This document shows, piece by piece, positions 1 through 64,000 of a stretch of 64,000 nucleotides of DNA. The position numbers and the translations under genes were made by a program. The notes under the pieces were generated by a model, which was given only the letters and a program-made list of their open reading frames with translations, ran no database searches and was not told the DNA's origin. Source of the DNA: Escherichia coli. Lineage in GTDB: Bacteria > Pseudomonadota > Gammaproteobacteria > Enterobacterales > Enterobacteriaceae. How positions within the stretch are numbered: the stretch's first letter is position 1; the number at the start of each line of letters is the position of its first letter. The stretch is taken from assembly GCF_041248615.1 (NCBI RefSeq), contig NZ_CP158426.1. One strand, written 5' to 3'.

Positions 1-71
1 TCTGGAGCGTTTCGTTGGAAGGTATTTGCAGTTTTCGCAGATGATGTCGGTGAAACTTCGTCGCTGTCGCC

Positions 72-599
72 TCATGCCGCCCTCCTGACGCCCTGCCCGA
101 TCGCCATCAATGCCGCTTTGGATACGGTAGTAAACATCCGTCGAGGACTGATGAACGGTCGCCAAATCAGCAGCATGGAGCCTTTGCTGTTTCCCTTCTT
201 CTCCAGCCCTGTCGATGGTTCGATAAAATTAATCCGTCCATCAGTGATAATGCGAACTTCGTCGACACTCTCCAGAGCCTTGCTGAACCATCCGACTGAC
301 ATATCCTCTGGCACAAGCATAACTACCGTCTGTCGCTGTTGTATGCACTGCTCAGCGGCTTTTTCCACCCACGGCCTGATATTGCTGTACGGCGGGTTAT
401 TCCAGATTGCACCGTGGCTTACCCACTCAGAATTTAGCGCGTCGTCAGCCTCAGTTAGCCAGTGAGCGCACAGAGCATTTTTGTCGCTCGCTGCCGAATC
501 CAGCCAGAATCCAAACTCAATATCCAGTGCATCAAAAAGCCAAAGCGGCGTTTGCCAGCAGTCCTTGTCGTGTGCTGGCGTATTTGATTTGATAGTCAT
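72..599 (-). CDS. Phage DNA N-6-adenine methyltransferase (Dam-like)
   Basis: ORF track 72..659 trimmed to ATG at 599, which overlaps the ninB stop (ATGA). Protein contains NNPPYS (the N6-adenine MTase NPPY motif). Position after ninB is typical of lambdoid nin regions. Confidence 0.6.
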
Positions 600-1036
600 G
601 CAGCCCGATCTCCCCATCGCGCTTTCCATTCGAGAGCTAGTCGCGCTTCGTCTGACCACTTAACGCCACGCTCTGTACCGAATGCCTGTATAAGCTCTAA
701 TAGCTCCGCAAATTCGCTTACACGCATCCTGCTGGTTGACTGGCCTATTACCACAAAGCCATTCCCGGCAAGGTTAGGAACAACGTCCTGCTGCTTTAAT
801 GCTGCTGTAAAAACGCACTTCCAGCTTTCTGCATCCAGCCAGCGACCATGCCATTCAACCTGACGAGAGACGTCACCAAGGCAAGCCCAAAGCTTTCGAT
901 TCTGGTCTAAGCTGCGGTTGCGTTCCTGAATAGTTACTACGATTGGTTTGGTTGGGTCTGGAAGGATTTGCTGTACTGCGTGAATAGCGTTCTGCTGATG
1001 TGCTGGAGATCGAATTTCAAAGGTTAGTTTTTTCAT
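596..1036 (-). CDS. ninB: NinB recombination protein
   Basis: 146 aa from MKKLTFEIRSPAHQQNAIHAV...; matches lambda NinB as remembered. ORF track 596..1054 with the internal MKK start chosen. Confidence 0.85.
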   Translation of the reverse strand: MKKLTFEIRSPAHQQNAIHAVQQILPDPTKPIVVTIQERNRSLDQNRKLWACLGDVSRQVEWHGRWLDAESWKCVFTAALKQQDVVPNLAGNGFVVIGQSTSRMRVSEFAELLELIQAFGTERGVKWSDEARLALEWKARWGDRAA

Positions 1037-1116
1037 GACTTCCCTCTCCCCCAAATAAAAAGGCCTGCGATTACCAGCAGGCCTGTTATTAGCTCAGTGA
1101 TGTAGATGGTCATCTT

Positions 1117-1389
1117 TTAACTCCATATACCGCCAATACCCGTTTCATCGCGGCACTCCTTAAAAATTAGGTTCGTGCTCATCTTTCCTTCCCGTTCTTC
1201 CTTGGTAGCAAACCGGTAATACACCGTTCGCCAGACCTTACCTTCGATAACCAGAAGACCTGCCCGTGCCATTTTAGCCGCGGCCTGATTTATGCTGGTT
1301 ACTGTTGCGCCTGTTAGCGCGGCAACGTCCGGCGCACAGAAGCTATTATGCGTCCCCAGGTAATGAATAATTGCCTCTTTGCCCGTCAT
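1117..1389 (-). CDS. ren: Ren-like protein with divergent C-terminus
   Basis: 90 aa MTGKEAIIHYLGTHNSFCAPDVAALTGATVTSINQAAAKMARAG... matches lambda Ren over most of its length, then diverges at the C-terminus. Start overlaps the P stop (ATGA). Confidence 0.7.
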   Translation of the reverse strand: MTGKEAIIHYLGTHNSFCAPDVAALTGATVTSINQAAAKMARAGLLVIEGKVWRTVYYRFATKEEREGKMSTNLIFKECRDETGIGGIWS

Positions 1390-2087
1390 ACACTTGCTCC
1401 TTTCAGTCCGAACTTAGCTTTGAGTTCTGCGATCTTCGCCAGAGCCTGTGCACGATTTAGAGGTCTACCGCCCATAACAGGAAGTTGTTTTACTGGTTCA
1501 GGTATCGTCTCACCACGGTTAATTCGCGCTGTCATACAGGTCAGTTCATCGGCAGCCTTGCGCCGTAATTCCGCGTCAGTCAGCGCATTGGCCCGCATGT
1601 TCTGGTACAAGTTGGTAACCAACCAGTAATGCGCGTTCGATTTCCACGGATAAGACTCTGCATCCGGATACAGGCCACGCTTCCGGCAATACTCGTAAAC
1701 CATATCAACCAGCTCGCTGACGTTTGGCAGCCCGGCGTTAACGGATGCTTCTTCCCGGCACCAGGCGACAAACTGCCCGGGTGATGGCAGGAATGGTCGA
1801 TTCTGCCGACGGGCTACGCGCATTCCTGCGTTAACCTGTTCCATTGTGGTGATCCCGTTTTCCCGGAAAGCCAGAACCCACTGGCGGCGGATTTCGTTCA
1901 GTTCATTCTGGTCACGGTTAGCCAGGCTCGCCGGGAAAGTTGCCAGTAACTGGCTGAACACACCGTTGATGATCTGCGCTACCTGCTGTACCTGCGGCTT
2001 TTCGTCGTACTGTTCCGGCATGTTGTTGGCGATCCGACGCATCTGCTCACGGTCAAAGTTAACCATCTGTGCGGCGATGTTTTTCAT
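1386..2087 (-). CDS. P: Replication protein P (DnaB helicase loader)
   Basis: 233 aa MKNIAAQMVNFDREQMRRIANN...; near-identical to lambda P from memory. Start overlaps the O stop. Confidence 0.9.
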   Translation of the reverse strand: MKNIAAQMVNFDREQMRRIANNMPEQYDEKPQVQQVAQIINGVFSQLLATFPASLANRDQNELNEIRRQWVLAFRENGITTMEQVNAGMRVARRQNRPFLPSPGQFVAWCREEASVNAGLPNVSELVDMVYEYCRKRGLYPDAESYPWKSNAHYWLVTNLYQNMRANALTDAELRRKAADELTCMTARINRGETIPEPVKQLPVMGGRPLNRAQALAKIAELKAKFGLKGASV

Positions 2088-2983
2088 AAATCCACCCCGT
2101 AAATCCAGTCAGTGTTTGTCAGGTCGAGTTTTGGTTTGCTGGCTATCATGCCTGCCTGTTGCTTGTTACGGTTGATTTCGAGCTGGGTCCACTTGTCGCG
2201 GAGTTTGGCCGGACTCAGCACGTTACCGGACCAGAAGTTGTCCTGGCATGCCCAGCGGAACAGTACACACATATCGCGGTGGTTACGTCCGTCACGTTCA
2301 CGCATCAGGCGGATATCGTTAGCCCACCCTGCAAAATTCGGTTTTCTGGCTGATGGCGCGATGGTCTTCACCATGTCAAACATCCACTCTGCGGCGGTCA
2401 GGTCTTCTGCTGTCCCCCACTTGCTGCCGCTCTGAATTGCAGCATCCGGTTTCACCACAGGAAGATCGTTTTCTGGCTGGTCAGAGGATTCGCCAGAATT
2501 CTCGGACGAATAATCTTTTCTTTTTTCTTTTGTAATAGTGTCTTTTGTGTCCCTCTGTTTTGAGGGATAGCAATCCCCCAATTTGAGGGATGTTTTATCC
2601 CTCGTTTTAGGGGATTTTCCCTCGTTTTGAGGGATACACCATTCTGAGATGTTTTTATTTGGTCCAAACATGCCGCCTTGCTGCTTGATAATATTCATTC
2701 TGACGAGTTCTAACTTGGCTTCATTGCACCGTTTGACAGGTAACTTTGTAATCTCGCTAAGTTGAGAATCGGTGATTCTGTCCATTGGTTTATTCCACCC
2801 ATAGGTTTTACGCAGAATGGCAAGCAGCACTTTAAACTGTCGCTTGGTCAGATCTGCGCCTGAATAAGCCTCAAGCAGCATATTTGATAGTCTGGCGTAA
2901 CCATCATCGAGATCTGCCACATTACGCTCCTGTCCGGCAAAGTTACCTCTGCCGAAGTTGAGTATTTTTGCTGTATTTGTCAT
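2084..2983 (-). CDS. O: Replication initiator protein O
   Basis: ORF track 2084..3028 trimmed to MTNTAKILNFGR... (299 aa), the lambda O start. The gene contains the ori iterons. Confidence 0.9.
   Translation of the reverse strand: MTNTAKILNFGRGNFAGQERNVADLDDGYARLSNMLLEAYSGADLTKRQFKVLLAILRKTYGWNKPMDRITDSQLSEITKLPVKRCNEAKLELVRMNIIKQQGGMFGPNKNISEWCIPQNEGKSPKTRDKTSLKLGDCYPSKQRDTKDTITKEKRKDYSSENSGESSDQPENDLPVVKPDAAIQSGSKWGTAEDLTAAEWMFDMVKTIAPSARKPNFAGWANDIRLMRERDGRNHRDMCVLFRWACQDNFWSGNVLSPAKLRDKWTQLEINRNKQQAGMIASKPKLDLTNTDWIYGVDL
2551..2636. repeat. ori-lambda-type iterons (four ~19 bp O-binding repeats) inside the O gene
   Basis: Four direct repeats of the form (a)tccctc-N6-gaggga(t) at about 2551-2569, 2573-2592, 2597-2616 and 2618-2636, with an AT-rich tract next to them at 2500-2550. 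Confidence 0.75.
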
Positions 2984-2984
2984 A

Positions 2985-3060
2985 ATGACTCCTGTGGATT
3001 GATCCAGTCTTTCTACATCAGGCCTCAAAACTGTTGCAGCAGTCTTGAGGCTTTTCTTTT
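2985..3060 (+). ncRNA. Candidate oop-like antisense RNA ending in an intrinsic terminator
   Basis: On the + strand a 7 bp stem gcctcaa/ttgaggc (3022-3028 / 3045-3051) is followed by ttttctttt. It overlaps the last codons of the cII-like gene on the opposite strand, as lambda oop does. The 5' end is not determinable from sequence. Confidence 0.35.
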
Positions 3061-3296
3061 GTCAGCACCATGGCTACTTTCTTTGCTAGCTTTGCTAATT
3101 CCTCGTCTTCAACACCCCACTCCAGCACAGCCAGAAGCATGGCCATCTTTGGGATAAAGCTGTCTTTCCATCGCGAAATTTGCGATTCATTAATCCCTAA
3201 TGCATCAGCAACCTTTCGCTGACCACGTACAGCAATTCGATTCAGGATGTTGCTTGTGATTGCATTCGCTTTCTTGCGAGTACTTGTAAGTTGCAT
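3018..3296 (-). CDS. CII-like lysogeny activator (P22 C1-type)
   Basis: ORF track 3018..3383 trimmed to ATG at 3296 (MQLTSTRKKANAITSNILNRIAVRGQRKVADALGINESQISRW...). HTH protein similar to CII/C1 family as remembered. Sits between cro and O. Confidence 0.7.
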   Translation of the reverse strand: MQLTSTRKKANAITSNILNRIAVRGQRKVADALGINESQISRWKDSFIPKMAMLLAVLEWGVEDEELAKLAKKVAMVLTKEKPQDCCNSFEA

Positions 3297-3353
3297 ATGT
3301 AAGTATTTCCTTAACAAATAAGAAGTTATACGCACCAACTGATGCGCGTTGTA

Positions 3354-3398
3354 TTCCCGCATTTCGGCGGGAATAAGGACCATGACTGTTAAAGAGCA
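3354..3398 (-). promoter_or_regulatory. nutR (boxA-like and boxB hairpin) on the rightward transcript
   Basis: Reverse complement contains tgctctttaac (boxA-like) and the hairpin cccgccgaaatgcggg, the same boxB sequence as nutL. Located between cro and the cII-like gene, as in lambda. Confidence 0.5.
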
Positions 3399-3404
3399 AT
3401 TTGC

Positions 3405-3590
3405 TTATGCCGCTTTGCGATAAGCACTTTCTTGATACTTCAGGGCGCCAGCTGTAACGACTTCCAGTCGATAGGCGTCTTTCTCTGGGATGACTTCCTT
3501 CCACTGAGAAACTGCTGCATCGCTAATGCCTAACGCTTTAGCTACCGCACGCTGGGTTCCGAAGTGGTCGATAACATCTTTCTTGTACAT
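3405..3590 (-). CDS. cro: Cro repressor (P22-type)
   Basis: 61 aa MYKKDVIDHFGTQRAVAKALGISDAAVSQWKE...; matches P22 Cro as remembered. Divergent from the repressor gene. Confidence 0.8.
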   Translation of the reverse strand: MYKKDVIDHFGTQRAVAKALGISDAAVSQWKEVIPEKDAYRLEVVTAGALKYQESAYRKAA

Positions 3591-3670
3591 AGACTCGCTC
3601 CGAAATTAAAGAACACTTAAATTATCTATCAAAGGAATCTTAAGTCAAGTTTATTTAAGATGTCTTAACT
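3591..3670. promoter_or_regulatory. OR operator / PR-PRM divergent promoter region
   Basis: 80 bp AT-rich spacer between divergent cro and c2, with repeated atttaag / cttaa(a/g)t half-site-like motifs (atttaagatgtcttaact, aatcttaagtc) resembling P22-type operators. Confidence 0.5.
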
Positions 3671-4321
3671 ATGAATACACAACTGATGGGTGAGCGTATT
3701 CGCGCTCGCAGAAAAGAACTTAAGATTAGGCAGGCTGCCCTTGGCAAGATGGTTGGCGTGTCTAATGTTGCTATTTCCCAATGGGAGCGTTCTGAAACTG
3801 AGCCCAATGGCGAAAACCTATTGGCTTTAGCCAAGGCTTTACAGTGCTCCCCTGATTACTTGTTGAAAGGAGAAGATAGTCTTTCAAACATTGCCTATCA
3901 CAGCAGGCATGATCCAAGAGGTTCGTATCCTCTAATTAGTTGGGTAAGCGCAGGATGTTGGATGGAAGCTGTAGAGCCATATCATAAGCGTGCAATAGAT
4001 AACTGGTACGATACAACCGTAGATTGTTCAGAAGATTCGTTTTGGCTGGACGTAAAGGGTGATTCGATGACGGCTCCAGCCGGTCTTAGCATCCCGGAAG
4101 GGATGATAATACTAGTCGATCCTGAAGTAGAACCTCGTAATGGGAAGCTGGTAGTGGCAAAGCTCGAAGGAGAAAACGAGGCAACTTTCAAGAAGTTAGT
4201 TATTGATGCTGGCAGAAGGTTTCTAAAACCACTTAACCCACAATATCCGATGATTGAGATCAACGGGAACTGCAAAATCATCGGTGTAGTTGTCGATGCA
4301 AAAATAGCAAACCTTCCATAA
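3671..4321 (+). CDS. c2: Prophage repressor (P22 C2-like)
   Basis: 216 aa MNTQLMGERIRARRKELKIRQAALGKMVGVSNVAISQWE... with an N-terminal HTH and a C-terminal LexA-like self-cleavage domain; matches P22 C2 from memory. Confidence 0.9.
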   Translation: MNTQLMGERIRARRKELKIRQAALGKMVGVSNVAISQWERSETEPNGENLLALAKALQCSPDYLLKGEDSLSNIAYHSRHDPRGSYPLISWVSAGCWMEAVEPYHKRAIDNWYDTTVDCSEDSFWLDVKGDSMTAPAGLSIPEGMIILVDPEVEPRNGKLVVAKLEGENEATFKKLVIDAGRRFLKPLNPQYPMIEINGNCKIIGVVVDAKIANLP

Positions 4322-4343
4322 GGGGCATTCGCCCCTTTTTTTC
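4322..4343 (+). terminator. Intrinsic terminator after c2
   Basis: Hairpin ggggcattcgcccc followed by an 8-T tract immediately after the c2 stop. Confidence 0.5.
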
Positions 4344-4440
4344 TTTCCTTTAAAAATCAAAGCAAAACTTAAACTTCGCAATAAAATTTAAGTTTTCTTC
4401 AAAAACACTCTTGACCAATAATTAAAGAAATCTTAAATTT
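4344..4440. promoter_or_regulatory. OL / PL operator-promoter region (candidate)
   Basis: AT-rich region with aatttaagttttctt and aaatcttaaatttaag motifs similar to those in the OR region, upstream of nutL and N. Confidence 0.4.
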
Positions 4441-4485
4441 AAGTCATCAGCAGGACGCTGGTAGCCAAACGGAACAGATTGGCAG

Positions 4486-4526
4486 GCTCTTTAACATTGA
4501 TGGGATTGTCCCGCCGAAATGCGGGA
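4486..4526 (+). promoter_or_regulatory. nutL (boxA gctctttaac plus boxB hairpin)
   Basis: gctctttaac at 4486-4495 and hairpin tcccgc-cgaaat-gcggga at 4509-4526, upstream of N. The boxB is identical to the nutR copy. Confidence 0.5.
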
Positions 4527-4633
4527 ACCAAAGAGTAGTTGGCTTTGGGGTGACGTGAAGTGCAGCTGCACGACGGCAACCGGAAGATAAGCACCCGGCG
4601 CGTCACCGCCAAAGTCAATCATCGGAGGTCAAC

Positions 4634-4933
4634 ATGGCAGTAGTCATTACATATCTGGCTGACGATAACGCCAGAAATCGCCGCAGAGCACGCAGACAGG
4701 CTCAACGTGAACAGGCAATGCAAGAACAGCGACTGGCGCGAAAGATTGCGCTAAAGCTCTCTGGTTGCGTCAGAGCAGATAAAGCAGCATCACTCGGAAG
4801 CCTTCGCTGCAAGAAGGCAGAAGAGGTCGAGAGTAAACGGAATCGTATTTACTACCGCAAGCCACGCAGTGAAATGGGTGTGACTTGTGTTGGTCGCCAG
4901 AAAATGAAATTAGGCAGTAAGCCACTTATTTGA
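4634..4933 (+). CDS. N: N-type transcription antiterminator (phage-21-like)
   Basis: 99 aa with an arginine-rich N-terminal motif (NARNRRRARRQAQREQ) and C-terminus GRQKMKLGSKPLI resembling lambda/phage 21 N. Located downstream of nutL. Confidence 0.75.
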   Translation: MAVVITYLADDNARNRRRARRQAQREQAMQEQRLARKIALKLSGCVRADKAASLGSLRCKKAEEVESKRNRIYYRKPRSEMGVTCVGRQKMKLGSKPLI

Positions 4934-4944
4934 GAGGAATTAAT

Positions 4945-5568
4945 ATGTCATCAATCCGCTTAACTACGAGAATGAAAGAGGAAATCGCTCGTAACGCTTT
5001 AATTAAGTCTGGGGTTTTCACTGAACTTGAAGAAGTAACAAAGTTAAAGAACCAGCTTGCACTTGACGCCAGAGTTATTGCGTTTGGCGGTAAAAAGAAA
5101 ACTGAGGAAGTGGATCAGTTATCATCCAAGTTGGTAGCTATAAGTGAAGAACTTGAAAAGATGGGATGTTCATTTTACTCATACGATGTTCGTTCTACTT
5201 CAATTTATCTGACTGTATCTGGCAGAAGGGTTGGATGGCTTTCATATGGGAAAGACGGCAACGGCGAAGATATATTGCTCCCTGCTCCGAACAAAGATAA
5301 ATGCATGTTTAGCGCAGAACACGAAATAACAAAAAGGTTTGATGAAATCTGCGCATTGCAACAAAAACTTGAAGCCAAGAAAAAGGATATCGAATCAAAT
5401 GTATGGGCTGCTTTGAACTCAGTCACAACAGTTAAGCGACTTATTGAAGTTTGGCCTGAAAGCAAAGAGTTGCTACCAAAAGAAGCAGATAAAGCAAGTA
5501 CAGCACTTCCTGCTTTACGGGTAGAAGATTTGAATAAGATGATTGGACTTCCTTCCGAGGCCGCATAG
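4945..5568 (+). CDS. Hypothetical protein (207 aa), no family recognised
   Basis: ORF track 4930..5568 trimmed to ATG 4945 preceded by gaggaa. Occupies the ral/sieB position between N and cIII. Confidence 0.5.
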   Translation: MSSIRLTTRMKEEIARNALIKSGVFTELEEVTKLKNQLALDARVIAFGGKKKTEEVDQLSSKLVAISEELEKMGCSFYSYDVRSTSIYLTVSGRRVGWLSYGKDGNGEDILLPAPNKDKCMFSAEHEITKRFDEICALQQKLEAKKKDIESNVWAALNSVTTVKRLIEVWPESKELLPKEADKASTALPALRVEDLNKMIGLPSEAA

Positions 5569-5605
5569 TCGGCCTTTATTTTTGGCATAAACAACAGAGG
5601 TGAAT

Positions 5606-5740
5606 ATGAACGCAGTTGAATTTGCAAAATGGATGGCAGAGCAAGATATCACAGGAGCCGACGAAAAGGCTGTGTACTACATGGCTCTGCTATGGATTCA
5701 CAAAGCAAAAGAGGCTGCAAATGCTCTTGGAGGTGAGTGA
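5606..5740 (+). CDS. Hypothetical small protein (44 aa)
   Basis: ATG at 5606 preceded by agagg; the stop overlaps the next start (TGATG). Not in the ORF track because it is under 60 aa. Confidence 0.3.
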   Translation: MNAVEFAKWMAEQDITGADEKAVYYMALLWIHKAKEAANALGGE

Positions 5741-5925
5741 TGTGCGAGTTTTATGAAGCAGATATCAAACGCCCAGAAATGGCAAGTGATGCGACATTAC
5801 GTGATTACTTCGCAGCAAAGTTCATGCAGGGAGTTTGTGCAAATCCAGACAGGCTTTATGACAACGAACCACTTGCTAAAGAAGCTTATGCGATGGCAGA
5901 CGCAATGCTCAAAGCTCGCGAATAA
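5740..5925 (+). CDS. Hypothetical small protein (61 aa)
   Basis: ORF track 5737..5925, with ATG at 5740 translationally coupled to the upstream small ORF. Confidence 0.4.
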   Translation: MCEFYEADIKRPEMASDATLRDYFAAKFMQGVCANPDRLYDNEPLAKEAYAMADAMLKARE

Positions 5926-6059
5926 GCACTGTGTATTCATTCCAACGAGTGAATACACGGAGCAATGTCGCTCGTAACTAAACAGGAGCCGACTTGTTCT
6001 GATTATTTGAAATCTTCTTTGCCCTCCGATGTGAGGGCAATTTTTTTGATGGAGGATAT

Positions 6060-7025
6060 ATGAGTGAAGTAACAGATTTAGTTGTTATTGAAAAAGCAAA
6101 TGCAATGACTGTATTTCAGTCTGCCGACCAGATTGAAGAAATCCTTCAAAAGGTTGAACGTGAAGTTATGTCCTTTGTGCCTGATATCACAACGGCAAAG
6201 GGCAGAAAGGAGATCGCTTCTCTGGCGTATAAAGTTGCGCAGACGAAAACATATCTCGATGGTCTTGGCAAAGACCTTGTTGCTGAACTGAAGGAAATTC
6301 CAAAGCTAATTGATGCCAACCGCAAGACAGTGCGTGATCGCCTTGATGAGCTGAAAGCCAAGGCACGCCAGCCTCTTACTGATTATGAGGAAGAACAGGC
6401 GCGGATTAAAGCCGAAGAGGAAGCTAAGGCAGCAGCTGAAGCCCTCGCAAAGCAAATTGAGTCTGACCATGAAATAGCGATTTTGATGGATCGCGAATTT
6501 GACCGCAAAAGAGAAGAGGCAAGACTCAAAGTGGAGCAGGAAAAGCGAGAGCATGAAGAACTCTTAAAAAGAGAAGCTGAAGAGAAAGCCAGAGCAGAAG
6601 CCGAAGCAAAGGCAAAAGCCGAAATTGAAGCAGCAGCAAGGCGAGAAGCAGAAGCTAAGGCAGCAGCGGAACGTGCAGAGCGTGAACGCATTGAAGCCGA
6701 GCAACGAGCACAGCGCGAAGCAAAAGAGGCAGCAGAACGAGCTGAAAGAGAAAAGCAGGCAGCAATTGAAGCAGAACGCCGAAAAGCACAGGAGGAGGCT
6801 GAACGAATCCGTCGCGATGCTGAAGCAAAAGAGCAAGCCAGAATAGCAGAAGAAAAAAGAATCAAGGAAGAAGAGCGTAGAGCAAAGGATAAAGCTCACC
6901 GGAAAGAAGTAAATAACAAAATACTTGCTGACCTTATCAAGGTTGGCGCATCAGAAGATGTTGCTAAAAATATCATAACAGCCATCGTAAAAGGCGAAGT
7001 ATTCGCAACAAAAATAACCTACTAA
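6060..7025 (+). CDS. Coiled-coil protein (321 aa) with a long Ala/Glu/Lys/Arg-rich low-complexity core
   Basis: ORF track. N-terminal approx 100 aa are of ordinary composition, followed by an approx 170 aa AEAKA/EAERR-type repeat and a short C-terminal domain. Antisense ORFs in the track here are repeat artefacts. Confidence 0.55.
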   Translation: MSEVTDLVVIEKANAMTVFQSADQIEEILQKVEREVMSFVPDITTAKGRKEIASLAYKVAQTKTYLDGLGKDLVAELKEIPKLIDANRKTVRDRLDELKAKARQPLTDYEEEQARIKAEEEAKAAAEALAKQIESDHEIAILMDREFDRKREEARLKVEQEKREHEELLKREAEEKARAEAEAKAKAEIEAAARREAEAKAAAERAERERIEAEQRAQREAKEAAERAEREKQAAIEAERRKAQEEAERIRRDAEAKEQARIAEEKRIKEEERRAKDKAHRKEVNNKILADLIKVGASEDVAKNIITAIVKGEVFATKITY

Positions 7026-7049
7026 TAAAACCAACATAAGGAACCACCC

Positions 7050-7196
7050 ATGATTTACGCAATCGCGGGAGGCGCTCGCATGGGTGCCTTCCAACTAAAT
7101 GAATCTTTACTTGAACGAATCACCCGTAAATTACGTGACGGATGGAAACGCCTTATCGACATACTTAATCAGCCAGGAGTCCCCAAAAATGGATAA
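7050..7196 (+). CDS. cIII: CIII-like FtsH inhibitor
   Basis: 48 aa MIYAIAGGARMGAFQLNESLLERITRKLRDGWKRLIDILNQPGVPKNG; the central ESLLERITRKLRDGWKRLIDILNQPGVPKNG matches lambda CIII as remembered. RBS aaggaacc. Not in the ORF track. Confidence 0.7.
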   Translation: MIYAIAGGARMGAFQLNESLLERITRKLRDGWKRLIDILNQPGVPKNG

Positions 7197-7302
7197 AACA
7201 CTTATGGCTATCCAGACTAAATTCACTATCGCCGCTTTTATTGGCGATGAAAAGATGTTTCGTGAGGCCGTCGAAGCCTACAGAAAATGGAGGTCAAAAT
7301 GA
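7189..7302 (+). CDS. kil: Kil-like host-killing / division inhibitor protein
   Basis: 37 aa MDKTLMAIQTKFTIAAFIGDEKMFREAVEAYRKW..., resembling lambda Kil from memory. Overlaps the cIII end. The longer track ORF 7099..7302 overlaps cIII in another frame. Confidence 0.6.
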   Translation: MDKTLMAIQTKFTIAAFIGDEKMFREAVEAYRKWRSK

Positions 7303-7487
7303 TTCCGGTAGAACTGGCGAAAACTCCAGAGTTAAGTCGATTAAAAAGAGAATATCACATTGCTGAGGCTCGTTACTGGCGTAAAGCGGGAGATAAATCA
7401 AAGAAACAACTTTGCTTATGGCAGGCACAAAGAGAGCGCATGAATGAGCGTGAGTTTCTTTCCTCCCCATCCGAATTACCATTCTGA
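7299..7487 (+). CDS. Hypothetical small protein (62 aa)
   Basis: ATG at 7299 overlaps the kil stop; ORF track 7287..7487. Confidence 0.4.
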   Translation: MIPVELAKTPELSRLKREYHIAEARYWRKAGDKSKKQLCLWQAQRERMNEREFLSSPSELPF

Positions 7488-7495
7488 GGCAAATT

Positions 7496-8176
7496 ATGGG
7501 AACTGCGACATTAATACTCGGTGAATCTGGCACCGGAAAATCAACCAGCATGAGAAATATCAATCCAGAGGAAGCAATACTTATAAAACCAATAGGCAAG
7601 CCGCTTCCATTTAAATCAAAAGACTGGCTGGCATGGGATGCCAGAGCAAAAAAAGGAACCGTAGTTACCACTGACAAATGGGACGTAATAGTTGCCGTAA
7701 TTAAGCGTGCTCACGAATACGGGAAAAGAATCGTTATTGTTGATGACTTCCAGTATGTGATGAGCAATGAGTTTATGCGCCGCTCAGAAGAAAAATCGTT
7801 TGATAAATTCACTGAGATAGGCCGCCACGCATGGGAGGTGATTAAGGCTGCACAGGATGCACCTGATGACCTGAGAGTCTATTTTCTTGCGCACACCGAA
7901 GAAACCCCTATGGGGCGTGTGAAAATGAAGACTATCGGCAAAATGCTGGACGAGAAAATCACTGTCGAAGGCATGTTTACTATAGTTCTTCGCACCCTTA
8001 CCCGCGATGACCAGTTCTTTTTCACCACGAAAAACAACGGTGCAGACACTGTTAAATCCCCAATGGGAATGTTTGATTCTAATGAGATTGATAACGATCT
8101 CTCTTTCGTCGATGCCACTGTTTGTGATTACTACGGCATCAATAATGTTCATCAAATTAAGGAAAACGCCGCATGA
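7496..8176 (+). CDS. Sak4-type RecA-fold ATPase (putative phage single-strand annealing / recombination protein)
   Basis: 226 aa with Walker A GESGTGKST near the N-terminus and a Walker B-like IVIVDDF. Its size and its pairing with an SSB-like gene fit the Sak4 family. Confidence 0.65.
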   Translation: MGTATLILGESGTGKSTSMRNINPEEAILIKPIGKPLPFKSKDWLAWDARAKKGTVVTTDKWDVIVAVIKRAHEYGKRIVIVDDFQYVMSNEFMRRSEEKSFDKFTEIGRHAWEVIKAAQDAPDDLRVYFLAHTEETPMGRVKMKTIGKMLDEKITVEGMFTIVLRTLTRDDQFFFTTKNNGADTVKSPMGMFDSNEIDNDLSFVDATVCDYYGINNVHQIKENAA

Positions 8177-8760
8177 GCAACGTGATTTTTACTTATAACG
8201 AAGAAGCAGCACTGACCGCAGGGCAAGGTGGTTTTATTAACGAAACTGGTGCTCATATCATTACCATTACTGAAGCAGAACTAAAGCAATCAGAAAAAGG
8301 AGCCAAATTTATTGAGTTTTCTGGCGAATCTGACGACGGACGTAAAATCCAATATCTTAGCGTCTGTGTTCAGAAAAATGACGGAACGGAAAACAAATTT
8401 GGCGCAAATGTCGTTCACGCCATGATGGGGTGTGCCGGGATTGGACAATTAACGCAACATATGGTTTCCGCCAGTAAATTTGTTGCTCCTGAGTTTCATG
8501 GAAAGAAAATCGGGTTAGTGCTCCAGAAAGTATTAACCACAAACAAAAAGACTGGCGCAGACAGCTACCAGATGGAAATACGCATCCCGTTTATTGCACA
8601 AACAGGTCAAACCCTTAAAGAAAAGGCGGAAGGCAAGCAACCAGAAACTATCGCCAACATGGTTGCCAGCCTCAAAGATAAAGACAATCGCTCTAAAAAC
8701 GTAAGCCAGAATCATGCAGATGATTATGGTTACAGCCAGAACGATTACCCTCCATTCTAG
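8173..8760 (+). CDS. Phage SSB-like protein (DUF2815-type partner of Sak4)
   Basis: 195 aa; start overlaps the Sak4 stop. C-terminal acidic/aromatic tail ...DDYGYSQNDYPPF resembles the SSB C-terminal tail. Confidence 0.5.
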   Translation: MSNVIFTYNEEAALTAGQGGFINETGAHIITITEAELKQSEKGAKFIEFSGESDDGRKIQYLSVCVQKNDGTENKFGANVVHAMMGCAGIGQLTQHMVSASKFVAPEFHGKKIGLVLQKVLTTNKKTGADSYQMEIRIPFIAQTGQTLKEKAEGKQPETIANMVASLKDKDNRSKNVSQNHADDYGYSQNDYPPF

Positions 8761-8785
8761 ATTATTGCAAAATAAGGATTCCATT

Positions 8786-9082
8786 ATGCCAGCGCCTCTG
8801 TATGGTGCGGATGACCCGCGCAATTGCTCCGGTAGCTCCAAGGCGGAGGTGCTGGAAAATATCAAAAACAATTTCGACGCGTTTCTTGCTCTGACACCAG
8901 AAACAAAAGCAGAACGGATGTACCGACGCGATATACAACTCGCGCTAAAACAGGAGAAGGACCGAACAAACGAAACAGCAATGAGACCGTTGCGAAAAGC
9001 GACAATAGACAAATTCCCTGAATATATCGACCCGCGCCTGCGTAATTACCGCTCACGCTATGGCGCTATCAGTAATGACTGA
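8786..9082 (+). CDS. Hypothetical protein (98 aa)
   Basis: ORF track 8714..9082 trimmed to ATG 8786 with RBS aaggatt. Confidence 0.45.
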
Positions 9083-9092
9083 GGAATTTACA

Positions 9093-9260
9093 ATGAGAGG
9101 ACTTGCATACAATCCCGGCATTCTTCCGGCAGAAATGATTATTCGCCAACGCGTAAAGCCAATGCCATCGAGAGAGGAATTGCTTAAGAGAAATTCTTTT
9201 CCGTCAGTAAATCAAAACAAATATCTGAATGCGATGTGGCGCAAAGGAGGCAAGCAGTGA
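9093..9260 (+). CDS. Hypothetical small protein (55 aa)
   Basis: ATG 9093 preceded by gagga; within track ORF 9060..9260. Confidence 0.35.
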
Positions 9261-9556
9261 GTGTATATCTTATTGATAAACGTCGACGTGGGCAACAAAT
9301 ACCACCTGTAGGAATTCCGAATCACACATGGTTTTGCGTACTTGATATCGATGGTATGGATGCGTTGGTTGACACTCGTCATTACTGCGATACCGCAACA
9401 GCTACTCCGGCGAAAGCAAAGAAAATGGCTGCTCTGATAGAAAACTGGACTCCACCTGATGGTTGGTGCAATGGGAATGATCGAGATTGGCATGAAAAAA
9501 TGAAGGGCTATATCTGCGATTTCTTACGTAAATGCAACGGCTTCAGGGTGATGTGA
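9257..9556 (+). CDS. Hypothetical protein (99 aa; GTG start assumed)
   Basis: Track ORF 9236..9556. aggagg at 9245-9250 favours GTG 9257 as the start, overlapping the upstream stop. Start is uncertain. Confidence 0.4.
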
Positions 9557-9557
9557 C

Positions 9558-10175
9558 ATGAACAAGATTGACTATCAGGCACTGCGTGAAGCGGCAGAGC
9601 AGGCAATGCATGACGACTGGGGATTTGACGCAGACCTTTTCCATGAATTGGTAACACCATCGATTGTGCTGGAACTGCTGGATGAACGGGAAAGAAACCA
9701 GCAATACATCAAACGCCGCGACCAGGAGAACGAGGATATTGCGCTAACGGTAGGGAGGCTTCGCGTTGAGCTGGAAGGCAAAGACAGCAAAATAGCCAAT
9801 CTTACCGCCGAACGCGATGCTCTTCGTGAAGGTGAGATGGGCGACGCTAGGCATAGCAACACACGGGCCGCAGCTGATATCTACTTCCAACTGGTCGAGG
9901 AGTGCGAAATTCCTGCTGGCGGATCTCTGGTCGAGTACGTTGACGATATGCGCGAGAAGCTGGAAGCTGCAGAGAAGCGCATTGCAGAGTTAGAAAGTGG
10001 TTCTCAGGCACAAAAGTTAGTTGAAGCAATCATTGTTGCGATAGAAAACGAACAGGAAAGGCTTTTTGATGAAGATTACCTAATGGATTCGAAAGAATGC
10101 ATTGACGTAATTCGTGAAGAAGTAAAGCGATGGAATGATTCCCGTGCCGCTGGCATTCGCATCAAAGGAGAGTGA
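9558..10175 (+). CDS. Hypothetical coiled-coil protein (205 aa), possibly Ea22-like
   Basis: ORF track. Acidic, coiled-coil-rich. Lies in the ea/b2-equivalent region between the recombination module and xis. Family assignment is by recollection only. Confidence 0.4.
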   Translation: MNKIDYQALREAAEQAMHDDWGFDADLFHELVTPSIVLELLDERERNQQYIKRRDQENEDIALTVGRLRVELEGKDSKIANLTAERDALREGEMGDARHSNTRAAADIYFQLVEECEIPAGGSLVEYVDDMREKLEAAEKRIAELESGSQAQKLVEAIIVAIENEQERLFDEDYLMDSKECIDVIREEVKRWNDSRAAGIRIKGE

Positions 10176-10176
10176 T

Positions 10177-10719
10177 ATGACCACTATAACCGATAAGAAA
10201 CAGTATCCCAGCGAGCAATATCTTAATGAGCTGATCACCAACATAGAGTTTGCTGCAAGGGCACCAGTTGAAGTCGTGAGAGCGATGGCAGCAGAGCTAC
10301 AGAAGCGGCGCGAAGCTGATAGTGCAGAACCTGCAAGTAATCATGAAGAGTTGCCGCTTGATTATCTCCAAGGTCAAAAAGATGGTCTTGAATGGGCTGC
10401 GCAGCTTGCAGAAGCAAATCACCCACAAACTGGCGACTGGCTTTACGATGACCCGCTGGAGCTGGCTAAAGCTATCAGAAAAGGTCCTGACATGCCCGAA
10501 TTCGATGGACCAACTCCGGTAACTCCGGATGGTTGGATAAGCTGTAGTGAGCGAATGCCCGCTCAAGATGATTGGATTTTAATTTATTCAAAGCACGGCG
10601 AGTATATGGCAGGACAGGTACAAGGGGAATACGTGGAGTTGAGCGACGGCACTTTATCGTGGTTAGGGAACGCCTTGTACTGGATGCCTCTACCGGAACC
10701 GCCGCAGGAGGTGAAGTGA
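10177..10719 (+). CDS. Hypothetical protein (180 aa), C-terminal DUF551-like domain
   Basis: Track ORF 10135..10719 trimmed to ATG 10177 with RBS aaaggagag. C-terminal W/Y-rich segment (GWISCSERMP...DDWILIY...WMPLPEPP) resembles DUF551. Confidence 0.45.
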   Translation: MTTITDKKQYPSEQYLNELITNIEFAARAPVEVVRAMAAELQKRREADSAEPASNHEELPLDYLQGQKDGLEWAAQLAEANHPQTGDWLYDDPLELAKAIRKGPDMPEFDGPTPVTPDGWISCSERMPAQDDWILIYSKHGEYMAGQVQGEYVELSDGTLSWLGNALYWMPLPEPPQEVK

Positions 10720-10997
10720 TGGACTCCTTCGCGAAATATACGATTATTGACTGGATAGCCTTCCTTCAGGTTTTACTCATCTGGTTTTATATGGCTTACA
10801 GGAGTGGACAGTGGATTGTCAGTATAGCCTGTAGCAAGGGATGGCGTTGGTGGAACCGAAAGAATAAAAAAGCACTGGCATTGGATTCGTTTTACGAAGC
10901 ATTCAATCTTAACAGCCTTCAGCCTGGTTCTGTCGTTGTAGTCACCACTCAAAGCGGCATGACGATACAAATTCACAAGCCAAAGGATGAAAAATGA
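10719..10997 (+). CDS. Hypothetical small membrane protein (92 aa)
   Basis: ATG 10719 overlaps the upstream stop, RBS ggagg. One hydrophobic segment (IIDWIAFLQVLLIWFYMAY). Confidence 0.4.
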   Translation: MDSFAKYTIIDWIAFLQVLLIWFYMAYRSGQWIVSIACSKGWRWWNRKNKKALALDSFYEAFNLNSLQPGSVVVVTTQSGMTIQIHKPKDEK

Positions 10998-11083
10998 TGT
11001 GGCCTATATGCGTTAATTGCGGACGGATGTGCCTATCTGGATGGTGCCGAAAGTGCGACAAATGCACGAAGAAAAGACAATAA
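10994..11083 (+). CDS. Cys-rich micro-ORF (29 aa, CxxC-x3-C-x4-CxxCxxC)
   Basis: MMWPICVNCGRMCLSGWCRKCDKCTKKRQ; start overlaps the upstream stop. Very short, so it may not be translated. Confidence 0.25.
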   Translation: MMWPICVNCGRMCLSGWCRKCDKCTKKRQ

Positions 11084-11142
11084 CAATCCTCGCACTCGCG
11101 GGGATTTCTTTTATCTGAACTCGCTACGGCGGGTTTTGTTTT

Positions 11143-11454
11143 ATGGAGATGATTATGGCCTGTTCAACATTCACCACTTTAACGTTACAGAAATACCAGC
11201 CAGACCCTGAAGATTTATACTCACTGTGTGGCGGAAATCATGGTAAAGCCGCCATGATCGAATGTAAGGACAAAATCCACATATGCCTTAATTGCGTTGA
11301 TGTCCTCGTTGATATCAAAAATGAAAGAGAAGATAAAAAGCGTAGCGAGGCTATTCGCGCCTTAGATTCATGGATGCGAGATGGGTATAGTGCTGCGCAA
11401 ATTTATGACTTAGCCATTTCAAAAGGCGAAATACCAGGAGTGCGCATCGAATAA
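11143..11454 (+). CDS. Hypothetical protein (103 aa)
   Basis: ORF track; followed by an intrinsic terminator. Confidence 0.4.
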   Translation: MEMIMACSTFTTLTLQKYQPDPEDLYSLCGGNHGKAAMIECKDKIHICLNCVDVLVDIKNEREDKKRSEAIRALDSWMRDGYSAAQIYDLAISKGEIPGVRIE

Positions 11455-11496
11455 GACGTAACCAATATTCGAATTGAAGAACTGAAAGAACACCAA

Positions 11497-11518
11497 GCCG
11501 CCTGATGGCGGTTTTTTC
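11497..11518 (+). terminator. Intrinsic terminator upstream of xis
   Basis: Stem gccgcc/ggcgg with loop tgat, followed by tttttt. Confidence 0.5.
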
Positions 11519-11544
11519 TTGCGTGTAATTGCGGAGACTTTGCG

Positions 11545-11763
11545 ATGTACTTGACACTTCAGGAGTGGAATGCACGCCAGCGACGCCCAAGAAGCCTTGA
11601 AACAGTTCGTCGATGGGTGCGCGAATGCAGGATATTCCCTCCTCCGGTTAAGGATGGAAGAGAATATCTGTTCCACGAATCAGCGGTAAAGGTTGACTTA
11701 AATCGACCAGTAACAGGTAGCCTTTTGAAGAGGATCAGAAATGGGAAGAAGGCGAAGTCATGA
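11545..11763 (+). CDS. xis: Excisionase Xis
   Basis: 72 aa MYLTLQEWNARQRRPRSLETVRRWVRECRIFPPPVKDGREYLFHESAVKVDL...; matches lambda Xis from memory. Overlaps the int start. Confidence 0.9.
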   Translation: MYLTLQEWNARQRRPRSLETVRRWVRECRIFPPPVKDGREYLFHESAVKVDLNRPVTGSLLKRIRNGKKAKS

Positions 11764-12811
11764 GCGCCGGGATTTACCCCCTAACCTTTATATAAGAAAC
11801 AATGGATATTACTGCTACAGGGACCCAAGGACGGGTAAAGAGTTTGGATTAGGCAGAGACAGGCGAATCGCAATCACTGAAGCCATACAGGCCAACATTG
11901 AGTTATTTTCAGGACACAAACACAAGCCTCTGACAGCGAGAATCAACAGTGATAATTCCGTTACGCTACATTCATGGCTTGATCGCTACGAAAAAATCCT
12001 GGCCAGCAGAGGAATCAAGCAGAAGACACTCATAAATTACATGAGCAAAATTAAAGCAATAAGGAGGGGGCTGCCTGATGCTCCACTTGAAGACATCACC
12101 ACAAAAGAAATTGCGGCAATGCTCAATGGATACATAGACGAGGGCAAGGCGGCGTCAGCCAAGTTAATCAGATCAACACTGAGCGATGCATTCCGAGAGG
12201 CAATAGCTGAAGGCCATATAACAACAAACCCTGTCGCTGCCACTCGCGCAGCAAAATCAGAGGTAAGGAGATCAAGACTTACGGCTGACGAATACCTGAA
12301 AATTTATCAAGCAGCAGAATCATCACCATGTTGGCTCAGACTTGCAATGGAACTGGCTGTTGTTACCGGGCAACGAGTTGGTGATTTATGCGAAATGAAG
12401 TGGTCTGATATCGTAGATGGATATCTTTATGTCGAGCAAAGCAAAACAGGCGTAAAAATTGCCATCCCAACAACATTGCATGTTGATGCTCTCGGGATAT
12501 CAATGAAGGAAACACTTGATAAATGCAAAGAGATTCTTGGCGGAGAAACCATAATTGCATCTACTCGTCGTGAACCGCTTTCATCCGGCACAGTATCAAG
12601 GTATTTTATGCGCGCACGAAAAGCATCAGGTCTTTCCTTCGAAGGGGATCCGCCTACCTTTCACGAGTTGCGCAGTTTGTCTGCAAGACTCTATGAGAAG
12701 CAGATAAGCGATAAGTTTGCTCAACATCTTCTCGGGCATAAGTCGGACACCATGGCATCACAGTATCGTGATGACAGAGGCAGGGAGTGGGACAAAATTG
12801 AAATCAAATAA
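11741..12811 (+). CDS. int: Tyrosine integrase Int (lambda-type)
   Basis: 356 aa MGRRRSHERRDLPPNLYIRNNGYYCYRDPRTGKEFGLGRD...; essentially lambda Int from memory. The adjacent P' arm and core follow. Confidence 0.95.
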   Translation: MGRRRSHERRDLPPNLYIRNNGYYCYRDPRTGKEFGLGRDRRIAITEAIQANIELFSGHKHKPLTARINSDNSVTLHSWLDRYEKILASRGIKQKTLINYMSKIKAIRRGLPDAPLEDITTKEIAAMLNGYIDEGKAASAKLIRSTLSDAFREAIAEGHITTNPVAATRAAKSEVRRSRLTADEYLKIYQAAESSPCWLRLAMELAVVTGQRVGDLCEMKWSDIVDGYLYVEQSKTGVKIAIPTTLHVDALGISMKETLDKCKEILGGETIIASTRREPLSSGTVSRYFMRARKASGLSFEGDPPTFHELRSLSARLYEKQISDKFAQHLLGHKSDTMASQYRDDRGREWDKIEIK

Positions 12812-12884
12812 TGATTTTATTTTGACTGATAGTGACCTGTTCGTTGCAACAAATTGATAAGCAATGCTTTTTTATAATGCCAAC

Positions 12885-12899
12885 TTAGTATAAAAAAGC
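12885..12899. other. att-lambda common core (attL junction: host B arm - core - phage P' arm)
   Basis: The + strand carries ttagtataaaaaagc, the reverse complement of the lambda core GCTTTTTTATACTAA. It is flanked on the phage side by the lambda P' arm (gttggcattataaaaaagcattgcttatcaatttgttgcaacgaacaggtcactatcagtcaaaataaaatcatta on the reverse strand) and on the host side by caggcttca, as in E. coli attB. Confidence 0.85.
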
Positions 12900-12945
12900 A
12901 GGCTTCAACGGATTCATTTTTCTATTTCATAGCCCGGAGCAACCT

Positions 12946-14229
12946 GTGAACACATTTTCAGTTTCCCGTCTGGCGCTGGCATTGGCTTTTGGCGTGACGC
13001 TGACCGCCTGTAGCTCAACACCGCCCGATCAACGTCCTTCTGATCAAACCGCGCCTGGTACCTCTTCTCGCCCGATTCTGTCGGCAAAAGAAGCGCAGAA
13101 TTTCGATGCTCAACACTATTTTGCATCCCTGACACCAGGTGCGGCAGCGTGGAATCCTTCCCCGATTACCCTGCCTGCACAACCTGACTTTGTTGTCGGC
13201 CCGGCGGGTACTCAAGGTGTAACGCATACCACGATTCAGGCGGCGGTAGATGCGGCAATTATCAAGCGTACCAACAAGCGCCAGTATATTGCCGTGATGC
13301 CTGGTGAGTATCAGGGAACGGTGTATGTCCCTGCCGCTCCGGGTGGAATTACTCTGTACGGTACAGGTGAAAAACCGATTGATGTGAAGATTGGGCTTTC
13401 CCTTGATGGGGGCATGAGCCCCGCCGACTGGCGTCACGACGTCAACCCGCGCGGCAAATATATGCCAGGTAAACCAGCGTGGTATATGTACGATAGCTGC
13501 CAGAGCAAACGCAGCGACAGTATCGGCGTTCTCTGCTCTGCGGTCTTCTGGTCACAAAACAATGGCCTGCAACTGCAAAACCTGACCATCGAAAACACGC
13601 TGGGCGATAGCGTAGATGCGGGTAACCATCCGGCGGTGGCACTGCGTACTGATGGCGACAAAGTGCAGATCAATAACGTCAACATTCTCGGTCGTCAGAA
13701 TACCTTCTTTGTCACCAACAGTGGTGTGCAAAACCGTCTGGAAACCAACCGTCAGCCGCGTACTCTGGTGACCAACAGTTACATTGAAGGGGATGTGGAT
13801 ATCGTTTCTGGTCGCGGCGCAGTGGTGTTCGATAACACCGAATTCCGCGTGGTGAACTCCCGTACCCAGCAAGAAGCGTATGTGTTTGCACCGGCTACGC
13901 TGTCCAACATTTACTACGGTTTCCTCGCCGTAAACAGCCGTTTCAATGCTTCCGGTGATGGCGTGGCGCAACTGGGCCGCTCGCTGGATGTTGATGCCAA
14001 TACCAACGGTCAGGTGGTGATCCGTGATAGTGCCATCAACGAAGGTTTTAACACAGCCAAACCGTGGGCTGATGCGGTGATCTCTAATCGTCCGTTTGCG
14101 GGTAACACCGGCAGCGTTGATGATAACGACGAAGTACAGCGCAATCTGAATGACACTAACTACAACCGCATGTGGGAATACAATAACCGCGGCGTGGGTA
14201 GCAAAGTGGTTGCAGAGGCGAAGAAGTAA
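12946..14229 (+). CDS. ybhC: Putative pectinesterase-family lipoprotein YbhC
   Basis: 427 aa, GTG start, lipoprotein signal (LTACSS). Gene adjacent to att-lambda in K-12 order. Confidence 0.85.
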   Translation: MNTFSVSRLALALAFGVTLTACSSTPPDQRPSDQTAPGTSSRPILSAKEAQNFDAQHYFASLTPGAAAWNPSPITLPAQPDFVVGPAGTQGVTHTTIQAAVDAAIIKRTNKRQYIAVMPGEYQGTVYVPAAPGGITLYGTGEKPIDVKIGLSLDGGMSPADWRHDVNPRGKYMPGKPAWYMYDSCQSKRSDSIGVLCSAVFWSQNNGLQLQNLTIENTLGDSVDAGNHPAVALRTDGDKVQINNVNILGRQNTFFVTNSGVQNRLETNRQPRTLVTNSYIEGDVDIVSGRGAVVFDNTEFRVVNSRTQQEAYVFAPATLSNIYYGFLAVNSRFNASGDGVAQLGRSLDVDANTNGQVVIRDSAINEGFNTAKPWADAVISNRPFAGNTGSVDDNDEVQRNLNDTNYNRMWEYNNRGVGSKVVAEAKK

Positions 14230-14261
14230 AAAAGAAAACCCGATAGTCTGAACCATCGGGT
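14226..14261 (-). terminator. Candidate intrinsic terminator downstream of ybhJ
   Basis: Hairpin aacccgat...atcgggtt followed on the minus strand by a T-rich tract. Confidence 0.35.
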
Positions 14262-14271
14262 TAATGAAACT

Positions 14272-14300
14272 GGGCGCTATATTTCATAGCGCCTTTTTTT
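14272..14300 (+). terminator. Intrinsic terminator downstream of ybhC
   Basis: Hairpin ggcgctat-atttc-atagcgcc followed by tttttttt. Confidence 0.5.
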
Positions 14301-16560
14301 ACATCTGACGGTTTTTATTGAAGTTAATCAAACTACCCGCCTTGATAATCTCGCGCTCTTCGGCCGTCAGGCTTTCCATGTAAAGCGTAATTTCCGTTAC
14401 CGGCGCATCTTCATGGATCACATAACCTTTAAACGTCGTACCCGGATTATCCAGCGCTGCTTTAATGCCAGGGATGTAAATGTAATCACCTACGTCAAAG
14501 TTCGGTGCTTCCGCCATTTGCAGCGGTAACATCCCCCAGTTGATGACGTTAGAACGGTAGCGTTTAGTCGCGTACTCCTCGGCAATATTCGCCAGACCGC
14601 CAATCACACGCTGGCAGCTCGCCGCCTGCTCACGCGCAGAACCATCGCCTGGTTTCACCGCATAGACCATGCTGCCAATTTCAGTTTGCAGCGGATCAAT
14701 ATGCTCCTGACCAGCAATCTGCTTAATGCGCGCAAACACCTCTGTCAGCTCGCTGACATTCCCCGCCAGACGCTGATTTTCCAGTTCAGCAGTCGCTTTA
14801 CTTCTGCCAACATAACCTGGATCGCGACGTGACAGGGTAAACTCCGCCAGACCAATCGGATTTGAACGATAAGAAGAGGTTTCACCGGAAGGAATCAATT
14901 CGTCGGTGGTGGTCACTTCGTCGAGGATCTTCGAGCACACTTTGAGGACGATATTGTCAGTCAGCGCACCCAATTCCGGCCAGTCTTTAATGTTCGGTCC
15001 GTAAATCAGCGGTTGCTGAGTTGCCCCTTTCACAAAGCCCTGATAAACACGGTTTTTATACGGCGTTACATCGAAGGCGTACTCCGGCACGTTGTCCCAG
15101 CAATCAAGTTCGCTGGCAGAGGTTAAATAGCCACCGTTTGCCGCAGTCGCAGCGATAGAACGAGCGTCCATCAACGCCACCGCTGACATCTGCCCATTAG
15201 CTGGCTTAGAGCCTTCGCGGTTCGGGAAGTTACGTGTGGTGTGGCGAATACTCAAACCGTTGTTGATTGGCGTATCGCCCGCGCCAAAGCATGGGCCGCA
15301 GAACGCGGTTCTGATGATTGCGCCTGCGCCAATCAAATCTGCTACCACACCTTTTTTGGCGAGATCCATAAACACCGGCTGTGATGACGGGTAAACCGCT
15401 AACGAGAAGGTGTCATTGCCACAGGATTGACCGCGCAGTGCATTCGCCGCCGCGATGACGTTTTCGTAGTTACCGCCAGAACAGCCCGCGATAATCCCCT
15501 GCTGCACTTTCAGGCGACCGTTTTCGACTTTATCCAGCAGCGAGAGTTTGGCTTTACCGTGCGCCACGCGCTCGGACTCAATTTCAATCTCACGCAGAAT
15601 ATCGGTCAGGTTCTGGTTCAGCGTGTCGATTTCATACACGTTGCTCGGGTGAAACGGCAGCGCAATCATTGGTTTGATGGCGCTTAAATCAACGCTGATG
15701 CAGCCATCGTAGTACGCCATCGGTTGAGGGTTAAGCTGGCAGTAATCCTGGCCGCGACCGTGCAGCGCCAGCCAGTTATGGACTTCTTCATCGGTTTGCC
15801 AGACAGAACTTAAACAGGTCGTTTCCGTGGTCATAACGTCAACGCTGTTACGGAAATCGGTAGAGAGCGCAGCAACACCGGGACCTACGAATTCCATCAC
15901 TTTGTTTTTGACGTAGCCGTTTTTGAACACGGCACCGATGATAGCCAGCGCCACATCCTGTGGCCCCACATACGGCGCTGGTTTTCCGGTCAGATGCACC
16001 GCAACAACTCCCGGATAGTCGATATCCCAGGTGTCATTAAGCAATTGTTTTACCAACTCGCCGCCGCCCTCACCGACTGCCATTGTCCCTAATGCACCGT
16101 AACGGGTGTGGCTGTCTGACCCGAGGATCATTTTGCCGCCGCCTGCCATCATCTCACGCATATATTGATGGATGACCGCAATATGCGGAGGCACAAAAAT
16201 ACCGCCATAACGCTGAGCCGCCGATAAACCAAAAACATGGTCATCACCGTTAATGGTGCCACCGACGGCGCAAAGTGAGTTATGGCAGTTGGTCAGCACA
16301 TACGGCAGCGGGAAACGTTCCATACCGGACGCTTTAGCGGTCTGTACAATACCAACAAAGGTAATATCGTGAGAGGCTAATGAATCAAACTTAATTTTAA
16401 GTTTATCCATATTTCCGGACGTATTATGAGAAGAGAGAATAGACCAGGAAATAGTGCCTTTTTTTGCTTCTTCTTTTTTAATTTCGCCGGTGAAATGTTC
16501 TTCGGCAATTATTTCGTTATTACTGGCGAGAAACACGCCTTTTTCAGATAACTTGATCAT
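14299..16560 (-). CDS. ybhJ: Aconitase-family protein YbhJ
   Basis: Track ORF 14299..16584 (761 aa) trimmed to the internal Met giving approx 753 aa. Aconitase-like sequence; conserved K-12 neighbour. Confidence 0.8.
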
Positions 16561-16742
16561 CAAATGCTCCAGATATCTGCGCACCGAGAAGTGCGCAGAA
16601 AGATAATAAATGGATATACTCTAAATAATTCGAGTTGCAGGAAGGCGACAAGCGAGTGAATCCCCAGGAGCTTACATAAGTAAGTGACTGAGGTGAGCGA
16701 ACGCAGACGCAGCACATGCAACTTGAAGTATGACGAGTATAT

Positions 16743-18176
16743 TTACAGCATGTTCCAGCCGATCAGCATATTCCACCACCACACGCCGAGGGTGATATGC
16801 ACCAGGAAGGTTAATATCGTCAGTACCGCACCGACCAACCACCAGGATTTAATATCGTTATAACCCACGCCAAAGATGACCGGACCTGCCGCGCCGCCAT
16901 AGTGAGTAACCATGCCGCCATAGGAGTTGGAGAACAACAGTGCCAGCGCGGTTAACATTAACGGTGCGCCGGAGACGTTCGCCAGCATGGCAAATACCGG
17001 TAACATAGCAACGATATAGGCACTACCGGAAGCGAAGAAATAACGAACGATGATGCTGAGGAAAATAATAACGAAGAAAGCAACGTTACCGTGACCATCA
17101 AATGCCAGGTTATTTTTAAAGACTTCAGCTAACCATTCGAAGAATTTAACTTTCGATAATAAGGAGCTTAAGCCGATAATACCGCCGTACCAGATTAAGG
17201 TATTCCAGCCGCCTTTATTTTTAACCACGTCTTCCCAGGTAACGATACCCAGCAGCAGCATGGTCGCCATAACAACGATTGCCACGGTGGATTCATCAAC
17301 CCCCAGGGACTTACTGAAAATCCAGCCCAGCAGCGCCAGCACAAAGACACCGAGCAGCATTTTTTCGCGGATTTTCATCGGTCCCAGTTCGGCAAGGCCC
17401 GCTTTGGCGATGGTTTTATTATCCACCTTCTTAATTTCTGGCGGATACATGGTGTAAATCACCAGCGGGGTGACCAGCAGCATAATGATGCCCGGCAATC
17501 CGGCGGCCAGCGCCCATCCACCCCAGCTAATTTGCAGGTGCAGAATGTCGTTGATCATTTTCAGCGCCAGAATGTTCCCCGCCATTGCGGTAAAGAACAT
17601 ATAGCTGGTGGTTTTGGTGACCATGTAAATGGACATCATCAGGTAATGTCCAACACGACGCGGACTTTTTTCCGGTTCTGACCCCAAAGCCACCGCCACG
17701 CTGTTGATGATCGGTAACACAATGCCGCCCGCACGCGCGGTGTTAGACGGTGTTGCCGGAGCCAGTACCAGATCGAGGAATACCGTAACGTAACCCAGAC
17801 CCAGCGTGGTGTTACCGATTTTACCAATCAGCAGATAGGCAATACGTTTACCTAAGCCGGTGGTCACAAATGCGGCGCTTAAGGTAAACGCCGAGAACAC
17901 CAGCCAGGTGGTACCTGAAGAGTAACCGCTTAATACGGCGGTGGTTTTAAACGCACCGTCGGATAAGTTACCGACCACCACCATGGAGGCAGCAACGGCA
18001 ATTAACAGTACGACAGGTTCCGGGAAAGGCTTGATAACCAGCCCCACAATGGCCGCCAGGTAAATACCAAAAAGCACCCACGCCAGTTCGCTTAATCCTG
18101 CCGGAGCTGGCATAAAGCCAATAATACATGGGATCGCTAATATCAGAATTAGCTTCCATAACGATTTTTTATTCAT
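16743..18176 (-). CDS. ybhI: DASS-family anion transporter YbhI
   Basis: 477 aa polytopic membrane protein; K-12 gene order. Confidence 0.8.
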   Translation of the reverse strand: MNKKSLWKLILILAIPCIIGFMPAPAGLSELAWVLFGIYLAAIVGLVIKPFPEPVVLLIAVAASMVVVGNLSDGAFKTTAVLSGYSSGTTWLVFSAFTLSAAFVTTGLGKRIAYLLIGKIGNTTLGLGYVTVFLDLVLAPATPSNTARAGGIVLPIINSVAVALGSEPEKSPRRVGHYLMMSIYMVTKTTSYMFFTAMAGNILALKMINDILHLQISWGGWALAAGLPGIIMLLVTPLVIYTMYPPEIKKVDNKTIAKAGLAELGPMKIREKMLLGVFVLALLGWIFSKSLGVDESTVAIVVMATMLLLGIVTWEDVVKNKGGWNTLIWYGGIIGLSSLLSKVKFFEWLAEVFKNNLAFDGHGNVAFFVIIFLSIIVRYFFASGSAYIVAMLPVFAMLANVSGAPLMLTALALLFSNSYGGMVTHYGGAAGPVIFGVGYNDIKSWWLVGAVLTILTFLVHITLGVWWWNMLIGWNML

Positions 18177-18251
18177 TTAAAATCCTGTTCTTTCTGTATG
18201 ACTCATACAGAAGTCCTTTATTGATTGTCCTTATCCTGACAACGAATTTTT

Positions 18252-19304
18252 TCAGGGAAGAAAAACTTCACCGGAAAATATTTTTCTGGTTGTCCGAATA
18301 ACAGATGCGCGTAACGTCGTGGCATCCTGACCTTCATTACTTAAATGAACGTCGAGCGCACCACTGGGGTGTTCAATATTGATATTGCCGTATCCTACAG
18401 AAGGGACGATTTGTCGGGTGACGGTGCCTTCCAATGCACAACTACTGGAAATGGCAATAGCACCGGTTATCGCCAGCGCGCGATGGCAAGAATGCGGCAT
18501 AAAATAACGCACATTAATTGCTCCGCCTTTCTGCGCTGGAGAAATAAGCACAGGTTTAGGGATAACCATATTACTGACATCGCCTAATCCCATTGCTTTA
18601 CCCGCTTGTAGACGGATAGATTCAATGCGGGCTAATAATGCTTTGTCGGCATCCAGCTCCGCCGGTAATTCATAGCCTGTTTTTCCCAGATATTCAGCAG
18701 GAATAATGACAACTGGCATCGCCATATCGATACAGGTCACCGGGACATCGTCAAAATAATCAATCTGATTATCAGTCGGGAAGATTTTTCCGGTTTTGGT
18801 TCCGGCGGCATTCAGGAAAGTGAGCGCAACCGGTGCGGCAGTACCCGGTACGCCGTCAATTCTGGCGCTACCCTCGTACTCGACAACACCATTTAGCGTT
18901 TGCACATCAGCTTCGATGAACGTACCCGTATTGACGTTGCGGATACGTACGCGGGTAACTGGCGAAGTCGCTGCAATCAAACCATTTTCAATGGCGAATG
19001 CCCCAACCCCAGACAACATATTGCCGCAGTTTGGTGTTGTATCGACACGCTGCTCATGGACAATAACCTGAGCAAACAGATAATCGACATCTGCACGCGG
19101 ATCGCTGGAGCGGCTAATAATGGCGACTTTACTGGTCAGCGGATTACCGCCGCCAATACCGTCAATTTCCAGATCGTTACCGGAACCCATAATTGCCATC
19201 AATATTTTATCGCGCTGCGTTTGATCTTCGGGTAAATGTTCCGCTAACAGGAACGCGCCCCTCGAGGTTCCACCTCGCATCATCACGCAGGGTATTTTTT
19301 TCAT
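18252..19304 (-). CDS. ybhH: PrpF-family isomerase YbhH
   Basis: 350 aa; K-12 gene order. Confidence 0.8.
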   Translation of the reverse strand: MKKIPCVMMRGGTSRGAFLLAEHLPEDQTQRDKILMAIMGSGNDLEIDGIGGGNPLTSKVAIISRSSDPRADVDYLFAQVIVHEQRVDTTPNCGNMLSGVGAFAIENGLIAATSPVTRVRIRNVNTGTFIEADVQTLNGVVEYEGSARIDGVPGTAAPVALTFLNAAGTKTGKIFPTDNQIDYFDDVPVTCIDMAMPVVIIPAEYLGKTGYELPAELDADKALLARIESIRLQAGKAMGLGDVSNMVIPKPVLISPAQKGGAINVRYFMPHSCHRALAITGAIAISSSCALEGTVTRQIVPSVGYGNINIEHPSGALDVHLSNEGQDATTLRASVIRTTRKIFSGEVFLP

Positions 19305-19487
19305 AATAATGCCCTCAATTTAAAAACATAACTTATTGCGATATGGTTACATTAAGGGCAAAACATCTCTAATGACTTTAGCTCAACGATTAATAACATT
19401 TTTTCATTAATTTAAGTTGGCTAAATGCAGTTAAAATTTTTAACGGCCAGCCACCCAAAATCGACGCTTCCATTTTCCGGAGTAATA

Positions 19488-20441
19488 ATGAAGCATGAAT
19501 TATCAAGTATGAAGGCATTTGTCATACTGGCAGAGTCCAGTTCATTTAACAATGCTGCTAAATTACTCAATATTACGCAACCTGCATTAACGCGAAGAAT
19601 AAAAAAGATGGAGGAAGATTTACACATTCAACTATTTGAGCGTACAACTCGCAAGGTTACGTTAACAAAAGCAGGAAAAAGGTTGCTCCCGGAGGCGCGG
19701 GAATTAATAAAAAAATTCGATGAAACGCTTTTTAATATTCGTGATATGAATGCTTATCATCGTGGTATGGTGACGTTAGCGTGTATTCCGACCGCAGTAT
19801 TTTATTTTTTACCGCTGGCAATCGGTAAATTTAATGAGCTGTATCCCAATATTAAAGTGCGGATTCTGGAACAAGGCACGAATAATTGCATGGAATCGGT
19901 GCTGTGTAACGAATCAGACTTTGGCATAAACATGAACAACGTCACAAATTCATCCATTGATTTTACCCCACTGGTCAACGAGCCGTTCGTGCTGGCCTGT
20001 CGGCGTGACCATCCATTGGCCAAAAAGCAGCTTGTAGAATGGCAGGAGTTAGTGGGTTACAAAATGATTGGCGTACGCTCCTCCAGCGGCAACCGACTGT
20101 TGATAGAACAACAGCTGGCCGACAAGCCCTGGAAGCTGGACTGGTTTTACGAAGTGCGTCATCTTTCGACGTCATTAGGACTGGTGGAGGCGGGACTGGG
20201 GATTTCGGCGCTTCCTGGTCTGGCAATGCCCCATGCACCCTATTCTTCGATTATTGGTATCCCGCTGGTGGAACCGGTTATACGTCGGACATTGGGGATT
20301 ATTCGCCGCAAAGATGCCGTGCTTTCTCCGGCAGCTGAACGCTTTTTTGCCTTGCTGATTAATTTGTGGACTGACGATAAAGACAATTTGTGGACCAATA
20401 TCGTCGAACGCCAGAGACATGCGTTACAGGAGATAGGTTAA
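19488..20441 (+). CDS. ybhD: LysR-family transcriptional regulator YbhD
   Basis: Track ORF 19425..20441 trimmed to MKHELSSMKAFVILAESSSFNNAAKLLNITQPALTRRIK (317 aa) with an N-terminal LysR HTH. Divergent from ybhH. Confidence 0.8.
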   Translation: MKHELSSMKAFVILAESSSFNNAAKLLNITQPALTRRIKKMEEDLHIQLFERTTRKVTLTKAGKRLLPEARELIKKFDETLFNIRDMNAYHRGMVTLACIPTAVFYFLPLAIGKFNELYPNIKVRILEQGTNNCMESVLCNESDFGINMNNVTNSSIDFTPLVNEPFVLACRRDHPLAKKQLVEWQELVGYKMIGVRSSSGNRLLIEQQLADKPWKLDWFYEVRHLSTSLGLVEAGLGISALPGLAMPHAPYSSIIGIPLVEPVIRRTLGIIRRKDAVLSPAAERFFALLINLWTDDKDNLWTNIVERQRHALQEIG

Positions 20442-20481
20442 TACACCGGCGCAGGAGAGACTGCGCCGGGTAAATCAGCGG

Positions 20482-21513
<1,032 letters not shown>

Positions 21514-21631
21514 CTAAAATTAGTCGCTTTTGGCGGTGAATGCTGAATTAAAACGCAGAATTTTGTCCGATAGTGGTATCGGTGTACCATTCGCGCAGAC
21601 GAAAATTCTTAACCTTAATCTGGAATACGCC

Positions 21632-22450
21632 ATGACCACACGCGTGATTGCTCTCGACTTAGACGGCACCTTATTGACCCCGAAAAAGACCCTGCTTCCT
21701 TCATCGATAGAAGCCCTGGCCCGCGCTCGCGAAGCAGGCTATCAATTAATCATCGTCACAGGTCGCCATCACGTCGCTATTCATCCTTTTTATCAGGCGC
21801 TGGCGCTGGATACACCTGCTATTTGCTGTAATGGCACCTATTTGTATGATTATCATGCAAAAACAGTGCTGGAAGCGGACCCAATGCCCGTTAATAAAGC
21901 CCTGCAACTCATTGAGATGCTGAATGAACACCACATTCACGGTCTGATGTATGTCGATGATGCAATGGTCTATGAGCACCCGACCGGGCATGTCATTCGC
22001 ACGTCTAACTGGGCGCAAACCCTGCCGCCGGAACAGCGTCCGACTTTCACACAAGTCGCTTCTCTGGCTGAAACGGCGCAACAAGTTAACGCCGTATGGA
22101 AGTTCGCCCTGACGCACGATGACCTGCCGCAATTGCAGCATTTTGGTAAGCATGTCGAACATGAACTGGGACTTGAGTGTGAATGGTCCTGGCACGATCA
22201 GGTTGATATTGCACGCGGCGGCAACAGCAAAGGTAAACGTTTGACGAAATGGGTTGAGGCACAAGGTTGGTCGATGGAAAACGTCGTGGCATTCGGCGAT
22301 AACTTTAATGATATCAGTATGCTGGAAGCCGCTGGTACAGGCGTGGCGATGGGCAACGCCGATGACGCGGTAAAAGCGCGCGCCAACATTGTGATTGGTG
22401 ATAACACCACCGACAGCATTGCCCAGTTCATTTATAGCCACCTGATTTAA
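21632..22450 (+). CDS. ybhA: HAD-family phosphatase YbhA (pyridoxal phosphate phosphatase)
   Basis: Track ORF 21530..22450 trimmed to MTTRVIALDLDGTLL (272 aa), a HAD motif I. Confidence 0.85.
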   Translation: MTTRVIALDLDGTLLTPKKTLLPSSIEALARAREAGYQLIIVTGRHHVAIHPFYQALALDTPAICCNGTYLYDYHAKTVLEADPMPVNKALQLIEMLNEHHIHGLMYVDDAMVYEHPTGHVIRTSNWAQTLPPEQRPTFTQVASLAETAQQVNAVWKFALTHDDLPQLQHFGKHVEHELGLECEWSWHDQVDIARGGNSKGKRLTKWVEAQGWSMENVVAFGDNFNDISMLEAAGTGVAMGNADDAVKARANIVIGDNTTDSIAQFIYSHLI

Positions 22451-23509
22451 TCAGGCGGTTATCGACACACTTTTAATTTGCGCGTACAGCCACAGGCCTG
22501 GTTTGATCGCCAGTTCATCCCTGGCCCACGGGCTGATACGCGCCCACAGCGTTTTACCGCCGACTTCCAGCTCCACTTCCACCTGGCCGTTGTCGTCATA
22601 ACTATTAACAACTTTTGCCCGCAATACGTTACGAATGCTGGTTTGCTGCGGCGGTTGTAAAACCAGAGAAACATCTGAAGCCTGAATGCGGATGCGTAGC
22701 GCAGCTTGCAGCGGTTCGTCCAGCTTATTGACCCACAAATGCTGATCGCCCAGCGCCAGCGCGGTCATCGCGTAATGCGGATGATGCTCAAGCACCGTCA
22801 CTTTCAGAATGCTACTTTGTTGCTCTTTCGGCAGCCACGGATTCATCACGCTACTGCCCCACACTTCCTCCAGCACGCCAAAGGCTTTCACCTGACCGTT
22901 TTCCAGTACCATCACTCTGTCTGCCAGATGGAGGATCTCATCCAGCGAATGGCTGACATACAACATCGGAATGTTGATTTCCCGTGTCAGCCGTTGCAGA
23001 TAAGGCAACAGTTCGCGTTTACGCGGAATATCCAGTGACGCCAGCGGTTCATCCAGCAACAGCAATTCCGGTGCTGTCAGCAAAGCCCGACCAATCGCCA
23101 CGCGCTGTTTTTCGCCTCCGGACAGGCTGCCTGGTAAACGGTCAAGCAACGGTTCAATGCCTAAAAGCGCCACCAGCTTATCGAACTGATCGACCATACT
23201 TTTCGACATGCCGTAGCGCAGATTGCCACGCACTTTGTAATGCGGGAACAGCCGCGCATCCTGAAAAACATAGCCAACGCGACGCTTTTCCGGCGTCAGG
23301 CAGATACCTTTTTCGGCATCATTTAGTACCCGCCCATTGAGGACAATCCGCCCTTTTTGCGGGCGCGTCAGTCCACTGATGGCGTTAATCAGCGAAGTTT
23401 TTCCGGCACCGGAGACGCCAAAGATAGCAGTGATACCATTGGCGGGCAGCGTTTCATTAATGGTCAGGCAATGGTTGCCCAACGTCTGGGAAAAATTCAG
23501 TTCCAGCAT
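22451..23509 (-). CDS. modC: Molybdate ABC transporter ATP-binding protein ModC
   Basis: 352 aa with Walker [10 protein letters not shown] and ABC signature LSGGEKQR. Confidence 0.9.
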
Positions 23510-23511
23510 GA

Positions 23512-24201
23512 TTAGCGCCCCGCCCGTTCACGGCTGATTCTGGCCAGCCATTCTGAAATCAACAGGGAGATCATCGCCAGTGCAATAGAAATAATGCACA
23601 GTCTCGCCGCGCCACTTTCCCCGCCGGGGGTCTGGATCAGGGTATACATGGCAGAAGGAATGGTTCGCGTTTCACCAGGAATGTTCGACACAAAGGTGAT
23701 GGTTGCACCAAACTCACCGAGAGAACGAGCAAAAGCCAGTACCGTACCAACAATAATGCCCGGTAAGGTCAGCGGTAACGTGATAGTAAAGAAAACGCGC
23801 CAGCGCCCGGCACCCAGTGTTCTTGCGGCCTGTTCCAGTTTGACATCAACCCCTTCCAGCGCCAGACGAATTGCCCGCACCATCAGCGGAAACGACATGA
23901 CGGCGGCAGCGAGAACCGCGCCGCGCCAGCTAAAGGCGAAGGTAATGCCAAACCAGTCATACAGACGTTCACCGATAAATCCGCGCCGTCCCATCGAAAC
24001 TAATAATAAGTAACCGACGACCACGGGCGGTAACACCAGCGGTAGATGCAGTACGCTATCGAGCAGAGCTTTGCCCGGAAACGTGCAACGCACCAGTAAC
24101 CAGGCAAAAAAGATCCCAAACGGCAGGCTAAACAGCACAGCCAGGGAAGAAACTTTCAGGCTTAGTAAAACCGCCTGCCATTCTGGATCGGTCAGTATCA
24201 T
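23512..24201 (-). CDS. modB: Molybdate ABC transporter permease ModB
   Basis: 229 aa membrane protein; operon with modA/modC. Confidence 0.9.
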
Positions 24202-24974
24202 TACTTGGTTGTAAATCCGTAACGTTTAAAGATTTCCGCAGCCTGCGGCCCCTTCAGATAATCATAAAATGCTTTCACTGTCGCATTGTTATGCCCTTCC
24301 ACAACAGCAACCGGGTATTCCACTTTTTTATGTGAATCTTCCGGGAAGGTGGCAACCACTTTTACCCCTTTGCTGGCAACTGCGTCAGAACCGTAAACAA
24401 TACCCAGCGGCGCTTCATTGCGTTCGACCAACGCCAGCGCGCCACGAACATCTTCCGCCGGAGCCAGTTTCGGGGAGAGCGTATCCCATGCGCCCAGTTT
24501 TTGCAGTGCTTCTTTTGCATAAATGCCAGCGGGAACATGTTCCGGATCGCCAACCGCCAGGCGACCGCCATTCAGCAGTGAAGTCCAGTTGGTTTTGCTG
24601 TCGATGGTGAAATCTTTCTGCTCACTGGCTTTCGGTGCTACAACGACCAGGCTATTGCCGAGCAGTGTCTGACGCGTAGCTGTATCGATCGCTTTTTTAT
24701 CAACCGCATAATCCATCCATTTCTGATCGGCAGAAATAAACAGATCCGCAGGGGCTCCCGCTTCAATCTGACGGGCGAGAGTAGATGACGAAGCGAAAGA
24801 AGAAACCACATCCACGCCTTTCTCTTTTTTATACTGCGTAGCAATGTCCTGCATTGCGTTAGTCAGTGATGCGGCGGCGAACACCGTGATTTTCCCTTCA
24901 TCTGCCAGTGCATTGCCAGCAACAGCGAAAGAGAGTGCCGCCCCGGCAAACAAGTTCAACCATTTACGAGCCAT
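24201..24974 (-). CDS. modA: Molybdate-binding periplasmic protein ModA
   Basis: 257 aa with signal peptide; start of the modABC operon. Confidence 0.9.
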   Translation of the reverse strand: MARKWLNLFAGAALSFAVAGNALADEGKITVFAAASLTNAMQDIATQYKKEKGVDVVSSFASSSTLARQIEAGAPADLFISADQKWMDYAVDKKAIDTATRQTLLGNSLVVVAPKASEQKDFTIDSKTNWTSLLNGGRLAVGDPEHVPAGIYAKEALQKLGAWDTLSPKLAPAEDVRGALALVERNEAPLGIVYGSDAVASKGVKVVATFPEDSHKKVEYPVAVVEGHNNATVKAFYDYLKGPQAAEIFKRYGFTTK

Positions 24975-24987
24975 TGGTAACCCCTTA

Positions 24988-25018
24988 ATGTAACGTTATG
25001 TAGGCGTCAATATAACGG
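24988..25018. promoter_or_regulatory. ModE operator at the modA promoter (candidate)
   Basis: Reverse complement reads cgttatattgacgcctacataacgttaca, with inverted CGTTATAT / ATAACG elements typical of the ModE site upstream of modA. Confidence 0.5.
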
Positions 25019-25140
25019 CAAGTTCGGAATTTTCCCAGCAGTTATTGCTAACCTTTGTGAGGTAGATGAGAAAAAATATCGGCAGGAAAAGCAGGAAGTT
25101 GAGAAAAAGAAAATGCCCGACTAAGCGGGCATTCAGGGAA

Positions 25141-25308
<168 letters not shown>

Positions 25309-25418
25309 TCATGAGACTATTCTAACCGCTAAGCACAGAAAAGCACTCCCCTTTTGTGCGGTCAGCTTTGCGTGGCGTTCGTTTTCCGTCACAATAAGAC
25401 TTTTGCCAGGACATTGTT

Positions 25419-26207
25419 ATGCAGGCCGAAATCCTTCTCACCCTTAAGCTCCAACAAAAATTATTCGCCGACCCGCGCCGCATTTCGCTACTAAAACACA
25501 TTGCGCTTTCCGGTTCCATTAGCCAGGGAGCGAAAGATGCCGGTATCAGCTATAAAAGCGCCTGGGATGCCATTAACGAGATGAATCAGTTAAGTGAGCA
25601 TATTCTGGTTGAGCGCGCAACAGGCGGTAAAGGTGGAGGCGGCGCAGTACTGACCCGCTATGGTCAGCGACTGATTCAGCTCTATGACTTACTGGCGCAA
25701 ATCCAGCAAAAAGCCTTTGATGTGTTAAGTGACGATGACGCCCTGCCGCTGAACAGCCTGCTGGCCGCGATCTCACGTTTTTCACTGCAAACCAGCGCCC
25801 GTAACCAGTGGTTCGGTACCATCACCGCCCGCGATCATGATGACGTTCAACAGCATGTTGATGTCTTACTGGCTGATGGAAAAACACGCCTGAAAGTCGC
25901 AATTACCGCACAAAGCGGCGCACGTCTGGGGCTGGATGAAGGCAAAGAAGTGTTGATATTGCTAAAAGCGCCGTGGGTAGGCATTACTCAGGACGAAGCG
26001 GTCGCACAAAACGCCGACAACCAATTACCGGGTATTATTAGTCATATTGAGCGCGGCGCAGAGCAGTGCGAAGTATTAATGGCGCTACCCGACGGGCAAA
26101 CACTGTGCGCCACAGTGCCGGTAAATGAAGCGACTTCTCTTCAGCAAGGACAGAATGTCACGGCCTACTTTAATGCCGACAGCGTGATTATCGCCACGCT
26201 ATGCTAA
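25419..26207 (+). CDS. modE: Molybdate-responsive transcriptional regulator ModE
   Basis: 262 aa; K-12 order. Confidence 0.9.
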   Translation: MQAEILLTLKLQQKLFADPRRISLLKHIALSGSISQGAKDAGISYKSAWDAINEMNQLSEHILVERATGGKGGGGAVLTRYGQRLIQLYDLLAQIQQKAFDVLSDDDALPLNSLLAAISRFSLQTSARNQWFGTITARDHDDVQQHVDVLLADGKTRLKVAITAQSGARLGLDEGKEVLILLKAPWVGITQDEAVAQNADNQLPGIISHIERGAEQCEVLMALPDGQTLCATVPVNEATSLQQGQNVTAYFNADSVIIATLC

Positions 26208-26274
26208 GCGTGTTGACAATTTGTTATGAAACACGTATCCCTGTCAGTAATCGCTGCACAAAATGAGATATAAA

Positions 26275-27747
26275 ATGTCATCGTTGCAAATTTTGCAAGG
26301 CACGTTTCGTCTTAGCGACACAAAAACGCTGCAATTGCCTCAGCTAACGTTAAACGCGGGTGATAGTTGGGCGTTTGTCGGTTCGAATGGAAGCGGGAAA
26401 TCGGCCCTGGCCCGCGCGCTGGCGGGGGAACTTCCGCTTTTGAAAGGTGAACGGCAAAGCCAGTTTTCCCACATCACTCGTCTCTCCTTCGAGCAATTGC
26501 AAAAGCTCGTCAGCGACGAATGGCAGCGGAATAACACCGATATGCTTAGTCCTGGCGAAGATGACACCGGGCGTACCACGGCTGAGATCATTCAGGATGA
26601 AGTAAAGGATACTCCGCGTTGCATGCAACTGGCGCAGCAGTTCGGTATTACCGCCCTCCTCGACCGACGCTTTAAATACCTTTCCACTGGCGAGACACGA
26701 AAAACCCTGCTGTGTCAGGCGCTGATGTCGGAGCCTGACTTGTTGATTCTTGATGAGCCGTTCGATGGCCTGGATGTTGCCTCACGTCAGCAGCTGGCTG
26801 AGCGACTCGCCTCGTTACATCAGTCCGGTATTACTCTGGTACTGGTGCTCAATCGCTTCGATGAGATCCCGGAGTTTGTCCAGTTTGCTGGCGTGCTGGC
26901 GGATTGCACGTTAGCGGAAACTAGCGCTAAAGAGGAACTGCTCCAACAAGCACTCGTCGCGCAACTGGCGCATAGTGAACAGCTTGAAGGTGTACAACTG
27001 CCGGAGCCGGATGAACCTTCAGCACGTCACGCCTTACCCGCCAACGAACCGCGCATTGTGCTGAACAACGGCGTGGTTTCTTATAACGATCGCCCCATTC
27101 TTAATAACCTTAGCTGGCAGGTGAATCCAGGCGAGCACTGGCAAATTGTCGGGCCAAATGGCGCGGGAAAATCGACGTTATTAAGCCTGATTACTGGCGA
27201 TCATCCGCAAGGTTACAGCAACGATTTGACGCTTTTCGGACGACGTCGCGGCAGCGGCGAAACCATCTGGGATATCAAAAAGCATATCGGTTACGTCAGC
27301 AGTAGTTTGCATCTGGATTACCGGGTCAGCACTACCGTGCGTAATGTGATCCTTTCTGGCTATTTTGATTCGATTGGCATTTATCAGGCCGTTTCGGATC
27401 GCCAGCAAAAACTGGTGCAGCAGTGGCTGGATATTCTCGGCATTGATAAACGCACGGCTGACGCTCCGTTCCATAGTCTTTCCTGGGGGCAACAACGCCT
27501 GGCGCTGATCGTCCGTGCACTGGTGAAACATCCGACGTTGCTTATTCTCGATGAACCACTACAGGGGCTTGATCCGCTCAATCGCCAGCTTATCCGCCGT
27601 TTTGTTGATGTGCTGATTAGCGAAGGTGAAACGCAATTGTTGTTTGTTTCGCACCACGCTGAAGATGCGCCTGCCTGTATTACCCATCGTCTTGAGTTCG
27701 TGCCAGACGGCGGACTCTATCGCTATGTGCTGACAAAAATAAATTGA
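26275..27747 (+). CDS. modF: ABC-family ATPase ModF (two ATP-binding domains)
   Basis: Track ORF 26263..27747 trimmed to MSSLQILQG (490 aa). Two Walker A motifs (GSNGSGKS, GPNGAGKS). Confidence 0.85.
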   Translation: MSSLQILQGTFRLSDTKTLQLPQLTLNAGDSWAFVGSNGSGKSALARALAGELPLLKGERQSQFSHITRLSFEQLQKLVSDEWQRNNTDMLSPGEDDTGRTTAEIIQDEVKDTPRCMQLAQQFGITALLDRRFKYLSTGETRKTLLCQALMSEPDLLILDEPFDGLDVASRQQLAERLASLHQSGITLVLVLNRFDEIPEFVQFAGVLADCTLAETSAKEELLQQALVAQLAHSEQLEGVQLPEPDEPSARHALPANEPRIVLNNGVVSYNDRPILNNLSWQVNPGEHWQIVGPNGAGKSTLLSLITGDHPQGYSNDLTLFGRRRGSGETIWDIKKHIGYVSSSLHLDYRVSTTVRNVILSGYFDSIGIYQAVSDRQQKLVQQWLDILGIDKRTADAPFHSLSWGQQRLALIVRALVKHPTLLILDEPLQGLDPLNRQLIRRFVDVLISEGETQLLFVSHHAEDAPACITHRLEFVPDGGLYRYVLTKIN

Positions 27748-27915
27748 GTCGGTAGTGCTGACCGTGCCGGAGGCGGCCTAAGCGCCCTCTCCGGCCAACG
27801 GTTCGACGCATCCAGGCATGAAACCGCGTCTTTTTTTTCAGATAAAAAGCGCAATCATTCATAAACCCTCTGTTTTATAATCACTTAATCGCGCATAAAA
27901 AACGGCTAAATTCTT

Positions 27916-27931
27916 GTGTAAACGATTCCAC
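27916..27931. promoter_or_regulatory. gal operator OE (GalR/GalS site) in the galE promoter region
   Basis: gtgtaaacgattccac, the classic gal OE sequence from memory, about 80 bp upstream of galE with the P1/P2 -10 region (tatggttat) following. Confidence 0.7.
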
Positions 27932-28009
27932 TAATTTATTCCATGTCACACTTTTCGCATCTTTGTTATGCTATGGTTATTTCATACCATAAGCCTAATG
28001 GAGCGAATT

Positions 28010-29026
28010 ATGAGAGTTCTGGTTACCGGTGGTAGCGGTTACATTGGAAGTCATACCTGTGTGCAATTACTGCAAAACGGTCATGATGTCATCATTCTTG
28101 ATAACCTCTGTAACAGTAAGCGCAGCGTACTGCCCGTTATCGAGCGTTTAGGCGGCAAACATCCAACGTTTGTTGAAGGCGATATTCGTAACGAAGCGTT
28201 GATGACCGAGATCCTGCACGATCACGCTATCGACACCGTGATCCACTTCGCCGGGCTGAAAGCCGTTGGCGAATCGGTACAAAAACCGCTGGAATATTAC
28301 GACAACAATGTCAACGGCACCCTGCGCCTGATTAGCGCCATGCGCGCCGCGAACGTCAAAAACTTTATTTTTAGCTCCTCCGCCACCGTCTATGGCGATC
28401 AGCCCAAAATTCCATACGTTGAAAGCTTCCCGACCGGCACACCGCAAAGCCCTTACGGCAAAAGCAAGCTAATGGTGGAACAGATCCTCACCGATCTGCA
28501 AAAAGCCCAGCCGGACTGGAGCATTGCCCTGCTGCGCTACTTCAACCCGGTTGGCGCGCATCCGTCGGGCGATATGGGCGAAGATCCGCAAGGCATTCCG
28601 AATAATCTGATGCCATACATCGCCCAGGTTGCTGTAGGCCGTCGCGACTCGCTGGCGATTTTTGGTAACGATTATCCGACCGAAGACGGTACTGGCGTGC
28701 GCGATTACATCCACGTAATGGATCTGGCGGACGGTCACGTCGTGGCGATGGAAAAACTGGCGAACAAGCCAGGCGTACACATCTACAACCTCGGCGCTGG
28801 CGTAGGCAGCAGCGTGCTGGACGTGGTTAATGCCTTCAGCAAAGCCTGCGGCAAACCGGTTAACTATCATTTTGCACCGCGTCGCGAGGGCGACCTTCCG
28901 GCCTACTGGGCGGACGCCAGCAAAGCCGACCGTGAACTGAACTGGCGCGTGACGCGCACACTCGATGAAATGGCGCAGGACACCTGGCACTGGCAGTCAC
29001 GCCATCCACAGGGATATCCCGATTAA
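28010..29026 (+). CDS. galE: UDP-glucose 4-epimerase
   Basis: Track ORF 27968..29026 trimmed to MRVLVTGGSGYIGSH (338 aa), a Rossmann GxxGxxG start. Confidence 0.95.
   Translation: MRVLVTGGSGYIGSHTCVQLLQNGHDVIILDNLCNSKRSVLPVIERLGGKHPTFVEGDIRNEALMTEILHDHAIDTVIHFAGLKAVGESVQKPLEYYDNNVNGTLRLISAMRAANVKNFIFSSSATVYGDQPKIPYVESFPTGTPQSPYGKSKLMVEQILTDLQKAQPDWSIALLRYFNPVGAHPSGDMGEDPQGIPNNLMPYIAQVAVGRRDSLAIFGNDYPTEDGTGVRDYIHVMDLADGHVVAMEKLANKPGVHIYNLGAGVGSSVLDVVNAFSKACGKPVNYHFAPRREGDLPAYWADASKADRELNWRVTRTLDEMAQDTWHWQSRHPQGYPD
28029..28044. promoter_or_regulatory. gal internal operator OI inside the 5' end of galE
   Basis: gtggtagcggttacat within the first codons of galE, the known OI position. Confidence 0.65.
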
Positions 29027-29035
29027 GGAACGACC

Positions 29036-30082
29036 ATGACGCAATTTAATCCCGTTGATCATCCACATCGCCGCTACAACCCGCTCACCGGGCAATGGAT
29101 TCTGGTTTCACCGCACCGCGCTAAGCGCCCCTGGCAGGGGGCGCAGGAAACGCCAGCCAAACAGGTGTTACCTGCGCACGATCCAGATTGCTTCCTCTGC
29201 GCAGGTAATGTGCGGGTGACAGGCGATAAAAACCCCGATTACACCGGGACTTACGTTTTCACTAATGACTTTGCGGCCTTGATGTCTGACACGCCAGATG
29301 CGCCAGAAAGCAACGATCCGCTGATGCGTTGCCAGAGCGCGCGCGGTACCAGCCGGGTGATCTGCTTTTCACCGGATCACAGTAAAACGTTGCCAGAACT
29401 GAGCGTTGCGGCATTGACGGAAATCGTCAAAACCTGGCAGGAGCAAACCGCAGAACTGGGGAAAACATACCCATGGGTGCAGGTCTTTGAAAACAAAGGT
29501 GCGGCGATGGGCTGCTCTAACCCGCATCCGCACGGACAGATTTGGGCAAATAGCTTCCTGCCTAACGAAGCTGAGCGTGAAGACCGCCTGCAAAAAGAAT
29601 ATTTTGCCGAACAGAAATCACCAATGCTGGTGGATTATGTTCAGCGCGAGCTGGCAGACGGTAGCCGTACCGTTGTCGAAACCGAACACTGGTTAGCCGT
29701 TGTGCCTTACTGGGCTGCCTGGCCGTTCGAAACGCTACTGCTGCCCAAAGCCCACGTTTTGCGGATCACCGATTTGACCGACGCCCAGCGCAGCGATTTG
29801 GCGCTGGCGTTGAAAAAGCTGACCAGTCGTTATGACAACCTCTTCCAGTGCTCCTTCCCCTACTCTATGGGCTGGCACGGCGCGCCATTTAATGGCGAAG
29901 AGAATCAACACTGGCAGCTGCACGCGCACTTTTATCCGCCTCTGTTGCGCTCCGCCACCGTACGTAAATTTATGGTTGGTTATGAAATGCTGGCAGAGAC
30001 CCAGCGAGACCTGACCGCAGAACAGGCAGCAGAGCGTTTGCGCGCAGTCAGCGATATCCATTTTCGCGAATCCGGAGTGTAA
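29036..30082 (+). CDS. galT: Galactose-1-phosphate uridylyltransferase
   Basis: 348 aa with the HPH active-site motif ([12 protein letters not shown]). Confidence 0.95.
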
Positions 30083-30085
30083 GAA

Positions 30086-31234
30086 ATGAGTCTGAAAGAA
30101 AAAACACAATCTCTGTTTGCCAACGCATTTGGCTACCCTGCCACTCACACCATTCAGGCGCCTGGCCGCGTGAATTTGATTGGTGAACACACCGACTACA
30201 ACGACGGTTTCGTTCTGCCCTGCGCGATTGATTATCAAACCGTGATCAGTTGTGCACCACGCGATGACCGTAAAGTTCGCGTGATGGCAGCCGATTATGA
30301 AAATCAGCTCGACGAGTTTTCCCTCGATGCGCCCATTGTCGCGCATGAAAGCTATCAATGGGCTAACTACGTTCGTGGCGTGGTGAAACATCTGCAACTG
30401 CGTAACAACAGCTTCGGCGGCGTGGACATGGTGATCAGCGGCAATGTGCCGCAGGGTGCCGGGTTAAGTTCTTCCGCTTCACTGGAAGTCGCGGTCGGAA
30501 CCGTATTGCAGCAGCTTTATCATTTGCCGCTGGACGGCGCACAAATCGCGCTTAACGGTCAGGAAGCAGAAAACCAGTTTGTTGGCTGTAACTGCGGGAT
30601 CATGGATCAGCTAATTTCCGCACTCGGCAAGAAAGATCATGCCTTGCTGATTGACTGCCGCTCACTGGGGACTAAAGCAGTTTCCATGCCGAAAGGTGTG
30701 GCTGTCGTCATCATTAACAGTAACTTCAAACGTACCCTGGTTGGCAGCGAATACAACACCCGTCGTGAACAGTGCGAAACTGGTGCGCGTTTCTTCCAGC
30801 AGCCAGCGCTGCGCGATGTCACCATTGAAGAGTTCAACGCTGTTGCGCATGAACTGGACCCAATCGTGGCGAAACGCGTGCGTCATATCCTGACTGAAAA
30901 CGCCCGCACCGTTGAAGCTGCCAGCGCGCTGGAGCAAGGCGACCTGAAACGTATGGGCGAGTTGATGGCGGAGTCTCATGCCTCTATGCGCGATGATTTC
31001 GAAATCACCGTGCCGCAAATTGACACTCTGGTAGAAATCGTCAAAGCTGTGATTGGTGACAAAGGTGGCGTACGCATGACCGGCGGCGGATTTGGCGGCT
31101 GTATCGTCGCGCTGATCCCGGAAGAGCTGGTGCCTGCCGTACAGCAAGCTGTCGCTGAACAATATGAAGCAAAAACAGGTATTAAAGAGACTTTTTACGT
31201 TTGTAAACCATCACAAGGAGCAGGACAGTGCTGA
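30086..31234 (+). CDS. galK: Galactokinase
   Basis: 382 aa GHMP kinase ([14 protein letters not shown]). Confidence 0.95.
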
Positions 31235-32268
31235 ACGAAACTCCCGCACTGGCACCCGATGGTCAGCCGTACCGACTGTTAACTTTGCGTAACAACGCAG
31301 GGATGGTAGTCACGCTGATGGACTGGGGTGCGACTTTACTTTCAGCCCGTATTCCGCTTTCCGATGGCAGCGTCCGCGAGGCGCTGCTCGGCTGTGCCAG
31401 CCCGGAATGCTATCAGGATCAGGCCGCGTTTCTGGGGGCCTCTATTGGTCGTTATGCCAACCGTATCGCCAATAGCCGTTATACCTTTGACGGTGAAACC
31501 GTGACGCTTTCGCCAAGTCAGGGCGTTAACCAGCTGCACGGCGGCCCGGAAGGGTTCGACAAACGTCGCTGGCAGATTGTGAACCAGAACGATCGTCAGG
31601 TACTGTTTGCCCTGAGTTCAGATGATGGCGATCAGGGCTTCCCGGGTAATCTCGGTGCGACGGTGCAATATCGTCTGACCGACGATAACCGTATCTCCAT
31701 TACTTATCGCGCCACAGTTGATAAACCTTGCCCGGTGAATATGACTAATCACGTCTATTTCAATCTTGACGGCGAGCAGTCTGACGTGCGCAATCACAAG
31801 TTGCAGATTCTGGCGGACGAATATCTGCCGGTTGATGAAGGCGGCATTCCGCTCGACGGCCTGAAATCTGTCGCCGGAACGTCTTTTGATTTCCGCAGCG
31901 CCAAAATCATCGCCAGTGAGTTTCTTGCCGACGACGATCAGCGCAAAGTGAAAGGTTACGATCACGCATTCTTGTTACAGGCCAAAGGCGATGGCAAGAA
32001 AGTGGCGGCGCATGTCTGGTCAGCAGATGAAAAATTGCAGCTGAAGGTCTACACCACCGCTCCGGCTCTGCAATTCTACTCCGGCAACTTCCTCGGCGGC
32101 ACACCGTCGCGGGGAACCGAACCTTACGCCGACTGGCATGGGCTGGCTCTGGAAAGCGAGTTTCTGCCGGACAGCCCGAACCACCCTGAATGGCCGCAAC
32201 CGGACTGCTTCCTGCGTCCTGGCGAAGAGTATTCCAGCCTGACGGAATATCAGTTTATTGCTGAGTAA
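31228..32268 (+). CDS. galM: Aldose 1-epimerase (galactose mutarotase)
   Basis: 346 aa; overlaps the galK end. Confidence 0.9.
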
Positions 32269-32470
32269 TGTTAAGCCCTCGTCATGAGGGCTTTATCTTC
32301 ATATTGTTCAAATCACCAGCGAACACCGACATATTTGCAACTCAATATTCACAACAACCTTACACTGCGACACTATTTTCGCTATGGTTATGCGTAAGCA
32401 TTGCTGTTGCTTCGTCACGGCAATATAATGAGAATTATTATCATTAAAAGATGATTTGAGGAGTAAGTAT

Positions 32471-33223
32471 ATGGCTGTAACTAAGCTGGTTCTGGTTCGT
32501 CATGGCGAAAGTCAGTGGAACAAAGAAAACCGTTTCACCGGTTGGTACGACGTGGATCTGTCTGAGAAAGGCGTAAGCGAAGCAAAAGCAGCAGGTAAGC
32601 TGCTGAAAGAGGAAGGTTACAGCTTTGACTTTGCTTACACCTCTGTGCTGAAACGCGCTATCCATACCCTGTGGAATGTGCTGGACGAACTGGATCAGGC
32701 ATGGCTGCCCGTTGAGAAATCCTGGAAACTGAACGAACGTCACTACGGTGCGTTGCAGGGTCTGAACAAAGCGGAAACTGCTGAAAAGTATGGCGACGAG
32801 CAGGTGAAACAGTGGCGTCGTGGTTTTGCAGTGACTCCGCCGGAACTGACTAAAGATGATGAGCGTTATCCGGGTCACGATCCGCGTTACGCGAAACTGA
32901 GCGAGAAAGAACTGCCGCTGACGGAAAGCCTGGCGCTGACCATTGACCGCGTGATCCCTTACTGGAATGAAACTATTCTACCGCGTATGAAGAGCGGTGA
33001 GCGCGTAATCATCGCTGCACACGGTAACTCGTTACGTGCGCTGGTGAAATATCTTGATAACATGAGCGAAGAAGAGATTCTTGAGCTGAATATCCCGACC
33101 GGCGTGCCGCTGGTTTATGAGTTTGACGAGAACTTCAAACCGCTGAAACGCTATTATCTGGGTAATGCTGACGAGATCGCGGCGAAAGCAGCAGCCGTTG
33201 CGAACCAGGGTAAAGCGAAGTAA
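32471..33223 (+). CDS. gpmA: 2,3-bisphosphoglycerate-dependent phosphoglycerate mutase
   Basis: Track ORF 32456..33223 trimmed to [17 protein letters not shown] (250 aa), the histidine phosphatase RHGE motif. Confidence 0.95.
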
Positions 33224-33251
33224 ACGTCATTCGTTTAAAAATAAATATCCT

Positions 33252-33276
33252 CCGGCATAGCCGGAGGTTTTTCAAA
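33252..33276 (+). terminator. Intrinsic terminator after gpmA
   Basis: Hairpin cctccggc-ata-gccggagg followed by ttttt. Confidence 0.5.
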
Positions 33277-33284
33277 TGCGCCTA

Positions 33285-33995
33285 TAAGGCTCTCTTACCA
33301 GCCGCGCCCTAACAGGCGCACACGATCTGACATTTGCATCCAACTTCGTTACTTACGGCCCGTAAACGGGCTGCCCGGATAGGGAATCGATAACTGCTCT
33401 CCCATTTTATCCTCTTCAAGCTGGTGCTTTATGTAATCCTGTATCTTCGCCGTGTTCTTACCCACCGTATCGACGTAGTACCCTCTGCACCAGAACTCTC
33501 TGTTCCTGTATTTGAATTTCAAATCACCAAACTGCTCGTAAAGCATCAGACTGCTTTTCCCTTTCAGATATCCCATAAAGCCGGATACGCTCATTTTGGG
33601 CGGGATCTCCACAAGCATATGGATATGATCTGCACAGCATTCAGCTTCAAGAATCCGTACGCTTTTCCACTCACACAGCTTTCTCAAAATACTGCCTATT
33701 GCTCTACGCTTCTCTCTGTAGAACACTTGTCTTCGGTATTTTGGCGCAAAAACTATGTGATATTTACAGTTCCATCGGGTGTGCGCTAAGCTCTTTTCGT
33801 TCCCCATTGGGACCCCCTTTTGATTTCTTGTTTGACACTTGCAGTTGCCAGACCGCAAGGTGTTTTAACAAATCAAAAGGGGTTTTAATAACTGGCTCAA
33901 AGCTGAAAGCTTTCCGGAACCCCCAGCCTAGCTGGGGGTTTTCTGTGCACAATGAGAAAGCCGACTGCAAGTGAGTCGGCTTTTTTGTTTGTCGT
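33285..33995 (-). mobile_element. IS200-family insertion sequence (approximate ends)
   Basis: Contains a 152 aa Y1 (HUH) transposase gene; element size approx 0.7 kb consistent with IS200. A strong hairpin gccgactgcaagtgagtcggc with T-tract at 33961-33988 lies near the tnpA-proximal end. Exact ends not determined. Confidence 0.6.
33349..33807 (-). CDS. tnpA: IS200/IS605-family transposase TnpA (Y1 HUH transposase)
   Basis: Track ORF 33349..33858 trimmed to MGNEKSLAHTRWNCKYHIVFAPKYRRQVFY... (152 aa), with the HxH motif (DHIHMLVEIPP) and a conserved Tyr region. Confidence 0.85.
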   Translation of the reverse strand: MGNEKSLAHTRWNCKYHIVFAPKYRRQVFYREKRRAIGSILRKLCEWKSVRILEAECCADHIHMLVEIPPKMSVSGFMGYLKGKSSLMLYEQFGDLKFKYRNREFWCRGYYVDTVGKNTAKIQDYIKHQLEEDKMGEQLSIPYPGSPFTGRK

Positions 33996-34009
33996 TGCTA
34001 ACAATGGAG

Positions 34010-34090
34010 CACATTGCCTGATGCGACGCTGCGCGTCTTGCCAGGGCTACGGTGATTCATCGGATACGCCACTCTGACGGCGCATCCGAC
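34010..34090. repeat. REP-like palindromic unit(s) downstream of aroG
   Basis: gcctgatgcgacgctgcgcgtcttgccagggctac and inverted cggatacgccactctgacggcgcatccgac resemble E. coli REP/BIME elements. Confidence 0.4.
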
Positions 34091-34099
34091 AATTAAACC

Positions 34100-35152
34100 T
34101 TACCCGCGACGCGCTTTTACTGCATTCGCCAGTTGACGTAACAGAGCATCGGTATCATCCCAGCCAATGCAGGCATCGGTGATGCTCTTGCCATAGGCCA
34201 GCGGTTCCCCACTCTCGAGGCTCTGATTGCCTTCCACCAGATGGCTTTCCACCATCACGCCAATAATGGCCTTTTCGCCACCGGCAATCTGCTGGCAAAC
34301 GTCAGTACAAACATCCATCTGCTTTTTGAATTGTTTGGACGAATTAGCATGGCTGAAATCGATCATCACCTGTGCTGGCAGGCCTGCTTTGTTCAGCCCT
34401 TCTTTCACTTCAGCAACGTGCTTCGCGCTGTAGTTAGGCTCTTTACCGCCGCGCAGAATGATATGGCAATCGCCGTTACCGCTGGTATTCACAATCGCCG
34501 AATGCCCCCATTTCGTTACGGACAGGAAGCAGTGCGGCGCACCGGCGGCATTAATGGCATCGATAGCCACTTTAATCGTACCATCAGTGCCATTTTTGAA
34601 GCCTACCGGGCAAGAAAGACCAGACGCCAGTTCGCGGTGCACCTGCGATTCCGTGGTACGTGCGCCAATTGCGCCCCAGCTCATCAGGTCAGCGAGATAC
34701 TGCGGGGTGATCATATCGAGAAATTCACCCGCCGCTGGCAGACCGCTATCGTTAATATCGAGCAGCAATTTACGGGCGATTCGCAAACCGTCGTTGATCT
34801 GGAAGCTGTTATCCATATGTGGATCGTTAATCAGCCCTTTCCAGCCCACCGTGGTGCGCGGCTTTTCAAAATAGACGCGCATCACGATTTCCAGCTCATC
34901 TTGCAGCTCTTCACGCAGCGCCAGCAAGCGAGTGGCATACTCTTTAGCAGCGACAGGATCATGAATTGAGCACGGACCAATCACAACCAACAGGCGATCA
35001 TCATTACCTTTCAGGATCTTATGGATCGCTTTTCGGGCATGGGCGACCGTATTCGCGGCATTTTCAGTAGCGGGGAATTTTTCCAGCAATGCGACAGGAG
35101 GAAGTAACTCTTTGATTTCTTTGATGCGTAAATCGTCGTTCTGATAATTCAT
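34100..35152 (-). CDS. aroG: DAHP synthase, Phe-sensitive
   Basis: 350 aa MNYQNDDLRIKEIKELLPPVALLEKFPATENAANTVAHARKAIHKILKGNDDRLLVVIGPCSIHDP; matches AroG from memory. Confidence 0.95.
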   Translation of the reverse strand: MNYQNDDLRIKEIKELLPPVALLEKFPATENAANTVAHARKAIHKILKGNDDRLLVVIGPCSIHDPVAAKEYATRLLALREELQDELEIVMRVYFEKPRTTVGWKGLINDPHMDNSFQINDGLRIARKLLLDINDSGLPAAGEFLDMITPQYLADLMSWGAIGARTTESQVHRELASGLSCPVGFKNGTDGTIKVAIDAINAAGAPHCFLSVTKWGHSAIVNTSGNGDCHIILRGGKEPNYSAKHVAEVKEGLNKAGLPAQVMIDFSHANSSKQFKKQMDVCTDVCQQIAGGEKAIIGVMVESHLVEGNQSLESGEPLAYGKSITDACIGWDDTDALLRQLANAVKARRG

Positions 35153-35467
35153 GTCTGTTCCAGTGTTGCCATACTTATCTTAGTGAATGCAATACTTCCA
35201 ATCTATATCTTCCGTCAGAATGTGTAAACGGGGTTTTACACTATGAACGGATTAATCCTGGAATTAGCAAGAAAAACGCCAGATTGTCGCGAAAAACGAG
35301 ATCTCTCCTACAATTTCTAACTGTAACTCCTTTGTTTGTTAATTATTTCAAGATTCTCTGCTGGGTATCTTTGCCTGGCTGAAATCTTAAACCATTGCCT
35401 TATATTCACCTGCAAATGCACTGTTGGAAGAGGTTATCCGACATAACGACCATAACAGGAGCATCCT

Positions 35468-35848
35468 ATGAAAATGACAAAACTGGCCACACTATTTTTG
35501 ACTGCCACTCTAAGCCTTGCCAGCGGTGCCGCACTGGCTGCCGATAGCGGAGCGCAAAGCAATAACGGCCAGGCAAACGCCGCAGCTGATGCGGGCCAGG
35601 TAGCCCCTGATGCCCGTGAAAATGTCGCGCCAAATAACGTCGACAATAACGGGGTAAATACCGGTTCTGGCGGCACAATGCTGCATCCGGATGGTTCTTC
35701 AATGAACAATGACGGCATGACCAAAGATGAAGAGCACAAGAACACCATGTGCAAAGATGGTCGCTGTCCGGATATCAATAAAAAGGTACAAACTGGTGAT
35801 GGCATCAACAATGATGTCGATACCAAAACCGACGGTACCACGCAGTAA
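35468..35848 (+). CDS. ybgS: Periplasmic protein YbgS
   Basis: 126 aa with signal peptide and low-complexity N/G/D-rich sequence; K-12 order. Confidence 0.8.
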
Positions 35849-35961
35849 CCCTGCGAAATAGCCAATAATGGGAGAGCGGAGTCTCTCCCTTTTAATTTTT
35901 CCCTTCTAAAAGCAGTATGATGTCATAAAGTTAAGTGAGAATAATTAAGGGATGACTCGTC

Positions 35962-36903
35962 ATGGCGCACTCACACTCACACACTTCCTCACACCTGCCA
36001 GAAGATAATAATGCTCGTCGCTTGTTGTATGCTTTCGGCGTGACTGCCGGGTTTATGCTCGTAGAAGTCATTGGTGGTTTTCTTTCCGGTTCTCTGGCAT
36101 TGCTGGCCGATGCGGGTCATATGTTGACCGATACTGCCGCCCTGCTTTTCGCCCTACTCGCAGTGCAATTTTCCCGTCGTCCTCCCACCATTCGCCACAC
36201 TTTCGGTTGGCTAAGATTGACCACGCTCGCGGCGTTTGTGAATGCCATCGCCCTGGTGGTGATTACTATTTTGATTGTCTGGGAGGCGATAGAACGCTTC
36301 CGCACTCCGCGTCCGGTCGAGGGCGGCATGATGATGGCAATTGCCGTGGCTGGGCTGCTGGCAAATATACTTTCTTTCTGGTTACTTCATCACGGCAGCG
36401 AAGAGAAAAACCTCAACGTGCGAGCAGCGGCACTGCATGTGCTCGGGGACCTGCTGGGTTCGGTTGGGGCTATTATTGCCGCGTTGATTATTATCTGGAC
36501 CGGCTGGACACCTGCTGACCCCATTCTCTCAATACTGGTGTCGCTTCTGGTTCTGCGTAGCGCGTGGCGACTGTTGAAAGATAGCGTGAATGAATTACTT
36601 GAAGGTGCACCGGTATCGCTGGATATCGCCGAACTGAAGCGTCGTATGTGCCGGGAAATCCCGGAAGTCCGCAATGTGCACCATGTACATGTATGGATGG
36701 TAGGCGAGAAGCCGGTGATGACGCTGCATGTGCAGGTGATCCCGCCACACGATCACGATGCCTTGTTAGATCAGATCCAACACTACCTGATGGATCACTA
36801 TCAGATTGAGCACGCCACTATTCAGATGGAATATCAACCTTGTCATGGGCCAGACTGCCACCTGAATGAAGGGGTGTCTGGCCATTCACATCATCACCAT
36901 TAA
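35962..36903 (+). CDS. zitB: Zinc efflux transporter ZitB (cation diffusion facilitator)
   Basis: 313 aa; His-rich N-terminus and C-terminus (GHSHHHH). Confidence 0.9.
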
Positions 36904-37619
36904 TGGGACAGCGCGCGTGAACCTCTTTCGCGTGCGCTGTTGATCCACATCCGGCTGCCGTTGAGGGCAATAAAGGTCAGGATGATGTACTCCAGAGACA
37001 TGGCGTAAACGCCCTGAAGTGCAAAAATAACGACGCTAATCACGTTAATAATCACCCACAACAGCCAGTTTTCCACATACTTACGCGTCATCAGAATCAT
37101 TGCCACGATAGATAACACCATCATGCATGAATCCCAGAACGGGAAAGCGTCCGGTTGCAGTTCAGGCATCACAACCTGTAATCCTAATGCTTGCATGATC
37201 ATGACTGCCACGCGGGTCAAAAATGCAAACACCGGATTGATAAATACCGTCATCAGACCAATCGAAACAACGCAAACCGCCAACCAGCTTAGCGCCTTCG
37301 GCAATGGCAACCAGCGAATTTTCAACTCCGCCTCGTTCTGACTGGTTTGTCGCGACCACGCATACCAACCGTAAATATTCGCGGCAAAGAAAAACACCTG
37401 TAATAGCAGGCTGGCATACAGCTGAATCTGAAAGAAAATAATGCCAAACAAGGTGACGTTGATCAGGCCAAAGAAGTAGTTGCTGATCTTCTCCAGACTG
37501 GCAAGGCCAATACACAGCAACCCGGCGATCGTGCCTACCGCTTCGATCCATGAGAGATCATAACCGCCTGCTCCTATTGGTATATGTACCAGGATATTCT
37601 GCACACTAAAAAAATCCAT
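36900..37619 (-). CDS. pnuC: Nicotinamide riboside transporter PnuC
   Basis: 239 aa membrane protein; operon with nadA. Confidence 0.9.
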
Positions 37620-37656
37620 CTTTCCCCCAAAGCGTAACGTTACGCCTTATTATTCG

Positions 37657-38700
37657 TTATCCACGTAGTGTAGCCGCAAAATCCAGCATACGATTGAGCG
37701 GCACCAGCGCCCTCTCTCGCAGCCTTTCCTCAACATGAACCTCATGATTGCTTCCTTCCTGTTCTAATGCCTCTGCGATGGCCTGAAGGCCATTCATGGC
37801 CATCCACGGACAATGCGCGCAGCTGCGGCAGGTTGCACCCTCACCTGCGGTTGGTGCTTCCAGTAACTCTTTATCTGGCACCGCCTGCTGCATTTTGTAG
37901 AAAATACCCCGATCGGTTGCCACAATAAGCCTCTGATGTGGCAATGTTTTCGCAGCAGCGATCAGTTGACTGGTGGAACCGACCGCATCCGCCATATCGA
38001 CAATAGCTTGTGGTGATTCTGGATGCACCAGTATGGCAGCATCCGGGTATTCTTCTTGCAAGCGGGTTAACGCCTGAGTCTTAAATTCATCATGCACAAT
38101 GCAGGCACCCTGCCAGCATAAAATGTCTGCGCCCGTCTGTTTTTGCACGTAACGCCCCAGATGTTTGTCGGGTGCCCAGATGATTTTTTCACCCAAACTA
38201 TCCAGATGATCAATAAGTTCGACGGCAATGCTTGAAGTTACCACCCAATCTGCCCGCGCTTTTACCGCAGCAGAAGTGTTGGCGTAGACGACGACAGTAC
38301 GATCGGGATGGGCATCGCAAAATGCGTTAAATTCCTCAACAGGGCAGCCGAGATCCAGTGAACATTCAGCCTGAAGTGTCGGCATCAGAATTGTTTTTTC
38401 CGGACTGAGAATTTTGGCGGTTTCTCCCATAAATCTCACCCCAGCGACTAACAACGTAGAAGCGGGATGCTTTGCACCGAAGCGCGCCATTTCCAGAGAA
38501 TCAGAAATACAGCCACCGGTTTCTTCTGCCAGTTGTTGAATTTCGGGATCGGTATAGTAATGGGCAACCATCACCGCATTACGTTCTTTTAGCAGACATT
38601 TTATCTTCTCGCGGTAATACGCTTTTTCATCAATGCTTAACGGTGTCGGCTTCGGGGGGAAAGGATAAATCGCCGTGTCTGGATCAAACATCACGCTCAT
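37657..38700 (-). CDS. nadA: Quinolinate synthase A
   Basis: 347 aa; K-12 order. Confidence 0.9.
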
Positions 38701-38939
38701 CTTACCATCTCGTTTTACAGGCTTAACGTTAAAACCGACATGAGCGTAATATTCGCTGTTATCGGTGAAATTTGTTTTATATGCTAAACAAGATAGTCGA
38801 ATGGTGGGGAAAAGTCACTCGAATTACGTATGAGATGACGAATGCCACACTTTGCGTCTTATTCCTCCGACGTAGAGTTGTTTACGCAGCAAGCGCGGAG
38901 TATGTCATCAGGGTTAAGAATTGAAATTGAGAGATGCCT

Positions 38940-39308
38940 GATAGCAAAAAAGCGCCTTTAGGGCGCTTTTTTACATTGGTGGGTCGTGCAGGATGACTCG
39001 CTTCGCTCGCCCTTCGGGCCGTCGCCGCGAGCGGCTCCGTTGTTTCGCTGCGCTCAACTCAAACCTGCTGCAGGTTCGAATCTTTGAGTATCGCAGATAG
39101 CAAAAAAGCGCCTTTAGGGCGCTTTTTTACATTGGTGGGTCGTGCAGGATGACTCGCTTCGCTCGCCCTTCGGGCCGTCGCCGCGAGCGGCTCCGTTGTT
39201 TCGCTGCGCTCAACTCGAACCTGCTGCAGGTTCGAATCTTTGAGTATCGCAGATAGCAAAAAAGCGCCTTTAGGGCGCTTTTTTACATTGGTGGGTCGTG
39301 CAGGATTC
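38940..39308. repeat. Tandem repeat, 156 bp unit x ~2.4, downstream of the tRNA operon; each unit has a terminator hairpin and a 17 nt tRNA-Lys 3' fragment
   Basis: Units at 38940-39095 and 39096-39251, with a partial third copy merging into the 3' end of the last tRNA-Lys. Each unit holds aaaaaagcgcctttagggcgctttttt plus tggtgggtcgtgcagga plus tgactcgcttcgctcgcccttcgggccg... Confidence 0.8.
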
Positions 39309-39364
39309 GAACCTGCGACCAATTGATTAAAAGTCAACTGCTCTACCAACTGAGCTAACGACCC
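39289..39364 (-). tRNA. lysQ: tRNA-Lys (anticodon UUU)
   Basis: 76 nt; reverse complement matches E. coli tRNA-Lys (GGGTCGTTAGCTCAGTTGGTAGAGCAGTTGACTTTTAATCAATTGGTCGCAGGTTCGAATCCTGCACGACCCACCA). Name assigned by K-12 operon order. Confidence 0.9.
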
Positions 39365-39397
39365 CTTGCGGGATTATGCTGCTTTAATCATTCAGGA

Positions 39398-39473
39398 TGG
39401 TGGGTCGTGCAGGATTCGAACCTGCGACCAATTGATTAAAAGTCAACTGCTCTACCAACTGAGCTAACGACCC
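39398..39473 (-). tRNA. lysZ: tRNA-Lys (UUU)
   Basis: Same 76 nt tRNA-Lys sequence; name by K-12 operon order. Confidence 0.9.
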
Positions 39474-39619
39474 ATACGGGTGTTACCTGAAAGATTTCTA
39501 CTCGGAACCAATCTTTAAAATTGGTGGGTCGTGCAGGATGACTCGCTTCGCTCGCCCTTCGGGCCGTTGCTGGCGCAACGTTATCCTTCACGCTTAACAT
39601 CTGAGTTTGATGTTAAAAT

Positions 39620-39695
39620 TGGTGGGTCGTGCAGGATTCGAACCTGCGACCAATTGATTAAAAGTCAACTGCTCTACCAACTGAGCTAACGACCC
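39620..39695 (-). tRNA. lysY: tRNA-Lys (UUU)
   Basis: Same 76 nt tRNA-Lys sequence; name by K-12 operon order. Confidence 0.9.
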
Positions 39696-39698
39696 GAG

Positions 39699-39774
39699 TG
39701 GTGGGTGATGACGGGATCGAACCGCCGACCCCCTCCTTGTAAGGGAGGTGCTCTCCCAGCTGAGCTAATCACCC
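39699..39774 (-). tRNA. valZ: tRNA-Val (anticodon UAC)
   Basis: 76 nt; reverse complement matches E. coli tRNA-Val(UAC) (GGGTGATTAGCTCAGCTGGGAGAGCACCTCCCTTACAAGGAGGGGGTCGGCGGTTCGATCCCGTCATCACCCACCA). Confidence 0.9.
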
Positions 39775-39825
39775 GATACTGCGCTGGATACTACAAACTA
39801 CTTCCACCGAACCCACCGTAATTAG

Positions 39826-39901
39826 TGGTGGGTCGTGCAGGATTCGAACCTGCGACCAATTGATTAAAAGTCAACTGCTCTACCAACTGAGCTAACGACC
39901 C
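39826..39901 (-). tRNA. lysW: tRNA-Lys (UUU)
   Basis: Same 76 nt tRNA-Lys sequence. Confidence 0.9.
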
Positions 39902-39903
39902 GG

Positions 39904-39979
39904 TGGTGGGTGATGACGGGATCGAACCGCCGACCCCCTCCTTGTAAGGGAGGTGCTCTCCCAGCTGAGCTAATCACCC
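39904..39979 (-). tRNA. valT: tRNA-Val (UAC)
   Basis: Same 76 nt tRNA-Val sequence. Confidence 0.9.
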
Positions 39980-40114
39980 GATACTACGCTGGATACTACA
40001 ACTAACTATGTTAGTGGTGGGTCGTGCAGGATGACTCGACTTCGTCTCGCCCTTCGGGCCGTTGCTGACGCAACGTTATCCTTCACGTTTTACTACCGCT
40101 TCCACCTTAGCGAT

Positions 40115-40190
40115 TGGTGGGTCGTGCAGGATTCGAACCTGCGACCAATTGATTAAAAGTCAACTGCTCTACCAACTGAGCTAACGACCC
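40115..40190 (-). tRNA. lysT: tRNA-Lys (UUU), first gene of the operon
   Basis: Same 76 nt tRNA-Lys sequence; the promoter is expected upstream at higher coordinates. Confidence 0.9.
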
Positions 40191-40354
40191 ACTTTTTCGT
40201 TGCTTTCGGTTTGTTTGATATCCCGTGGCAACGGCGGCATATATTACTGATTTCAGACTTGAGCGCAACAAAAATTTCGATGTAGATCACTCAACTGCTT
40301 ATGATTCGCACGACACGACCAGAAATAATGCGACTTCTGGTCGTGTGTTATGCA

Positions 40355-41146
40355 TTACATCGCGTTCAGACGTTTTTGCGCCTGTTTAGCGCCATCAGTA
40401 CCAGGGTATTTACTGATAACCTGCTGGTATACGGCTTTCGCTTTTGCGGTATCACCTTTGTCCTGCATGATGACGCCGACTTTAAACATCGCATCTGCAG
40501 CCTTTGGTGACTTCGGATAGTTTTTCACTACCGAAGCAAAATAATACGCCGCATCATCTTTTTTACCCTTGTTGTAGTTTAACTGACCCAGCCAATAATT
40601 GGCGTTTGGCAGGTAAGTTGAATCAGGGTAATTTTTGATGAAATTCTGAAATGCCACCATTGCGTCATCCTGGCGGGATTTATCCTGCACCAGCGCAATA
40701 GCTGCATTGTAATCCGTGTTTGCATCACCGCTTTTCACCGGCGCGCCAGCATTCGCAGTACCAGCATCAGCTGTCGGCGTCGTTGATGCCGCCGCACCGC
40801 TTTGATCGCCGCTGGTTGATTGCGCCGCTGCACCACCGCTGCTGAGGCTATCGATCTGCAACAGGATCTGCTTTTGCCGCTCCACGACCTGATTCAGTTG
40901 ATACTGATTTTCCTGAATCTGACCACGCAGGGAATCAATATCGGATTGATTATCAGAGAGTTGTTGCTGGAGTTGGGTTAAAAGCTGGCTGTGAGCATTT
41001 GAAATACGCTCAAGTTGAGTGACGCGGTCTTCGACCGAGCCTGAGCCGACACTACTGATTGGTGCCTGAGCAAAAGCGGCCCAGGGGGCCGCTATACCAA
41101 CCAGTAACGACAGACTCAATAGTTGATGTCTGAAGTTACTGCTCAT
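40355..41146 (-). CDS. cpoB: Cell division coordinator CpoB (YbgF), TPR protein
   Basis: 263 aa with signal peptide, coiled coil and C-terminal TPR repeats; downstream of pal. Confidence 0.9.
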   Translation of the reverse strand: MSSNFRHQLLSLSLLVGIAAPWAAFAQAPISSVGSGSVEDRVTQLERISNAHSQLLTQLQQQLSDNQSDIDSLRGQIQENQYQLNQVVERQKQILLQIDSLSSGGAAAQSTSGDQSGAAASTTPTADAGTANAGAPVKSGDANTDYNAAIALVQDKSRQDDAMVAFQNFIKNYPDSTYLPNANYWLGQLNYNKGKKDDAAYYFASVVKNYPKSPKAADAMFKVGVIMQDKGDTAKAKAVYQQVISKYPGTDGAKQAQKRLNAM

Positions 41147-41155
41147 GCAATTCTC

Positions 41156-41701
<546 letters not shown>

Positions 41702-41711
41702 TTAATTATTA

Positions 41712-43004
41712 TCACAGATACGGCGACCAGGCAGGGAATTTGACCTGTCCATCAGTTGCCGGAAGACGCGCTTTGAAACGCCCATCTGTAGAAACCAAAT
41801 TCAGCACGGATCCCATCCCCTGAGAAGAGCTGTAGATTACCATAGTGCCGTTAGGTGCCAGACTTGGCGTTTCATCCAGGAACGTGGACGACAGAACTTG
41901 TACGCCTCCCGTTGCCAGATCTTGTTTGGCAATGTGCTGCTGCCCACCATTGGAGCTGACCATTACCATAAATTTACCGTCGCTGCTGACATCCGCATCC
42001 TGGTTCTGCGAACCTTCCCAGGTAATACGTTGTGGCGCACCGCCGTTGATATTCACTTTATAAACCTGTGGACGACCGGCCTGGTCAGAAGTAAATGCCA
42101 GGTTCTGGCTGTCCGGGAACCAGGTCGGTTCGGTATTGTTACTGCGACCATCCGTCACCTGGCGGATCTGACCAGAAGCCAAATCCATTACGTACAGGTT
42201 CAGACTACCGGTTTTCGACAAGGCGAATGCCAGTTTGCTGCCGTCTGGCGAGAATGCAGGTGCACCGTTGTGACGCGGGAATGAAGCCACCTGACGTACA
42301 GCGCCATTTGCCAGCGTTTGGATGACCAGCGCGGAACGACCGCTTTCGAAGGTCACATAAGCCAGTTTAGAACCGTCTGGTGACCACGCCGGAGACATCA
42401 GCGGCTGCGGTGAACGGTGAACGACAAACTGGTTGTAACCGTCATAGTCAGATACGCGCAGTTCATACGGGAACTGACCGCCGTTGGTCTGAACAACGTA
42501 GGCAATACGGGTACGGAACGCACCTTTAATGCCGGTCAGTTTTTCAAACACTTCATCACTGGCGGTATGACCAGCATAACGCAGCCACTGCTTGTTCACT
42601 TTGTACGAGTTCTGAGCAAGTACAGTACCCGGTGCGCCGCCAGTGTCAACAAGTTGATAAGCAACATTGTAAGAACCATCCGGATTCGGAGTGACCTGAC
42701 CGACAACTACAGCGTCAATGCCCAGTGCGGACCATGCAGCTGGTTGTACTTCCTGCGCACTACCCGGCTGCTGTGGCAGACGAGCGCGATCTAACGGATT
42801 AAATTTACCGCTGTTACGCAAGTCAGCAGCAACGATGCCGCCAATATCTTCAGGTGCCGCACCAGGACCCGCCCACTGGAAAGGAACAACTCCAATAGGA
42901 CGACCGGAATCTACACCGCTGTCGATCACAATGCGGACTTCAGCATGCAGAACTGATGCCCACAGTATGAGAAAACCAAATGCTACTCGTAATGCCTGCT
43001 TCAT
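41712..43004 (-). CDS. tolB: Tol-Pal system periplasmic protein TolB
   Basis: 430 aa from [21 protein letters not shown]; beta-propeller. Confidence 0.95.
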
Positions 43005-43136
43005 CATATCTCCCTTATCTGGACCGATGGCCCACGATAATTTAGCAGAATGTTAACAAACTAAAATACACAAAACTACCAGAACCCCGTGGCAACCGGT
43101 GCCTGATGTTGACCGTCGGAACAGTCAACATCGCGA

Positions 43137-44402
43137 TTACGGTTTGAAGTCCAATGGCGCGTTTTTGAACACTTCATATACTGCCTGGCTTGGTGGTTTC
43201 GGGATCTTCGCAAGTTTAGCTGCTGCCAACGCAGCCTGACAAAGTGCGGGATCGCCACCTTCAGGTTTGATATCCAGTAACATACCATCGGGTGCCAGTT
43301 TTATGCGCAGCGTACAGGTTTTGCCTGCATAGGACGATGCGTCATAGAACTTACTTTCGATAGCAGATTTAATCTGCCCGGCATAGTTATTGATATCGGC
43401 CCCTGATGCGCCATTGTTTTTAGTATTACCACTCCCGGCTGGCGAAGCATTGTTCCCTTTCGCCCCTCCCCCCGTTTTCGGTGCATTCTTACCAGAGCTT
43501 AGCTCACCGAAAATATCATCTGCCTCTGCGGCAGCTTTTGCTGCAGCGGCTTTTTCAGCTGCTGCTTTTGCAGCTGCCGCTTTTTTGTCTGCGGCGGCTT
43601 TTTCTGCCGCTGCTTTCTTATCAGCTGCTGCCTTTTCAGCAGCCGCTTTTTCTGCTGCTTTTTTGTCGGCTGCAGCTTTCTCTGCTGCCGCTTTCTTATC
43701 AGCTGCAGCCTTTTCAGCAGCCGCTTTCTTCTCAGCTTCTGCTTTGGCTTTTTCAGCAGCTTCAGTTGCCGCTTTCTTTCTTGCTTCAGCTGCAGCTGCT
43801 TCTGCCGCTTCCGCTTTCTTCTTCAGTGCCGCCGCGGCTGCCTCGACTTTTTTCTGCGCTTCGGCTGCGGCTTTGGCGGCTTCTGCTTCTGCTTTTTTCT
43901 TCGCGTCTGCAGCCGCTTTCTTCGCAGCTTCTTCCGCAGCTTTAGCATCCGCTTCGGCCTTCGCTTTAGCATCTGCCGCCGCTTTCGCTGCCGCTTCTTC
44001 CGCTTGCTTCTGCTTTAACTCGGCCTGTTTTGCGGCTTCTTCAGCCTGCTTTTTCTGTTCCTGAGCAGCTAACCGCTCTTTCTCAAGTTGCTTCAGGCGT
44101 TCCTGTTCAGCCGCTTGTTTCTCACGCAGTTCTTCAGCAGCCTGCTGTTCCTTCATCTTGCGCTGCTCATCAGAACGCTTCGCGCTTGATTCCTGGCTTT
44201 GCATGCGTTTGTACTGCTCAACTACCGCACCTGAATCAACCATGACAGCGTCGATGGATGAACCACCGCCGCCTCCGGCTGAAGCTTCTATATTCTCATC
44301 GAACGAACTCCAGATCAGCGCCGCAAATAAGATGACATGCAGCACTGCTGAAATAATTATCGCCCGCTTGAGCTTGTCGTTTTGTTCGGTTGCCTTTGAC
44401 AC
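43137..44402 (-). CDS. tolA: Tol-Pal system protein TolA
   Basis: 421 aa; N-terminal TM segment, long Ala/Lys/Glu-rich helical domain II encoded by imperfect DNA repeats, C-terminal domain III. Confidence 0.95.
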   Translation of the reverse strand: MSKATEQNDKLKRAIIISAVLHVILFAALIWSSFDENIEASAGGGGGSSIDAVMVDSGAVVEQYKRMQSQESSAKRSDEQRKMKEQQAAEELREKQAAEQERLKQLEKERLAAQEQKKQAEEAAKQAELKQKQAEEAAAKAAADAKAKAEADAKAAEEAAKKAAADAKKKAEAEAAKAAAEAQKKVEAAAAALKKKAEAAEAAAAEARKKAATEAAEKAKAEAEKKAAAEKAAADKKAAAEKAAADKKAAEKAAAEKAAADKKAAAEKAAADKKAAAAKAAAEKAAAAKAAAEADDIFGELSSGKNAPKTGGGAKGNNASPAGSGNTKNNGASGADINNYAGQIKSAIESKFYDASSYAGKTCTLRIKLAPDGMLLDIKPEGGDPALCQAALAAAKLAKIPKPPSQAVYEVFKNAPLDFKP

Positions 44403-44466
44403 TCTCGGTTTCCAAAAACTGTTCGCCTGTTACCCGCTCTCTTTCAAGCAAGGGAAACGCAGATGT

Positions 44467-44895
44467 TTAGATAGGCTGCGTCATTAAACCAACCGATTTC
44501 ACACCCGCACTATGTAACAAGTTCAGTGCTTTAATTATTTCATCGTAAGGCACATCTTTTGCGCCACCGATCAGAAAGACCGTTTTCGGGTTGGCCTTGA
44601 AACGGCTGGACACTTCCGCCACCACCTGCTCTGGTGGCAAACGCTCCAGGCGATCTTTCTCAACCACCACGGTGTACTGACCAATACCAGACACTTCAAC
44701 AATCACTGGCGGATTATCGTTACTGCTCACCGCCTGTGATTCAGTAGCGTCTGGCAGATCGACCTCCACGCTCTGGGTGATGATGGGCGCTGTCGCCATA
44801 AAGATCAGCAACAGCACCAGCAGTACGTCCAGCAACGGTACAATGTTGATTTCGGACTTGAGATCGCGACGACCTCGTCCACGCGCTCTGGCCAT
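44467..44895 (-). CDS. tolR: Tol-Pal system protein TolR
   Basis: 142 aa; ExbD/TolR family. Confidence 0.95.
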   Translation of the reverse strand: MARARGRGRRDLKSEINIVPLLDVLLVLLLIFMATAPIITQSVEVDLPDATESQAVSSNDNPPVIVEVSGIGQYTVVVEKDRLERLPPEQVVAEVSSRFKANPKTVFLIGGAKDVPYDEIIKALNLLHSAGVKSVGLMTQPI

Positions 44896-44898
44896 GGC

Positions 44899-45992
<1,094 letters not shown>

Positions 45993-46141
45993 TTTACATC
46001 CCGGTAATGCAACAAAAGTTAGAGCTTTTAAACGCTGCTACTATACGCGCGCGATTGAGGTTTGGGAATGAGGGCAAGTTAAGGGAGCGTAAAAATTTAT
46101 GGGCCTGGAGCGGCCCATAATTTTTTAAAGAGAATTCTGAT

Positions 46142-46435
46142 TTAAAAGAAGAAGAAAATCAGCCCGACAATGAGAACAATATCGGCAAGCAATGGGCAAA
46201 AAATCCCTTGCCAAAGAACCTTCTGCGGACGAAAGCCCACGCCGTGAATCACACCAGCACAGACGGCCCACATCAGCAATAAACCATGCCAGATTTCCAG
46301 TTCACTGGTCTTCGCGGCGAAACGTGATGGGTCCCAAAACATACATCCGGCTAACAGAAGCGCCATCACGAAGGAAAGCGCCCGCAGGGGGCGCTTGTCC
46401 ATTACCGCATACAAGGTTGCGATAATCTTACTCAT
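46142..46435 (-). CDS. ybgE: Small inner membrane protein YbgE
   Basis: 97 aa; follows cydX. Confidence 0.85.
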   Translation of the reverse strand: MSKIIATLYAVMDKRPLRALSFVMALLLAGCMFWDPSRFAAKTSELEIWHGLLLMWAVCAGVIHGVGFRPQKVLWQGIFCPLLADIVLIVGLIFFFF

Positions 46436-46548
46436 CAGATGTCTTCTTGACCGGCTTTGCCTGATTCGACGTGCTCAAGCGCCAGCGCGGTGATTACCCC
46501 AAACGAACAGGCAAGAAGCGTTCCCAGAATCCATGCGAAATACCACAT
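46435..46548 (-). CDS. cydX: Cytochrome bd-I small subunit CydX
   Basis: 37 aa MWYFAWILGTLLACSFGVITALALEHVESGKAGQEDI read on the minus strand; the stop overlaps the ybgE start. Not in the ORF track because it is under 60 aa. Confidence 0.85.
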   Translation of the reverse strand: MWYFAWILGTLLACSFGVITALALEHVESGKAGQEDI

Positions 46549-46562
46549 TTTTAGCTCCTTAC

Positions 46563-47702
46563 TTAGTACAGAGAGTGGGTGTTACGTTCAATATCTTCTT
46601 TGGTGATACGACCGAACATTTTCCAGTAACACCAGGCGGTGTAGAGCAGAATGATCGGTACCAGAACCACCGCAACCCAGGTCATGACGTTAAGCGTCAG
46701 CTGGCTGGATGTTGCATCCCACATTGTCAGACTTGCGTTCATCATGGTGCTGGACGGCATCACAAACGGGAACATTGCGATACCGGCAGTCAGGATGATG
46801 CAGGCCAGCGTCAGGGAGGAGAACACAAACGCCCACGCGGCTTTATCCATACGTGCAGTCAGGATGGTCAGCAGCGGCAGAACCACACCCAGTGCCGGAA
46901 TAGCCCACAGAATTGGCGTGTTGTTGAAGTTAACCAGCCATGCGCCAGCTTCACGAACCACTTCTTTATTCAGCGGGTTAGAGGCTGCGTAATGGTCCAT
47001 TGTCGATTTCACGACATAACCATCGATACCGTACATCACCCATACGCCAGCCAGTGCGAAACAGACCAGTGTCACCAGTGCCGCCACCTGAGCCGTTGCA
47101 CGGGTACGCAGGTGCAGTTCGCCCACGGTACGCATTTGCAGGTAAGTCGCGCCCTGAGTAATGATCATCCCTACGCTCACCACGCCAGCCAGCAGGCCGA
47201 ACGGGTTAAGCAGCTGGAAGAAGTTACCGGTGTAGTACAGACGCAGATATTCATCAACGTTGAACGGTACGCCCTGCAACAGGTTACCGAACGCTACACC
47301 AATCACCAACGGCGGAACGAAGCTACCAATGAAGATGCCCCAGTCCCACATGTTACGCCAGCGGGTTTCTTCAATCTTGGAGCGGTAGTCAAAACCGACC
47401 GGACGGAAGAACAAAGACGCCAGCACGAGGATCATCGCCACATAGAATCCGGAGAACGCAGCGGCATAGACCATCGGCCAGGCAGCAAAGAGTGCGCCGC
47501 CCGCGGTGATCAGCCAAACCTGGTTACCGTCCCAGTGTGGTGCAATGGAGTTAATCATAATTCGACGCTCGGTGTCGTTACGACCGAGGAAACGGGTGAG
47601 CATGCCCACCCCCATGTCGAAACCGTCAGTGACTGCAAAACCAATCAGCAGAACGCCAACCAGCAGCCACCAGATAAAACGCAATACTTCATAATCGATC
47701 AT
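46563..47702 (-). CDS. cydB: Cytochrome bd-I ubiquinol oxidase subunit II
   Basis: 379 aa polytopic membrane protein. Confidence 0.95.
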   Translation of the reverse strand: MIDYEVLRFIWWLLVGVLLIGFAVTDGFDMGVGMLTRFLGRNDTERRIMINSIAPHWDGNQVWLITAGGALFAAWPMVYAAAFSGFYVAMILVLASLFFRPVGFDYRSKIEETRWRNMWDWGIFIGSFVPPLVIGVAFGNLLQGVPFNVDEYLRLYYTGNFFQLLNPFGLLAGVVSVGMIITQGATYLQMRTVGELHLRTRATAQVAALVTLVCFALAGVWVMYGIDGYVVKSTMDHYAASNPLNKEVVREAGAWLVNFNNTPILWAIPALGVVLPLLTILTARMDKAAWAFVFSSLTLACIILTAGIAMFPFVMPSSTMMNASLTMWDATSSQLTLNVMTWVAVVLVPIILLYTAWCYWKMFGRITKEDIERNTHSLY

Positions 47703-47717
47703 TTGACGACTCCTGTC

Positions 47718-49286
47718 TTAGCGTGCCGGCTGAGTAGTCGTGGAAGACTGCTCAAAGTGATAGCGACCGGTTTTCAGGCTGCTTGGGCCGAGGCGTGCAA
47801 ACTTGAACATTAAGAACAATTCTGCCACCAGGAACAGGGTATACAGGCCGCAAATCAGCACCATTGAGAAGATGAGATCGCCTGCGGTCAGTGACGAGTT
47901 CGCCACAGCTGTCGGCAGCACTTCACCGATAGCCCACGGTTGGCGGCCATATTCAGCCACGAACCAGCCCGCTTCTACAGCAATCCACGGCAGCGGAATA
48001 CCGTACAGCGCGGCGCGCAGCAGCCATTTTTTCTCGCCAATGCGGTTGCGGATGACACTCCAGAAAGAGAGCGCGATGATTGCCAGCAGCAGGAAGCCAC
48101 ACGCCACCATGATACGGAACGCGAAGTACAGCGGCGCTACACGCGGAATGGAGTCTTTGGTTGCCTGTTGAATCTGCGCTTCAGTCGCATCAGCCACGTT
48201 TGGCGTATAGCGTTTCAGCAGCAGACCGTAACCGAGGTCTTTCTTCATGCTATTGAACTGGTCACGAACCGCCTGGTCGGTAGAACCAGAACGCAGTTGT
48301 TCGAGCAGAGAGTACGCCTTCATCCCGTTACGAATGCGTTCTTCATGCTGCACCATCAGTTCTTTCAGGCCGATAACTGGAGTATCCACGGAACGCGTTG
48401 CAATGATGCCCAGCGCGTAAGGGATCTGGATCGCAAATTTGTTCGTCTCCTCTTCCTGATCAGGAATGCCGAACAGAGTAAAGGCAGCAGGCGCAGGTTG
48501 CGTTTCCCACTCGGCTTCAATAGCAGCCAGTTTGGTTTTCTGCACGTCGCCCATTTCGTAACCAGATTCATCACCCAGAACAATAACAGACAGAACGGCA
48601 GCCATACCGAAGCTGGCAGCGATAGCAAAGGAGCGTTTAGCGAAGGCGAAGTCACGACCTTTCAGCATATACCATGCGCTGATACCGAGGATGAACATCG
48701 CGCCAGTCACATAACCAGACGCTACAGTGTGAACGAATTTCACCTGAGCAACCGGGTTAAGCACCAGCTCGGAGAAGCTCACCATCTCCATACGCATAGT
48801 TTCAAAGTTGAAATCGGACGCGATTGGGTTTTGCATCCAGCCGTTCGCAACCAGAATCCACAGTGCGGACAGGTTTGAACCGAGCGCCACCAGCCAAGTG
48901 ACACACATATGCTGAACTTTACCCAGACGATCCCAACCGAAGAAGAACAGACCTACAAAGGTGGATTCGAGGAAGAAGGCCATTAGACCTTCGATTGCCA
49001 GCGGCGCACCGAAGATATCCCCTACATAGTGGGAATAGTAAGACCAGTTAGTCCCGAACTGGAACTCCATAGTCAGACCGGTAGCCACACCCAGAGCGAA
49101 GTTGATACCAAACAACTTGCCCCAGAACTTGGTCATATCTTTATAAATCTGTTTGCCGGAAAGGACGTAGACCGTTTCCATAATGGCCAGCAGGAACGCC
49201 ATACCGAGCGTCAGTGGCACAAAAAGGAAGTGGTACATCGCGGTCAAGGCAAACTGTAAGCGCGACAGTTCGACTATATCTAACAT
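47718..49286 (-). CDS. cydA: Cytochrome bd-I ubiquinol oxidase subunit I
   Basis: Track ORF 47718..49289 trimmed to [28 protein letters not shown] (522 aa). Confidence 0.95.
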
Positions 49287-49289
49287 CAT

Positions 49290-50091
49290 GACTCCTTGCT
49301 CATCGCATGAAGACTCCGAGAGTGAACCCCGTTAGAAAGGGTCACACGCATGCCCCAATACAAAATTATTTGCTCGCCTCTATCGTTGCCATTTCATCAA
49401 AAGAGGAAAAGACAATGATAAAAAAGTTACAAATATGTTAATGAATAAACCAAATTGATCCCGTAATTATATTACGCCGCAAAATCCTTACAATAAACAG
49501 GTTTTTATTGAGCAAATTTGCATTTTTCGACAGTGATCAATTTATAGCGAAATTGTCACGATCTCACCAATTTGATCTACGACAATTTATCGTGTTTTGC
49601 AGATTTTTTTCAAGAATTAAAAATTGATTTATATCAAAACCAACCAAATATGTTAATTATGTATAAACCATAGATCATTGGTGATTTTATTGTTAATTTA
49701 TTGTGAAATATTTATGCAACACAATTATTACAATGAAAAGGTATAGATAAAAAACCAGTGTTTTATTTAACAGAACCGCCCTATCCACTTTTTATAATAC
49801 CAATTGATTAGATTAGCCAATTTGTTGCTATTTTACATAACATATTTTTATCAAAGTTAATTGATTGTTGCCTTTATGAGCACCGGCCGTAAGCCCGTTA
49901 TGTTATTGTTTCATTAGTAATAATCACTTAAATGTATCGATGAAACAGGTATGACTTAGCGGGAGTGATTGTTTCTGAGTGAACAGAGACCACTTTCGCC
50001 TGATAAATGAAAAATGAGCGATTTTTGCAAGTTAGTTTTTCTATAGCCGAGTACGCTCAGCGCCTCGCTTGATTACAATGAGGTTGCTGCT
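49290..50091. promoter_or_regulatory. cydAB upstream regulatory region (long AT-rich leader/promoter)
   Basis: About 800 bp non-coding, strongly AT-rich, immediately upstream of cydA; by established knowledge cydAB has a long multi-promoter control region. Individual sites not mapped here. Confidence 0.5.
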
Positions 50092-51036
50092 ATGAGTCCT
50101 GATAATATCAGTTCTGCTGTCAATCGCTTCTCAGGTTGGCCATCTAATGATCCTCTAAAAACAGATAAAGAATCAATGACATCACCCATGACTGTGCAGG
50201 TAATAAAGATGATTGCCGCCATCCTTGATCCACATCGGATAGTCGTTGGAATCGATACACTTTATACAACGCAGCGCGAAACATTTACCTCAGAGAGTCA
50301 ACAGCTCATTGAATCAGCATTGCAAACACTTCATGTGATGAATTTAAATAACCTGGAAACAAATCTCGATGAGGAAGGTCACTATCTGGCTTTTGGATAT
50401 AACGTTGACACTCCTGACAGAATAACCGTTTCTGCTTATAATGAAAAAAAGCCTGGCTGCTATGGTCAATGTCTTTTAATACAGGATGACGAAACAGACT
50501 TATTTAACCTGATAAAAGTTAAAATTTTTGAAGCCAGGCATAATTATGTCGCTCAATTGATGAGCGATCCGGAATTTATGTTCAAATTTAGTTATAGCGC
50601 TCAACAAAATAGATTAGAACCTCATCTTCTGGTTCCCACTTATTTCCCTCTAAAAACAAACGAACCGGTTACGCAAGAGGATGTACTGTTACTTTATCGT
50701 TTCTTTAAAATGGATGGTGATTTTAATATATTAACATCAGATGAATACATGAGTATCATGACACCTCTGATGAAGTGTGAGCGCAGCATCCACGACCACA
50801 ACAGGTATGTGACGGGCAAAGATACCCTTCTTCTGGACTATCCTCCTTCTGGTAACCAGATATATTTCCATATTTTTCCTGACGAATCAGCAACACTAGT
50901 CCTTTATTTTTCAAACAATGACATTGAATGTTTCGTCTTTGAAAGAGATATTCCGAGCCAGTATCGCTTTTTCAAAATGTTTACCAATCTGGCACTGGTT
51001 ATTGATCAGTTAACCGATGCCAATCAAATACTTTAA
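50092..51036 (+). CDS. Hypothetical protein (314 aa), AT-rich orphan gene
   Basis: ORF track. Low GC and codon usage unlike flanking core genes; no recognisable motifs. Confidence 0.45.
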   Translation: MSPDNISSAVNRFSGWPSNDPLKTDKESMTSPMTVQVIKMIAAILDPHRIVVGIDTLYTTQRETFTSESQQLIESALQTLHVMNLNNLETNLDEEGHYLAFGYNVDTPDRITVSAYNEKKPGCYGQCLLIQDDETDLFNLIKVKIFEARHNYVAQLMSDPEFMFKFSYSAQQNRLEPHLLVPTYFPLKTNEPVTQEDVLLLYRFFKMDGDFNILTSDEYMSIMTPLMKCERSIHDHNRYVTGKDTLLLDYPPSGNQIYFHIFPDESATLVLYFSNNDIECFVFERDIPSQYRFFKMFTNLALVIDQLTDANQIL

Positions 51037-51116
51037 TTTTTATATATTCCCTGTGGCAAATATTGCCAAACAATGCCCGGGGATTAATTTTTATTACTCA
51101 CGGAAAGATTTAAATA

Positions 51117-51539
51117 ATGATCCCATCTCAAATCTCTTTCAACACCCTTCCTGTCAATGCAACATACGCTTCAGAGACAACAGTTGACACACAAAAATTC
51201 TCTGACATCCTCTACTCAGCGGGGTGTTCCCTAAAGGATCTGGCTTATCTGAGCAGATGTCTGGCATCAATACATCCGACTATCGCCAAAAACATTTATG
51301 AAACAGAAAATCTCAGCGATCAAAAATTACTGCATATTGATTGCCGTAGTACAAATGAAATCAAGATAAATATCTTTTTTGGTCAACAACGAGAAGGATT
51401 AATTGAAATTAATTCTGACACTGTCATTTTTCCGATATTGTCTTCATTAATTGACTCCGCCATTTCTAAATTTCAACACCAAATCCCCGTTAACGGTTCA
51501 GTAAATCCTGACCTATTGTATGAGGATTATACTGATTAA
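51117..51539 (+). CDS. Hypothetical protein (140 aa), AT-rich orphan gene
   Basis: ORF track. Low GC; follows the 314 aa ORF on the same strand. Confidence 0.4.
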   Translation: MIPSQISFNTLPVNATYASETTVDTQKFSDILYSAGCSLKDLAYLSRCLASIHPTIAKNIYETENLSDQKLLHIDCRSTNEIKINIFFGQQREGLIEINSDTVIFPILSSLIDSAISKFQHQIPVNGSVNPDLLYEDYTD

Positions 51540-52085
51540 ATCCACCCAGTCGCGAAAATGGCCTGCGTTATTGCCAGACGTAATAAAACTTTTGATTAAC
51601 GTTACTCGTACTGGTAGCACCTTCATGTACTTTTCTTTTTTACGAAAAATCAAAAGAGCTAACAAAGGTCATAATTCGCATGAATCATTAATTATTTGTT
51701 ATTTTCAACATTATTTTTACATTAAGCAGAGATGAATTGCAGTGAAATTCGACTTAACTTTTATGAAATGCATTTACTCATGGCTAAAGCCACGTCACAA
51801 AAATGCAAATTAGAAGTTGATCACAATTATCTCAATACATCAAATCAAGTTAATTTTAAAAATTTAACATTCATGACATTAGTTGACATAACACACTGAA
51901 TTAAAATGAGAATTTGAAAACACACTTTAAACAATCATTTCCCGAAAGACATTTTGAAAATAGATCAATTGCAACATTACGGTCAGATAAAGACACTCCT
52001 GTGATATTAAACCTGTGCCGTTATGAGCGGCCATAAATACGACGTGTGTAACTTATTTTACTCTCTGTCTTACAAAGGATTACCC

Positions 52086-52535
52086 ATGAAGAAAGCAACA
52101 CTTGTGATTGGCGTTATTGGCGCGGACTGCCATGCAGTAGGCAATAAAGTTCTGGACCGCGTTTTTAGCAACCATGACTTCAGAGTTATTAATCTGGGCG
52201 TAATGGTCAGCCAGGACGAATATATTGATGCTGCCATTGAAACTGGTGCTGACGCGATTGTCGTCTCCTCTATCTATGGGCATGGCGATATCGATTGTCT
52301 GGGCATGCGCGAACGCTGCATCGAGCGTGGGCTGGGTAACATCCTGCTCTATGTGGGCGGTAACCTGGTGGTCGGAAAACATGACTTCGCTGACGTGGAA
52401 ACCAAGTTCAAAGAGATGGGATTTGATCGCGTCTTTTCCCCAAGTCATGACTTAGAAGATGTTTGTCAGCTGATGGCCCACGATATCAACCAACGTCATA
52501 ACGTTGATACTCGCATTCTTGAAGAGGCAATCTGA
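52086..52535 (+). CDS. glmS: Glutamate mutase sigma subunit (methylaspartate mutase S chain, B12-binding)
   Basis: Track ORF 52023..52535 trimmed to [24 protein letters not shown] (149 aa), a cobalamin-binding DxHxxG-type motif (ADCHAVGNK). Confidence 0.8.
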
Positions 52536-53923
52536 TGCAAATCGTCTCTGTCGATATTGGTTCGACGTGGACCAAAGCAGCCCTCTTCGCCCGGGAGGGG
52601 GACGCGTTAACGTTGGTTAACCACGTACTGACCCCAACCACCACCCATCATCTGGCGAAGGGGTTTTTCTCCAGCCTGAACCTGGTGTTAAACGTAGATA
52701 ATGCCCTCCCCCTGTTTAACAGCGGTGAGGTTACATTGAAGTATTCCTCCTCTGCCAAAGGTGGGCTGGCGGTTGCCGCAATGGGATTGGTGCCTTCTAT
52801 CACCCTGGAAACCGCGAAAGTAACCGCTCACTCTGCGGGGGCTAAAATTGCGCAATATTACGCCTACAAGCTGAACCGCCGTGATATCCAGGCACTGGAA
52901 GAAACGCAGCCCGATATTCTCTTGTTCACCGGCGGCACCGACGGCGGAGAAGAAAGCTACGGCCTGAATAACGCCCGTGTGCTGGCAGAATCCAAACTCG
53001 ACTGCGCCATTATTTATGCCGGAAACCGGGATATTCAGGACGAGGTGCAGGAGATCCTAGGGCATAAAGACCTGACCATCGTCGACAACGTTCTGCCCGA
53101 TCTTGACCATCCGAACCCTTTAGCCGCACGCCAGGCTATCTGCGACATATTCCTTAAACGCATCGTTAAAGGGAAAGGGCTGGATGTCGTTGTTGATAAA
53201 ACAGGCGAAGAACCAATGCCGACACCATGGACGGTCTTTGAACTGGTTAAGGCAATCAGTAACGTCGATCACAGCTGGAAAGAGTTCATGCTGATCGACA
53301 TGGGCGGCGCAACCACCGATGTCTATTCCGCCTGTGCCAACACGCTCTCGCCCGACACCGTTTTACACGGCGTACCGGAACCCTTCGTGAAACGGACGGT
53401 GGAAGGCGATCTGGGAATGCGCGTCTCGGCAATGGTGGTTGGTGAAAGTGCGAAAGAGTTAGTCAATGTGAATTTTGCTCAGCAACCCGCACAGCTGGAC
53501 GCTTTTTATCATTACCTCCGTCATCTAGTCGCTCATCCCGACTACTTACCCGCGAATGCAGAAGAAAAATATTTCGATACCGTCCTGGCCGGACTGTGTG
53601 TGGGTTATGCCACCGAAAGACATGCGGGCACCAAAAAAGAGGTCTGCACCTGCGTCGGCAATGTCGATTTACAGATGGGACGTGACCTGACAACCGTGCG
53701 TAAAGTCGTCGGATCCGGCGGATGGCTCTCGCGTGCCAGTCAGTTCGATATGCATCACTGGTTGAAATACCGCGAGTTAAACGACGACGGTAAACGCATT
53801 CTCTTACCGACCGAATTTGAATATTACCGCGATTCCCGGGGGCTATTACCACTGCTGGCAAACGTCGCCAGAGTCGATCCGCTGGCCGCCGCGCGCACCA
53901 GTATTCAATGCTTAACCCTATAA
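52535..53923 (+). CDS. glmL: Glutamate mutase accessory protein (MutL/GlmL-like)
   Basis: 462 aa located between the S and E subunit genes, the arrangement known from Clostridium glutamate mutase operons. Confidence 0.7.
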   Translation: MQIVSVDIGSTWTKAALFAREGDALTLVNHVLTPTTTHHLAKGFFSSLNLVLNVDNALPLFNSGEVTLKYSSSAKGGLAVAAMGLVPSITLETAKVTAHSAGAKIAQYYAYKLNRRDIQALEETQPDILLFTGGTDGGEESYGLNNARVLAESKLDCAIIYAGNRDIQDEVQEILGHKDLTIVDNVLPDLDHPNPLAARQAICDIFLKRIVKGKGLDVVVDKTGEEPMPTPWTVFELVKAISNVDHSWKEFMLIDMGGATTDVYSACANTLSPDTVLHGVPEPFVKRTVEGDLGMRVSAMVVGESAKELVNVNFAQQPAQLDAFYHYLRHLVAHPDYLPANAEEKYFDTVLAGLCVGYATERHAGTKKEVCTCVGNVDLQMGRDLTTVRKVVGSGGWLSRASQFDMHHWLKYRELNDDGKRILLPTEFEYYRDSRGLLPLLANVARVDPLAAARTSIQCLTL

Positions 53924-53941
53924 CAATTAAGGCTGCAATCA

Positions 53942-55387
53942 ATGGAACTTCGAAATAAGAAATTAACCCATGACGAATTCATGACCGAGCGGCAACAGGT
54001 ACTGAAAACCTGGGAAACCGGCAAGGATGTTGAAAACTTTGAAGATGGCGTTAAATACCAACAAACCATTCCTGAGCATAAACGCTTCTCTCTTGCGCTG
54101 TTGAAAGCAGACAAGGAAGGTAAAACCCTTAGCCAACCGCGCGCAGGTGTGGCGCTGATGGACGAACACATCGAACTACTGAAAACACTACAAGAAGAGT
54201 GCGATCTGCTGCCGAGCACTATCGATGCATATACCCGTCTGAATCGGTACGAAGAAGCGGCTGTAGGGATTAAAAAATCCATCGAAGCCGGAACCTCTAA
54301 ACTGAACGGTTTGCCGGTAGTTAACCATGGCGTCGCAGCTTGCCGTCGCCTCACCGAAACCCTGCAAAAACCGCTACAGATCCGCCACGGCACGCCAGAT
54401 GCGCGTCTGCTGGCTGAAATCTCAATGGCCAGCGGCTTTACCAGTTATGAAGGCGGTGGCATTTCCTACAACATTCCGTATGCCAAACGCGTAACGCTGG
54501 AAAAATCGATCCGCGACTGGCAGTACTGCGACCGTTTAATGGGGATGTATGAAGAACACGGGATCCGCATCAACCGCGAACCGTTTGGCCCACTAACGGG
54601 TACGCTGATCCCGCCGTTTATCTCGCACTCTATCGCGATAATCGAAGGCTTGCTGGCGCTGGAACAGGGTGTGAAATCTATCACCGTTGGTTATGGACAG
54701 GTCGGCAGCCTGACGCAGGATGTTGCGGCGATCCAGTCTCTGCGTGAACTTGCACACGAATATTTTCAGAGCTATGGCTATACCGACTATGAATTAAGTA
54801 CCGTGTTTCACCAGTGGATGGGCGGCTTTCCGGAAGACGAATCGAAAGCGTTCGCTATTATCTCCTGGGGCGCAGCCGTCGCGGGGATGTCTGGTGCCAC
54901 CAAAGTCATCACCAAAAGTCCGCACGAAGCCTGGGGCATCCCGACTGCCGCTGCCAACATTCAGGGGCTGAAAGCCTCCCGCCAGATGCTCAACATGGTC
55001 AACGAGCAGAAATTCCCGCCGTGCCCTGCGGTTGAACTGGAAATTGAACTGATTAAGAGCGAGGTTCGCGCGGTACTGAATAAAGTGTTCGAACTGGGTA
55101 ATGGTGATATTGCGCGCGGTACGGTGCTGGCATTTGAAGCGGGCGTACTGGATGTGCCGTTTGCGCCAGCCGCCTGCAACGCGGGCAAAATTCTTCCGGT
55201 CCGTGACAACACCGGCGCGATACGCGTACTGGAAGCCGGAGCCGTTCCATTGCCAAAAGATATTCTCGACCTCCACCACGATTACGTTGCTGAACGCGCA
55301 CGCTTTGAAGGACGCCAACCGACATTCCAGATGGTTGTAGATGACATCAATGCTGTATCCCACAGTAAATTAATAGGAAGACCATAA
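53942..55387 (+). CDS. glmE: Glutamate mutase epsilon subunit (methylaspartate mutase E chain)
   Basis: 481 aa; size and position match GlmE. Confidence 0.8.
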   Translation: MELRNKKLTHDEFMTERQQVLKTWETGKDVENFEDGVKYQQTIPEHKRFSLALLKADKEGKTLSQPRAGVALMDEHIELLKTLQEECDLLPSTIDAYTRLNRYEEAAVGIKKSIEAGTSKLNGLPVVNHGVAACRRLTETLQKPLQIRHGTPDARLLAEISMASGFTSYEGGGISYNIPYAKRVTLEKSIRDWQYCDRLMGMYEEHGIRINREPFGPLTGTLIPPFISHSIAIIEGLLALEQGVKSITVGYGQVGSLTQDVAAIQSLRELAHEYFQSYGYTDYELSTVFHQWMGGFPEDESKAFAIISWGAAVAGMSGATKVITKSPHEAWGIPTAAANIQGLKASRQMLNMVNEQKFPPCPAVELEIELIKSEVRAVLNKVFELGNGDIARGTVLAFEAGVLDVPFAPAACNAGKILPVRDNTGAIRVLEAGAVPLPKDILDLHHDYVAERARFEGRQPTFQMVVDDINAVSHSKLIGRP

Positions 55388-56628
55388 TGAAAATAAAACA
55401 GGCTCTGTTCACCGCTGGCTACTCCTCATTCTATTTCGATGACCAGCAGGCGATAAAAAACGGAGCGGGTCATGACGGCTTTTTTTATACCGGGGAGCCA
55501 GTAACACAGGGGTTTAACGCCGTACGTCAGGCCGGGGAGTGCGTATCGGTACAGTTGATTCTGGAAAACGGCGCGGTCGCCGTAGGTGACTGTGCTGCCG
55601 TACAGTATTCCGGGGCAGGTGGTCGCGATCCACTGTTCCTCGCAGAGCACTTTATTCCGTTCCTCAACGACCATATCAAGCCATTACTGGTAGGCCGCGA
55701 TGTGGATGCTTTCCTGCCGAATGCCCGTTTCTTCGACAAATTGCGTATTGACGGCAACTTGCTACATACCGCCGTGCGCTACGGATTATCACAGGCGCTG
55801 CTTGATGCTACCGCGCTGGCAACCGGCCGTCTGAAAACTGAAGTAGTTTGCGATGAATGGCAGTTGCCACGCGTGGCGGAATCCATTCCATTATTTGGTC
55901 AGAGCGGTGACGATCGATATATCGCCGTCGATAAGATGATCCTTAAGGGCATCGACGTGCTGCCCCATGCACTGATTAATAACGTCGAAGAGAAACTAGG
56001 CTTTAAAGGTGAAAAACTGCGCGAATATGTCCGCTGGCTGTCGGATCGTATTCTGAGCAAGCGCACCAGCGCACGCTACCACCCTACCCTGCACATCGAT
56101 GTATACGGCACTATCGGTCTGATCTTCGATATGGATCCGCTTCGCTGTGCGCAATACATCGCCAGCCTGGAAAAAGAAGCGCAAGGCCTGCCGCTCTACA
56201 TTGAAGGGCCGGTCGATGCCGGTAACAAGCCCGATCAAATTCGCCTGCTGACCGCGATTACCAAAGAGCTGACGCGCCTCGGTTCCGGCGTGAAAATTGT
56301 GGCCGATGAATGGTGTAACACCTACCAGGATATTGTTGATTTTACTGATGCCGCCAGTTGCCACATGGTGCAAATCAAAACCCCGGATCTGGGCAGTATT
56401 CACAACATCGTCGATGCGGTTCTTTACTGCAACAGCCACAGCATGGAAGCGTACCAGGGCGGCACCTGCAATGAAACTGATGTCAGTGCCCGCACCTGTG
56501 TCCACGTCGCCCTTGCCGCTCGCCCTATGCGTATGCTGGTAAAGCCAGGGATGGGCTTTGACGAAGGCCTCGATATCGTCTTCAACGAAATGAATCGTAC
56601 TATCGCGCTGTTGCAGGCTAAGGATTAA
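55387..56628 (+). CDS. 3-methylaspartate ammonia-lyase (enolase superfamily)
   Basis: 413 aa MKIKQALFTAGYSSFYFDDQQAIKNGAGHDGF...; size and N-terminus match methylaspartase as remembered. Start overlaps the glmE stop. Confidence 0.8.
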   Translation: MKIKQALFTAGYSSFYFDDQQAIKNGAGHDGFFYTGEPVTQGFNAVRQAGECVSVQLILENGAVAVGDCAAVQYSGAGGRDPLFLAEHFIPFLNDHIKPLLVGRDVDAFLPNARFFDKLRIDGNLLHTAVRYGLSQALLDATALATGRLKTEVVCDEWQLPRVAESIPLFGQSGDDRYIAVDKMILKGIDVLPHALINNVEEKLGFKGEKLREYVRWLSDRILSKRTSARYHPTLHIDVYGTIGLIFDMDPLRCAQYIASLEKEAQGLPLYIEGPVDAGNKPDQIRLLTAITKELTRLGSGVKIVADEWCNTYQDIVDFTDAASCHMVQIKTPDLGSIHNIVDAVLYCNSHSMEAYQGGTCNETDVSARTCVHVALAARPMRMLVKPGMGFDEGLDIVFNEMNRTIALLQAKD

Positions 56629-56631
56629 CAA

Positions 56632-58002
56632 ATGGCTCGTTCTTTTAAAGTCTTATCGCCAACGGCAATCCTCGGGTATGGATTCCCGGAAGAGAGCTTC
56701 CGTAAAGCGATGGCAGAATCGCCCGATCTGATCGCCGTTGATGCAGGCTCTTCCGATCCTGGCCCCCACTACCTCGGGGCGGGCAAACCGTTTACCGATC
56801 GCGCAGGGGTCAAGCGCGATCTGCGCTATATGATCACCGCAGGCGTGCAAAATAATATACCGGTGGTGATCGGAACGGCTGGCGGTTCTGGTGCCGCACC
56901 ACACCTGGAGTGGTGCCGAGAAATAATTCATGAGATTGCCCAGGAAGAGCACCTCTCGTTCTCAATGGCGCTGATCCCGGCAGACGTTGACAAAGCCATC
57001 GTCCACCAGGCGCTGGATAACGGCAAAATCACGGCGCTGGAGTTTGTCCCGCCGTTAACCCACGACGCGATTGACGAAAGTACGTATATCGTTGCGCAAA
57101 TGGGCATCGAACCCTTCCAGCGGGCGCTGAAAGAAGGCGCGCAAGTGGTGCTGGGCGGGCGCGCTTACGACCCGGCCTGCTTTGCTGCGCTTCCGATCAT
57201 GCAAGGCTTTGATGAAGGTCTGGCGCTGCATTGTGGGAAAATCCTTGAATGCGCGGCAATCGCCGCAACGCCCGGCTCAGGCTCTGACTGTGCGATGGGC
57301 ATCATTGATGACAACGGCTTTACGCTGAAGACATTTAATCCGAAGCGTAAATTTACCGAAACGTCAGCGGCTGCACACACACTGTATGAGAAATCCGATC
57401 CCTACTTCCTGCCTGGACCTGGCGGCGTGTTGAACCTGAAAGGCTGCACATTTAAAGCGGTCAATGACAGCGAAGTGTACGTCAGCGGTTCTAAGCATGA
57501 AGAAACGCCGTATGCCCTGAAACTGGAAGGTGCGCGACGAGTGGGCTTCCGCTGTCTGACCATCGCAGGAACGCGCGACCCGATCATGATCGCCGGGATC
57601 GATAAAATCATCGATGAAGTCAAAACCAGCGTTTCGCGTAACCTGTCGCTCGACGATGACAGCATTCGCATCAATTTCCACCTGTACGGCAAAAACGGGG
57701 TGATGGGAGACCATGAACCGATGCAAACTGCCGGGCATGAGCTGGGGATTGTCCTTGATGTAGTTGCACCGACCCAGGAAATTGCCAACAGCGTTTGCTC
57801 GCTGGTGCGCTCTACCATGCTGCACTACGGCTATGAAAACCGCATCGCTACCGCAGGTAATCTGGCGTTCCCGTTCTCCCCTTCTGATATCCAGGGCGGG
57901 CCGGTATACGAATTTTCCATATATCACCTGATTGAAGCCAACGACGCTCTGCGTTTTGATTTCCATATTGAACAGGTGACGCCAGAAGGAGTTCAGGCAT
58001 GA
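56632..58002 (+). CDS. DUF1446 (AtuA-like) family protein, function unknown
   Basis: 456 aa ORF inside the mesaconate operon; family assignment from memory of AtuA-like sequences, unverified. Confidence 0.45.
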   Translation: MARSFKVLSPTAILGYGFPEESFRKAMAESPDLIAVDAGSSDPGPHYLGAGKPFTDRAGVKRDLRYMITAGVQNNIPVVIGTAGGSGAAPHLEWCREIIHEIAQEEHLSFSMALIPADVDKAIVHQALDNGKITALEFVPPLTHDAIDESTYIVAQMGIEPFQRALKEGAQVVLGGRAYDPACFAALPIMQGFDEGLALHCGKILECAAIAATPGSGSDCAMGIIDDNGFTLKTFNPKRKFTETSAAAHTLYEKSDPYFLPGPGGVLNLKGCTFKAVNDSEVYVSGSKHEETPYALKLEGARRVGFRCLTIAGTRDPIMIAGIDKIIDEVKTSVSRNLSLDDDSIRINFHLYGKNGVMGDHEPMQTAGHELGIVLDVVAPTQEIANSVCSLVRSTMLHYGYENRIATAGNLAFPFSPSDIQGGPVYEFSIYHLIEANDALRFDFHIEQVTPEGVQA

Positions 58003-58316
58003 AACAGTCAATTGTCTCACTGGCGCAAGTCATTCGTTCGAAAAATGCCGGACCTTACGAACTGGTTTTAGATATTTTATTTAAAACCAAAGAAAACTAT
58101 GAGCGTGTCAAATCATCAGGGCAATTAACCCCAGAACTGATCGCGCGCTTATATCATGTTGAACCTGACTTTATTCATCGTATTGTCTGGTTTGATCCTT
58201 CTAACGCAGTAAAAATCGTCATGCCACGAGATATTATCTCCGGGAATGTAGGTGACAATGATGTCTATGGTGCACAGCAACATGCACCTTTATTAAATAT
58301 GAGTTTCGATTTGTAA
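57999..58316 (+). CDS. DUF4387-like small protein, function unknown
   Basis: 105 aa; start overlaps the DUF1446-like stop (ATGA), suggesting translational coupling and a two-protein unit. Confidence 0.4.
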   Translation: MKQSIVSLAQVIRSKNAGPYELVLDILFKTKENYERVKSSGQLTPELIARLYHVEPDFIHRIVWFDPSNAVKIVMPRDIISGNVGDNDVYGAQQHAPLLNMSFDL

Positions 58317-58476
58317 AAATCCGAATACTTTTAGCCAACTGACATCCCGTCACTTATTGCAGTTCAACACTTCAGCTATTTGTAAGGTTGTAATAGCAGG
58401 TAGATGCCTGAATCTCTATTCGGGCATCTACTTCTCCTGATTCTGATTTATCGCCGTGCACCTGATGGAGGAAAAA

Positions 58477-59757
58477 ATGAAGAAAATAAGTTTAACCACG
58501 ATGATTCTTTTGGCGCTGGTACTTGGAATGATTATCGGCGTAGTGCTCAATAACACTGCTTCACCGGAAACCGAAAAACTCTATGCGCAAGAAATATCGA
58601 TATTCACGACGATTTTCTTACGACTGATAAAAATGATTATCGCTCCGTTAGTGGTCTCTACCCTGGTGGTAGGTATAGCTAAAATGGGCGATGCCAAAGC
58701 CCTTGGTCGTATTTTTTCTAAAACACTCTTTTTATTTATTTGCGCCTCATTGCTGTCAATTGCCTTAGGCTTGATAACAGTAAATTTCTTCATGCCAGGC
58801 ACAGGAATTAATTTTGTTGCACACGGAGCCGAAACCACCGGAGTGGTCGCGTCAGAACCCTTTACGCTAAAAGTATTTATTTCGCATGCTTTCCCCACCA
58901 GCATTGTCGATGCCATGGCGCACAATGAAATTTTGCAAATCGTGGTGTTCTCAATTTTCCTCGGCTGTAGCCTGACGGCGATTGGCGAGAAAGGCAGCGC
59001 CATCGTTCACGCCTTAGATTCGCTGGCACATGCCATGTTAAAGCTCACTGGCTACGTCATGCTCTTCGCTCCCCTGACCGTATTCGCTGCTATTTCAGCA
59101 TTGATTGCTGAACGAGGACTGGCAGTTATGGTGAGCGCCGGGATCTTTATGGGTGAATTTTATTTCACCATGTTATTACTTTGGGTGCTGCTTATCGGTC
59201 TGGCCATCGTTTATGTTGGCCCCTGCATCAGACGCCTGACCCGCGCCCTTTCGGAACCCGCCCTGCTGGCATTTACCACATCCAGTTCTGAAGCGGCTTT
59301 TCCGGGAACGCTTGAAAAACTGGAGCAATTTGGCGTTTCCCCCAAAATTGCCAGCTTTGTCTTACCCATTGGCTACTCATTTAATCTTGTTGGATCAATG
59401 GCCTACTGCTCCTTCGCCACAGTTTTCATCGCCCAGGCCTGCAATATCCATTTATCCATCGGTGAGCAAATCACCATGCTGTTGATCCTGATGTTGACCT
59501 CGAAAGGAATGGCTGGCGTACCACGCGCCTCAATGGTGGTTATCGCCGCCACGCTCAACCAGTTCAATATTCCGGAAGCGGGGCTGATCTTGCTGATGGG
59601 CGTTGATCCGTTCCTTGATATGGGGCGTTCCGCGACAAACGTCATGAGCAACGCAATGGGCGCTGCGATGGTGAGTCGGTGGGAAGGCGAACATTTCGGC
59701 GAGGGTTGTCGGGGTAAAGCATTAAAACCCAATGAATCGAACGTTGCTCTGCCCTGA
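58477..59757 (+). CDS. Dicarboxylate/amino acid:cation symporter (GltP/DAACS family), likely glutamate or C4/C5-dicarboxylate uptake
   Basis: Track ORF 58456..59757 trimmed to ATG 58477 with RBS ggagg (426 aa). Polytopic with conserved DAACS-like motifs. Confidence 0.75.
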   Translation: MKKISLTTMILLALVLGMIIGVVLNNTASPETEKLYAQEISIFTTIFLRLIKMIIAPLVVSTLVVGIAKMGDAKALGRIFSKTLFLFICASLLSIALGLITVNFFMPGTGINFVAHGAETTGVVASEPFTLKVFISHAFPTSIVDAMAHNEILQIVVFSIFLGCSLTAIGEKGSAIVHALDSLAHAMLKLTGYVMLFAPLTVFAAISALIAERGLAVMVSAGIFMGEFYFTMLLLWVLLIGLAIVYVGPCIRRLTRALSEPALLAFTTSSSEAAFPGTLEKLEQFGVSPKIASFVLPIGYSFNLVGSMAYCSFATVFIAQACNIHLSIGEQITMLLILMLTSKGMAGVPRASMVVIAATLNQFNIPEAGLILLMGVDPFLDMGRSATNVMSNAMGAAMVSRWEGEHFGEGCRGKALKPNESNVALP

Positions 59758-59864
59758 GGGGGATCTTAAGCAATCAGAAGCCAATGACTACGCATTTTTA
59801 TAAGCCGGATCATGAAGTTAGACGGCAATTAAGTAAAACTAACGTTTAAGGTGAAAAGTGAAAT

Positions 59865-61517
59865 ATGTCCAAACCATTTATCTGGCAAGAACCGTTTCTA
59901 CAAAATAAAGACGGTACAGAATATACATTAATTAGCGATCAACATATTACAGTAACGGAATTAGACGGCGAAGAAGTAATAAAAATCGCTCCTGAAGCAT
60001 TAACGCTGCTTGCCCGGCAGGCATTTTATGAAGCCTCTTTTTTCTTACGTTCCGCTCATTTGCAACAGGTCGCCAGCATTCTTAACGATCCGCAGGCCAG
60101 TAGTAATGATAAATACGTTGCGTTGCAGTTATTACGTAATGCTGAAGTCTCAGCAAAAGGGGTATTACCCAACTGTCAGGATACCGGCACCGCAACTATT
60201 GTTGCCAGTAAAGGGCAACAGATATGGACGGGAGGTAACGACGCTGAAGCCTTAAGCAAAGGCATTTACAGTACTTTCCAGGAAAATAACCTGCGCTTTT
60301 CACAAAATGCGCCGCTGGATATGTACACCGAAGTCAATACGCAAACCAATCTCCCGGGGCAGATTGATATCAGCGCTGTCGCTGGTGATGAGTACCATTT
60401 TCTCTGTATTAATAAAGGGGGCGGCTCTGCCAATAAAGCCGCGCTTTATCAGGAAACCAAATCCTTATTGCAACCAGAAAAACTGACCGCATTTTTAATC
60501 GAAAAAATGAAATCGCTGGGCACCGCTGCCTGCCCGCCTTACCACATCGCCTTTGTCGTCGGAGGGCTTTCAGCCGATCAAACCTTAAAAGTTGCCAAGC
60601 TGGCCTCAACGAAATATTACGACAATTTGCCCACCAGCGGAAACGAGCAAGGACAAGCATTCCGTGATATTGAGCTGGAAAAAGTATTGCTCGAGGCCAG
60701 TCAGCAATTTGGTATTGGTGCGCAATTTGGAGGTAAATATTTCGCTCATGATATTCGCGTCATTCGTCTGCCGCGTCACGGTGGCTCCTGCCCGATAGCT
60801 ATGGCGCTCTCCTGTTCTGCCGATCGCAATATCAAAGCAAAAATTAACAAGCACGGTATCTGGCTGGAAAAACTCGAACACAATCCGGGGCAATATATTC
60901 CAGCCTCACTGCGGGAAGAAAATCACGCGCAACATGTACAACTGGATCTAAACCGTCCGTTGCGTGACGTGATGCAGGATCTCGCCAGATTACCGGTAGG
61001 CACCCGCGTGTCGTTAAGTGGTCCCATCGTAGTGGCACGCGATATCGCCCACGCCAAAATAAAAGCGCGGCTGGATAACGCCGAACCGATGCCGGATTAC
61101 CTGAAGCATCATATTGTCTATTACGCTGGCCCGGCGAAAACACCGGAGAACATGGCCTGCGGTTCACTGGGTCCAACCACGGGCGGTCGAATGGACGGTT
61201 ATGTCGATACCTTCCAGGCGGCTGGCGGCAGTCTGGTGATGTTATCGAAAGGTAACCGCAGCCAGCAGGTCACCGATGCCTGTCACAAACATGGTGGCTT
61301 CAATCTGGGTAGTATTGGCGGTGCAGCTGCGTTACTGGCGCAAGAATATGTCAAAAGTCTGCGTTGCCTGGAATACCCGGAGCTGGGTATGGAAGCGGTG
61401 TGGATGATGGAAGTGGAAAATCTGCCCGCATTCATCCTGGTAGATGATAAAGGCAATAATTTCTTTAGTCAGTTTGAGCAGCAACACCGCTGCGCCAGTT
61501 GCCCTGCGGGACATTAA
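59865..61517 (+). CDS. fumD: Class I fumarate hydratase family enzyme (mesaconase/fumarase FumD-type)
   Basis: 550 aa FumA/FumB-like Fe-S hydratase (C-terminal CxxC-containing region). Its context with glutamate mutase and methylaspartase implies mesaconate hydration. Confidence 0.75.
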
Positions 61518-61526
61518 GGAAAATGA

Positions 61527-62129
61527 ATGGAAGCGCGAATTTCAACTGAACGGCATGTGCAGCGCCAGCAGAAATTGAAGGAACAGGTCGATACGCGCGT
61601 CGCGGCGGCGATAGAGAAAAAAGGGATTTTGATTGTTTTCACCGGCAATGGCAAAGGGAAATCCACTGCCGCGTTTGGTACTGTGACGCGCGCGGTGGGT
61701 CATGGCAAAACGGTGGGGGTTGCGCAGTACATCAAGGGGCAATGGGACAACGGCGAATACAACCTTCTCCAGCCGCTGGGGGTTGAGTTTCATATTATGG
61801 GAACCGGTTTTACCTGGGAGACACAGAACCGGCAAGCGGATATCGACGCGGCGAAAGAGGTCTGGTCGGAAAGCAAACGGATGCTGGCTGACAAGCGTTA
61901 CGACTTAGTGGTGCTTGATGAGCTGACCTATATGCTGGCTTACCATTATCTGGACACCGAAGAAGTGATCGCTTCTCTGCAAAACCGCCCGGCACAACAA
62001 AGTGTCATTGTCACCGGACGCGGTTGCCACAGTCAGATATTAAAAATGGCGGATACGGTCAGCGAAATCCGCCCCGTCAAACATGCTTTTGATAACGGCA
62101 TTCAGGCGCAGCCGGGTATCGACTGGTAA
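61527..62129 (+). CDS. Cob(I)alamin adenosyltransferase (CobA/BtuR-type)
   Basis: 200 aa with P-loop GNGKGKSTAAFG; highly similar to E. coli BtuR from memory. Likely supplies adenosylcobalamin for glutamate mutase. Confidence 0.8.
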   Translation: MEARISTERHVQRQQKLKEQVDTRVAAAIEKKGILIVFTGNGKGKSTAAFGTVTRAVGHGKTVGVAQYIKGQWDNGEYNLLQPLGVEFHIMGTGFTWETQNRQADIDAAKEVWSESKRMLADKRYDLVVLDELTYMLAYHYLDTEEVIASLQNRPAQQSVIVTGRGCHSQILKMADTVSEIRPVKHAFDNGIQAQPGIDW

Positions 62130-62162
62130 TAACTGCGCCTGGCATCCCGCCAGGCGCAGGTT

Positions 62163-63068
62163 TTACATCTCCTGCGGTACGACCGATTTCGCCAGCAACC
62201 ATTCACGAAATTGCTGCAAGTGCGGCGAGTCAGACTTCTCTTCCTGCCACGTCATAATAAAACGATTACCGGTACGAATAGGCACATCACAGGGAATCAC
62301 CATATCGCCACTATCCAAATCATGTTGAATAGCGAACCGTGGTAACAGCGCCACGCCGAGATTAGAGCGCACGGCGGCAATCAGCATTGAAAGCAAATCG
62401 AAACGTGGTCCGTTATTGACCAGCGGACTGCTAACGCCAGATAAAGCAAACCACTCTTCCCAGCCAGTAATACGGGTGCTTTGATGCAGAAGTGGTAACT
62501 CAGTAAGCAGTTCTGCCACTGACAGTTTTTGATCGGACATTGCAAGCAAACTGCCGCTGCATACCGGCAAAATCTCCTCATCAAAGAGATATTCTACTTC
62601 CGCCCAGGGCGCGCAAAAATTTTCGCGCATAATGACAGCATCGTACTCCCGATTAAGAAAATCGCCGTTATTAGCTAAAGAATGAATATTAACAATAATA
62701 TCGGGATGTAACTTTGTGAATTCATGTAAATTTGGGATTAACCAGTGGGTACTAAAAGTAGGATTAACGGCAAGTTCAATAACCTGAACCGTAGGCTGCC
62801 AGGTCATAATGGTATTGGTATCGCGTTCCAGCTTATTTAATGTTTCTTTTACTATCCCCAGGTAATACTTCCCTGCATCATTAAGAAAAATACGTTTTTT
62901 AGAGTGTGAAAATAACGGAGTATGTAAAAATTCCTCCAGCGCACTCACTTGTCTGAATACAGCACTTTGGGTTAACGCTAACTCCTCTGCCGCTCTGGTA
63001 TAACTTTCATGACGTGCGACGACCTCAAAAGTCACCAGCAGCTCCGTTTTAGGTATTTTTCCTCGCAT
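62163..63068 (-). CDS. LysR-family transcriptional regulator
   Basis: 301 aa with N-terminal LysR HTH (ESYTRAAEELALTQSAVFRQVSALE). Convergent with the operon. Confidence 0.8.
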   Translation of the reverse strand: MRGKIPKTELLVTFEVVARHESYTRAAEELALTQSAVFRQVSALEEFLHTPLFSHSKKRIFLNDAGKYYLGIVKETLNKLERDTNTIMTWQPTVQVIELAVNPTFSTHWLIPNLHEFTKLHPDIIVNIHSLANNGDFLNREYDAVIMRENFCAPWAEVEYLFDEEILPVCSGSLLAMSDQKLSVAELLTELPLLHQSTRITGWEEWFALSGVSSPLVNNGPRFDLLSMLIAAVRSNLGVALLPRFAIQHDLDSGDMVIPCDVPIRTGNRFIMTWQEEKSDSPHLQQFREWLLAKSVVPQEM

Positions 63069-63635
63069 AATGCCGTCCCTTAAAAATAGTTTAAACCATC
63101 AAAAATACATTACTTATTACGAAGTAATGGTAACCAAAGCAGCAATAAATAATTTATAAGAATCATGATTGACATTTATAACCCAGTAAGCCTAGCGTGA
63201 CAAATATCTTAATCAGATAATAATAATCCGAAAAGCACAGCGCCTTTCGAATTATCCGGAATCACATTAAGTGAAAATTATTAAATTGATATCATTTATC
63301 ATATCTGTGGATATTATGATAAACAATCAACAAAGATTTTATTTTTGATTTATAGCATATCCCTCTAAGAATTTTTGCGATGCTGCAATATCCGGGTAAA
63401 GACCCGATCCTGGCTGACAAATGGCACGACTTGACGATAAGCGGTGAACATCGCTTTTGTTGATTTACTTAACGCTACGGTCAAACGCTGGGAAGCCAGT
63501 GCATCAGGTAACGATTCGAAATTCGCCGTCGTTCTTATTCGTGGCTTGCGGTCGGTTGCGGCAATCCACAGTGGCTGTGGTCATGCAGTCAAGCCAGCGG
63601 TCAGATTTCGACCGTGGTTAACATTTAAGGCATAA

Positions 63636-63661
63636 AAAAGGCCATCATACGATGGCCAACC
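63636..63661 (-). terminator. Intrinsic terminator downstream of sucD
   Basis: Hairpin ggccatcgtatgatggcc followed by tttttt on the minus strand. Confidence 0.45.
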
Positions 63662-63732
63662 ATGTCGAAACCGACAGCCCTTCGCCATTCCTGTAGAGGG
63701 AAGCGGCGAGGGCTATTTCTTATTACAGATAT

Positions 63733-64000
63733 TTATTTCAGAACAGTTTTCAGTGCTTCACCGATATCCGCCAGGCTGCGAACGGTTTTCACGCCTGCGG
63801 CTTCCAGAGCAGCGAATTTCTCATCCGCAGTCCCTTTTCCACCGGCAATGATCGCACCCGCGTGGCCCATACGTTTGCCTTTCGGCGCAGTCACACCAGC
63901 GATGTAACCCACAACAGGCTTGGTAACGTGCTCTTTGATGTACGCAGCCGCTTCTTCTTCAGCGCTACCGCCGATCTCACCGATCATCACGATCGCTTCG
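63733..64000 (-). CDS. sucD: Succinyl-CoA synthetase alpha subunit, 3' part (partial; continues beyond window end)
   Basis: C-terminal 85 aa ...[44 protein letters not shown] matches the SucD C-terminus from memory. Confidence 0.85.

Follow-up and report, generated by a model that had tools for sequence, protein, structure and literature searches.

Int-proximal half of a prophage at attλ

Positions 1..12899 of the 64,000-nucleotide stretch of Escherichia coli DNA that we analysed (the window) are the early, int-proximal half of a lambdoid prophage, running from the nin region to attL. The features are listed below; the identities given for NinB, P, O, the repressor, Xis and Int (to λ, phage 21 or P22) are from tblastn.

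1..75, minus strand: ninE, 5' part, the gene running off the window start (annotated by PGAP in NRZ14408, whose copy is 99.7% identical)
72..599, minus strand: phage Dam-type N6-adenine methyltransferase (Pfam PF05869, E=6e-65; PADLOC orphan MTase)
596..1036, minus strand: NinB, 99.3% identical to λ NinB
1117..1389, minus strand: ren, frameshifted by an 11-bp deletion relative to λ (DNA alignment; junction between 1159 and 1158)
1386..2087, minus strand: replication protein P, λ type, 97.4% identical to λ P
2084..2983, minus strand: replication protein O, λ type, 98.7% identical to λ O
3018..3296, minus strand: CII-like activator of HK620 cII/P22 C1 type, 89.1% identical to both
3353..3398, minus strand: nutR (boxA GCTCTTTAACA and boxB hairpin), HK620 type, 44/46 identical to the annotated HK620 nutR
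3405..3590, minus strand: Cro, 21/P22 type (96.7% phage 21, 95.1% P22, 100% JEP4)
3591..3670, no strand assigned: OR operators, pR and pRM (78/80 imm21, 76/80 P22)
3671..4321, plus strand: prophage repressor, LexA-like, 216 aa (98.6% phage 21 cI, 93.1% P22 C2)
4322..4484, plus strand: OL operators and pL (104/124 imm21, 112/124 JEP4; alignment with imm21 and P22)
4485..4526, plus strand: nutL (boxA and boxB), HK620 type, 42/42 identical to the annotated HK620 nutL
4634..4933, plus strand: antiterminator N, chimeric (HK620 type in residues 1-64, phage 21 type in residues 65-99)
4945..5568, plus strand: Nmad5-family protein (Pfam PF18757, E=1.5e-71; phrog_1965)
5606..5925, plus strand: two small ORFs of 44 and 61 aa (phrog_24660, phrog_2201)
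6060..7025, plus strand: Glu/Ala/Lys-rich protein, 321 aa, named 'TolA' by PGAP (phrog_1376, E=6.5e-108)
7050..7487, plus strand: cIII (79% identical to λ), kil (88%) and an hkaM-like ORF
7496..8176, plus strand: predicted Sak4-like annealase (99.6% HK620 HkaL, 100% JEP4; phrog_2872)
8173..8760, plus strand: SSB of the Sak4-like annealase (99.5% HK620 HkaK, 100% JEP4; phrog_743)
8786..11454, plus strand: Abc2 anti-RecBCD, DUF2737, DUF7739, Ea22-like, DUF551 and DUF4752 proteins and a 99-aa ORF
11545..11763, plus strand: Xis (λ), 98.6% identical to λ Xis
11741..12811, plus strand: Int (λ), 99.2% identical to λ Int and 100% to JEP4 Int
12812..12899, minus strand: attL (BOP'; P' arm and 15-bp core, the core at 12885..12899)

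The original prediction had assigned Int, Xis, the P' arm, O, P and NinB to λ, and the alignments bear this out for each of them, with the core and P' arm identical to λ at 95/95 bases and the P' arm lying between int and the core. The Int catalytic motifs GQRVGDL, HELRSL and GHKS...Y are readable in the translation, and a motif search placed the CII box of pI upstream of xis (TTGCGTGTAATTGC at 11519). The 15-bp λ core is exact at 12885..12899 (ttagtataaaaaagc on the plus strand), the core GCTTTTTTATACTAA standing precisely at the phage/host junction. Beyond it, on the bacterial B side, only 3/15 bases are identical to λ, and the bacterial DNA leads into ybhC (12946..14229), as predicted. λ Int would have inserted the prophage at E. 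coli attλ, between ybhB and ybhC; the integration site of λ is identical.

The likeness to λ (NC_001416) covers int, xis, the attP core, the P' arm, O, P, the iterons, ren (the deletion aside) and ninB, at 96-100%. oriλ is represented by four iterons inside O (2551..2635), identical to λ at 84/85 bases, with the adjacent A+T-rich region conserved. λ differs in the immunity region, in N and the nut sites and in cII, and has exo/bet/gam where the prophage has Sak4, SSB and Abc2. The prophage is without rexAB, sieB and ral, and Dam stands in place of ninC and ninD. The origin of this methyltransferase is neither λ nor P22, and 32,262 contig blocks are listed as carrying the exact protein. Positions 1-68 are 95.6% identical to the λ ninE DNA.

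Immunity core, nut sites and a chimeric N

The repressor carries the Ala-Gly site and the GDSM and KK motifs of LexA-like self-cleavage (S24), and the equally long product encoded here in NRZ14408 is recorded with Pfam HTH_3 and Peptidase_S24. The repressor, Cro and the CII-like protein had been predicted to be P22-type. All three do belong with the P22 family, but for the repressor and Cro the nearer match is phage 21. The cI of 21 and the C2 of P22 are 94% identical to each other, 21 and P22 share immunity specificity, and the two phages are one immunity family. Repressor, Cro and the OR region are alike in the prophage, in phage 21 (λ imm21, OM418625) and in P22 immC; in contrast, the nut sites, the N-terminal third of N and the cII of phage 21 are unlike those of the prophage. 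The CII-like gene is not of phage 21 type; the DNA of this region (2976-3397) is 92.2% identical to HK620, and a motif search found TTGC-N6-TTG[C/T] boxes at 3250 and 3274 in the pRE region.

The nut sites and N show a different affiliation from that of the cI-cro core. The boxB hairpin in both nut sites (CCCGCCGAAAUGCGGG) reads CCCGC-CGAAAU-GCGGG and differs from boxB of P22 and of phage 21 (prophage CCCGCCGAAATGCGGG versus CTCAACCTAACCGTTGAG in the 21 nutL and TCACCTCTAACCGGGTGA in the 21 nutR); hairpins of the 21 type are absent. The boxB 16-mer occurs only twice within 64 kb, once in each early transcript. The nutR hairpin is predicted, and the nutR sequence is unlike nutR of both phage 21 and P22. 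Over residues 1-64, where the arginine-rich motif lies, N is 96.9% identical to that of HK620; after residue 64 the two sequences part, and the HK620-type C-terminus is absent. Phage 21 N is matched at 93.7% over residues 37-99, whereas residues 1-33 share only 6/33 positions with it (hand count from the alignment), the 21-type arginine-rich N-terminus being absent. Thus, of the proposal that N and its nut sites are 21-like, the C-terminal part of N stands, and residues 1-64, nutL and nutR belong instead to HK620. The same chimeric N is found in phages HZ41 (98%) and IME10 (96%). A mosaic joint relative to sibling prophages lies inside N at ~4824: identity to them is 99.6% over 1-4824, with divergence beyond. 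The prophage is a neat natural illustration that the N protein is modular, an HK620-type RNA-binding end with the nut sites of HK620 being joined to a 21-type C-terminus, and that the classical 'imm' core (cI, cro, operators) is exchangeable separately from the nut sites.

HK620 (AF335538) resembles the prophage in nutL, nutR, N residues 1-64, cII (89%), kil, hkaM, Sak4 and SSB, and differs in having its own repressor and Cro, a helicase-type replication module, another integrase, a P22-like virion and another N C-terminus. The best match in the phage database was JEP4 (MT740315, Lederbergvirus), with 51% coverage at 96.9%. Its Int, Xis, Cro, NinB, Sak4, SSB and Abc2 are 100% identical at the protein level and its repressor 96.8%, and here too a cI-cro core of 21/P22 type is bordered by nutL and an N 5' end of HK620 type. 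JEP4 differs in its DnaB-type replication genes, its P22-like podovirus virion and its HK620-type N C-terminus, and is without Nmad5 and Dam.

Recombination genes in the pL operon and the ren deletion

The pL operon carries HK620-type Sak4, SSB and Abc2 in place of λ Red. The putative Sak4-like ATPase and its cognate SSB are adjacent, as in the HK620 HkaL/HkaK module, and Abc2 is 100% identical to that of JEP4. This module had gone unmentioned in the original prediction. The HK620 Sak4 and SSB have been the subject of experimental work (PMC5928155). Upstream of these genes, the hkaM-like ORF is 98.4% identical to HK620. The Glu/Ala/Lys-rich protein gave no Pfam match in the Pfam search, and it is common to APC_JM3.2, Sf101, IME10 and CUS-3.

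The divergent C-terminus of Ren had been taken for a recombination junction. Our DNA alignment argues otherwise, as both flanks are identical to λ and a gap of 11 bp, between short direct repeats GAGTG[T/C]CGC, shifts the frame. The last 16 residues of λ Ren are replaced by 10 unrelated ones (hand count), and the full-length 96-aa reading frame is absent. On its sequence, ren is a pseudogene. The deletion is common to NRZ14408, where PGAP flags ren as 'frameshifted', and 234 contig blocks are listed with this allele.

The complete relative, the early circuit and the integrity of the prophage

The window ends inside the nin region, and attR, Q, the lysis genes and the virion genes were seen only in the clonal relative NRZ14408 (NZ_LT599825.1, 3,590,2xx-3,632,564). 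Its prophage, annotated by the PGAP pipeline only, lies between ybhB and ybhC, is 99.7% identical over all 12,899 bp and has the same gene order; the adjoining host DNA has 0 mismatches in 49,666 bp. The NRZ14408 prophage is complete (~42 kb), with attR (POB'; core 90 bp after ybhB, then the λ P arm, 97% over 210 bp), Q, lysis genes and a full late region, and a second assembly of the isolate (L017) has the same architecture. For the closest public genome, the expectation that the remainder of the prophage lies upstream is thus borne out.

Q and all late genes of this relative differ from λ. The late genes are those of a SEN34-like myovirus, with a contractile tail, a feature that the original prediction did not contain. 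Genes 2-28 of the Salmonella phage SEN34 (Brunovirus, NC_028699) are collinear with the NRZ14408 virion block, outside the window: 24 of the 28 late-region proteins (genes 2-19, 22 and 24-28) gave tblastn matches in the same order, mostly at 63-96% identity, with the tail-fibre assembly protein at 37%. SEN34 has other genes for integration, immunity and recombination. The late region is matched most closely (97.5%) by prophages predicted with PHASTER and not by isolated virions.

We read the locus, with a probability of roughly 85%, as a temperate lambdoid mosaic at attλ, with a λ integration and replication scaffold, 21/P22-family immunity and a λ-like circuit, the rest lying upstream. Its modules would be the λ int-xis-attP and O-P-ori-ren-ninB segments; a phage 21/P22-family cI-cro-operator core; HK620-type nutL, nutR, cII and N RNA-binding N-terminus, the last fused to the 21-type N C-terminus; HK620/JEP4-type Sak4-SSB-Abc2 recombination; and accessory genes (Dam, Nmad5 and others), each segment being near-identical to its counterpart in a sequenced phage. 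By these comparisons, sequenced phages already contain a counterpart of every module, at 89-100% identity. As a patchwork of already-known modules the prophage is real but ordinary, and its significance beyond annotation is small: one more lambdoid mosaic.

The regulatory parts are consistent with one another. The boxB type in both nut sites is that of HK620, whose N shares the N-terminus; the operators agree with the type of repressor and Cro; CII boxes are placed at pRE and pI; and the iterons match O. By homology, the steps would be repression by cI, RecA-triggered induction, N antitermination of the pL and pR transcripts, O/P replication and Int/Xis excision. Given consistent parts and the self-cleavage motifs of the repressor, the circuit should work like that of λ. 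The prediction that int, xis, the repressor, cro, N, O and P are intact was upheld, each being a full-length open reading frame. Inducibility is plausible; at attλ the strain probably harbours a complete and possibly inducible phage whose immunity is of P22/21 type.

The principal rival is a cryptic, non-inducible remnant at attλ in which defects outside the window, or subtle ones inside it, block phage production. The late region of this exact genome lies unseen outside the window, and the whole combination has no match among isolated virions, the record with the best phage match covering 51% only. The frameshift in ren and that in ninI, the latter in NRZ14408, indicate some decay, and a sibling prophage (L019) has an IS21 insertion in its lysis region, so the lineage does decay. 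Both ren and ninI are, however, dispensable in λ. All essential genes of the early programme are full length, NRZ14408 has attR, the P arm, Q, lysis genes and collinear SEN34-like virion genes, and its tail-fibre ORF, split by PGAP, is a continuous 369-aa frame. We consider a remnant unlikely, though it deserves serious consideration.

The window differs from the NRZ14408 prophage at 41 bases in four clusters, and at 41/41 of these it carries the allele of the co-resident P22-like phage LT599830.1. The differences fall in segments 1-605, 5926-7148 and 8751-11153, which are repeats common to this second phage of the isolate. They could be real gene-conversion tracts copied from that phage, in which case a snapshot would have caught two prophages of one clone in the course of recombining, within a span of time that brought zero change of host DNA in 50 kb; we hold this only tentatively. 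Cross-talk in assembly or polishing of the repeats is more likely, and the exact sequence of the three segments may be affected by it. Users of the genome should thus be aware of these three repeated segments, as of the ren pseudogene.

We regard it as very improbable that the entire mosaic is a chimera which arose when the assembly collapsed several lambdoid prophages resident in the strain. The three shared segments of 0.6 to 2.4 kb and the other phage's allele at every difference make single-base consensus cross-talk plausible; yet two further assemblies of the isolate give the same gene order, positions 1-4824 are 99.6% identical in sibling prophages from unrelated genomes, the joints coincide with the classical boundaries of modules, all reading frames are open and the host junction is exact. 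Hardly credible, too, is derivation of N and both nut sites from phage 21 together with a λ/non-λ recombination joint at the aberrant Ren C-terminus: N has 68.7% overall identity to phage 21 N and matches it well over residues 37-99, and Ren does end differently from λ Ren, but the N, nut and ren alignments given above ruled this origin out.

Position of the prophage and its λ-type modules

The mosaic lambdoid prophage is real and was placed correctly. We place a probability of about 0.85 on its anatomy together with the inferred λ-like working; that the prophage is actually inducible is a prediction with odds somewhat better than even. Each of its modules was already known, and a near-identical copy can be found in public databases. 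Across window positions 1..12899 the plus strand is the direction of leftward (pL) transcription, and the layout is as follows.

Minus strand, from the window start: ninE (partial), a Dam-type methylase gene, ninB, ren, P, O, the CII-like gene and cro
Plus strand: repressor, N, about 17 delayed-early genes, xis and int (from translation and the annotation of the near-identical public copy)
12885..12899: attL core, ttagtataaaaaagc, the reverse complement of the λ core GCTTTTTTATACTAA
12946..14229: ybhC, after the attL core, with ybhJ next

Aligned with λ, the core and the P' arm, up to the end of int, are identical at 95/95 bases. Beyond the core, on the other side, only 3/15 bases match the λ P arm, which indicates bacterial DNA there. 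The exact core, these two comparisons and the neighboring ybhC show that the attL core was correctly assigned to 12885..12899. The λ-type integration and replication scaffold of the original prediction is borne out. Protein comparisons (tblastn against λ, P22 and λ imm21) gave identities to λ of 99.2% for Int, 98.6% for Xis, 98.7% for O, 97.4% for P and 99.3% for NinB. The blastn map gave λ DNA identity of 96.2% over 596-3008 and 99.0% over 11454-12899, and the four ori iterons within O (2551..2635) match λ at 84/85 positions, with the adjoining A+T-rich stretch kept.

Immunity region, N protein and nut sites

At 216 aa, the repressor is closer to the phage 21 repressor ORF in λ imm21 (98.6% identity) than to P22 C2 (93.1%), and Cro is likewise nearer to its 21 counterpart than to that of P22 (96.7% against 95.1%; tblastn). 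The OR region matches 21 at 78/80 positions and P22 at 76/80. Compared with each other, the repressors of 21 and P22 are 94% identical. Judged by these sequence comparisons, the predicted P22-type immunity is right at the level of the family, and phage 21, with the higher identities in repressor, Cro and OR, is the nearest reference. On sequence identity, 21 and P22 would be co-immune; the literature search found no explicit statement of their co-immunity. The Ala-Gly site, GDSM and KK motifs of the repressor are kept, and HTH_3 and Peptidase_S24 are on record for it, features that would be compatible with RecA-stimulated self-cleavage. The CII-like protein matches P22 C1 and HK620 cII equally well (89.1% identity to each) and bears no relation to the λ imm21 cII. 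A motif search located these boxes:

3250 and 3274: TTGC-N6-TTG[C/T] boxes, pRE region
11519: TTGC-N6-TTG[C/T] box, λ pI

The nut sites had been called 21-like, which did not hold. When the pL-N and cro-cII intervals are aligned, boxA, GCTCTTTAACA, proves to be conserved across the window, λ imm21 and P22. The boxB of the window, CCCGC-CGAAAT-GCGGG at nutL and nutR alike, differs from that of phage 21 (nutL CTCAAC-CTAACC-GTTGAG, nutR TCACC...GGTGA) and from that of P22 (GCGCTGACAAAGCGC). The annotated nut sites of phage HK620, by comparison, match the window at 42/42 positions for nutL and 44/46 for nutR. In the 64 kb there are just two copies of the boxB 16-mer, one per early transcript and each in the orientation in which it is transcribed, and a hairpin is predicted at both sites.

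The N protein is chimeric, and its description as 21-like applies to one end of it. With HK620 N the identity is 96.9% over residues 1-64, and with phage 21 N it is 93.7% over residues 37-99. In a three-way alignment, residues 1-33, which hold the arginine-rich motif, are of the HK620 type (6/33 positions match 21 by hand count), residues 34-64 are common to all three proteins, and residues 65-99 are of the 21 type. In λ N the N-terminus binds RNA, the center binds NusA and the C-terminus binds RNA polymerase. By analogy, the RNA-recognition end of the present N would travel with both of its RNA targets, and the polymerase-binding end would be of different origin. We considered the arginine-rich motif and boxB as a new specificity and rejected the idea: both belong to the HK620 type, which dates from a 2001 publication, 525 of 5,426 complete E. 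coli genomes have the nutL-N 5' segment, and the complete chimeric N also occurs in phages HZ41 (98%), IME10 (96%) and HF4s (91%). The chimeric N is not new, and modularity of N between its N-terminal and C-terminal parts was noted earlier for P22-like phages (PMC2629481).

The pL operon, ren and the mosaic joint

The pL operon lacks exo, bet and gam. Its genes on the plus strand, in order, are:

Start of the operon: Nmad5-family protein (PF18757), two small ORFs and a 321-aa Glu/Ala/Lys-rich protein (phrog_1376)
Next: cIII, kil and an hkaM-like ORF
Sak4-like annealase (phrog_2872), 99.6% identical to HK620 HkaL, and its SSB (phrog_743), 99.5% identical to HkaK
Then: Abc2, DUF2737, DUF7739, Ea22-like, DUF551, DUF4752 and a 99-aa ORF

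The stretch from Nmad5 to cIII is common to APC_JM3.2, Sf101, IME10, CUS-3 and mEp213, and the Sak4/SSB pair of HK620 has been characterized (PMC5928155). N is followed immediately by the Nmad5-family gene (4945-5568). For this family a single experimental link turned up: a Dhillonvirus escapes the Tmn defense through a point mutation in its nmad5 gene (PMC11846954). PADLOC detected no defense or anti-defense cargo in the pL operon above noise except orphan-methylase models on Dam, the sole other match being a weak one to LmuB (E=0.005) on the coiled-coil protein. The Dam protein is in 32,262 blocks of the exact-protein index, and its contexts illustrate mosaicism. Every protein has a near-identical annotated counterpart. 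Among single phage records JEP4 is the best match, with 51% coverage at 96.9% and identical Int, Xis, Cro, NinB, Sak4, SSB and Abc2 proteins.

The divergent Ren C-terminus (RDETGIGGIWS) had been read as a recombination junction, and the DNA comparison overturns this. The gene differs from λ by an 11-bp gap (GAGTGTCGCCA in λ) with identical flanks on either side; the gap lies between two GAGTG[T/C]CGC copies, with the junction between positions 1159 and 1158, and the altered C-terminus is λ DNA in a shifted frame. The ren gene is a deletion pseudogene and holds no recombination joint. PGAP calls the copy in E. coli NRZ14408 frameshifted, and the exact-protein index lists the allele in 234 contig blocks, NRZ14408-type and sibling prophages included. 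A mosaic joint lies elsewhere, inside N, as seen against four sibling prophages (L016, L018-L020) that are 99.1-99.6% identical to the window over 1-4824 and then switch within N to a sieB-ral-Red early-left region. The sibling family also has the ren deletion, its sieB-ral-Red region is λ-like, and in one member (L019) an IS21 has inserted in the lysis region. Upstream of the window in NRZ14408 (L001 569-1125), the ninI-type Ser/Thr phosphatase gene is frameshifted, which makes it another small pseudogene in addition to ren.

The NRZ14408 copy and other features of the window

Of 5,426 complete genomes, E. coli NRZ14408 (NZ_LT599825.1) alone has the whole combination; its match covers 100% of the query at 99.7%. 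The host DNA of NRZ14408 has no mismatches to 14335..64000 (0 in 49,666 bp), so the window is of the same clone or is another assembly of that clone. The NRZ14408 prophage spans about 42 kb from ybhB to ybhC. A λ core lies 90 bp past ybhB and is followed by the λ P arm (97% over 210 bp). Its further genes are:

ninE-F-G, the frameshifted ninI, a 162-aa Q-family antiterminator, two tRNAs and lysis genes

In the virion block, 24 of 28 late-region proteins queried from the Salmonella myophage SEN34 (genes 2-19, 22, 24-28) were matched, in the same order and mostly at full length. The tail-fiber gene, split by PGAP, is one continuous 369-aa ORF. Both attR and late genes, whose absence had been named as refuting the original prediction, are found in the closest available genome. 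Records of the vB_EcoM-611R5 type (97.5% matches) were discarded as proof of virion production, being PHASTER-predicted prophages according to the source preprint and not isolated phages. Between attR and the tail-fiber assembly gene of NRZ14408 (L002 18897-22835) are two acyltransferase-family genes and a 445-aa hypothetical gene, which may be surface-modifying prophage cargo.

The window differs from NRZ14408 at 41 positions in four clusters. A separate 41.3-kb record of that isolate, the P22-like 'phage_14408_1' (NZ_LT599830.1), has segments in common with the attλ prophage at 1-605, 5926-7148 and 8751-11153. At 41/41 differing positions the window carries the allele of this second phage; the chromosomal allele is kept at a few interleaved sites, and reading frames are unaffected. 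The differences reflect either gene conversion between co-resident phages or an assembly that mixed repeat reads.

Outside the prophage, three further features were noted:

50092-51539: low-GC islet (36% G+C) between cydA and the methylaspartate mutase / ammonia-lyase operon
~33349-33940: IS200C transposase gene between gpmA and aroG (NRZ14408 annotation, L022 19015-19473), adjoined by an Rfam STnc490 match at 33817-33940
38977-40190: five tRNA-Lys and two tRNA-Val genes with interspersed RtT repeats, upstream of cpoB

Pfam has no match for the two ORFs of the islet (314 and 140 aa); the islet, annotated as hypothetical, is present in 1,134 of 5,426 complete E. coli genomes. The tRNA-Lys/tRNA-Val cluster is ordinary E. 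coli chromosome organization.

Follow-up and report, generated by a model that had tools for sequence, protein, structure and literature searches.

A phage N-6-adenine methyltransferase, with GATC as its predicted target, between ninB and ninE of an Escherichia coli lambdoid prophage

Phage Dam enzymes and the family of the window protein

Four methyltransferases of Pfam family PF05869, the family of the gene reported here, have been characterised, and in all of them GATC is the primary site. HP1 Dam of a Haemophilus phage (orf13, 173 aa) has been cloned and described as a Dam methyltransferase (Piekarowicz & Bujnicki 1999, as cited in PMC7556043), T1 Dam (M.EcoT1Dam, 237 aa) is G(m6A)TC-modifying according to PMC4996451, and the prophage enzyme M.Btr190III, whose 35% identity is to T1 Dam and does not refer to the protein studied here, was cloned and showed G(m6A)TC together with off-target activity (PMC4996451). 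Lastly, lactococcal M.Phi93DAM (140 aa), encoded between the terminase genes of the lytic phage Phi93, yielded the SMRT motif G(m6A)TC on phage DNA and, when expressed alone in Lactococcus lactis, turned the DNA DpnII-resistant and DpnI-sensitive, in a host devoid of its own GATC methylation in the controls of that study (PMC4190342). The function of phage Dam enzymes has been described as "still not well understood" (PMC7556043).

We analysed a stretch of 64,000 nucleotides of E. coli (contig NZ_CP158426.1 of assembly GCF_041248615.1), hereafter the window, for which an earlier note, made from the letters alone, had proposed a phage-encoded Dam-like N6-adenine methyltransferase with an NPPY motif at positions 72-599. 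The position stands as given, and the strand, which had been left unstated, is the minus strand. The 175-aa open reading frame is undoubtedly real: the protein matches PF05869 "DNA N-6-adenine-methyltransferase (Dam)" over its full length (residues 4-169 on profile positions 1-167 of 169) with 218 bits for a cutoff of 28.1 and E=6e-65, far beyond chance. With the NCBIfam equivalog TIGR01712 "phage N-6-adenine-methyltransferase" it reaches 266 bits, the cutoff being 97, and it also matches PHROG 111. The family is a large one, with 8784 clusters (50% identity) recovered at E<=0.001 in an exhaustive HMMER scan. In an alignment of 55 diverse full-length homologues, T17, D34, N68, P70, R122, and F125 are invariant, and conservation is at least 90% at P18, A37, W59, P69, Y71, L95, W104, and N137; every one of these residues is present in the window protein, so that the enzyme looks intact. 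The profile matches, residue conservation, and predicted fold together bear out the proposal of a phage-encoded N6-adenine methyltransferase.

HP1 Dam shares with the window protein 38% identity over residues 1-148, a similar size, and the same WxTP, D-x-A-A, and NPPY motifs. Its gene is, like the window gene, an early-operon gene of a temperate phage, where it comes last, but that phage is P2-like and the gene does not lie beside ninB. T1 Dam (33% identity) comes likewise from an E. coli phage, in this case a virulent one, and differs in being extended by 48 residues at its N-terminus and in carrying 14 additional residues ahead of the conserved R-x-x-F hairpin. In M.Phi93DAM (33% identity), as in the window protein, NPPY is the only recognisable classical motif; the lactococcal protein is shorter, its hairpin is truncated, and it lacks the C-terminal helix. 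A number of database entries fuse the PF05869 domain to NinE (P0002, 233 aa, 41 member sequences), NinB, CII, or RusA; these fusions are probably due to read-through or to gene calling across ATGA junctions. In other, separate relatives, which measure ~500-690 aa, the methyltransferase domain forms the C-terminus behind a large unknown region (fusion and large-relative entries are P0002, P0005, P0011, P0013, P0117, P0139-P0147, and P0242).

The term Dam-like deserves some care. It holds for the probable target, GATC as in the four family members, and not for homology to E. coli or T4 Dam beyond the common fold: the window protein gave no sequence-family match to PF02086, the alpha-class family of both Dam enzymes, and only ~105-107 residues of E. 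coli Dam/T4 Dam superpose on it. The target-recognition domain of Dam consists of a helical bundle and a hairpin, and it has no counterpart in the 175-aa protein. The shared GATC specificity of phage and host enzymes has been treated as convergent (PMC5537653). Several other prophage-borne orphans are also annotated as DNA adenine methyltransferases, namely M.EcoGV/M.EcoPA8orf6770P (MT-A70), M.EcoMIV (PF02086), and Hia5, but they belong to other families with DPPW or DPPY motifs and occupy other genome positions. M.EcoPA8orf6770P, for instance, has a DPPW motif and is encoded near int, and this Stx-phage enzyme methylates 16S rRNA with a partner protein. We rejected as guides to specificity the data on M.EcoGV/M.EcoPA8orf6770P (MT-A70/DPPW), on M.EcoMIV (PF02086), and on Hia5, Hin1523, and Nma1821 (relatives of Dam/T4 Dam). 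The GANTC-specific NPPY/F/W phage enzymes of Alphaproteobacteria were dismissed as relatives as well (PhiLM21_p027 is without a Pfam match and shows no significant similarity to the window protein, E=9.6); had they belonged to the same family, the case for GATC would have been weakened. The window protein should thus be confused neither with the MT-A70 rRNA enzyme of E. coli prophages, nor with PF02086 enzymes, nor with non-specific enzymes.

A mosaic cassette in the nin region

The gene and the elements around it are as follows.

1..75, minus strand: ninE, 5' portion, truncated at the window edge; 25 residues match PF05322 NinE (E=1e-14)
72..75, minus strand: ATGA in which the methyltransferase TGA (74..72) shares bases with the ninE ATG (75..73)
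72..599, minus strand: CDS of the phage N-6-adenine methyltransferase (T1/HP1 Dam family), 175 aa; ATG 599..597, TGA 74..72; PF05869, TIGR01712, PHROG 111
387..398, minus strand: codons of catalytic motif IV, N68-P-P-Y71 (residues 68-71 of the methyltransferase)
596..599, minus strand: ATGA in which the ninB stop (TGA 598..596) shares bases with the methyltransferase ATG (599..597)
596..1036, minus strand: ninB (orf), recombination mediator, 146 aa; PF05772 (E=1e-54), PHROG 72
610..615, minus strand: GGGGAG, Shine-Dalgarno-like as read from the sequence and with that putative function, within the 3' end of ninB and 10 nt 5' of the methyltransferase ATG
1061..1084, minus strand: intrinsic terminator-like hairpin AGGCCTGC-loop-GCAGGCCT followed by TTTTTATTT (T-run), upstream of ninB and inside the block 96% identical to lambda
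3621..3648, minus strand: pR-like sigma-70 promoter, TTGACT-16 nt-GATAAT (10/12 matches), between cI and cro; start of the operon

A longer reading frame of 195 aa from a GTG start (659..72) was rejected, as the N-termini of homologues, HP1 Dam included, align at the ATG. The methyltransferase does start on the ninB stop codon, as had been noticed, through the ATGA at 599..596; a second ATGA, which had been missed, joins its own stop to the ninE start at 75..72. The earlier note had described the gene as coupled to ninB; the first overlap is, however, not a specific functional link. In the near-identical relative presented below, 4-nt overlaps occur at six of the eight gene junctions from O to Q, overlapping genes are a general property of all lambdoid nin regions (PMC8022706), and in HP1, T1, and Phi93, which are non-lambdoid phages, the homologous gene does not stand beside ninB.

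Over its first 25 kb, the window agrees at 99.8% identity with E. coli NRZ14408 (NZ_LT599825.1), in which the element is a lambdoid prophage of ~41 kb inserted between ybhB and ybhC, that is, in the lambda attachment region. Gene order is cro-cII-O-P-ren-ninB-dam-ninE, and the complete ninE measures 183 bp in this relative. When compared with lambda, the window shows 96% nucleotide identity from cII/O up to and including the final nucleotide of the ninB stop (lambda 41084), including a block of ~2.4 kb from O through ninB at the same 96%, and identity returns at lambda 42097, 7 nt inside ninE. Window positions 72..599 consequently stand opposite lambda 41085..42096, which hold ninC and ninD. 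Because lambda identity breaks at the ninB stop and resumes just inside ninE, the 528-bp methyltransferase gene is, on this alignment, a mosaic cassette set at gene junctions in place of ninC and ninD. In the near-identical relative, ninH is also missing from the nin region. The enzyme was rightly called an orphan, being flanked by ninB and ninE, and no restriction enzyme appears among the ~70 annotated genes of the NZ_LT599825.1 prophage, a count that rests on annotation.

Several features of the prophage may be recorded here. A ren-like open reading frame of 90 aa without Pfam match lies at window 1117..1389 on the minus strand, and its counterpart is annotated as frameshifted in NZ_LT599825.1. 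The near-identical prophage (L001 5400..32700) combines a lambda-like early region with late genes for baseplate J/gp47, baseplate plug, and spike; tRNA-Thr and tRNA-Asn follow directly downstream of Q, two acyltransferase genes lie at the ybhB end, and a NinI-type phosphatase gene is frameshifted.

The methyltransferase gene is an ordinary, common, and already annotated phage gene. Of 5426 complete E. coli genomes, 1565 (roughly 29%) contain the 528-bp sequence at a threshold of at least 95% identity, with a maximum of five copies in one genome. The 1.1-kb ninB-dam-ninE block occurs in 425 phage records, among them HK140, mEp043, mEp332, SfI, Sf101, ECP1, many Stx1 and Stx2 phages, and Salmonella phages; DNA identity across this region reaches 97.7-98.5% in HK140, mEp043, SfI, Sf101, and ECP1. 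A 100% identical protein is encoded by phage Stx2 II (AP005154) and by Stx1a-converting phages, and that of mEp332 is identical at 99.4% of amino acids. Lambdoid and Stx phage copies thus share the same slot at 99-100% protein identity, with no difference of substance, and the E. coli prophage copy of NZ_LT599825.1 (WP_000153259.1) departs by two amino acids, V60I and V112I. RefSeq already names the product "phage N-6-adenine-methyltransferase" between NinB and NinE; with a curated NCBI equivalog model and identical proteins in published Stx phage genomes, this methyltransferase is known. Literature searches by family identifier, nin region, and product name retrieved no functional study of the lambdoid copy. 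The question arises as to why a predicted GATC methyltransferase that duplicates a host activity is present in ~29% of complete E. coli genomes.

Target, site reading and proposed role

Since four diverged PF05869 members have been reported as GATC enzymes, GATC is the best prediction for the window protein, and we consider this target quite probable on grounds of homology. The explanation that we favour, with a probability of about 0.7 for the whole, is that of an AdoMet-dependent GATC methyltransferase carried in a lytic-phase nin cassette and supplementing the host Dam, in which homology points to the target, gene position to the timing, and the benefit is our suggestion. Transcription from pR would take place only once repression is lifted and would reach the gene when N-type antitermination allows passage through the tR2-like terminator, and translation would proceed as one unit within the tightly overlapping ninB-dam-ninE string. 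The enzyme would then methylate the adenine of 5'-GATC-3' in double-stranded DNA, this adenine presumably being flipped into the NPPY pocket as in other N6-adenine enzymes. During lytic growth, host Dam would thereby be supplemented, and rapidly replicating phage DNA would enter virions with all of its GATC sites methylated, irrespective of the Dam status of the host; it has been reported that host Dam leaves the virion DNA of lambda and P22 under-methylated (PMC8022706). In the next host, the methylated virion DNA would be protected against enzymes that cut unmethylated GATC (MboI/DpnII type), as for the lactococcal family member, and the hemimethylated state read by MutH and SeqA would be shortened. 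The earlier suggestion of protection from host restriction may accordingly be kept as a possibility, by analogy with M.Phi93DAM, for which DpnII protection is the one benefit demonstrated in the family (PMC4190342).

A GATC-specific enzyme might also serve its phage in a manner other than anti-restriction, either because rapid completion of GATC methylation would spare the replication and recombination intermediates of the phage from MutH nicking and SeqA sequestration, or through phage regulation or packaging. The gene is located among the replication and recombination genes O, P, ninB, and ninG, E. coli is already Dam-positive, and PMC4190342 cites phage P1 as needing GATC methylation for packaging. 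It is also true that GATC is depleted about two-fold in the prophage, with 28 sites observed for 60 expected in window 1-12900 and 105 for 207 in the whole relative prophage (L001 5400..47500), against 212 for 250 in the adjacent host DNA. We set GATC density aside as functional evidence because E. coli mobile elements in general are reported to show such under-representation (PMC4659465). On the other side, lambda holds the unrelated ninC and ninD in this slot, so that the function is dispensable for the replication/recombination module, and DpnII protection is the sole phenotype shown for any family member. A benefit of this second kind seems to us rather unlikely, albeit the most serious competitor of the lytic-phase anti-restriction role.

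How such a small protein recognizes its site, with no solved relative, is a question in its own right. The predicted structure (pLDDT 95) corresponds to a minimal adenine-N6 methyltransferase core, for which structural comparison gave PCIF1 (11.4), M.TaqI (10.1), E. coli Dam (9.8), M.BseCI (9.8), MmeI (9.8), and CamA (9.2). As many as 144 of the 175 residues can be aligned structurally with such enzymes; in the predicted model, the protein therefore consists of one domain, a class-I methyltransferase core, and has no separate target-recognition domain. The class of target-recognition domain, a search for which had been recommended with the original proposal, thus receives a clear answer. Candidate DNA-reading elements would be the conserved N-terminal WxTP segment and the hairpin 120-141 with R122, F125, and N137. 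Neither phmmer nor a 55-sequence profile found a solved relative among PDB chain sequences, and a match to Mediator Med31 was discarded as a chance "WCNPPYS" string.

One may argue from this missing domain that the enzyme has relaxed specificity, or methylates adenine outside GATC, and confers broad anti-restriction like Hia5 or M.EcoGI/GII. Prophage-borne non-specific adenine methyltransferases do exist (PMC3299994), and within the same family M.Btr190III modified many related sequences when over-expressed (PMC4996451). However, the known non-specific enzymes fall in other families, Hia5 being related to Dam/T4 Dam, whereas all four characterised PF05869 members have GATC as primary site, and the conservation across 55 homologues of the putative DNA-facing residues R122 and F125 (invariant) and N137 (at least 90%) fits one common specificity. 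We regard relaxed or non-GATC activity as improbable. To the same low degree we would credit the idea that the 4-bp site is read in a manner absent from solved methyltransferases, for example by a palindrome-bound dimer through the R122/F125/N137 hairpin, or that in lambdoid phages the activity is relaxed or directed to single strands or replication forks together with the neighbouring recombination proteins. Either option, if true, would make this very common prophage gene the representative of an anti-defence methyltransferase class that is new in structure or in function.

Expression and methylation of the lysogen

The position of the gene is that of a delayed-early nin gene, as had been proposed: it lies between P/ren and Q in the pR operon, with overlapping codons, downstream of the terminator-like hairpin at 1084..1061, which we take to occupy the position of lambda tR2. 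The methyltransferase strand showed no promoter-like site between the terminator-like site and the gene. From its location behind both a pR-like promoter and a tR2-like terminator, it follows that the gene would be silent under CI and dependent on antitermination. By position, the enzyme should be made in lytic growth and be silent in the lysogen. Window 4634..4933 (plus strand), directly downstream of cI on the pL side, encodes a 99-aa arginine-rich protein ("NARNRRRARRQAQREQ") without Pfam match, possibly the N-type antiterminator needed to pass the terminator upstream of ninB.

The earlier note had also suggested that the lysogen may acquire a distinct methylation motif; on this reading, the enzyme would be expressed in the lysogen and give the host a new motif or epigenetic regulation. 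Apart from the fact that orphan methyltransferases can be regulators in general, nothing specific speaks for it. The promoter is CI-repressed and followed by a terminator, and the predicted motif is the one already methylated by host Dam, so that a new motif in the lysogen is unlikely. Two methylome studies found prophage methyltransferases silent in lysogens (PMC4996451; PMC4659465); in the first of them, the comparable prophage enzyme M.Btr190III left no trace in the methylome of its lysogen. We consequently hold expression in the lysogen with such effects to be very improbable. A predicted G(m6A)TC product would be invisible against host Dam; the comparison of lysogen and cured methylomes that had been put forward as a check is probably uninformative, and a negative outcome would not refute enzyme activity. 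The practical value of the present analysis lies in these corrected expectations, namely that the protein is not a homologue of host Dam and should be silent in the lysogen.

We give hardly any credit to the view that the protein is a mis-annotated RNA (e.g., rRNA) enzyme paralleling partner-dependent M.EcoPA8orf6770P. The window protein has NPPY instead of DPPW and yields no MT-A70 profile match, and a partner protein seems not to be required.

A second putative nucleic-acid-modification gene was observed in the prophage. Window 4945..5568 (plus strand), in the early-left (pL) operon, encodes a 207-aa protein matching PF18757 Nmad5 ("nucleotide modification associated domain 5") with E=1.5e-71, and the corresponding gene of the relative is annotated as "Nmad5 family putative nucleotide modification protein".

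Follow-up and report, generated by a model that had tools for sequence, protein, structure and literature searches.

HK620-type nut sites and a P22-like candidate oop RNA in the early regulatory region of a mosaic lambdoid prophage of Escherichia coli

Background

The boxB elements of phages lambda, P22 and phi21 are proven RNA sites, and the complex formed between the phi21 N peptide and its boxB has been solved. The co-switching of RNA site and peptide is said to have been described classically for these three phages, by Franklin in 1985. A further pair of sites is annotated as 'putative N-utilization' in the record of phage HK620 (GenBank AF335538). The HK620-type pair of N and boxB has carried the annotation 'putative' since 2001, and we found no functional or structural study of this pair in the openly searchable literature.

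The early region of lambdoid phages is also the source of a small antisense RNA, oop. In lambda, oop lowers cII in an RNase III-dependent manner (Krinke and Wulff 1987, as cited in PMC7067206 and PMC12197685). Its P22 counterpart, P22C-oop, measures 63 nt and was found by small-RNA sequencing in Salmonella infected with P22 (PMC13397905); that paper counts it among four P22 small RNAs reported before, a report it attributes to Backhaus and Petri (1984). An OOP at the same position has been located by RNA-seq in BTP1, a P22-like prophage (PMC7067206).

Here we report a computational analysis of the early region of a lambdoid prophage contained in a 64-kb stretch of E. coli DNA, hereafter referred to as the window. 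The region is very probably the early regulatory core of the prophage, combining N/nut antitermination with an oop antisense RNA, both of known kinds. Judged by homology, its N/nut elements and its oop are members of families already known, with sequences exactly or nearly described in HK620 and P22.

Results and discussion

Gene map and mosaic composition of the early region

The early half of the prophage occupies the first ~12.8 kb of the window, and the integrase gene (11739-12809) adjoins ybhC, which corresponds to the lambda attachment site. The + strand carries the pL operon and the - strand the pR operon (Table 1). Intact open reading frames are present for N, cI, cro, cII, O, P, int and xis; ren is frameshifted, on which account the prophage may be partly defective. 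The chromosome of E. coli NRZ14408 (NZ_LT599825.1) matches the window at 100% over the region tested.

By sequence comparison the region is a mosaic, in which a P22/phage 21-type immunity region is combined with HK620-type nut sites, N N-terminus and cII, with a phi21-type N C-terminus and with lambda-type O and P. Such a mosaic is unremarkable among lambdoid phages. The segment spanning cII, tR1 and nutR is 95-100% identical to that of HK620, whereas the repressor, cro and operators are of the P22/phage 21 type, unlike those of HK620. Phage 21 shares with the window the immunity region (92-100% identity over cro and cI), boxA, the middle and C-terminal parts of N and the overall layout, but its cII and oop are lambda-type.

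Table 1. Genes, signals and predicted RNA elements of the early region, in window coordinates
Feature	Position	Strand	Basis
P	1386-2087	-	lambda-type
O	2084-2983	-	Pfam Phage_rep_O; lambda-type
pO-like promoter, TTGAGT-17-CATAAT with upstream TG	2958-2986	+	promoter scan
Predicted oop-like antisense RNA, 63 nt	2997-3059	+	homology to P22C-oop; start could be 2994-2997
cII-like gene	3018-3296	-	Pfam Phage_CII, E = 2e-44; 89% identical to P22 C1 (BLASTP)
Candidate tR1, upstream of the cII-like start	3313-3347	-	fold: hairpin 3347-3330, then U-rich run 3329-3313
boxB of nutR	3354-3372	-	19-mer identical to nutL boxB; annotated nutR in HK620
boxA of nutR (uGCTCTTTAACa)	3388-3397	-	exact match
cro	3405-3590	-	Pfam P22_Cro
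Repressor	3671-4321	+	93% identical to P22 C2
pL-like promoter, TTGACC-17-TAAATT	4411-4439	+	promoter scan
boxA of nutL (GCTCTTTAAC)	4486-4495	+	exact match; identical in HK620, N7, CUS-3, phage 21 and 83 nutL copies
boxB of nutL	4509-4527	+	stem UCCCGC/GCGGGA, hexaloop CGAAAU; invariant in 83 copies; annotated nutL in HK620
Long hairpin of the N leader, after nutL and before the N ribosome-binding site	4536-4626	+	MFE fold
N antiterminator gene, 99 aa	4634-4933	+	PHROG 271

A matched pair of nut sites in the two early operons

Exactly two copies of the boxB 16-mer CCCGCCGAAATGCGGG are present in the window, one on each strand (4510-4525, +; 3371-3356, -), against a chance expectation of 0.07; two or more matches were obtained in 0 of 100 shuffles, and a search of the window allowing up to two mismatches returned no further copies. 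Identity between the two sites extends to the 19-mer TCCCGCCGAAATGCGGGAA. The boxA sequence GCTCTTTAAC, a near-match to the rrn/P22-type consensus, is likewise present in exactly two copies (4486-4495, +; 3397-3388, -), each located 5' of a boxB on the same strand and separated from it by 14 or 16 nt. Taken alone, the boxA 10-mer with one mismatch is not rare, and its significance rests on the pairing with boxB. Each boxB folds into a 6- to 9-bp stem capped by a CGAAAU loop. The order of elements, a boxA and then a GC-rich boxB hairpin whose loop contains GAAA, is that of lambda.

The two sites occupy the expected positions in the two operons. nutL is placed between the pL-like promoter and N, ~40-80 nt downstream of the pL start, for which homology to the annotated phage 21 start predicts a position near 4446, and nutR falls within the interval from the cro stop (3405) to the cII-like start (3296). 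A third nut site, as found in mEp021-type phages, was not detected in the window even at two mismatches. The initial annotation of this DNA had described an identical boxB on the + strand before N and on the - strand between cro and cII, each with a boxA beside it, and had read the two as nutL and nutR. The sequence description was confirmed, and the reading as nut sites is supported by their place and orientation, by the annotation of the same sequences in HK620 and, as detailed below, by the way in which they track the N arginine-rich motif across phages. On this comparison the sites are not new, since the GenBank record of HK620 already labels them as a putative nutL and a putative nutR. 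The nutL sequences of HK620 and the window agree throughout 42 nt, and those of nutR differ at one position before boxA and at one in the spacer. The same nut sites are carried by phages N7, CUS-3 and HK140.

Two further structured elements flank the nut sites. In the pL operon, the long hairpin of the N leader is conserved with respect to phi21-type leaders, with four compensatory pairs, and by analogy we infer that it corresponds to the lambda N-leader RNase III hairpin. In the pR operon, the candidate tR1 lies where the records of HK620 and phage 21 place a tR1, and a hairpin is seen at this position in every type compared. A predicted pairing of boxA with the Shine-Dalgarno region of cII was also considered and was dropped because it is absent in P22 and phi21.

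The N protein and its arginine-rich motif

Pfam and NCBIfam returned no matches for N, which was recognized instead through PHROGs and PDB sequence searches. The protein matches PHROG 271, 'anti-termination protein N-like', with E = 8e-36, and its residues 62-99 match the C-terminus of lambda N in 6GOV (E = 0.0016), that is, the RNA-polymerase-binding end. It is 69% identical to phage 21 N. In its layout an HK620-type N-terminus precedes a shared middle region and a phi21/lambda-type C-terminus, so that, as in lambda N, an arginine-rich motif (ARM) at the N-terminus is combined with C-terminal parts predicted to bind NusA and RNA polymerase. Dependence on Nus factors is presumed to be a further trait in common with lambda.

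The ARM, located at residues about 11-30, is of the HK620 type (DNARNRRRARRQAQREQA, compared with GTAKSRYKARRAELIAERR in phage 21) and follows the pattern A-x-x-RRR-x-RR, as in lambda. In an alignment of HK620-, phi21- and P22-type N proteins, the columns A13, R16, R20 and R21 are invariant. The first ~63 residues are those of HK620 N except at residues 2 (A here, T in HK620) and 57 (L here, I in HK620). The C-termini differ in type, that of the window being phi21/lambda-type (ending in RIYYRKPRSEMGVTCVGRQKMKLGSKPLI) and that of HK620 being HK620/P22-type (ending in LPNVAIYAAGYRKSKQLTAR). Assignment of N to the well-studied H-19B/933W type was ruled out, the 933W nut sites having a P22-like GCGCUGACAAAGCGC boxB and the H-19B ARM being RSRRRER.

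boxB type follows the type of the N N-terminus

The association between boxB and N was examined in 85 sequences with an HK620-type N N-terminus, comprising the window, four named phages and 80 IMG/VR loci. An identical boxB was present at both nut sites in 82 of them. Two of the three exceptions are truncated contigs, and the third is an IMG/VR locus in which the N gene is preceded by unrelated DNA and no nut site. The boxB hairpin is invariant in all 165 copies, which leaves no within-type covariation to back the hairpin; its backing comes from the comparison between types. Spacing between nutL and nutR ranges from 1153 to 2990 bp and forms about six classes, indicating that the same nut pair brackets different immunity inserts.

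Other N types have other boxB sequences. Three phages with phi21-type N (phage 21, HK629 and mEp235) carry a CUAACC-loop boxB at both sites, in phage 21 as a hexaloop on stems different from those of the window, and the P22 boxB and the annotated 933W nut sites have GACAA loops. All four combinations of N-terminus and C-terminus exist, represented by HK620, HK629, phage 21, and the window or CUS-3, and among the phages compared boxB always follows the type of the N N-terminus. A sliding comparison with phage 21 locates the switch: from cro through the operators and repressor, and again in the N leader and the C-terminus of N, identity is 80-100%, and it falls to ~50-65% at the nutL boxB, in the N-terminal third of N and in everything from the nutR boxB leftward. 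The locus is thereby a clear example of fine-scale mosaicism, and the joint switching of three patches (both boxB elements and the N-terminal part of N) is what would be expected under selection for matched RNA-peptide specificity. On this comparative evidence, boxB type is matched to the N ARM.

A repeat that is inverted and perfectly conserved might instead act as DNA, the 16- to 19-bp element being a protein-binding site or a recombination 'boundary sequence' and not an RNA hairpin bound by N. The CUS-3 interval between cI and N is indeed annotated as a mosaic 'boundary sequence', and one locus (L036) shows an exchange of nutL and nutR. Against this, each copy is a self-complementary hairpin on the transcribed strand, right after boxA, in each early operon; the element changes type in step with the arginine-rich motif of N, rather than with repressor or operators; and boxB lies at the same positions in lambda, P22 and phi21, where it functions as RNA. 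We regard a purely DNA-level role as extremely improbable and retain the interpretation of the repeats as boxB RNA hairpins.

It may also be asked whether the elements, though of a known kind, are relics of a cryptic prophage that no longer uses N, nut or oop. The frameshifted ren would fit such a history, as would the start of N, which reads MAVV in four sequences including that of the window and MTVV, the common form, in 76, and the occurrence of a related locus that has N and lacks nut sites. The open reading frames listed above as intact nevertheless include N, the repressor and replication genes, integrase and excisionase, and the nut sites, pO and oop terminator match those of plaque-forming phages such as HK620, N7, CUS-3 and HK140 exactly or nearly. 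Decay of the system is unlikely, and we favour a regulatory core that would still be in use.

A candidate oop antisense RNA at the cII-like gene's 3' end

On the + strand, the -10 hexamer of the pO-like promoter overlaps the O start codon of the opposite strand (the O ATG is the complement of 2981-2983), and the predicted RNA begins about 10 nt past the promoter. Its fold consists of a small 5' hairpin followed by a strong terminator hairpin (3021-3052, extendable to 3020-3053) and a U-tract at 3052-3060 (CUUUUCUUUU). For the 73-nt predicted RNA the MFE is -26.5 kcal/mol (z = -4.0), a value equalled by 0 of 200 shuffles. A simple terminator scan missed this terminator only because of an internal 1x1 mismatch. 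Since the cII-like stop codon is at 3018-3020, the predicted RNA is complementary to the last 13 codons of the gene plus the stop. A strong terminator at the cII 3' end had been noted in the initial annotation, at 2985-3060; the terminator is there, but that interval corresponds to the whole predicted RNA.

Positions 2997-3059 are identical to P22C-oop at 61 of 63 positions, and the two differences (3036 and 3038) both fall in the terminator loop. As in the window, the P22 promoter lies over the start of a replication gene and the RNA overlaps the 3' end of C1/cII; upstream of the promoter, the window has lambda-type O, compared with orf48/gene 18 in P22. With lambda oop (77 nt) the window shares the -10 and the first ~17 nt, beyond which body and terminator are unrelated. 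In promoter, in a terminator placed within cII and in homology, the predicted RNA is therefore a lambdoid oop, and as a near-exact counterpart of P22 oop it is not new. The oop-like candidate proposed in the initial annotation gains support from this identity, and the P22-type nature it ascribed to cII agrees with the likeness to C1 (Table 1); the element of surprise that it attached to an oop beside a P22-type cII was unwarranted, as P22 has an oop of its own.

Of 91 scanned sequences, 63 retain both the pO -10 motif and the initial ~17 nt of the RNA, whatever gene underlies the promoter. Three oop RNA bodies occur among the scanned loci, namely the lambda type and two P22-type terminators whose inner stems differ and are both fully paired. 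Single-base variants keep the pairing, with changes such as G-C to G-U or G-U to A-U.

These observations bear on whether the + strand hairpin at 3020-3053 might be a mere structure of the cII mRNA 3' end, or a by-product of coding, with no separate antisense RNA. The hairpin does sit inside coding sequence, and the pO -35 element is weak or variable among relatives. Yet the U-tract is found on the + strand only, the - strand having no U-run after the stem; the extended -10 promoter is retained, with constant spacing, even over differing genes; and a 63-nt RNA with exactly these ends has been sequenced from P22-infected cells (PMC13397905), in addition to the OOP mapped in BTP1 (PMC7067206). 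A structure confined to the cII message is thus very unlikely, and an antisense RNA of the oop family is the reading that we adopt.

Proposed working of the region

The sequences, placement, folds, homology and boxB/N-terminus co-occurrence described above can be assembled into a scheme in which binding, antitermination and the antisense effect are carried over from what is known of lambda, P22 and phi21. The pL and pR transcripts would each bear one nut site. boxA would recruit host NusB/NusE, and N would attach through its arginine-rich N-terminus to the boxB hairpin (UCCCGC-CGAAAU-GCGGGA). Tethered in this way to the nascent RNA, N would engage NusA and RNA polymerase through its middle and C-terminal parts. 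The polymerase, now resistant to termination, would pass tR1 into cII-O-P, and the leftward terminators as well; a polymerase heading for cII-O-P would evidently meet the candidate tR1 (3347-3313, -) as the first terminator to override. The boxB/N-terminus pair of HK620 specificity would have been recombined into an immunity region of the P22/phage 21 type, together with a phi21/lambda-type N C-terminus. In parallel, a constitutive promoter over the O start codon would make an RNA of ~63 nt, the orthologue of P22 and lambda oop, whose pairing with the 3' end of cII mRNA would lower cII expression.

The HK620-type N-terminus and the CGAAAU boxB may represent a fourth mode of N-peptide/boxB recognition, orthogonal to those of lambda, P22 and phi21, a proposal that we make tentatively and to which we give slightly less than an even chance. 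The loop of lambda boxB is a GAAAA/GAAGA pentaloop closed by U-A, whereas the CGAAAU hexaloop is possibly a GAAA tetraloop closed by a C-U mismatch. In what we take to be the lambda N sequence, Trp18 aligns with Ala in the window N, which presumably has no aromatic residue there. A fourth mode, if true, would provide an extra orthogonal RNA-tethering pair and a test case for ARM peptides reading GNRA-like folds. Beyond the HK620-type specificity, the locus raises no new question.

Annotation and prevalence

The value of these results lies mainly in annotation, as N, nut and oop are missed by Pfam, NCBIfam and Rfam models. In RefSeq the N of the window is labelled 'hypothetical protein', and nutL, nutR and oop are unannotated in the genome. 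Rfam scans of the whole window at the gathering threshold, and of positions 2900-4700 at E <= 1, returned nothing for nut or oop, a result that reflects the absence of a model and not the absence of the elements. Of 5,426 complete E. coli genomes, 546 (~10%) carry the module formed by nutL and the N N-terminus.

Features of the immunity region

Between boxB of nutL (boxB-L) and the ribosome-binding site of N, the antiterminator gene of this lambdoid prophage, the leader can fold into a long hairpin of some 19 or more base pairs, which is retained relative to phi21-type leaders with four compensatory pairs. In all probability it corresponds to the hairpin in the lambda N leader that is processed by RNase III. 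An unexplained small RNA of P22, "P22B", ends 16 nt ahead of gene 24 (PMC13397905), and may be the processed product of this hairpin.

On the opposite strand, boxA of nutR is predicted to pair with the Shine-Dalgarno region of the cII-like gene, and the fold of the whole region has a z of -3.8. HK620 and N7 have a counterpart of the pairing yet P22 and phage 21 do not, and it may therefore have arisen by chance; if real, it could couple occupancy of boxA to translation of cII. Directly past nutR, where HK620 and phage 21 have the terminator tR1 annotated, a hairpin precedes a U-rich run; in P22, phage L and phage 21 this position is taken by a hairpin of different sequence. The cII-like gene itself contains, inside its 5' end, a sequence that fits both the cII/C1 binding site and the location of pRE as given in the phage 21 and HK620 annotations.

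Coordinates of features in the window
Feature	Position	Strand	Remarks
Phage N-6-adenine methyltransferase ORF	72-599		
NinB	596-1036		
ren	1110-1389	-	annotated as frameshifted
TTGCgagtacTTGT	3273-3286	+	fits TTGY-N6-TTGY
Hairpin and U-rich run	3313-3347	-	tR1 position as annotated in HK620 and phage 21
boxA UCUUUAACAG with Shine-Dalgarno region UUGUUAAGGA	3395-3386 with 3317-3308	-	predicted pairing
N-leader hairpin	4536-4626	+	
N	4634-4933	+	begins MAVV
Gene directly 3' of N	4945-5568	+	PHROG 1965 (function unknown); product annotated as "Nmad5 family putative nucleotide modification protein"
IS200C transposase	33347-33940	-	between gpmA and aroG
lysT-valT tRNA array with its RtT repeats	38977-40190		four RtT repeats
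CpoB/ybgF thermometer	41117-41255		

Relatives with unusual nut arrangements

In one IMG/VR relative (L036, about 2800-2853, minus strand) the boxA-boxB spacer of nutR is of the nutL type. This points to an exchange of sequence between nutL and nutR, which may be the reason why both boxBs remain identical. Another relative, L079 (4300-4800), has an intact HK620-type N gene preceded by unrelated DNA, and neither boxA nor boxB was found anywhere in its 9.3 kb; its N may be an orphan in a rearranged or defective prophage.

Other observations

The MAVV start of N is found in only four sequences, versus 76 beginning MTVV. RefSeq lists the protein as hypothetical, although its near-identical counterparts in other genomes bear the name "transcriptional antitermination N peptide". 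The slot after N, taken here by the Nmad5-annotated gene, holds Nun, ral or sieB-type exclusion genes in other lambdoid phages. Because ren carries an annotated frameshift, the prophage may have decayed in part; the methyltransferase ORF and NinB are also present. An Rfam STnc490 match (146 bits) adjoins the IS200C transposase in the gpmA-aroG interval.

Follow-up and report, generated by a model that had tools for sequence, protein, structure and literature searches.

Mosaic organization of the N-to-cIII interval in a lambdoid prophage of Escherichia coli, with a Nmad5-family gene and a candidate recombination-module accessory

Results

Gene content of the interval

The window analyzed here is a 64,000-nucleotide stretch of Escherichia coli DNA (NCBI RefSeq assembly GCF_041248615.1, contig NZ_CP158426.1) that contains a lambdoid prophage. 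A sequence-only reading had described four open reading frames between N (4634-4933) and cIII (7050-7196) as one uncharacterised block. We confirmed the four ORFs, their coordinates and their location on the + strand. The features of the locus are listed below.

4411..4439, + strand: pL-like promoter (TTGACC, 17 nt spacer, TAAATT)
4634..4933, + strand: N-type antiterminator gene, 99 aa (phrog_271, E=8.3e-36)
4945..5568, + strand: Nmad5-family gene, 207 aa (PF18757, phrog_1965)
5557..5576, + strand: terminator-like hairpin carrying a T-run; it overlaps the stop codon of the Nmad5 gene
5606..5740, + strand: orf44, 44 aa (phrog_24660, E=7.5e-34; Shine-Dalgarno sequence AGAGGTGA)
5740..5925, + strand: orf61, 61 aa (C-terminal part of phrog_2201, E=5e-15)
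5919..6059, + strand: conserved leader, non-coding, ahead of the 321 aa gene, holding an inverted repeat and a hairpin
6060..7025, + strand: Agt/Mog-family coiled-coil gene, 321 aa (phrog_1376; homology to phi80 gp39 Agt)
7050-7196, + strand: cIII (phrog_550 and phrog_2461 for the cIII/kil pair; PGAP annotation)
7189-7302, or with a start at 7099, + strand: kil (same PHROG pair; PGAP annotation)
7287-7487, + strand: small protein at the position of P22 Arf (PHROG search of the recombination module)
7496-8176, + strand: Sak4 (same search)
8173-8760, + strand: DUF669-type SSB (same search)
8786-9082, + strand: Abc2 anti-RecBCD (same search)

All four ORFs matched a PHROG family (E 5e-15 to 1.6e-113), indicating that they are genes and not chance ORFs, and each is preceded by a Shine-Dalgarno-like sequence. 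In NZ_LT599825.1, a sequence with 99.8% identity to the window, PGAP annotates exactly the same four CDS, and the RefSeq annotation of the four genes in E. coli NRZ14408 is identical. GC content was 0.40 for the Nmad5 gene, 0.45-0.46 for the other three genes and cIII, and 0.50 for N, all within the range of the operon. An Rfam search of 3000-8000 found no RNA family. The recombination module (7287..9082) matched phrog_1723, phrog_2872, phrog_743 and phrog_656, and it is separated from the 321 aa gene by cIII and kil. Hundreds of sequenced lambdoid phages, and ~40% of complete E. coli genomes, carry parts of the block at 95-99% identity. Every gene of the block falls in a catalogued family, and as a genomic object it is ordinary.

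Predicted expression and superinfection exclusion

A consensus search of 4300-7400 returned pL at 4411-4439 as the only sigma-70-like site, in a scan simple enough that a weak or non-sigma-70 promoter could escape it. Terminator-like hairpins at 5557-5576 and 6019-6040 flank the small-ORF pair. This arrangement argues for N-dependent lytic expression of the block genes, which would not be expected to be expressed in a lysogen because the interval has terminator-like hairpins and no internal promoter-like site. The interval had been proposed as a moron or superinfection-exclusion hotspot. However, in the same scan the block genes had no promoter of their own, such as a moron would carry, pL being the only site, and a membrane segment was found in none of the four proteins (0/4). 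Neither the membrane segment expected of a SieB-type protein nor an internal promoter nor a meaningful PADLOC match was detected in the block. Since membrane segments and internal promoter-like sites are absent and expression would depend on N, superinfection exclusion by the block is unlikely.

The 207 aa protein belongs to the Nmad5 family

The 207 aa protein had been said to have no recognisable family, which proved incorrect. It aligned over its full length with Pfam PF18757 (E=1.7e-71; residues 4-203 on positions 1-206 of the 206-position model), the same family is carried by 71/71 of its homologues, and NCBI names the protein Nmad5. Its gene starts 11 nt after N. The AF2 model is helical (pLDDT 85), with the conserved C-terminal tail (183-207) at low confidence. 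A Foldseek search of AFDB50 with this model gave 33 matches at E<=0.001 and TM-scores up to 0.90; 31 of these are annotated as Nmad5 or nucleotide-modification-associated, and 2 are uncharacterised. The 207 aa protein shares its predicted fold with other Nmad5 family members. Likeness of the model to an enzyme or a solved fold was not found, and PDB sequence and profile searches with the Nmad5 and Agt-like families found nothing.

Nmad5 was present in 9 of 80 related IMG/VR loci, where it lay behind three types of N and together with Sak4, ERF or Rad52 recombinases; the gene is an optional cassette after N. Its neighbours in unrelated phages are DNA-modification, replication and nuclease genes: the gene lies inside a thymidine-hypermodification cassette in M6/SN1 phages, is flanked by ThyX and an exonuclease in an N4-like phage, and lies two genes from a TGT/DpdA-like gene, near replication protein O, in a Vibrio phage. 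The M6-like cassette, the Vibrio neighbour and the full-length family membership of the 207 aa protein would all fit a reading in which Nmad5 helps to modify the bases of phage DNA here, as suggested by the family name, which is based on a genomic association with nucleotide- or DNA-modification enzymes. PHROG searches of the pL-operon ORFs from 7050 to 11454 found no such enzyme, and we consider a part in base modification quite improbable in this prophage.

In a Dhillonvirus, one nmad5 substitution led to escape from the Tmn defence system; the gene could not be cloned, as it appeared toxic, and its deletion did not abolish sensitivity to Tmn (PMC11846954). The persistence of Tmn sensitivity after the deletion means that Nmad5 cannot be just an anti-Tmn factor.

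The small ORF pair and the variable slot

The stop codon of orf44 overlaps the start codon of orf61 in ATGA, indicating translational coupling, as the sequence-only reading had noted. The signature TLRDYFAA...ADAMLKAR is conserved in orf61, none of whose 801 homologues is named. Neither small protein matched Pfam, and the pair matched no toxin or antitoxin family in Pfam, NCBIfam or PADLOC. Elsewhere, relatives of orf61 follow partners that are unrelated to one another, orf44 in some loci and Y8K6 in others. Two candidate identities were rejected: orf44/orf61 gave no alignment with P22 orf78/orf87, and Y8K6 plus orf61 is not a split form of the longer phrog_2201 protein, as Y8K6 belongs to a different PHROG.

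Across the 80 related IMG/VR loci, the stretch from N to the 321 aa gene was either empty or occupied by many gene combinations. The fillers were Ral, Y8K6, orf69/61, orf44, a 107 aa protein, a DUF2528 protein (presumably lambda Ea10-like), a PHROG 3054 protein and Nmad5. The view of the N-to-cIII interval as a site of gene turnover was therefore borne out. By these comparisons, the truly variable slot is occupied here by orf44 and orf61 alone, one of ~10 alternative fillers.

An undescribed role in anti-defence, exclusion or host takeover, exerted early from pL, could belong to the whole block or, failing that, to Nmad5 with the two small ORFs: lambda and P22 keep Ral, SieB and gene 17 in this slot, related loci carry Ral at the same place, the first position after N would give very early expression, and the Dhillonvirus nmad5 gene combines the Tmn-escape substitution with apparent toxicity (PMC11846954). 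Nevertheless, PADLOC returned a single weak match for the four proteins (E=0.0052), and searches of NCBIfam and solved structures returned none. Transmembrane segments are absent, unlike in SieB, and exclusion requires expression in the lysogen, for which no internal promoter was found. In addition, Tmn sensitivity survived nmad5 deletion (PMC11846954), and the 321 aa gene keeps company with recombination genes instead. On balance, we regard an anti-defence or takeover function as rather unlikely, and prefer to read the interval as a mosaic of early-left genes.

The 321 aa protein is homologous to phi80 Agt

BLASTP aligned the 321 aa protein end to end with phi80 gp39 Agt (322 aa) at 50% identity (E=6e-62). 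The phi80 record describes agt as 'anti-toxin for Gam; Mog (modifier of Gam)' and gamL as 'toxic without Mog'. The protein consists of a conserved N-terminal region (1-150), a coil rich in A, E, K and R (111-285) and a conserved C-terminal segment of ~45 aa; the long A/E/K/R repeat noted earlier was confirmed, as these four residues make up 79% of positions 111-285. Its AF2 model (pLDDT 85, pTM 0.37) shows two long helices with a low-confidence break at residues 178-184, and at this pTM the overall shape is ambiguous between a rod and a hairpin. Foldseek found no match to the model in AFDB50. The weak similarity of the 321 aa protein to a PHROG 'exonuclease' family (E=0.004) is recorded as a side observation. 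P22 gene 17 was considered as an Agt homologue and rejected, being only 103 aa.

In family alignments, one of them of 40 members, conservation at residues 46-115 followed an alpha-helical periodicity (peak at 100 degrees, z=4.1, reached by 0/5000 shuffles). The conserved face of this helix carries nine conserved basic residues and is rich in invariant Lys and Arg. The leader of the gene (5919..6059) is 95-98% identical in ~320 phage records that match the query only there, among them 933W and H-19B, which have no annotation at the leader. It contains an inverted repeat (5926-5963) and a terminator-like hairpin (6019-6040) followed by T7.

NCBI, JGI, RefSeq, Pharokka-type annotations and many phage records name this gene TolA, and its helical middle region is rich in A, E, K and R, a composition that we take to resemble TolA domain II. 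A TolA-like cell-envelope protein would nonetheless be expected to have a hydrophobic anchor, and the maximum Kyte-Doolittle 19-residue mean was 1.03. Furthermore, a Pfam search at E<=10 found no TolA or other domain in the 321 aa protein or in 39 homologues, and the gene is linked to recombination genes. We give the cell-envelope interpretation almost no credence, and the 'TolA' label is a mis-annotation. The same Pfam search, empty for the 39 homologues too, gave the family no DUF1351 or KfrA link either. The Agt/Mog ('TolA'-annotated) family comprises >5,000 clusters at 50% identity, with no Pfam model and no solved structure.

The 321 aa gene is linked to recombination modules

We analyzed the neighbourhood of Agt-like genes in E. 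coli, Pseudomonas and metagenomes. An annealing-protein gene lay within 3.5 kb in 166/174 loci, a set that is phylogenetically redundant and in which adjacency among lambdoid phages partly reflects conserved operon order. By set, the counts were 77/79 for E. coli, 78/78 for Pseudomonas and 11/17 for diverse metagenomic loci; the last rose to 15/17 once exonucleases were counted, with the recombinase found on either side. Outside E. coli, the Agt-like gene often adjoins the recombinase, and the median gap to the annealing-protein gene in Pseudomonas was 8 bp. In the window, cIII and kil come between the 321 aa gene and Sak4. Four unrelated recombinase families are involved. Near-identical Agt alleles (>=96%) occur behind ~10 different upstream gene sets and ahead of Rad52 (32 loci), ERF (32), RecT/Bet (10) or Sak4 (3) recombinases. 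Ten annotated phages from different genera show the linkage as well: phi80, Klebsiella ST101-KPC2phi6.1, D3, LC3I3, Seahorse, Eta, phi5013-M1, phiPSA1, PhiPLPE and Shewanella 1/41.

The 321 aa gene had been treated as one more variable accessory. Because the linkage extends over 166/174 loci and four recombinase families, we infer instead that this gene, with phi80 Agt/Mog as its named homologue, is a conserved partner and unrecognised accessory of the phage recombination module, a conclusion drawn from gene neighbourhood and one database annotation. A 2025 survey of 325 lambdoid Rec modules does not include the Agt/Mog family, and a search for literature linking a TolA-named phage protein or a 'modifier of Gam' to recombination found nothing relevant. 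Tentatively, Agt/Mog may constitute a fifth functional class of Rec modules, beside annealing protein, exonuclease, SSB and RecBCD inhibitor, in which the basic helical face would bind DNA ends or recombination intermediates and which would work alike with Rad52, ERF, RecT and Sak4; we hold this to be a serious possibility, short of an even chance.

Lambda Gam is an acidic DNA mimic, and the conserved basic helical face of the 321 aa protein could bind an acidic partner of the Gam kind. The protein might then bind and buffer the phage RecBCD inhibitor as an antitoxin or modifier, rather than act in recombination. The phi80 record labels agt in this way for the neighbouring Gam-like RecBCD inhibitor, a Klebsiella phage shares the order Agt-like gene to GamL, and Abc2 or Gam lies downstream in 60/79 E. 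coli loci. However, recognisable Gam, GamL or Abc2 occurred in 0/78 Pseudomonas and 0/17 metagenomic loci when searched with a small seed set, although all of these loci keep the Agt-like gene against a recombinase or exonuclease, and near-identical Agt alleles are found both with and without Abc2. No Gam or GamL was found in the window, where the inhibitor is of the Abc2 type (8786-9082) and not adjacent to the 321 aa gene. We therefore consider buffering of an inhibitor an unlikely primary role, and continue with the recombination-module accessory as the preferred reading.

Discussion

The interval between N and cIII does not behave as one block. We propose that it is probably a mosaic of three independently assorting cassettes within the early-left (pL) operon, antiterminated by N, of a prophage of lambdoid type integrated at lambda attB. 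This proposal, roles included, starts from the observed gene identities, family membership, mosaic assortment, recombinase linkage and absence of transmembrane segments and internal promoter-like sites; from these we infer all molecular functions. The first cassette, Nmad5, may encode an early factor that acts on DNA metabolism or on a host DNA-processing complex. The second is the coupled orf44/orf61 pair, filling the variable slot where other phages carry Ral, Y8K6 or another filler. The third, the Agt/Mog gene behind its conserved leader, would be the promoter-proximal member of the recombination module. At recombination intermediates, its product may bind either DNA or a partner that is acidic, and it may assist or temper the annealing protein, the exonuclease and the anti-RecBCD activity.

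The analysis corrects two labels that mislead: the 207 aa protein does have a family, and the 321 aa protein is no 'TolA'. What deserves following up is the family of the 321 aa protein, which is very large, is tightly linked to single-strand-annealing modules across phages of Proteobacteria, and is omitted from recent module classifications. Should this family prove to modulate recombination or to buffer RecBCD inhibitors, recombineering tools could be affected, and its role could bear on phage mosaic evolution and on the sensing of recombination proteins by defence systems. Nmad5 in its place immediately behind N, combined with the Tmn data from Dhillonvirus, also gives a tractable lambdoid model for the Nmad5 family.

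Among known Nmad5 proteins, that of Dhillonvirus SECphi18 shares the C-terminal motif T.KRLIE.WPE ... LPAL.V.DLNK.IGLP with the 207 aa protein (33% identity over 101 aa), and the Tmn-escape substitution probably lies in or beside this motif. However, the Dhillonvirus protein is longer and its gene is set among head genes. The M6-type gene differs in lying within a thymidine-hypermodification cassette, whereas the gene described here directly follows N and modification genes are absent nearby. For TolA, likeness to the 321 aa protein is limited to the composition of an A/E/K/R-rich helix, as the protein lacks both an anchor in the membrane and a TolA domain at its C terminus.

The genes ral, sieB and ea10 of lambda and ral, orf78, orf87, 17, sieB and esc of P22 occupy the same slot between an N-type antiterminator and cIII or c3, and Ral together with Y8K6 relatives fills it in sister loci. 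These lambda and P22 genes nevertheless have no homology to the window's four proteins: none was found with ral, sieB, ea10, 17, orf78 or orf87. In P22, SieB is expressed from a promoter of its own and is a membrane protein, whereas the four proteins are without a transmembrane segment.

In Firmicutes phages, DUF1351, DUF2483, Sipho_gp157 and Mu Gam-like genes lie just upstream of erf, sak4 or recT, and phage Lc-Nu carries a Mu Gam-like gene upstream of Sak4 and SSB. The likeness to the 321 aa gene is positional only, as 0/40 Agt family members matched DUF1351 or another Pfam family. The shared position upstream of annealing-protein modules has been proposed to reflect analogous functions (PMC8093625).

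The function of Agt/Mog (gp39) of phi80 (Lula), as compared here, is the wording of its database record alone. The phi80 gene directly adjoins gamL-recT-exo, whereas cIII, kil and a small ORF intervene in the window; moreover, the window has Sak4 as its recombinase, accompanied by a DUF669-type SSB, and Abc2, starting 1.76 kb downstream, as its inhibitor. What the phi80 gene and the 321 aa gene have in common is full-length homology, the three-part architecture, and expression within the pL operon ahead of the genes for recombination.

Organization of the prophage early region

A lambdoid prophage contributes its early region to the window, and the sequence-only reading had placed an uncharacterised four-gene block between its N and cIII genes. 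The features are as follows.

prophage early region, - strand, ninB, P, O, cII and cro
3671-4321, + strand, cI
4411-4439, + strand, pL-like promoter
4634-4933, + strand, N
4945-5568, + strand, Nmad5 gene, 207 aa (Shine-Dalgarno-like sequence, PHROG match)
5606-5740, + strand, orf44, 44 aa (Shine-Dalgarno-like sequence, PHROG match)
5740-5925, + strand, orf61, 61 aa (Shine-Dalgarno-like sequence, PHROG match, ATGA overlap with orf44)
6060-7025, + strand, Agt-like gene, 321 aa (Shine-Dalgarno-like sequence, PHROG match)
7050-7196, + strand, cIII
after cIII, + strand, kil, PGAP start ATG 7189 (37 aa), overlapping the cIII end
from 7287, + strand, small ORF in the P22 Arf position (phrog_1723)
7496-8176, + strand, Sak4
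8173-8760, + strand, DUF669-type SSB
8786-9082, + strand, Abc2
between Abc2 and int, + strand, further early-left ORFs and xis
11741-12811, + strand, int (lambda-type integrase)

The anatomy of the block was confirmed because the coordinates were exact, all four ORFs had Shine-Dalgarno-like sequences and PHROG matches, and PGAP calls the same four CDS in E. coli NRZ14408 (NZ_LT599825.1), which is 99.8% identical to the window. For kil, an alternative longer ORF was observed (7099-7302, 67 aa), whose residues 2-66 match PHROG kil profiles. Downstream, the Arf-position ORF, Sak4, the DUF669-type SSB and Abc2 form a Sak4-type recombination module at 7287-9082, in which no exonuclease gene was found. 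The ORF at 12946-14229, ~130 bp past int, is presumably the host lipoprotein gene ybhC, judging from its sequence; given this ORF, the prophage appears to lie at lambda attB. No tRNA gene was found at this junction (11741-14229). In the nin region, far from the Nmad5 gene, a - strand ORF (72-659) overlapping the ninB end carries an NPPY motif, which is typical of DNA N6-adenine methyltransferases.

The 207 aa protein belongs to the Nmad5 family

The 207 aa protein had been thought to have no recognisable family, and this was incorrect: its full length is matched by Pfam Nmad5 (PF18757; E=1.7e-71), and NCBI lists it as "Nmad5 family putative nucleotide modification protein". Its AlphaFold2 model (pLDDT 85; 26 homologues in the alignment) consists of three long helices, a beta-hairpin insert, short C-terminal helices and a tail, which is modelled with low confidence yet is strongly conserved (LPAL.V.DLNK.IGLP). 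Neither this model nor its Foldseek search against AFDB50, where 31 of the 33 matches at E<=0.001 were other Nmad5 proteins, gave any sign of an enzyme fold.

M6/SN1-like Pseudomonas phages carry a family member within their thymidine-hypermodification cassette, an N4-like Salmonella phage has one flanked by ThyX and a PD-(D/E)XK-type exonuclease, a Vibrio phage has one close to a TGT-like gene and replication protein O, and in Dhillonvirus the gene stands alone among head genes. Since no modification enzyme was found among the PHROG-searched ORFs in the remainder of this prophage's pL operon, the family name reflects context in other phages and not a function demonstrated in this prophage. 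In Dhillonvirus, one Lys-to-Glu substitution in nmad5 allows escape from the Tmn defence system, deletion of nmad5 gives no escape, and attempts to clone the gene failed, with toxicity the apparent reason (PMC11846954). The SECphi18 homologue aligns with residues 103-203 of the window protein, spanning its most conserved motif.

A mosaic slot between N and the Agt-like gene

In 80 E. coli-type loci, the stretch from N to the Agt-like gene was either empty or filled with varied combinations of Ral, Y8K6 (PF27050), orf69/61, orf44, a 107 aa protein, DUF2528, a PHROG 3054 protein and Nmad5; the exact gene set of the window was found in none of them. The region 4600-7100 was partly matched in 2,287 of 5,426 complete E. 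coli genomes and at least 80% covered in only 10. The proposed gene-turnover hotspot is thus borne out as regards turnover, and the variable slot is confined to the interval between Nmad5 and the Agt leader. The block is a mosaic of known, uncharacterised families.

Nine of the 80 loci had Nmad5, in most cases directly after N; the N genes ahead of it were of three types, and the modules found with it were Sak4, ERF or Rad52. Its spacing after N is ~11 nt in the window (4933-4945) and in four related loci (L045, L058, L065 and L082), across three N types, and two loci carry hybrid N genes joining an N_peptide-type N-terminus to an N36-type C-terminus. This spacing and these hybrids suggest a putative recombination junction within the 3' end of N.

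For the orf61 family, 801 homologues were found, none of them named; its members are usually coupled in translation to the gene before them, either orf44 or Y8K6. A natural in-frame orf44-orf61 fusion of 99 aa (P0343) was observed on a single metagenomic Logan contig; this one sequence hints that the two products may act together.

Predicted regulation of the block

No sigma-70-like site other than pL was found in 4300-7400. One terminator-like hairpin overlaps the 3' end of the Nmad5 gene (5557-5576), and the Agt-like gene is preceded by a conserved non-coding 140 bp leader (5919-6059) containing an inverted repeat with 17-nt arms (5926-5963) and a terminator-like hairpin followed by seven T (6019-6040). 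The leader recurs at 95-98% identity in ~320 phage records, among them 933W, H-19B and many Stx phages, in which it is unannotated; Rfam gave no RNA family at E<=1 in 3000-8000. With pL as the sole promoter-like site and these hairpins downstream, expression of the block would be expected to depend on antitermination by N and so to take place in lytic growth or on induction.

Such timing fits recombination or takeover functions. Superinfection exclusion, which had also been proposed for the block, needs expression in the lysogen; N-dependent expression does not fit it, and no membrane segment was found in any of the four proteins. Overall, the sequence-only observation was essentially correct apart from the family of the 207 aa protein, and its interpretation is partly supported. 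Every functional statement on the block is an inference drawn from conservation, neighbouring genes and a single database note.

The 321 aa protein is a homologue of phi80 gp39

RefSeq and many phage records label the 321 aa protein "cell envelope biogenesis protein TolA". No hydrophobic anchor was found in it, nor any Pfam domain in it or in the 39 homologues searched; the label derives from a middle region rich in A/E/K/R (79% of residues 111-285). Along its full length the protein is homologous to phi80 gp39 (50% identity, E=6e-62), a similarity also recorded in the annotation of phage HF4s. In the phi80 record, gp39 carries the note "agt: anti-toxin for Gam; Mog (modifier of Gam)" and the adjoining gamL the note "toxic without Mog".

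With the N-terminal 150 residues as query, the family proved very large, comprising 5,052 cluster representatives at E<=0.001. Its members have three parts: a conserved N-terminal region, in which R49, K63, G70, K78, R103 and E110 are invariant, a coil of variable length and a conserved C-terminal region of ~45 residues. Many E. coli and Salmonella copies (among P0170-P0185) are 245 aa instead of 321 aa, and are 98-100% identical over the stretch that matched (36% of the query). From the length range of 245-333 aa, we suspect that deletion or expansion of A/E/K/R sequence changes the length of the coil.

The AlphaFold2 model (pLDDT 85, pTM 0.37) shows a short helix (22-38), a long helix (46-175), a low-confidence break, a second long helix (183-294) and a small C-terminal element. 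The two long helices may either run straight as a rod or fold back as an antiparallel hairpin, in which the conserved ends would meet. Conservation over residues 46-115 has alpha-helical periodicity, peaking at exactly 100 degrees per residue (z=4.1, reached by 0 of 5000 shuffles), and the conserved face carries nine conserved Lys/Arg. The model, the periodicity and these basic residues fit a long coiled coil whose conserved basic surface would bind DNA or an acidic partner.

Linkage of the Agt family to recombination genes

The main result of the analysis is this linkage. Ten annotated phages, drawn from different genera, have a gene for an annealing protein or exonuclease next to the Agt-like gene or within two genes of it. 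Agt comes first in Agt-GamL-RecT-Exo, Agt-Erf-Exo, Agt-Bet-Exo-SSB and Agt-Sak4-SSB-Exo, and last in RecE-Bet-Agt and in the order Sak4-like ATPase, hypothetical protein, Agt. We then sampled 177 IMG/VR loci with three queries and scored their ORFs by phmmer against the recombination proteins of the annotated phages. Within 3.5 kb, an annealing-protein gene was found in 77 of 79 E. coli loci (Rad52 32, ERF 32, RecT/Bet 10, Sak4 3); the two misses appear, from the architecture listing, to be loci ending just after the Agt-like gene. The Pseudomonas set gave 78 of 78 (ERF 37, RecT/Bet 41; median gap 8 bp), and the diverse metagenomic set 11 of 17, or 15 of 17 with exonucleases included (recombinase upstream in 7, downstream in 4).

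Agt alleles that are nearly identical occur with recombinases from four unrelated families. This speaks against specific contact with one recombinase and for action on a substrate or partner that they share. Gam/GamL/Abc2 seeds, a small inhibitor set, matched 60 of the 79 E. coli loci and none of the Pseudomonas or metagenomic loci; on this small set, a general role of the family as "antitoxin for Gam" is therefore hardly plausible. In two RecT-type E. coli loci (L031:7344-7655 and L040:7344-7655), a 103 aa acidic protein (phrog_3486) directly upstream of RecT occupies the place expected for Gam/GamL, and it may be an unrecognised RecBCD inhibitor.

The Agt/Mog family is probably an accessory of phage recombination modules that has gone unrecognised, and it is the lead worth following from this block. 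A 2025 survey of recombination modules in 325 lambdoid phages covers annealing proteins, nucleases, SSBs, RecBCD inhibitors and several doubtful extras, and does not mention the family (PMC12315714). In Firmicutes phages, genes for DUF1351, DUF2483, Sipho_gp157 or Mu Gam-like proteins lie just upstream of erf, sak4 or recT, and analogous functions were proposed for them (PMC8093625); Lc-Nu is an example. No sequence relationship was found between these genes and the Agt family, which is, in phages of Proteobacteria, their positional counterpart.

Follow-up and report, generated by a model that had tools for sequence, protein, structure and literature searches.

The window analysed here, a stretch of 64,000 nucleotides from Escherichia coli (NCBI RefSeq assembly GCF_041248615.1, contig NZ_CP158426.1), was found to contain a lambdoid prophage integrated at attλ. 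An open reading frame with an ATG start was found in the prophage at 6060..7025 on the plus strand, where an earlier note on this DNA had placed it, and it encodes a protein of 321 aa with the translation quoted there. The Shine-Dalgarno sequence GGAGG was read from the sequence at 6051..6055 (+), 5 nt before the ATG, preceded by an intrinsic terminator at 6019..6049 (+) that was detected in a terminator scan and had a stem of 8 bp, five of them GC, followed by a T-run. The terminator corresponds to tL2A, which occupies this position with respect to gene 33 in the Sf6 record. A scan of 5500-7600 detected no sigma-70-like promoter. Since the terminator lies right upstream, only pL transcription antiterminated by N would reach ORF 6060..7025.

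The ORF was followed on the plus strand by cIII (7050..7196; FtsH inhibitor), its constant downstream neighbour in a tblastn survey, and by kil (7189..7302; host division inhibitor peptide), both named as PGAP had annotated them in a genome with 99.85% identity. A small hypothetical gene annotated by PGAP was present at 7299..7487 (+) and, by positional comparison with PMC5928155, would occupy the position of HK620 hkaM. The next gene, at 7496..8176 (+), encodes a Sak4-like ssDNA-annealing ATPase (phrog_2872, E=3.9e-108; Pfam AAA_24), the SSAP of the homologous-recombination (Rec) module of the prophage, followed by a phage SSB of the distant HK620 type at 8173..8760 (+; phrog_743, E=1.8e-66), which was found to contain the C-terminal NDYPPF described for HK620-type SSB (PMC5928155). 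The anti-RecBCD protein Abc2 was present at 8784..9080 (+; Pfam PF11043, E=3e-35; phrog_656; start taken from PGAP). ORF 6060..7025 is co-transcribed with cIII, kil, Sak4, SSB and Abc2; as a pL-operon gene it is of the delayed-early class, and its product is probably soluble and cytoplasmic.

The protein was matched by phrog_1376 over residues 1-321 (E=6.5e-108) and was found to share 50% identity over the full length with phi80 Agt (E=6e-62), which places it in the phi80 Agt (Mog), Sf6 gp33 and D3 Orf53 family, PHROG 1376. The DNA was 97-99% identical to Sf6 gene 33 (97.4%), IME10 Orf53, HK544, mEp213 and others. Of 5426 complete E. coli genomes, 529 (about 10%) were found to have the gene, and at least 35 phages with a sequenced genome have a near-identical copy. 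The 67 distinct near-identical alleles compared had 32/47/83 variable sites at codon positions 1/2/3 of the plus frame, and this third-position bias marks the plus frame of 6060..7025 as the coding frame. Homologues of the N-terminal domain formed 4984 clusters at 50% identity (E<=1e-3). The family has no Pfam model and is classed in PHROGs as 'unknown function'; ORF 6060..7025 is a phage gene of an ordinary kind, known, widespread and little understood. Some phage records of the gene carry the annotation '(x2)', which in CUS-3 was found to stand for a pair of CDS on one strand, separated by a frameshift; the reading of these annotations as antisense ORFs was ruled out by this pair.

Structure prediction, comparison of the repeat between relatives and comparison of the non-repeat domains with phage families were among the checks that the earlier note had proposed, and together they divided the protein into three parts. 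The conserved helical N-terminal domain (aa 1-121; 6060..6422, +), delimited from the alignment of relatives and the AlphaFold2 (AF2) model, contained two short helices followed by the loop VPDITT and the start of a long helix. Residues T45, R49, K63, G70, K78, D85, R88, P105 and E110 were found to be invariant in 69 relatives, and the variable sites of the domain by codon position 1/2/3 numbered 9/12/36, counts from which purifying selection is indicated. The second part was a highly charged Ala/Glu/Arg/Lys helix of variable length (aa ~122-279; 6423..6896, +), recognised from its composition, charge pattern and indels; the low-complexity centre described earlier was indeed present, with ~165-175 aa rich in Ala, Glu, Lys and Arg. 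It was followed by a small conserved C-terminal domain (aa ~280-321; 6897..7022, +), delimited from alignment, pLDDT and diversity, which contained the motif H-R-K-x-(V/I)-N...G...A...I..G.(I/V)....I.Y, had a pLDDT of 95-97 in the AF2 model and was the part with the least nucleotide diversity.

The comparison across close relatives gave lengths of 245-333 aa, which resulted from in-frame block indels within the central helix while both ends were conserved. Across the PHROG 1376 family, the linker was found to have a median length of 187 aa (range 43-235), and its length also varied among the Sf6 gp33, D3 Orf53 and IME10 Orf53 relatives. On these alignments the central helix is evidently a variable-length spacer. 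The charged-helix stretch at 6423..6896 was the source of the spurious antisense ORFs that had been pointed out earlier, and long stop-free ORFs were found over 6060..7025 on the antisense strand as well as in an alternative frame. In the ORF list these were the minus-strand ORFs at 6383..6865 (160 aa), 6564..6899 (111 aa), 6306..6554 (82 aa) and 6146..6361 (71 aa), together with the plus-strand alternative-frame ORF at 6625..6846 (73 aa). As DNA, the 'repeat' of the core is barely tandem: TRF found a 6-nt period at 63% match, a 15-nt unit in 1.9 copies and nothing else.

In the AF2 model, residues 46-294 were found to form a single continuous helix. Charged residues made up 57% of the core, with 0.33 opposite-charge i/i+4 pairs per residue; for residues 170-280, the corresponding values were 59% and 0.36, and only 5% of these residues were LIVMFWY. 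A 3.5-residue hydrophobic period was sought in the core and was absent, and the a/d occupancy in the best register was 0.12-0.25 in the phage core and TolA domain II versus 0.88 in the GCN4 control. The coiled-coil label given in the earlier note is therefore doubtful for residues 155-280. The straight helix that AF2 gave for the core was compatible both with a single α-helix (SAH) and with one monomer of a coiled coil.

Database searches returned little beyond the family. Pfam gave no consistent match for the full protein, 68 relatives, the isolated N- and C-domains or four distant members, and NCBIfam and PADLOC models gave only sub-threshold noise on the protein of ORF 6060..7025 (for example LmuB, E=0.005, in the helical region). 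Foldseek with the AF2 model found no match with E below 1 in the PDB and recovered the own family alone from BFVD. A PDB search with the family profile matched only zuotin (E=7e-4) and residues 855-1048 of myosin VI (E=2e-3). The ER/K SAH of zuotin and of the myosin VI medial tail shares with the phage core the high proportion of charged residues, the dense i/i+4 pairing of opposite charges, a charge periodicity of ~8 residues and the lack of a hydrophobic seam, whereas the phage helix is richer in Ala; the likeness is an analogy of composition, not homology. The phage core thus resembles an ER/K SAH, from which a monomeric single-helix state may be inferred.

The earlier note had ascribed to the central region the same composition and periodicity as domain II of the host TolA, and had offered both a convergent low-complexity helix and a Tol-pathway mimic as readings. 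The tolA gene was confirmed at 43137..44402 and lies on the minus strand. Both proteins contain a long Ala-rich charged helix that is nearly devoid of large hydrophobic residues, but the composition was not the same: the phage core was Arg/Glu-rich (E 27%, A 25%, R 15%, K 11%), whereas TolA domain II was Ala/Lys-rich (A 41%, K 20%, E 16%, R 3%). Neither was the periodicity, as self-similarity was found at lags 8/22/14 in the phage core (z<=3.6) versus 37/16/26/11 in TolA (z~6), and the charge periodicity was ~7.9 residues versus 5.3/7.2. Uncorrected BLASTP against the TolA of the window gave 30% identity over 217 aa (E=2e-23), whereas the composition-corrected search gave E=0.59; neither search aligned anything outside the low-complexity region. 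The real core scored 84.3 bits uncorrected and shuffled cores scored 70.8±5.4 bits (max 85.9). Since the likeness was lost on composition correction and was nearly matched by shuffles, it is compositional only, in line with the convergent helix.

The NCBIfam TolA models NF007065 and TIGR02794 did not match the phage protein even at E<=1, whereas the real TolA of the window, as positive control, matched them at E=3e-166 and E=2.5e-91, respectively; a Pfam model for TolA did not match the phage protein either. No transmembrane segment or signal sequence was found (maximum 19-residue Kyte-Doolittle mean 1.03 at residue 292, versus 2.45 at residue 14 in TolA), and the phage protein lacked the membrane anchor and domain III of TolA, its C-terminal 49 aa having no Pfam match at E<=10. 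The DNA matches of the phage gene to tolA were only 10-17 nt long, by which horizontal transfer of a tolA fragment was ruled out, and the proximity of the prophage to tolA is explained by the location of attλ ~30 kb from the tol operon. In RefSeq, 'cell envelope biogenesis protein TolA' is the usual product name, given on many of the listed E. coli records, and PGAP and several phage records also name homologues of ORF 6060..7025 TolA; by these comparisons the name is an artefact of composition, and it could mislead envelope or colicin studies. The reading as a TolA mimic or an envelope effector of the Tol pathway, which the name and the uncorrected BLASTP score would suggest, is accordingly rejected: it is already refuted at the sequence level and has next to no probability. 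The end domains belong to a recombination-linked phage family and the repeat is a spacer of variable length, the outcome that the earlier note had named as refuting its idea, and no envelope function is predicted for the protein.

The comparison of the non-repeat domains led to the phage family PHROG 1376, with phi80 Agt and Sf6 gp33, located in recombination modules. The phi80 (Lula) Agt/Mog protein (YP_007947961.1) was found to contain 322 aa, against 321 aa here, in the same three-part architecture, and its gene likewise stands in the pL operon immediately before the recombination genes. The phi80 record (NC_021190.1) labels agt 'anti-toxin for Gam / Mog (modifier of Gam)' and gamL, which comes next, 'toxic without Mog', both as annotation; functional data on Agt, GamL or the gene of ORF 6060..7025 beyond this annotation were not found in the literature. 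Whereas gamL is the next gene in phi80, the window contained cIII-kil-(small ORF)-Sak4-SSB-Abc2. By tblastn, phi80 GamL was absent from the first 20 kb of the window and from 80 near-identical loci, and Abc2 or MuGam stands in its place in the window and the near-identical loci. With gamL absent from this prophage, the phi80 function cannot be carried over as it stands. Sf6 gene 33 was found to have the same upstream terminator and the same cIII-kil downstream, but is paired with Erf-SSB-Abc2 instead of Sak4. Orf53 of Pseudomonas phage D3 lies right before Erf-YqaJ, and its N-domain was ~55% identical.

Of the 15 contexts compared, which came from phages of α-, β- and γ-proteobacteria, 13 had the gene within or beside a module of SSAP/exonuclease genes (Erf, RecT, Redβ or Sak4). 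With the family gene as X, it lies right before the SSAP or partner genes of the SSAP in phi80 (agt-gamL-recT-exo), Mulock (X-GamL-Bet-Exo), D3 (Orf53-Erf-YqaJ) and phiLM21 (X-Erf-YqaJ-NinB). It comes after the SSAP or exonuclease in PLPE (RecE-Bet-X), ARM81mr (ExoVIII-RecT-X), Vibrio D273 (Erf-X) and phiV208 (Erf-Exo-hyp-X). Further orders were X-ExoVIII-Bet in Shewanella 1/41, X-cIII...Erf-SSB in GF-2 and Sf6, and Erf-YqaJ...SSB-X in the metagenomic context L090. The metagenomic contexts L087 and L088 contained no recognisable Rec genes around the family gene. In IMG/VR, an SSAP (one of two Erf types, RecT, Sak4 or Bet) was found 473-687 bp downstream in 71/71 loci with at least 3.5 kb of downstream sequence, all of them near-identical, so that the count describes mosaic linkage and not diversity; 70 of the 71 also contained Abc2 or a MuGam-type protein. 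Essentially one allele was found to accompany prophages with four non-homologous SSAP types. The upstream neighbours in E. coli were mosaic (Nmad5, ral, gp34 and others), and in P22-like prophages of E. coli, cIII, kil and small ORFs lie between the gene and the SSAP, so that part of the SSAP linkage in these prophages could reflect the lambdoid operon order. The gene is not named among the module components in a survey from 2025 that covered 325 lambdoid Rec modules (PMC12315714). Judging by gene order, the PHROG 1376 family is probably an accessory component of phage Rec modules.

A 'DUF1351-type recombination-module partner' had also been put forward; linkage to SSAP/exonuclease genes and the shared genomic slot were found, and membership in the DUF1351 family was not. 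In Firmicutes phages, genes of the Mu-Gam-like, DUF1351, Gp157 or DUF2483 type alternate in the slot upstream of erf/sak4-ssb, an alternation from which an analogous function was deduced by the authors (PMC8093625). DUF1351 genes (PF07083; gp48 of Oenococcus phage phi9805) lie immediately upstream of Sak4/Erf/RecT-SSB modules; the order was DUF1351-Sak4-SSB in phi9805, and in the window the gene was followed by about 0.47 kb of small genes and then by Sak4-SSB. The AF2 model of DUF1351 (~300 aa) likewise contained an N-terminal short helix, an 8-residue D/T-containing loop and a long helix, which starts at residue 50 versus residue 46 in the phage protein, but its C-terminal half was globular, helical with β, and not a low-complexity charged helix. 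The PF07083 HMM matched none of ~75 family members even at E<=10 (68 relatives scanned at E<=0.01; isolated N- and C-domains and distant members at E<=1-10), whereas the positive control phi9805 gp48 matched at E=3e-34. In hhalign against DUF1351, with 4- and 21-sequence profiles from shallow DUF1351 searches, the probability was at most 3.6%. Two weak, co-linear matches were found, of the N-domain (P=0.012; reversed control P=0.24) and of an AH(R/Q)KxxN motif (P=0.021), but the conserved motifs aligned only with register shifts of 7-17 residues, and reciprocal Foldseek/BFVD searches with both models recovered their own families without cross-matches. ORF 6060..7025 is thus not detectably a DUF1351 member, yet it occupies the same slot. 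A true but very distant PF07083 homologue, in which the globular middle was replaced by the charged helix, would account for the shared slot, the N-terminal topology and the two weak matches, and against the failed searches it is considered improbable.

The protein could itself be a host-nuclease inhibitor or a protector of DNA ends, analogous to λ Gam or Mu Gam in the 'Gam slot' of exo-bet-gam-type modules, instead of modifying another inhibitor. The gene adjoins the SSAP/exonuclease pair in D3, phiLM21, PLPE, ARM81mr, D273 and Shewanella 1/41, with no other anti-nuclease gene annotated nearby in these six phages, and Mu-Gam-like genes are among the occupants of the equivalent Firmicutes slot. 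Such a role would be redundant beside Abc2 or MuGam in the E. coli loci and beside GamL in phi80 and Mulock, and neither the sequence nor the fold was found to resemble Gam or Mu Gam; we regard this function as unlikely, though slightly less so than distant DUF1351 homology. As improbable as that homology is an unrelated early-operon 'moron' (for example for anti-defence or superinfection exclusion), whose adjacency to Rec genes would only follow the fixed operon order of temperate phages. Tight linkage in E. coli to cIII and not to a particular SSAP, the mosaic upstream neighbours, the PHROGs class and the contexts L087 and L088 are in keeping with a moron, but the SSAP/exonuclease adjacency persists across phages of three proteobacterial classes in differing orders and on both sides of the SSAP, which is beyond what operon inertia alone predicts.

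The explanation we favour, with a somewhat better than even chance of being correct, is that the protein is a cytoplasmic Rec-module accessory, with no envelope role, that tempers or directs the handling of RecBCD by the phage. The analogy with phi80 makes a role in tempering RecBCD the most likely one, as its record describes an anti-toxin for Gam and a gamL that is toxic without Mog. The N- and C-domains would be binding modules kept apart by the stiff ER/K-type helix, which may span about 25 nm over residues 122-285. The occurrence of one allele with four non-homologous SSAP types makes a host factor or the anti-nuclease arm a more likely partner than the annealing protein; the candidate partner would be a conserved host factor, or RecBCD together with a phage modifier (Abc2 here, GamL in phi80). 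By tempering or directing the phage manipulation of RecBCD, the protein would allow recombination without killing the cell too early.

More tentatively, and a little more plausibly than a Gam-like inhibitor, the Agt/gp33 family might be an additional and nearly universal part of the Rec modules of proteobacterial phages that has gone unrecognised, acting as a 'molecular ruler' that bridges a conserved host factor and phage proteins. The ER/K helix would hold the N- and C-domains tens of nanometres apart, with RecBCD, or else another nuclease that processes ends, as the most plausible host factor and with recombination or anti-nuclease proteins on the phage side, and the length polymorphism of the helix would tune the bridging. 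A molecular ruler of this kind would be the functional counterpart of DUF1351 and Gp157 of Firmicutes phages.

For the window itself the consequence is small, as it contains a near-identical copy of a common phage gene. This large family without a Pfam model is consistently linked, across Proteobacteria, to SSAP/exonuclease modules with four unrelated SSAP types, and yet it is missing from current descriptions of lambdoid Rec modules. If the 'modifier of Gam' function annotated in phi80 generalises, the family would be a missing regulator of RecBCD handling by temperate phages, which, if true, would matter for recombineering toolkits and for those defence systems by which the inhibition of RecBCD is sensed.

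The prophage gene was found at 6060..7025 (+) by ORF calling and by reading of the sequence, with an ATG start and 321 codons that encode the low-complexity helical middle quoted in the earlier note. It was preceded by an intrinsic terminator in the terminator scan (stem 6019-6040 and a T-run, +), located immediately 5′, and by a GGAGG ribosome-binding site (6051-6055, +). Among 67 distinct near-identical alleles, 32, 47 and 83 variable sites were found at codon positions 1, 2 and 3 of the + frame, respectively, including 9, 12 and 36 in the N-terminal third. The Ala/Glu/Arg/Lys-rich core also gives rise, antisense or in other frames, to long ORFs without stops (160 aa, 6383..6865, -; 111 aa, 6564..6899, -; and others); these are by-products of codon composition, and the antisense ones were rightly called spurious in the earlier note.

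Window bases 1-27,027 were colinear with E. coli NRZ14408 (99.85% identity), which identifies a lambdoid prophage integrated at attλ, adjoining ybhC (12944-14227), with the excisionase and integrase at the prophage end (from ~11543; integrase about 11739-12809). The leftward pL operon order was found to start with a CI-type repressor (3671-4321, +) followed by a 99-aa Arg-rich N-like ORF (4634-4933, +) placed where the N antiterminator would lie, an Nmad5 ('nucleotide modification associated domain 5') gene (4930-5568, +; Pfam E=1.7e-71), two small ORFs (+), the terminator and the gene under study. Directly 3′ of it were cIII, kil and a small ORF, followed by Sak4 (7496-8176), SSB (8173-8760) and Abc2 (8784-9080), all on the + strand. 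The 99-aa ORF contained an N-terminal arginine-rich motif, NARNRRRARRQAQRE, and is named hypothetical by PGAP in the matching genome. Nmad5 was present in only some near-identical loci, and is thus a mosaic insertion. The host tolA was confirmed at 43137..44402, on the minus strand; its distance of ~30 kb from the prophage is explained by the position of attλ and carries no functional link. Seven tRNA genes between the prophage and the tol operon (39289-40190, -; five tRNA-Lys UUU and two tRNA-Val UAC) are ordinary host content.

The gene is already known and very common, and its product belongs to the Agt/Sf6-gp33 family. Thirty-five phage records contained genes of 97-99% DNA identity, IME10 Orf53, HK544, mEp213, CUS-3 and Sf6 gene 33 among them, and a copy was carried by 529 of the 5426 complete E. 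coli genomes. PHROG 1376 (unknown function) was matched over the full length (E=6.5e-108), along with the fragment PHROGs 17211 (N part) and 21365 (C part), and no Pfam family was found to cover the protein or 68 relatives. In CUS-3 (locus L098, 35058-36027) and several other phage records, a frameshift arising from a 1-nt difference in length within the low-complexity stretch divides the gene into two annotated CDS on one strand, 116 aa and 214 aa long. PHROGs 17211 and 21365 probably stem from such frameshift-split records and, like BFVD entry A5VWA2, appear to be gene fragments and not independent families. At E<=1e-3, an exhaustive search with residues 1-121 recovered 4984 clusters (50% identity), of which 3503 reached E<=1e-10; nearly all of them had this domain N-terminal in proteins ~250-430 aa long. 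GenBank product names in the family were found to include 'integrase', 'putative tail-fiber protein', 'ribosome recycling factor', 'antitoxin protein' and 'TolA', all wrong; Aeromonas phiARM81mr p15 (locus L092), Iodobacter PLPE gp77 (locus L091) and a member from Plectonema phage Lbo240-yong2 (hit H58) are among those misnamed.

In this family a variable spacer, charged and helical, joins two conserved end domains. In the alignments, residues 1-121 formed a conserved N-terminal domain (T45, R49, K63, G70, K78, D85, R88, P105 and E110 invariant), which was followed by a variable middle and then, at the C terminus, by a conserved ~40-residue module whose motif is HRKx(V/I)N...G...A...I.KG.(I/V)...I.Y. 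The middle (family median 187 aa, range 43-235; 49% charged, 21% Ala, 1% Pro+Gly) differed by in-frame block indels even among >90%-identical relatives, with resulting protein lengths of 245, 275, 290, 300, 309, 321 and 333 aa. An AlphaFold2 model from a 69-sequence alignment (mean pLDDT 86.5, with a dip at residues 140-180) predicted two short helices, a loop, a single helix from residue 46 to residue 294 and, at the C terminus, a small unit of helix and strand. Charged residues made up 57-59% of the core, opposite-charge i/i+4 pairs numbered 0.33-0.36 per residue and the charge period was ~8 residues, features also seen in ER/K single α-helices. The family profile matched only the zuotin charged helix (E=7e-4) and myosin VI residues 855-1048 (E=2e-3) in the PDB, and fold searches with the model recovered no relatives beyond the family itself. 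In the distant members of Shewanella phage 1/41 (locus L096, 3378-4499) and Vibrio phage D273 (locus L095, 3465-4763), the N- and C-terminal domains were kept and part of the charged helix was replaced by non-repetitive, apparently globular segments of ~80-200 aa; a PVQE repeat was also found in the D273 member. These segments could offer a better functional handle than the E. coli version.

The core had been described as having the same composition and periodicity as TolA domain II, which did not hold: the core contained E 27%, A 25%, R 15% and K 11%, domain II contained A 41%, K 20%, E 16% and R 3%, and the internal periodicities were unlike, with the core DNA almost without tandem structure (TRF). 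BLASTP without correction aligned the protein with the window TolA over 217 aa at 30% identity (E=2e-23), whereas the composition-adjusted search left a single 23-residue match (E=0.59). The real core scored 84.3 bits against TolA and 30 shuffled cores scored 70.8±5.4 (max 85.9), and the DNA matches between the two genes were of 10-17 nt, none longer. The resemblance is compositional, in favour of the convergent low-complexity helix that the earlier note had allowed for. What the two share, a long helix in which heptad a/d positions are all but free of large hydrophobic residues (occupancy 0.12-0.25 in residues 155-280; GCN4 control 0.88), is generic. A mimic of the Tol pathway was rejected, as the similarity is compositional, the protein was not among the matches of the TolA NCBIfam models at E<=1 (real TolA, E=3e-166), no hydrophobic segment was found in it (maximum 19-residue Kyte-Doolittle mean 1.03 vs 2.45 for the TolA anchor) and nothing similar to TolA domain III was found; in line with the refutation that the earlier note itself named, its end domains belong to a phage recombination-module family, with the helix as spacer. 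The usual PGAP name of the gene is 'cell envelope biogenesis protein TolA', so the earlier analogy repeats an existing annotation artefact.

Members of the Agt/Sf6-gp33 family are accessories to phage recombination modules, and their association with these modules is strong and taxonomically broad. Among 71 IMG/VR loci with a copy of at least 96% identity and at least 3.5 kb of downstream sequence, a single-strand annealing protein (SSAP) gene was found 473-687 bp downstream in all 71, matching five references of four unrelated families (two Erf variants, RecT, Sak4 and Redβ), and an Abc2 or Mu-Gam-type protein was found in 70. In more distant relatives the family member (X) lay directly beside the module in variable order: agt-gamL-recT-exo in phi80, X-GamL-Bet-Exo in Klebsiella Mulock, Orf53-Erf-YqaJ in Pseudomonas D3, X-Erf-YqaJ-NinB in Sinorhizobium phiLM21, RecE-Bet-X-RdgC in Iodobacter PLPE, ExoVIII-RecT-X in Aeromonas ARM81mr, Erf-X in Vibrio D273, X-ExoVIII-Bet in Shewanella 1/41, Erf-Exo-hyp-X in Vibrio phiV208, X-cIII...Erf-SSB in Edwardsiella GF-2 and Erf-YqaJ...SSB-X in a metagenomic contig (L090). 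Two further metagenomic contexts were uninformative. A recent survey of lambdoid recombination modules does not mention the gene (PMC12315714).

The earlier suggestion of a DUF1351-type recombination partner was upheld in position and not in descent. In Firmicutes phages, the slot just 5′ of erf-ssb or sak4-ssb is taken by one or another of the DUF1351, Sipho_Gp157, Mu-Gam-like and DUF2483 genes (PMC8093625), and the bona fide DUF1351 protein of Oenococcus phage phi9805 (gp48; PF07083, E=3e-34) is followed by Sak4 and SSB. The PF07083 HMM never matched the present family, hhalign gave a probability of <=3.6% (P=0.012; reversed control P=0.24) with a second weak co-linear motif, and searches of BFVD with a DUF1351 AlphaFold2 model (pLDDT 81.7) recovered DUF1351 proteins and none of the family, the reverse search being alike; homology was therefore not established. 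The co-linear motif, 'AHRKxVNN' at aa 275-290 and 'AHQKxVND' at aa 243-258 of gp48, lies just before the C-terminal module and was not significant alone (P~0.02). The models suggest a similar N-terminal helix-loop-long-helix topology. The family is classed as a positional analogue of DUF1351, not a member, and is probably a functional analogue too.

The sole functional label in the family was found in the phi80 record, where agt (322 aa; 50% identical over the full length, E=6e-62) is annotated 'anti-toxin for Gam; Mog (modifier of Gam)' and the adjoining gamL 'toxic without Mog'. It is accepted that GamL inhibits RecBCD by an unknown mechanism (PMC12315714). A gamL neighbour is present in phi80, whereas no gamL was found in the first 20 kb of the window; the phi80 function being known from record annotation, its transfer to Abc2 and RecBCD is one that we infer. 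Since one allele serves several unrelated SSAPs, the partner would be the anti-nuclease arm or some conserved factor of the host, not the SSAP, and the protein may modulate the part of the module that is directed at RecBCD. What is most useful here is that a widespread mis-annotation is corrected and that the consistent linkage of this family to phage recombination modules is documented.
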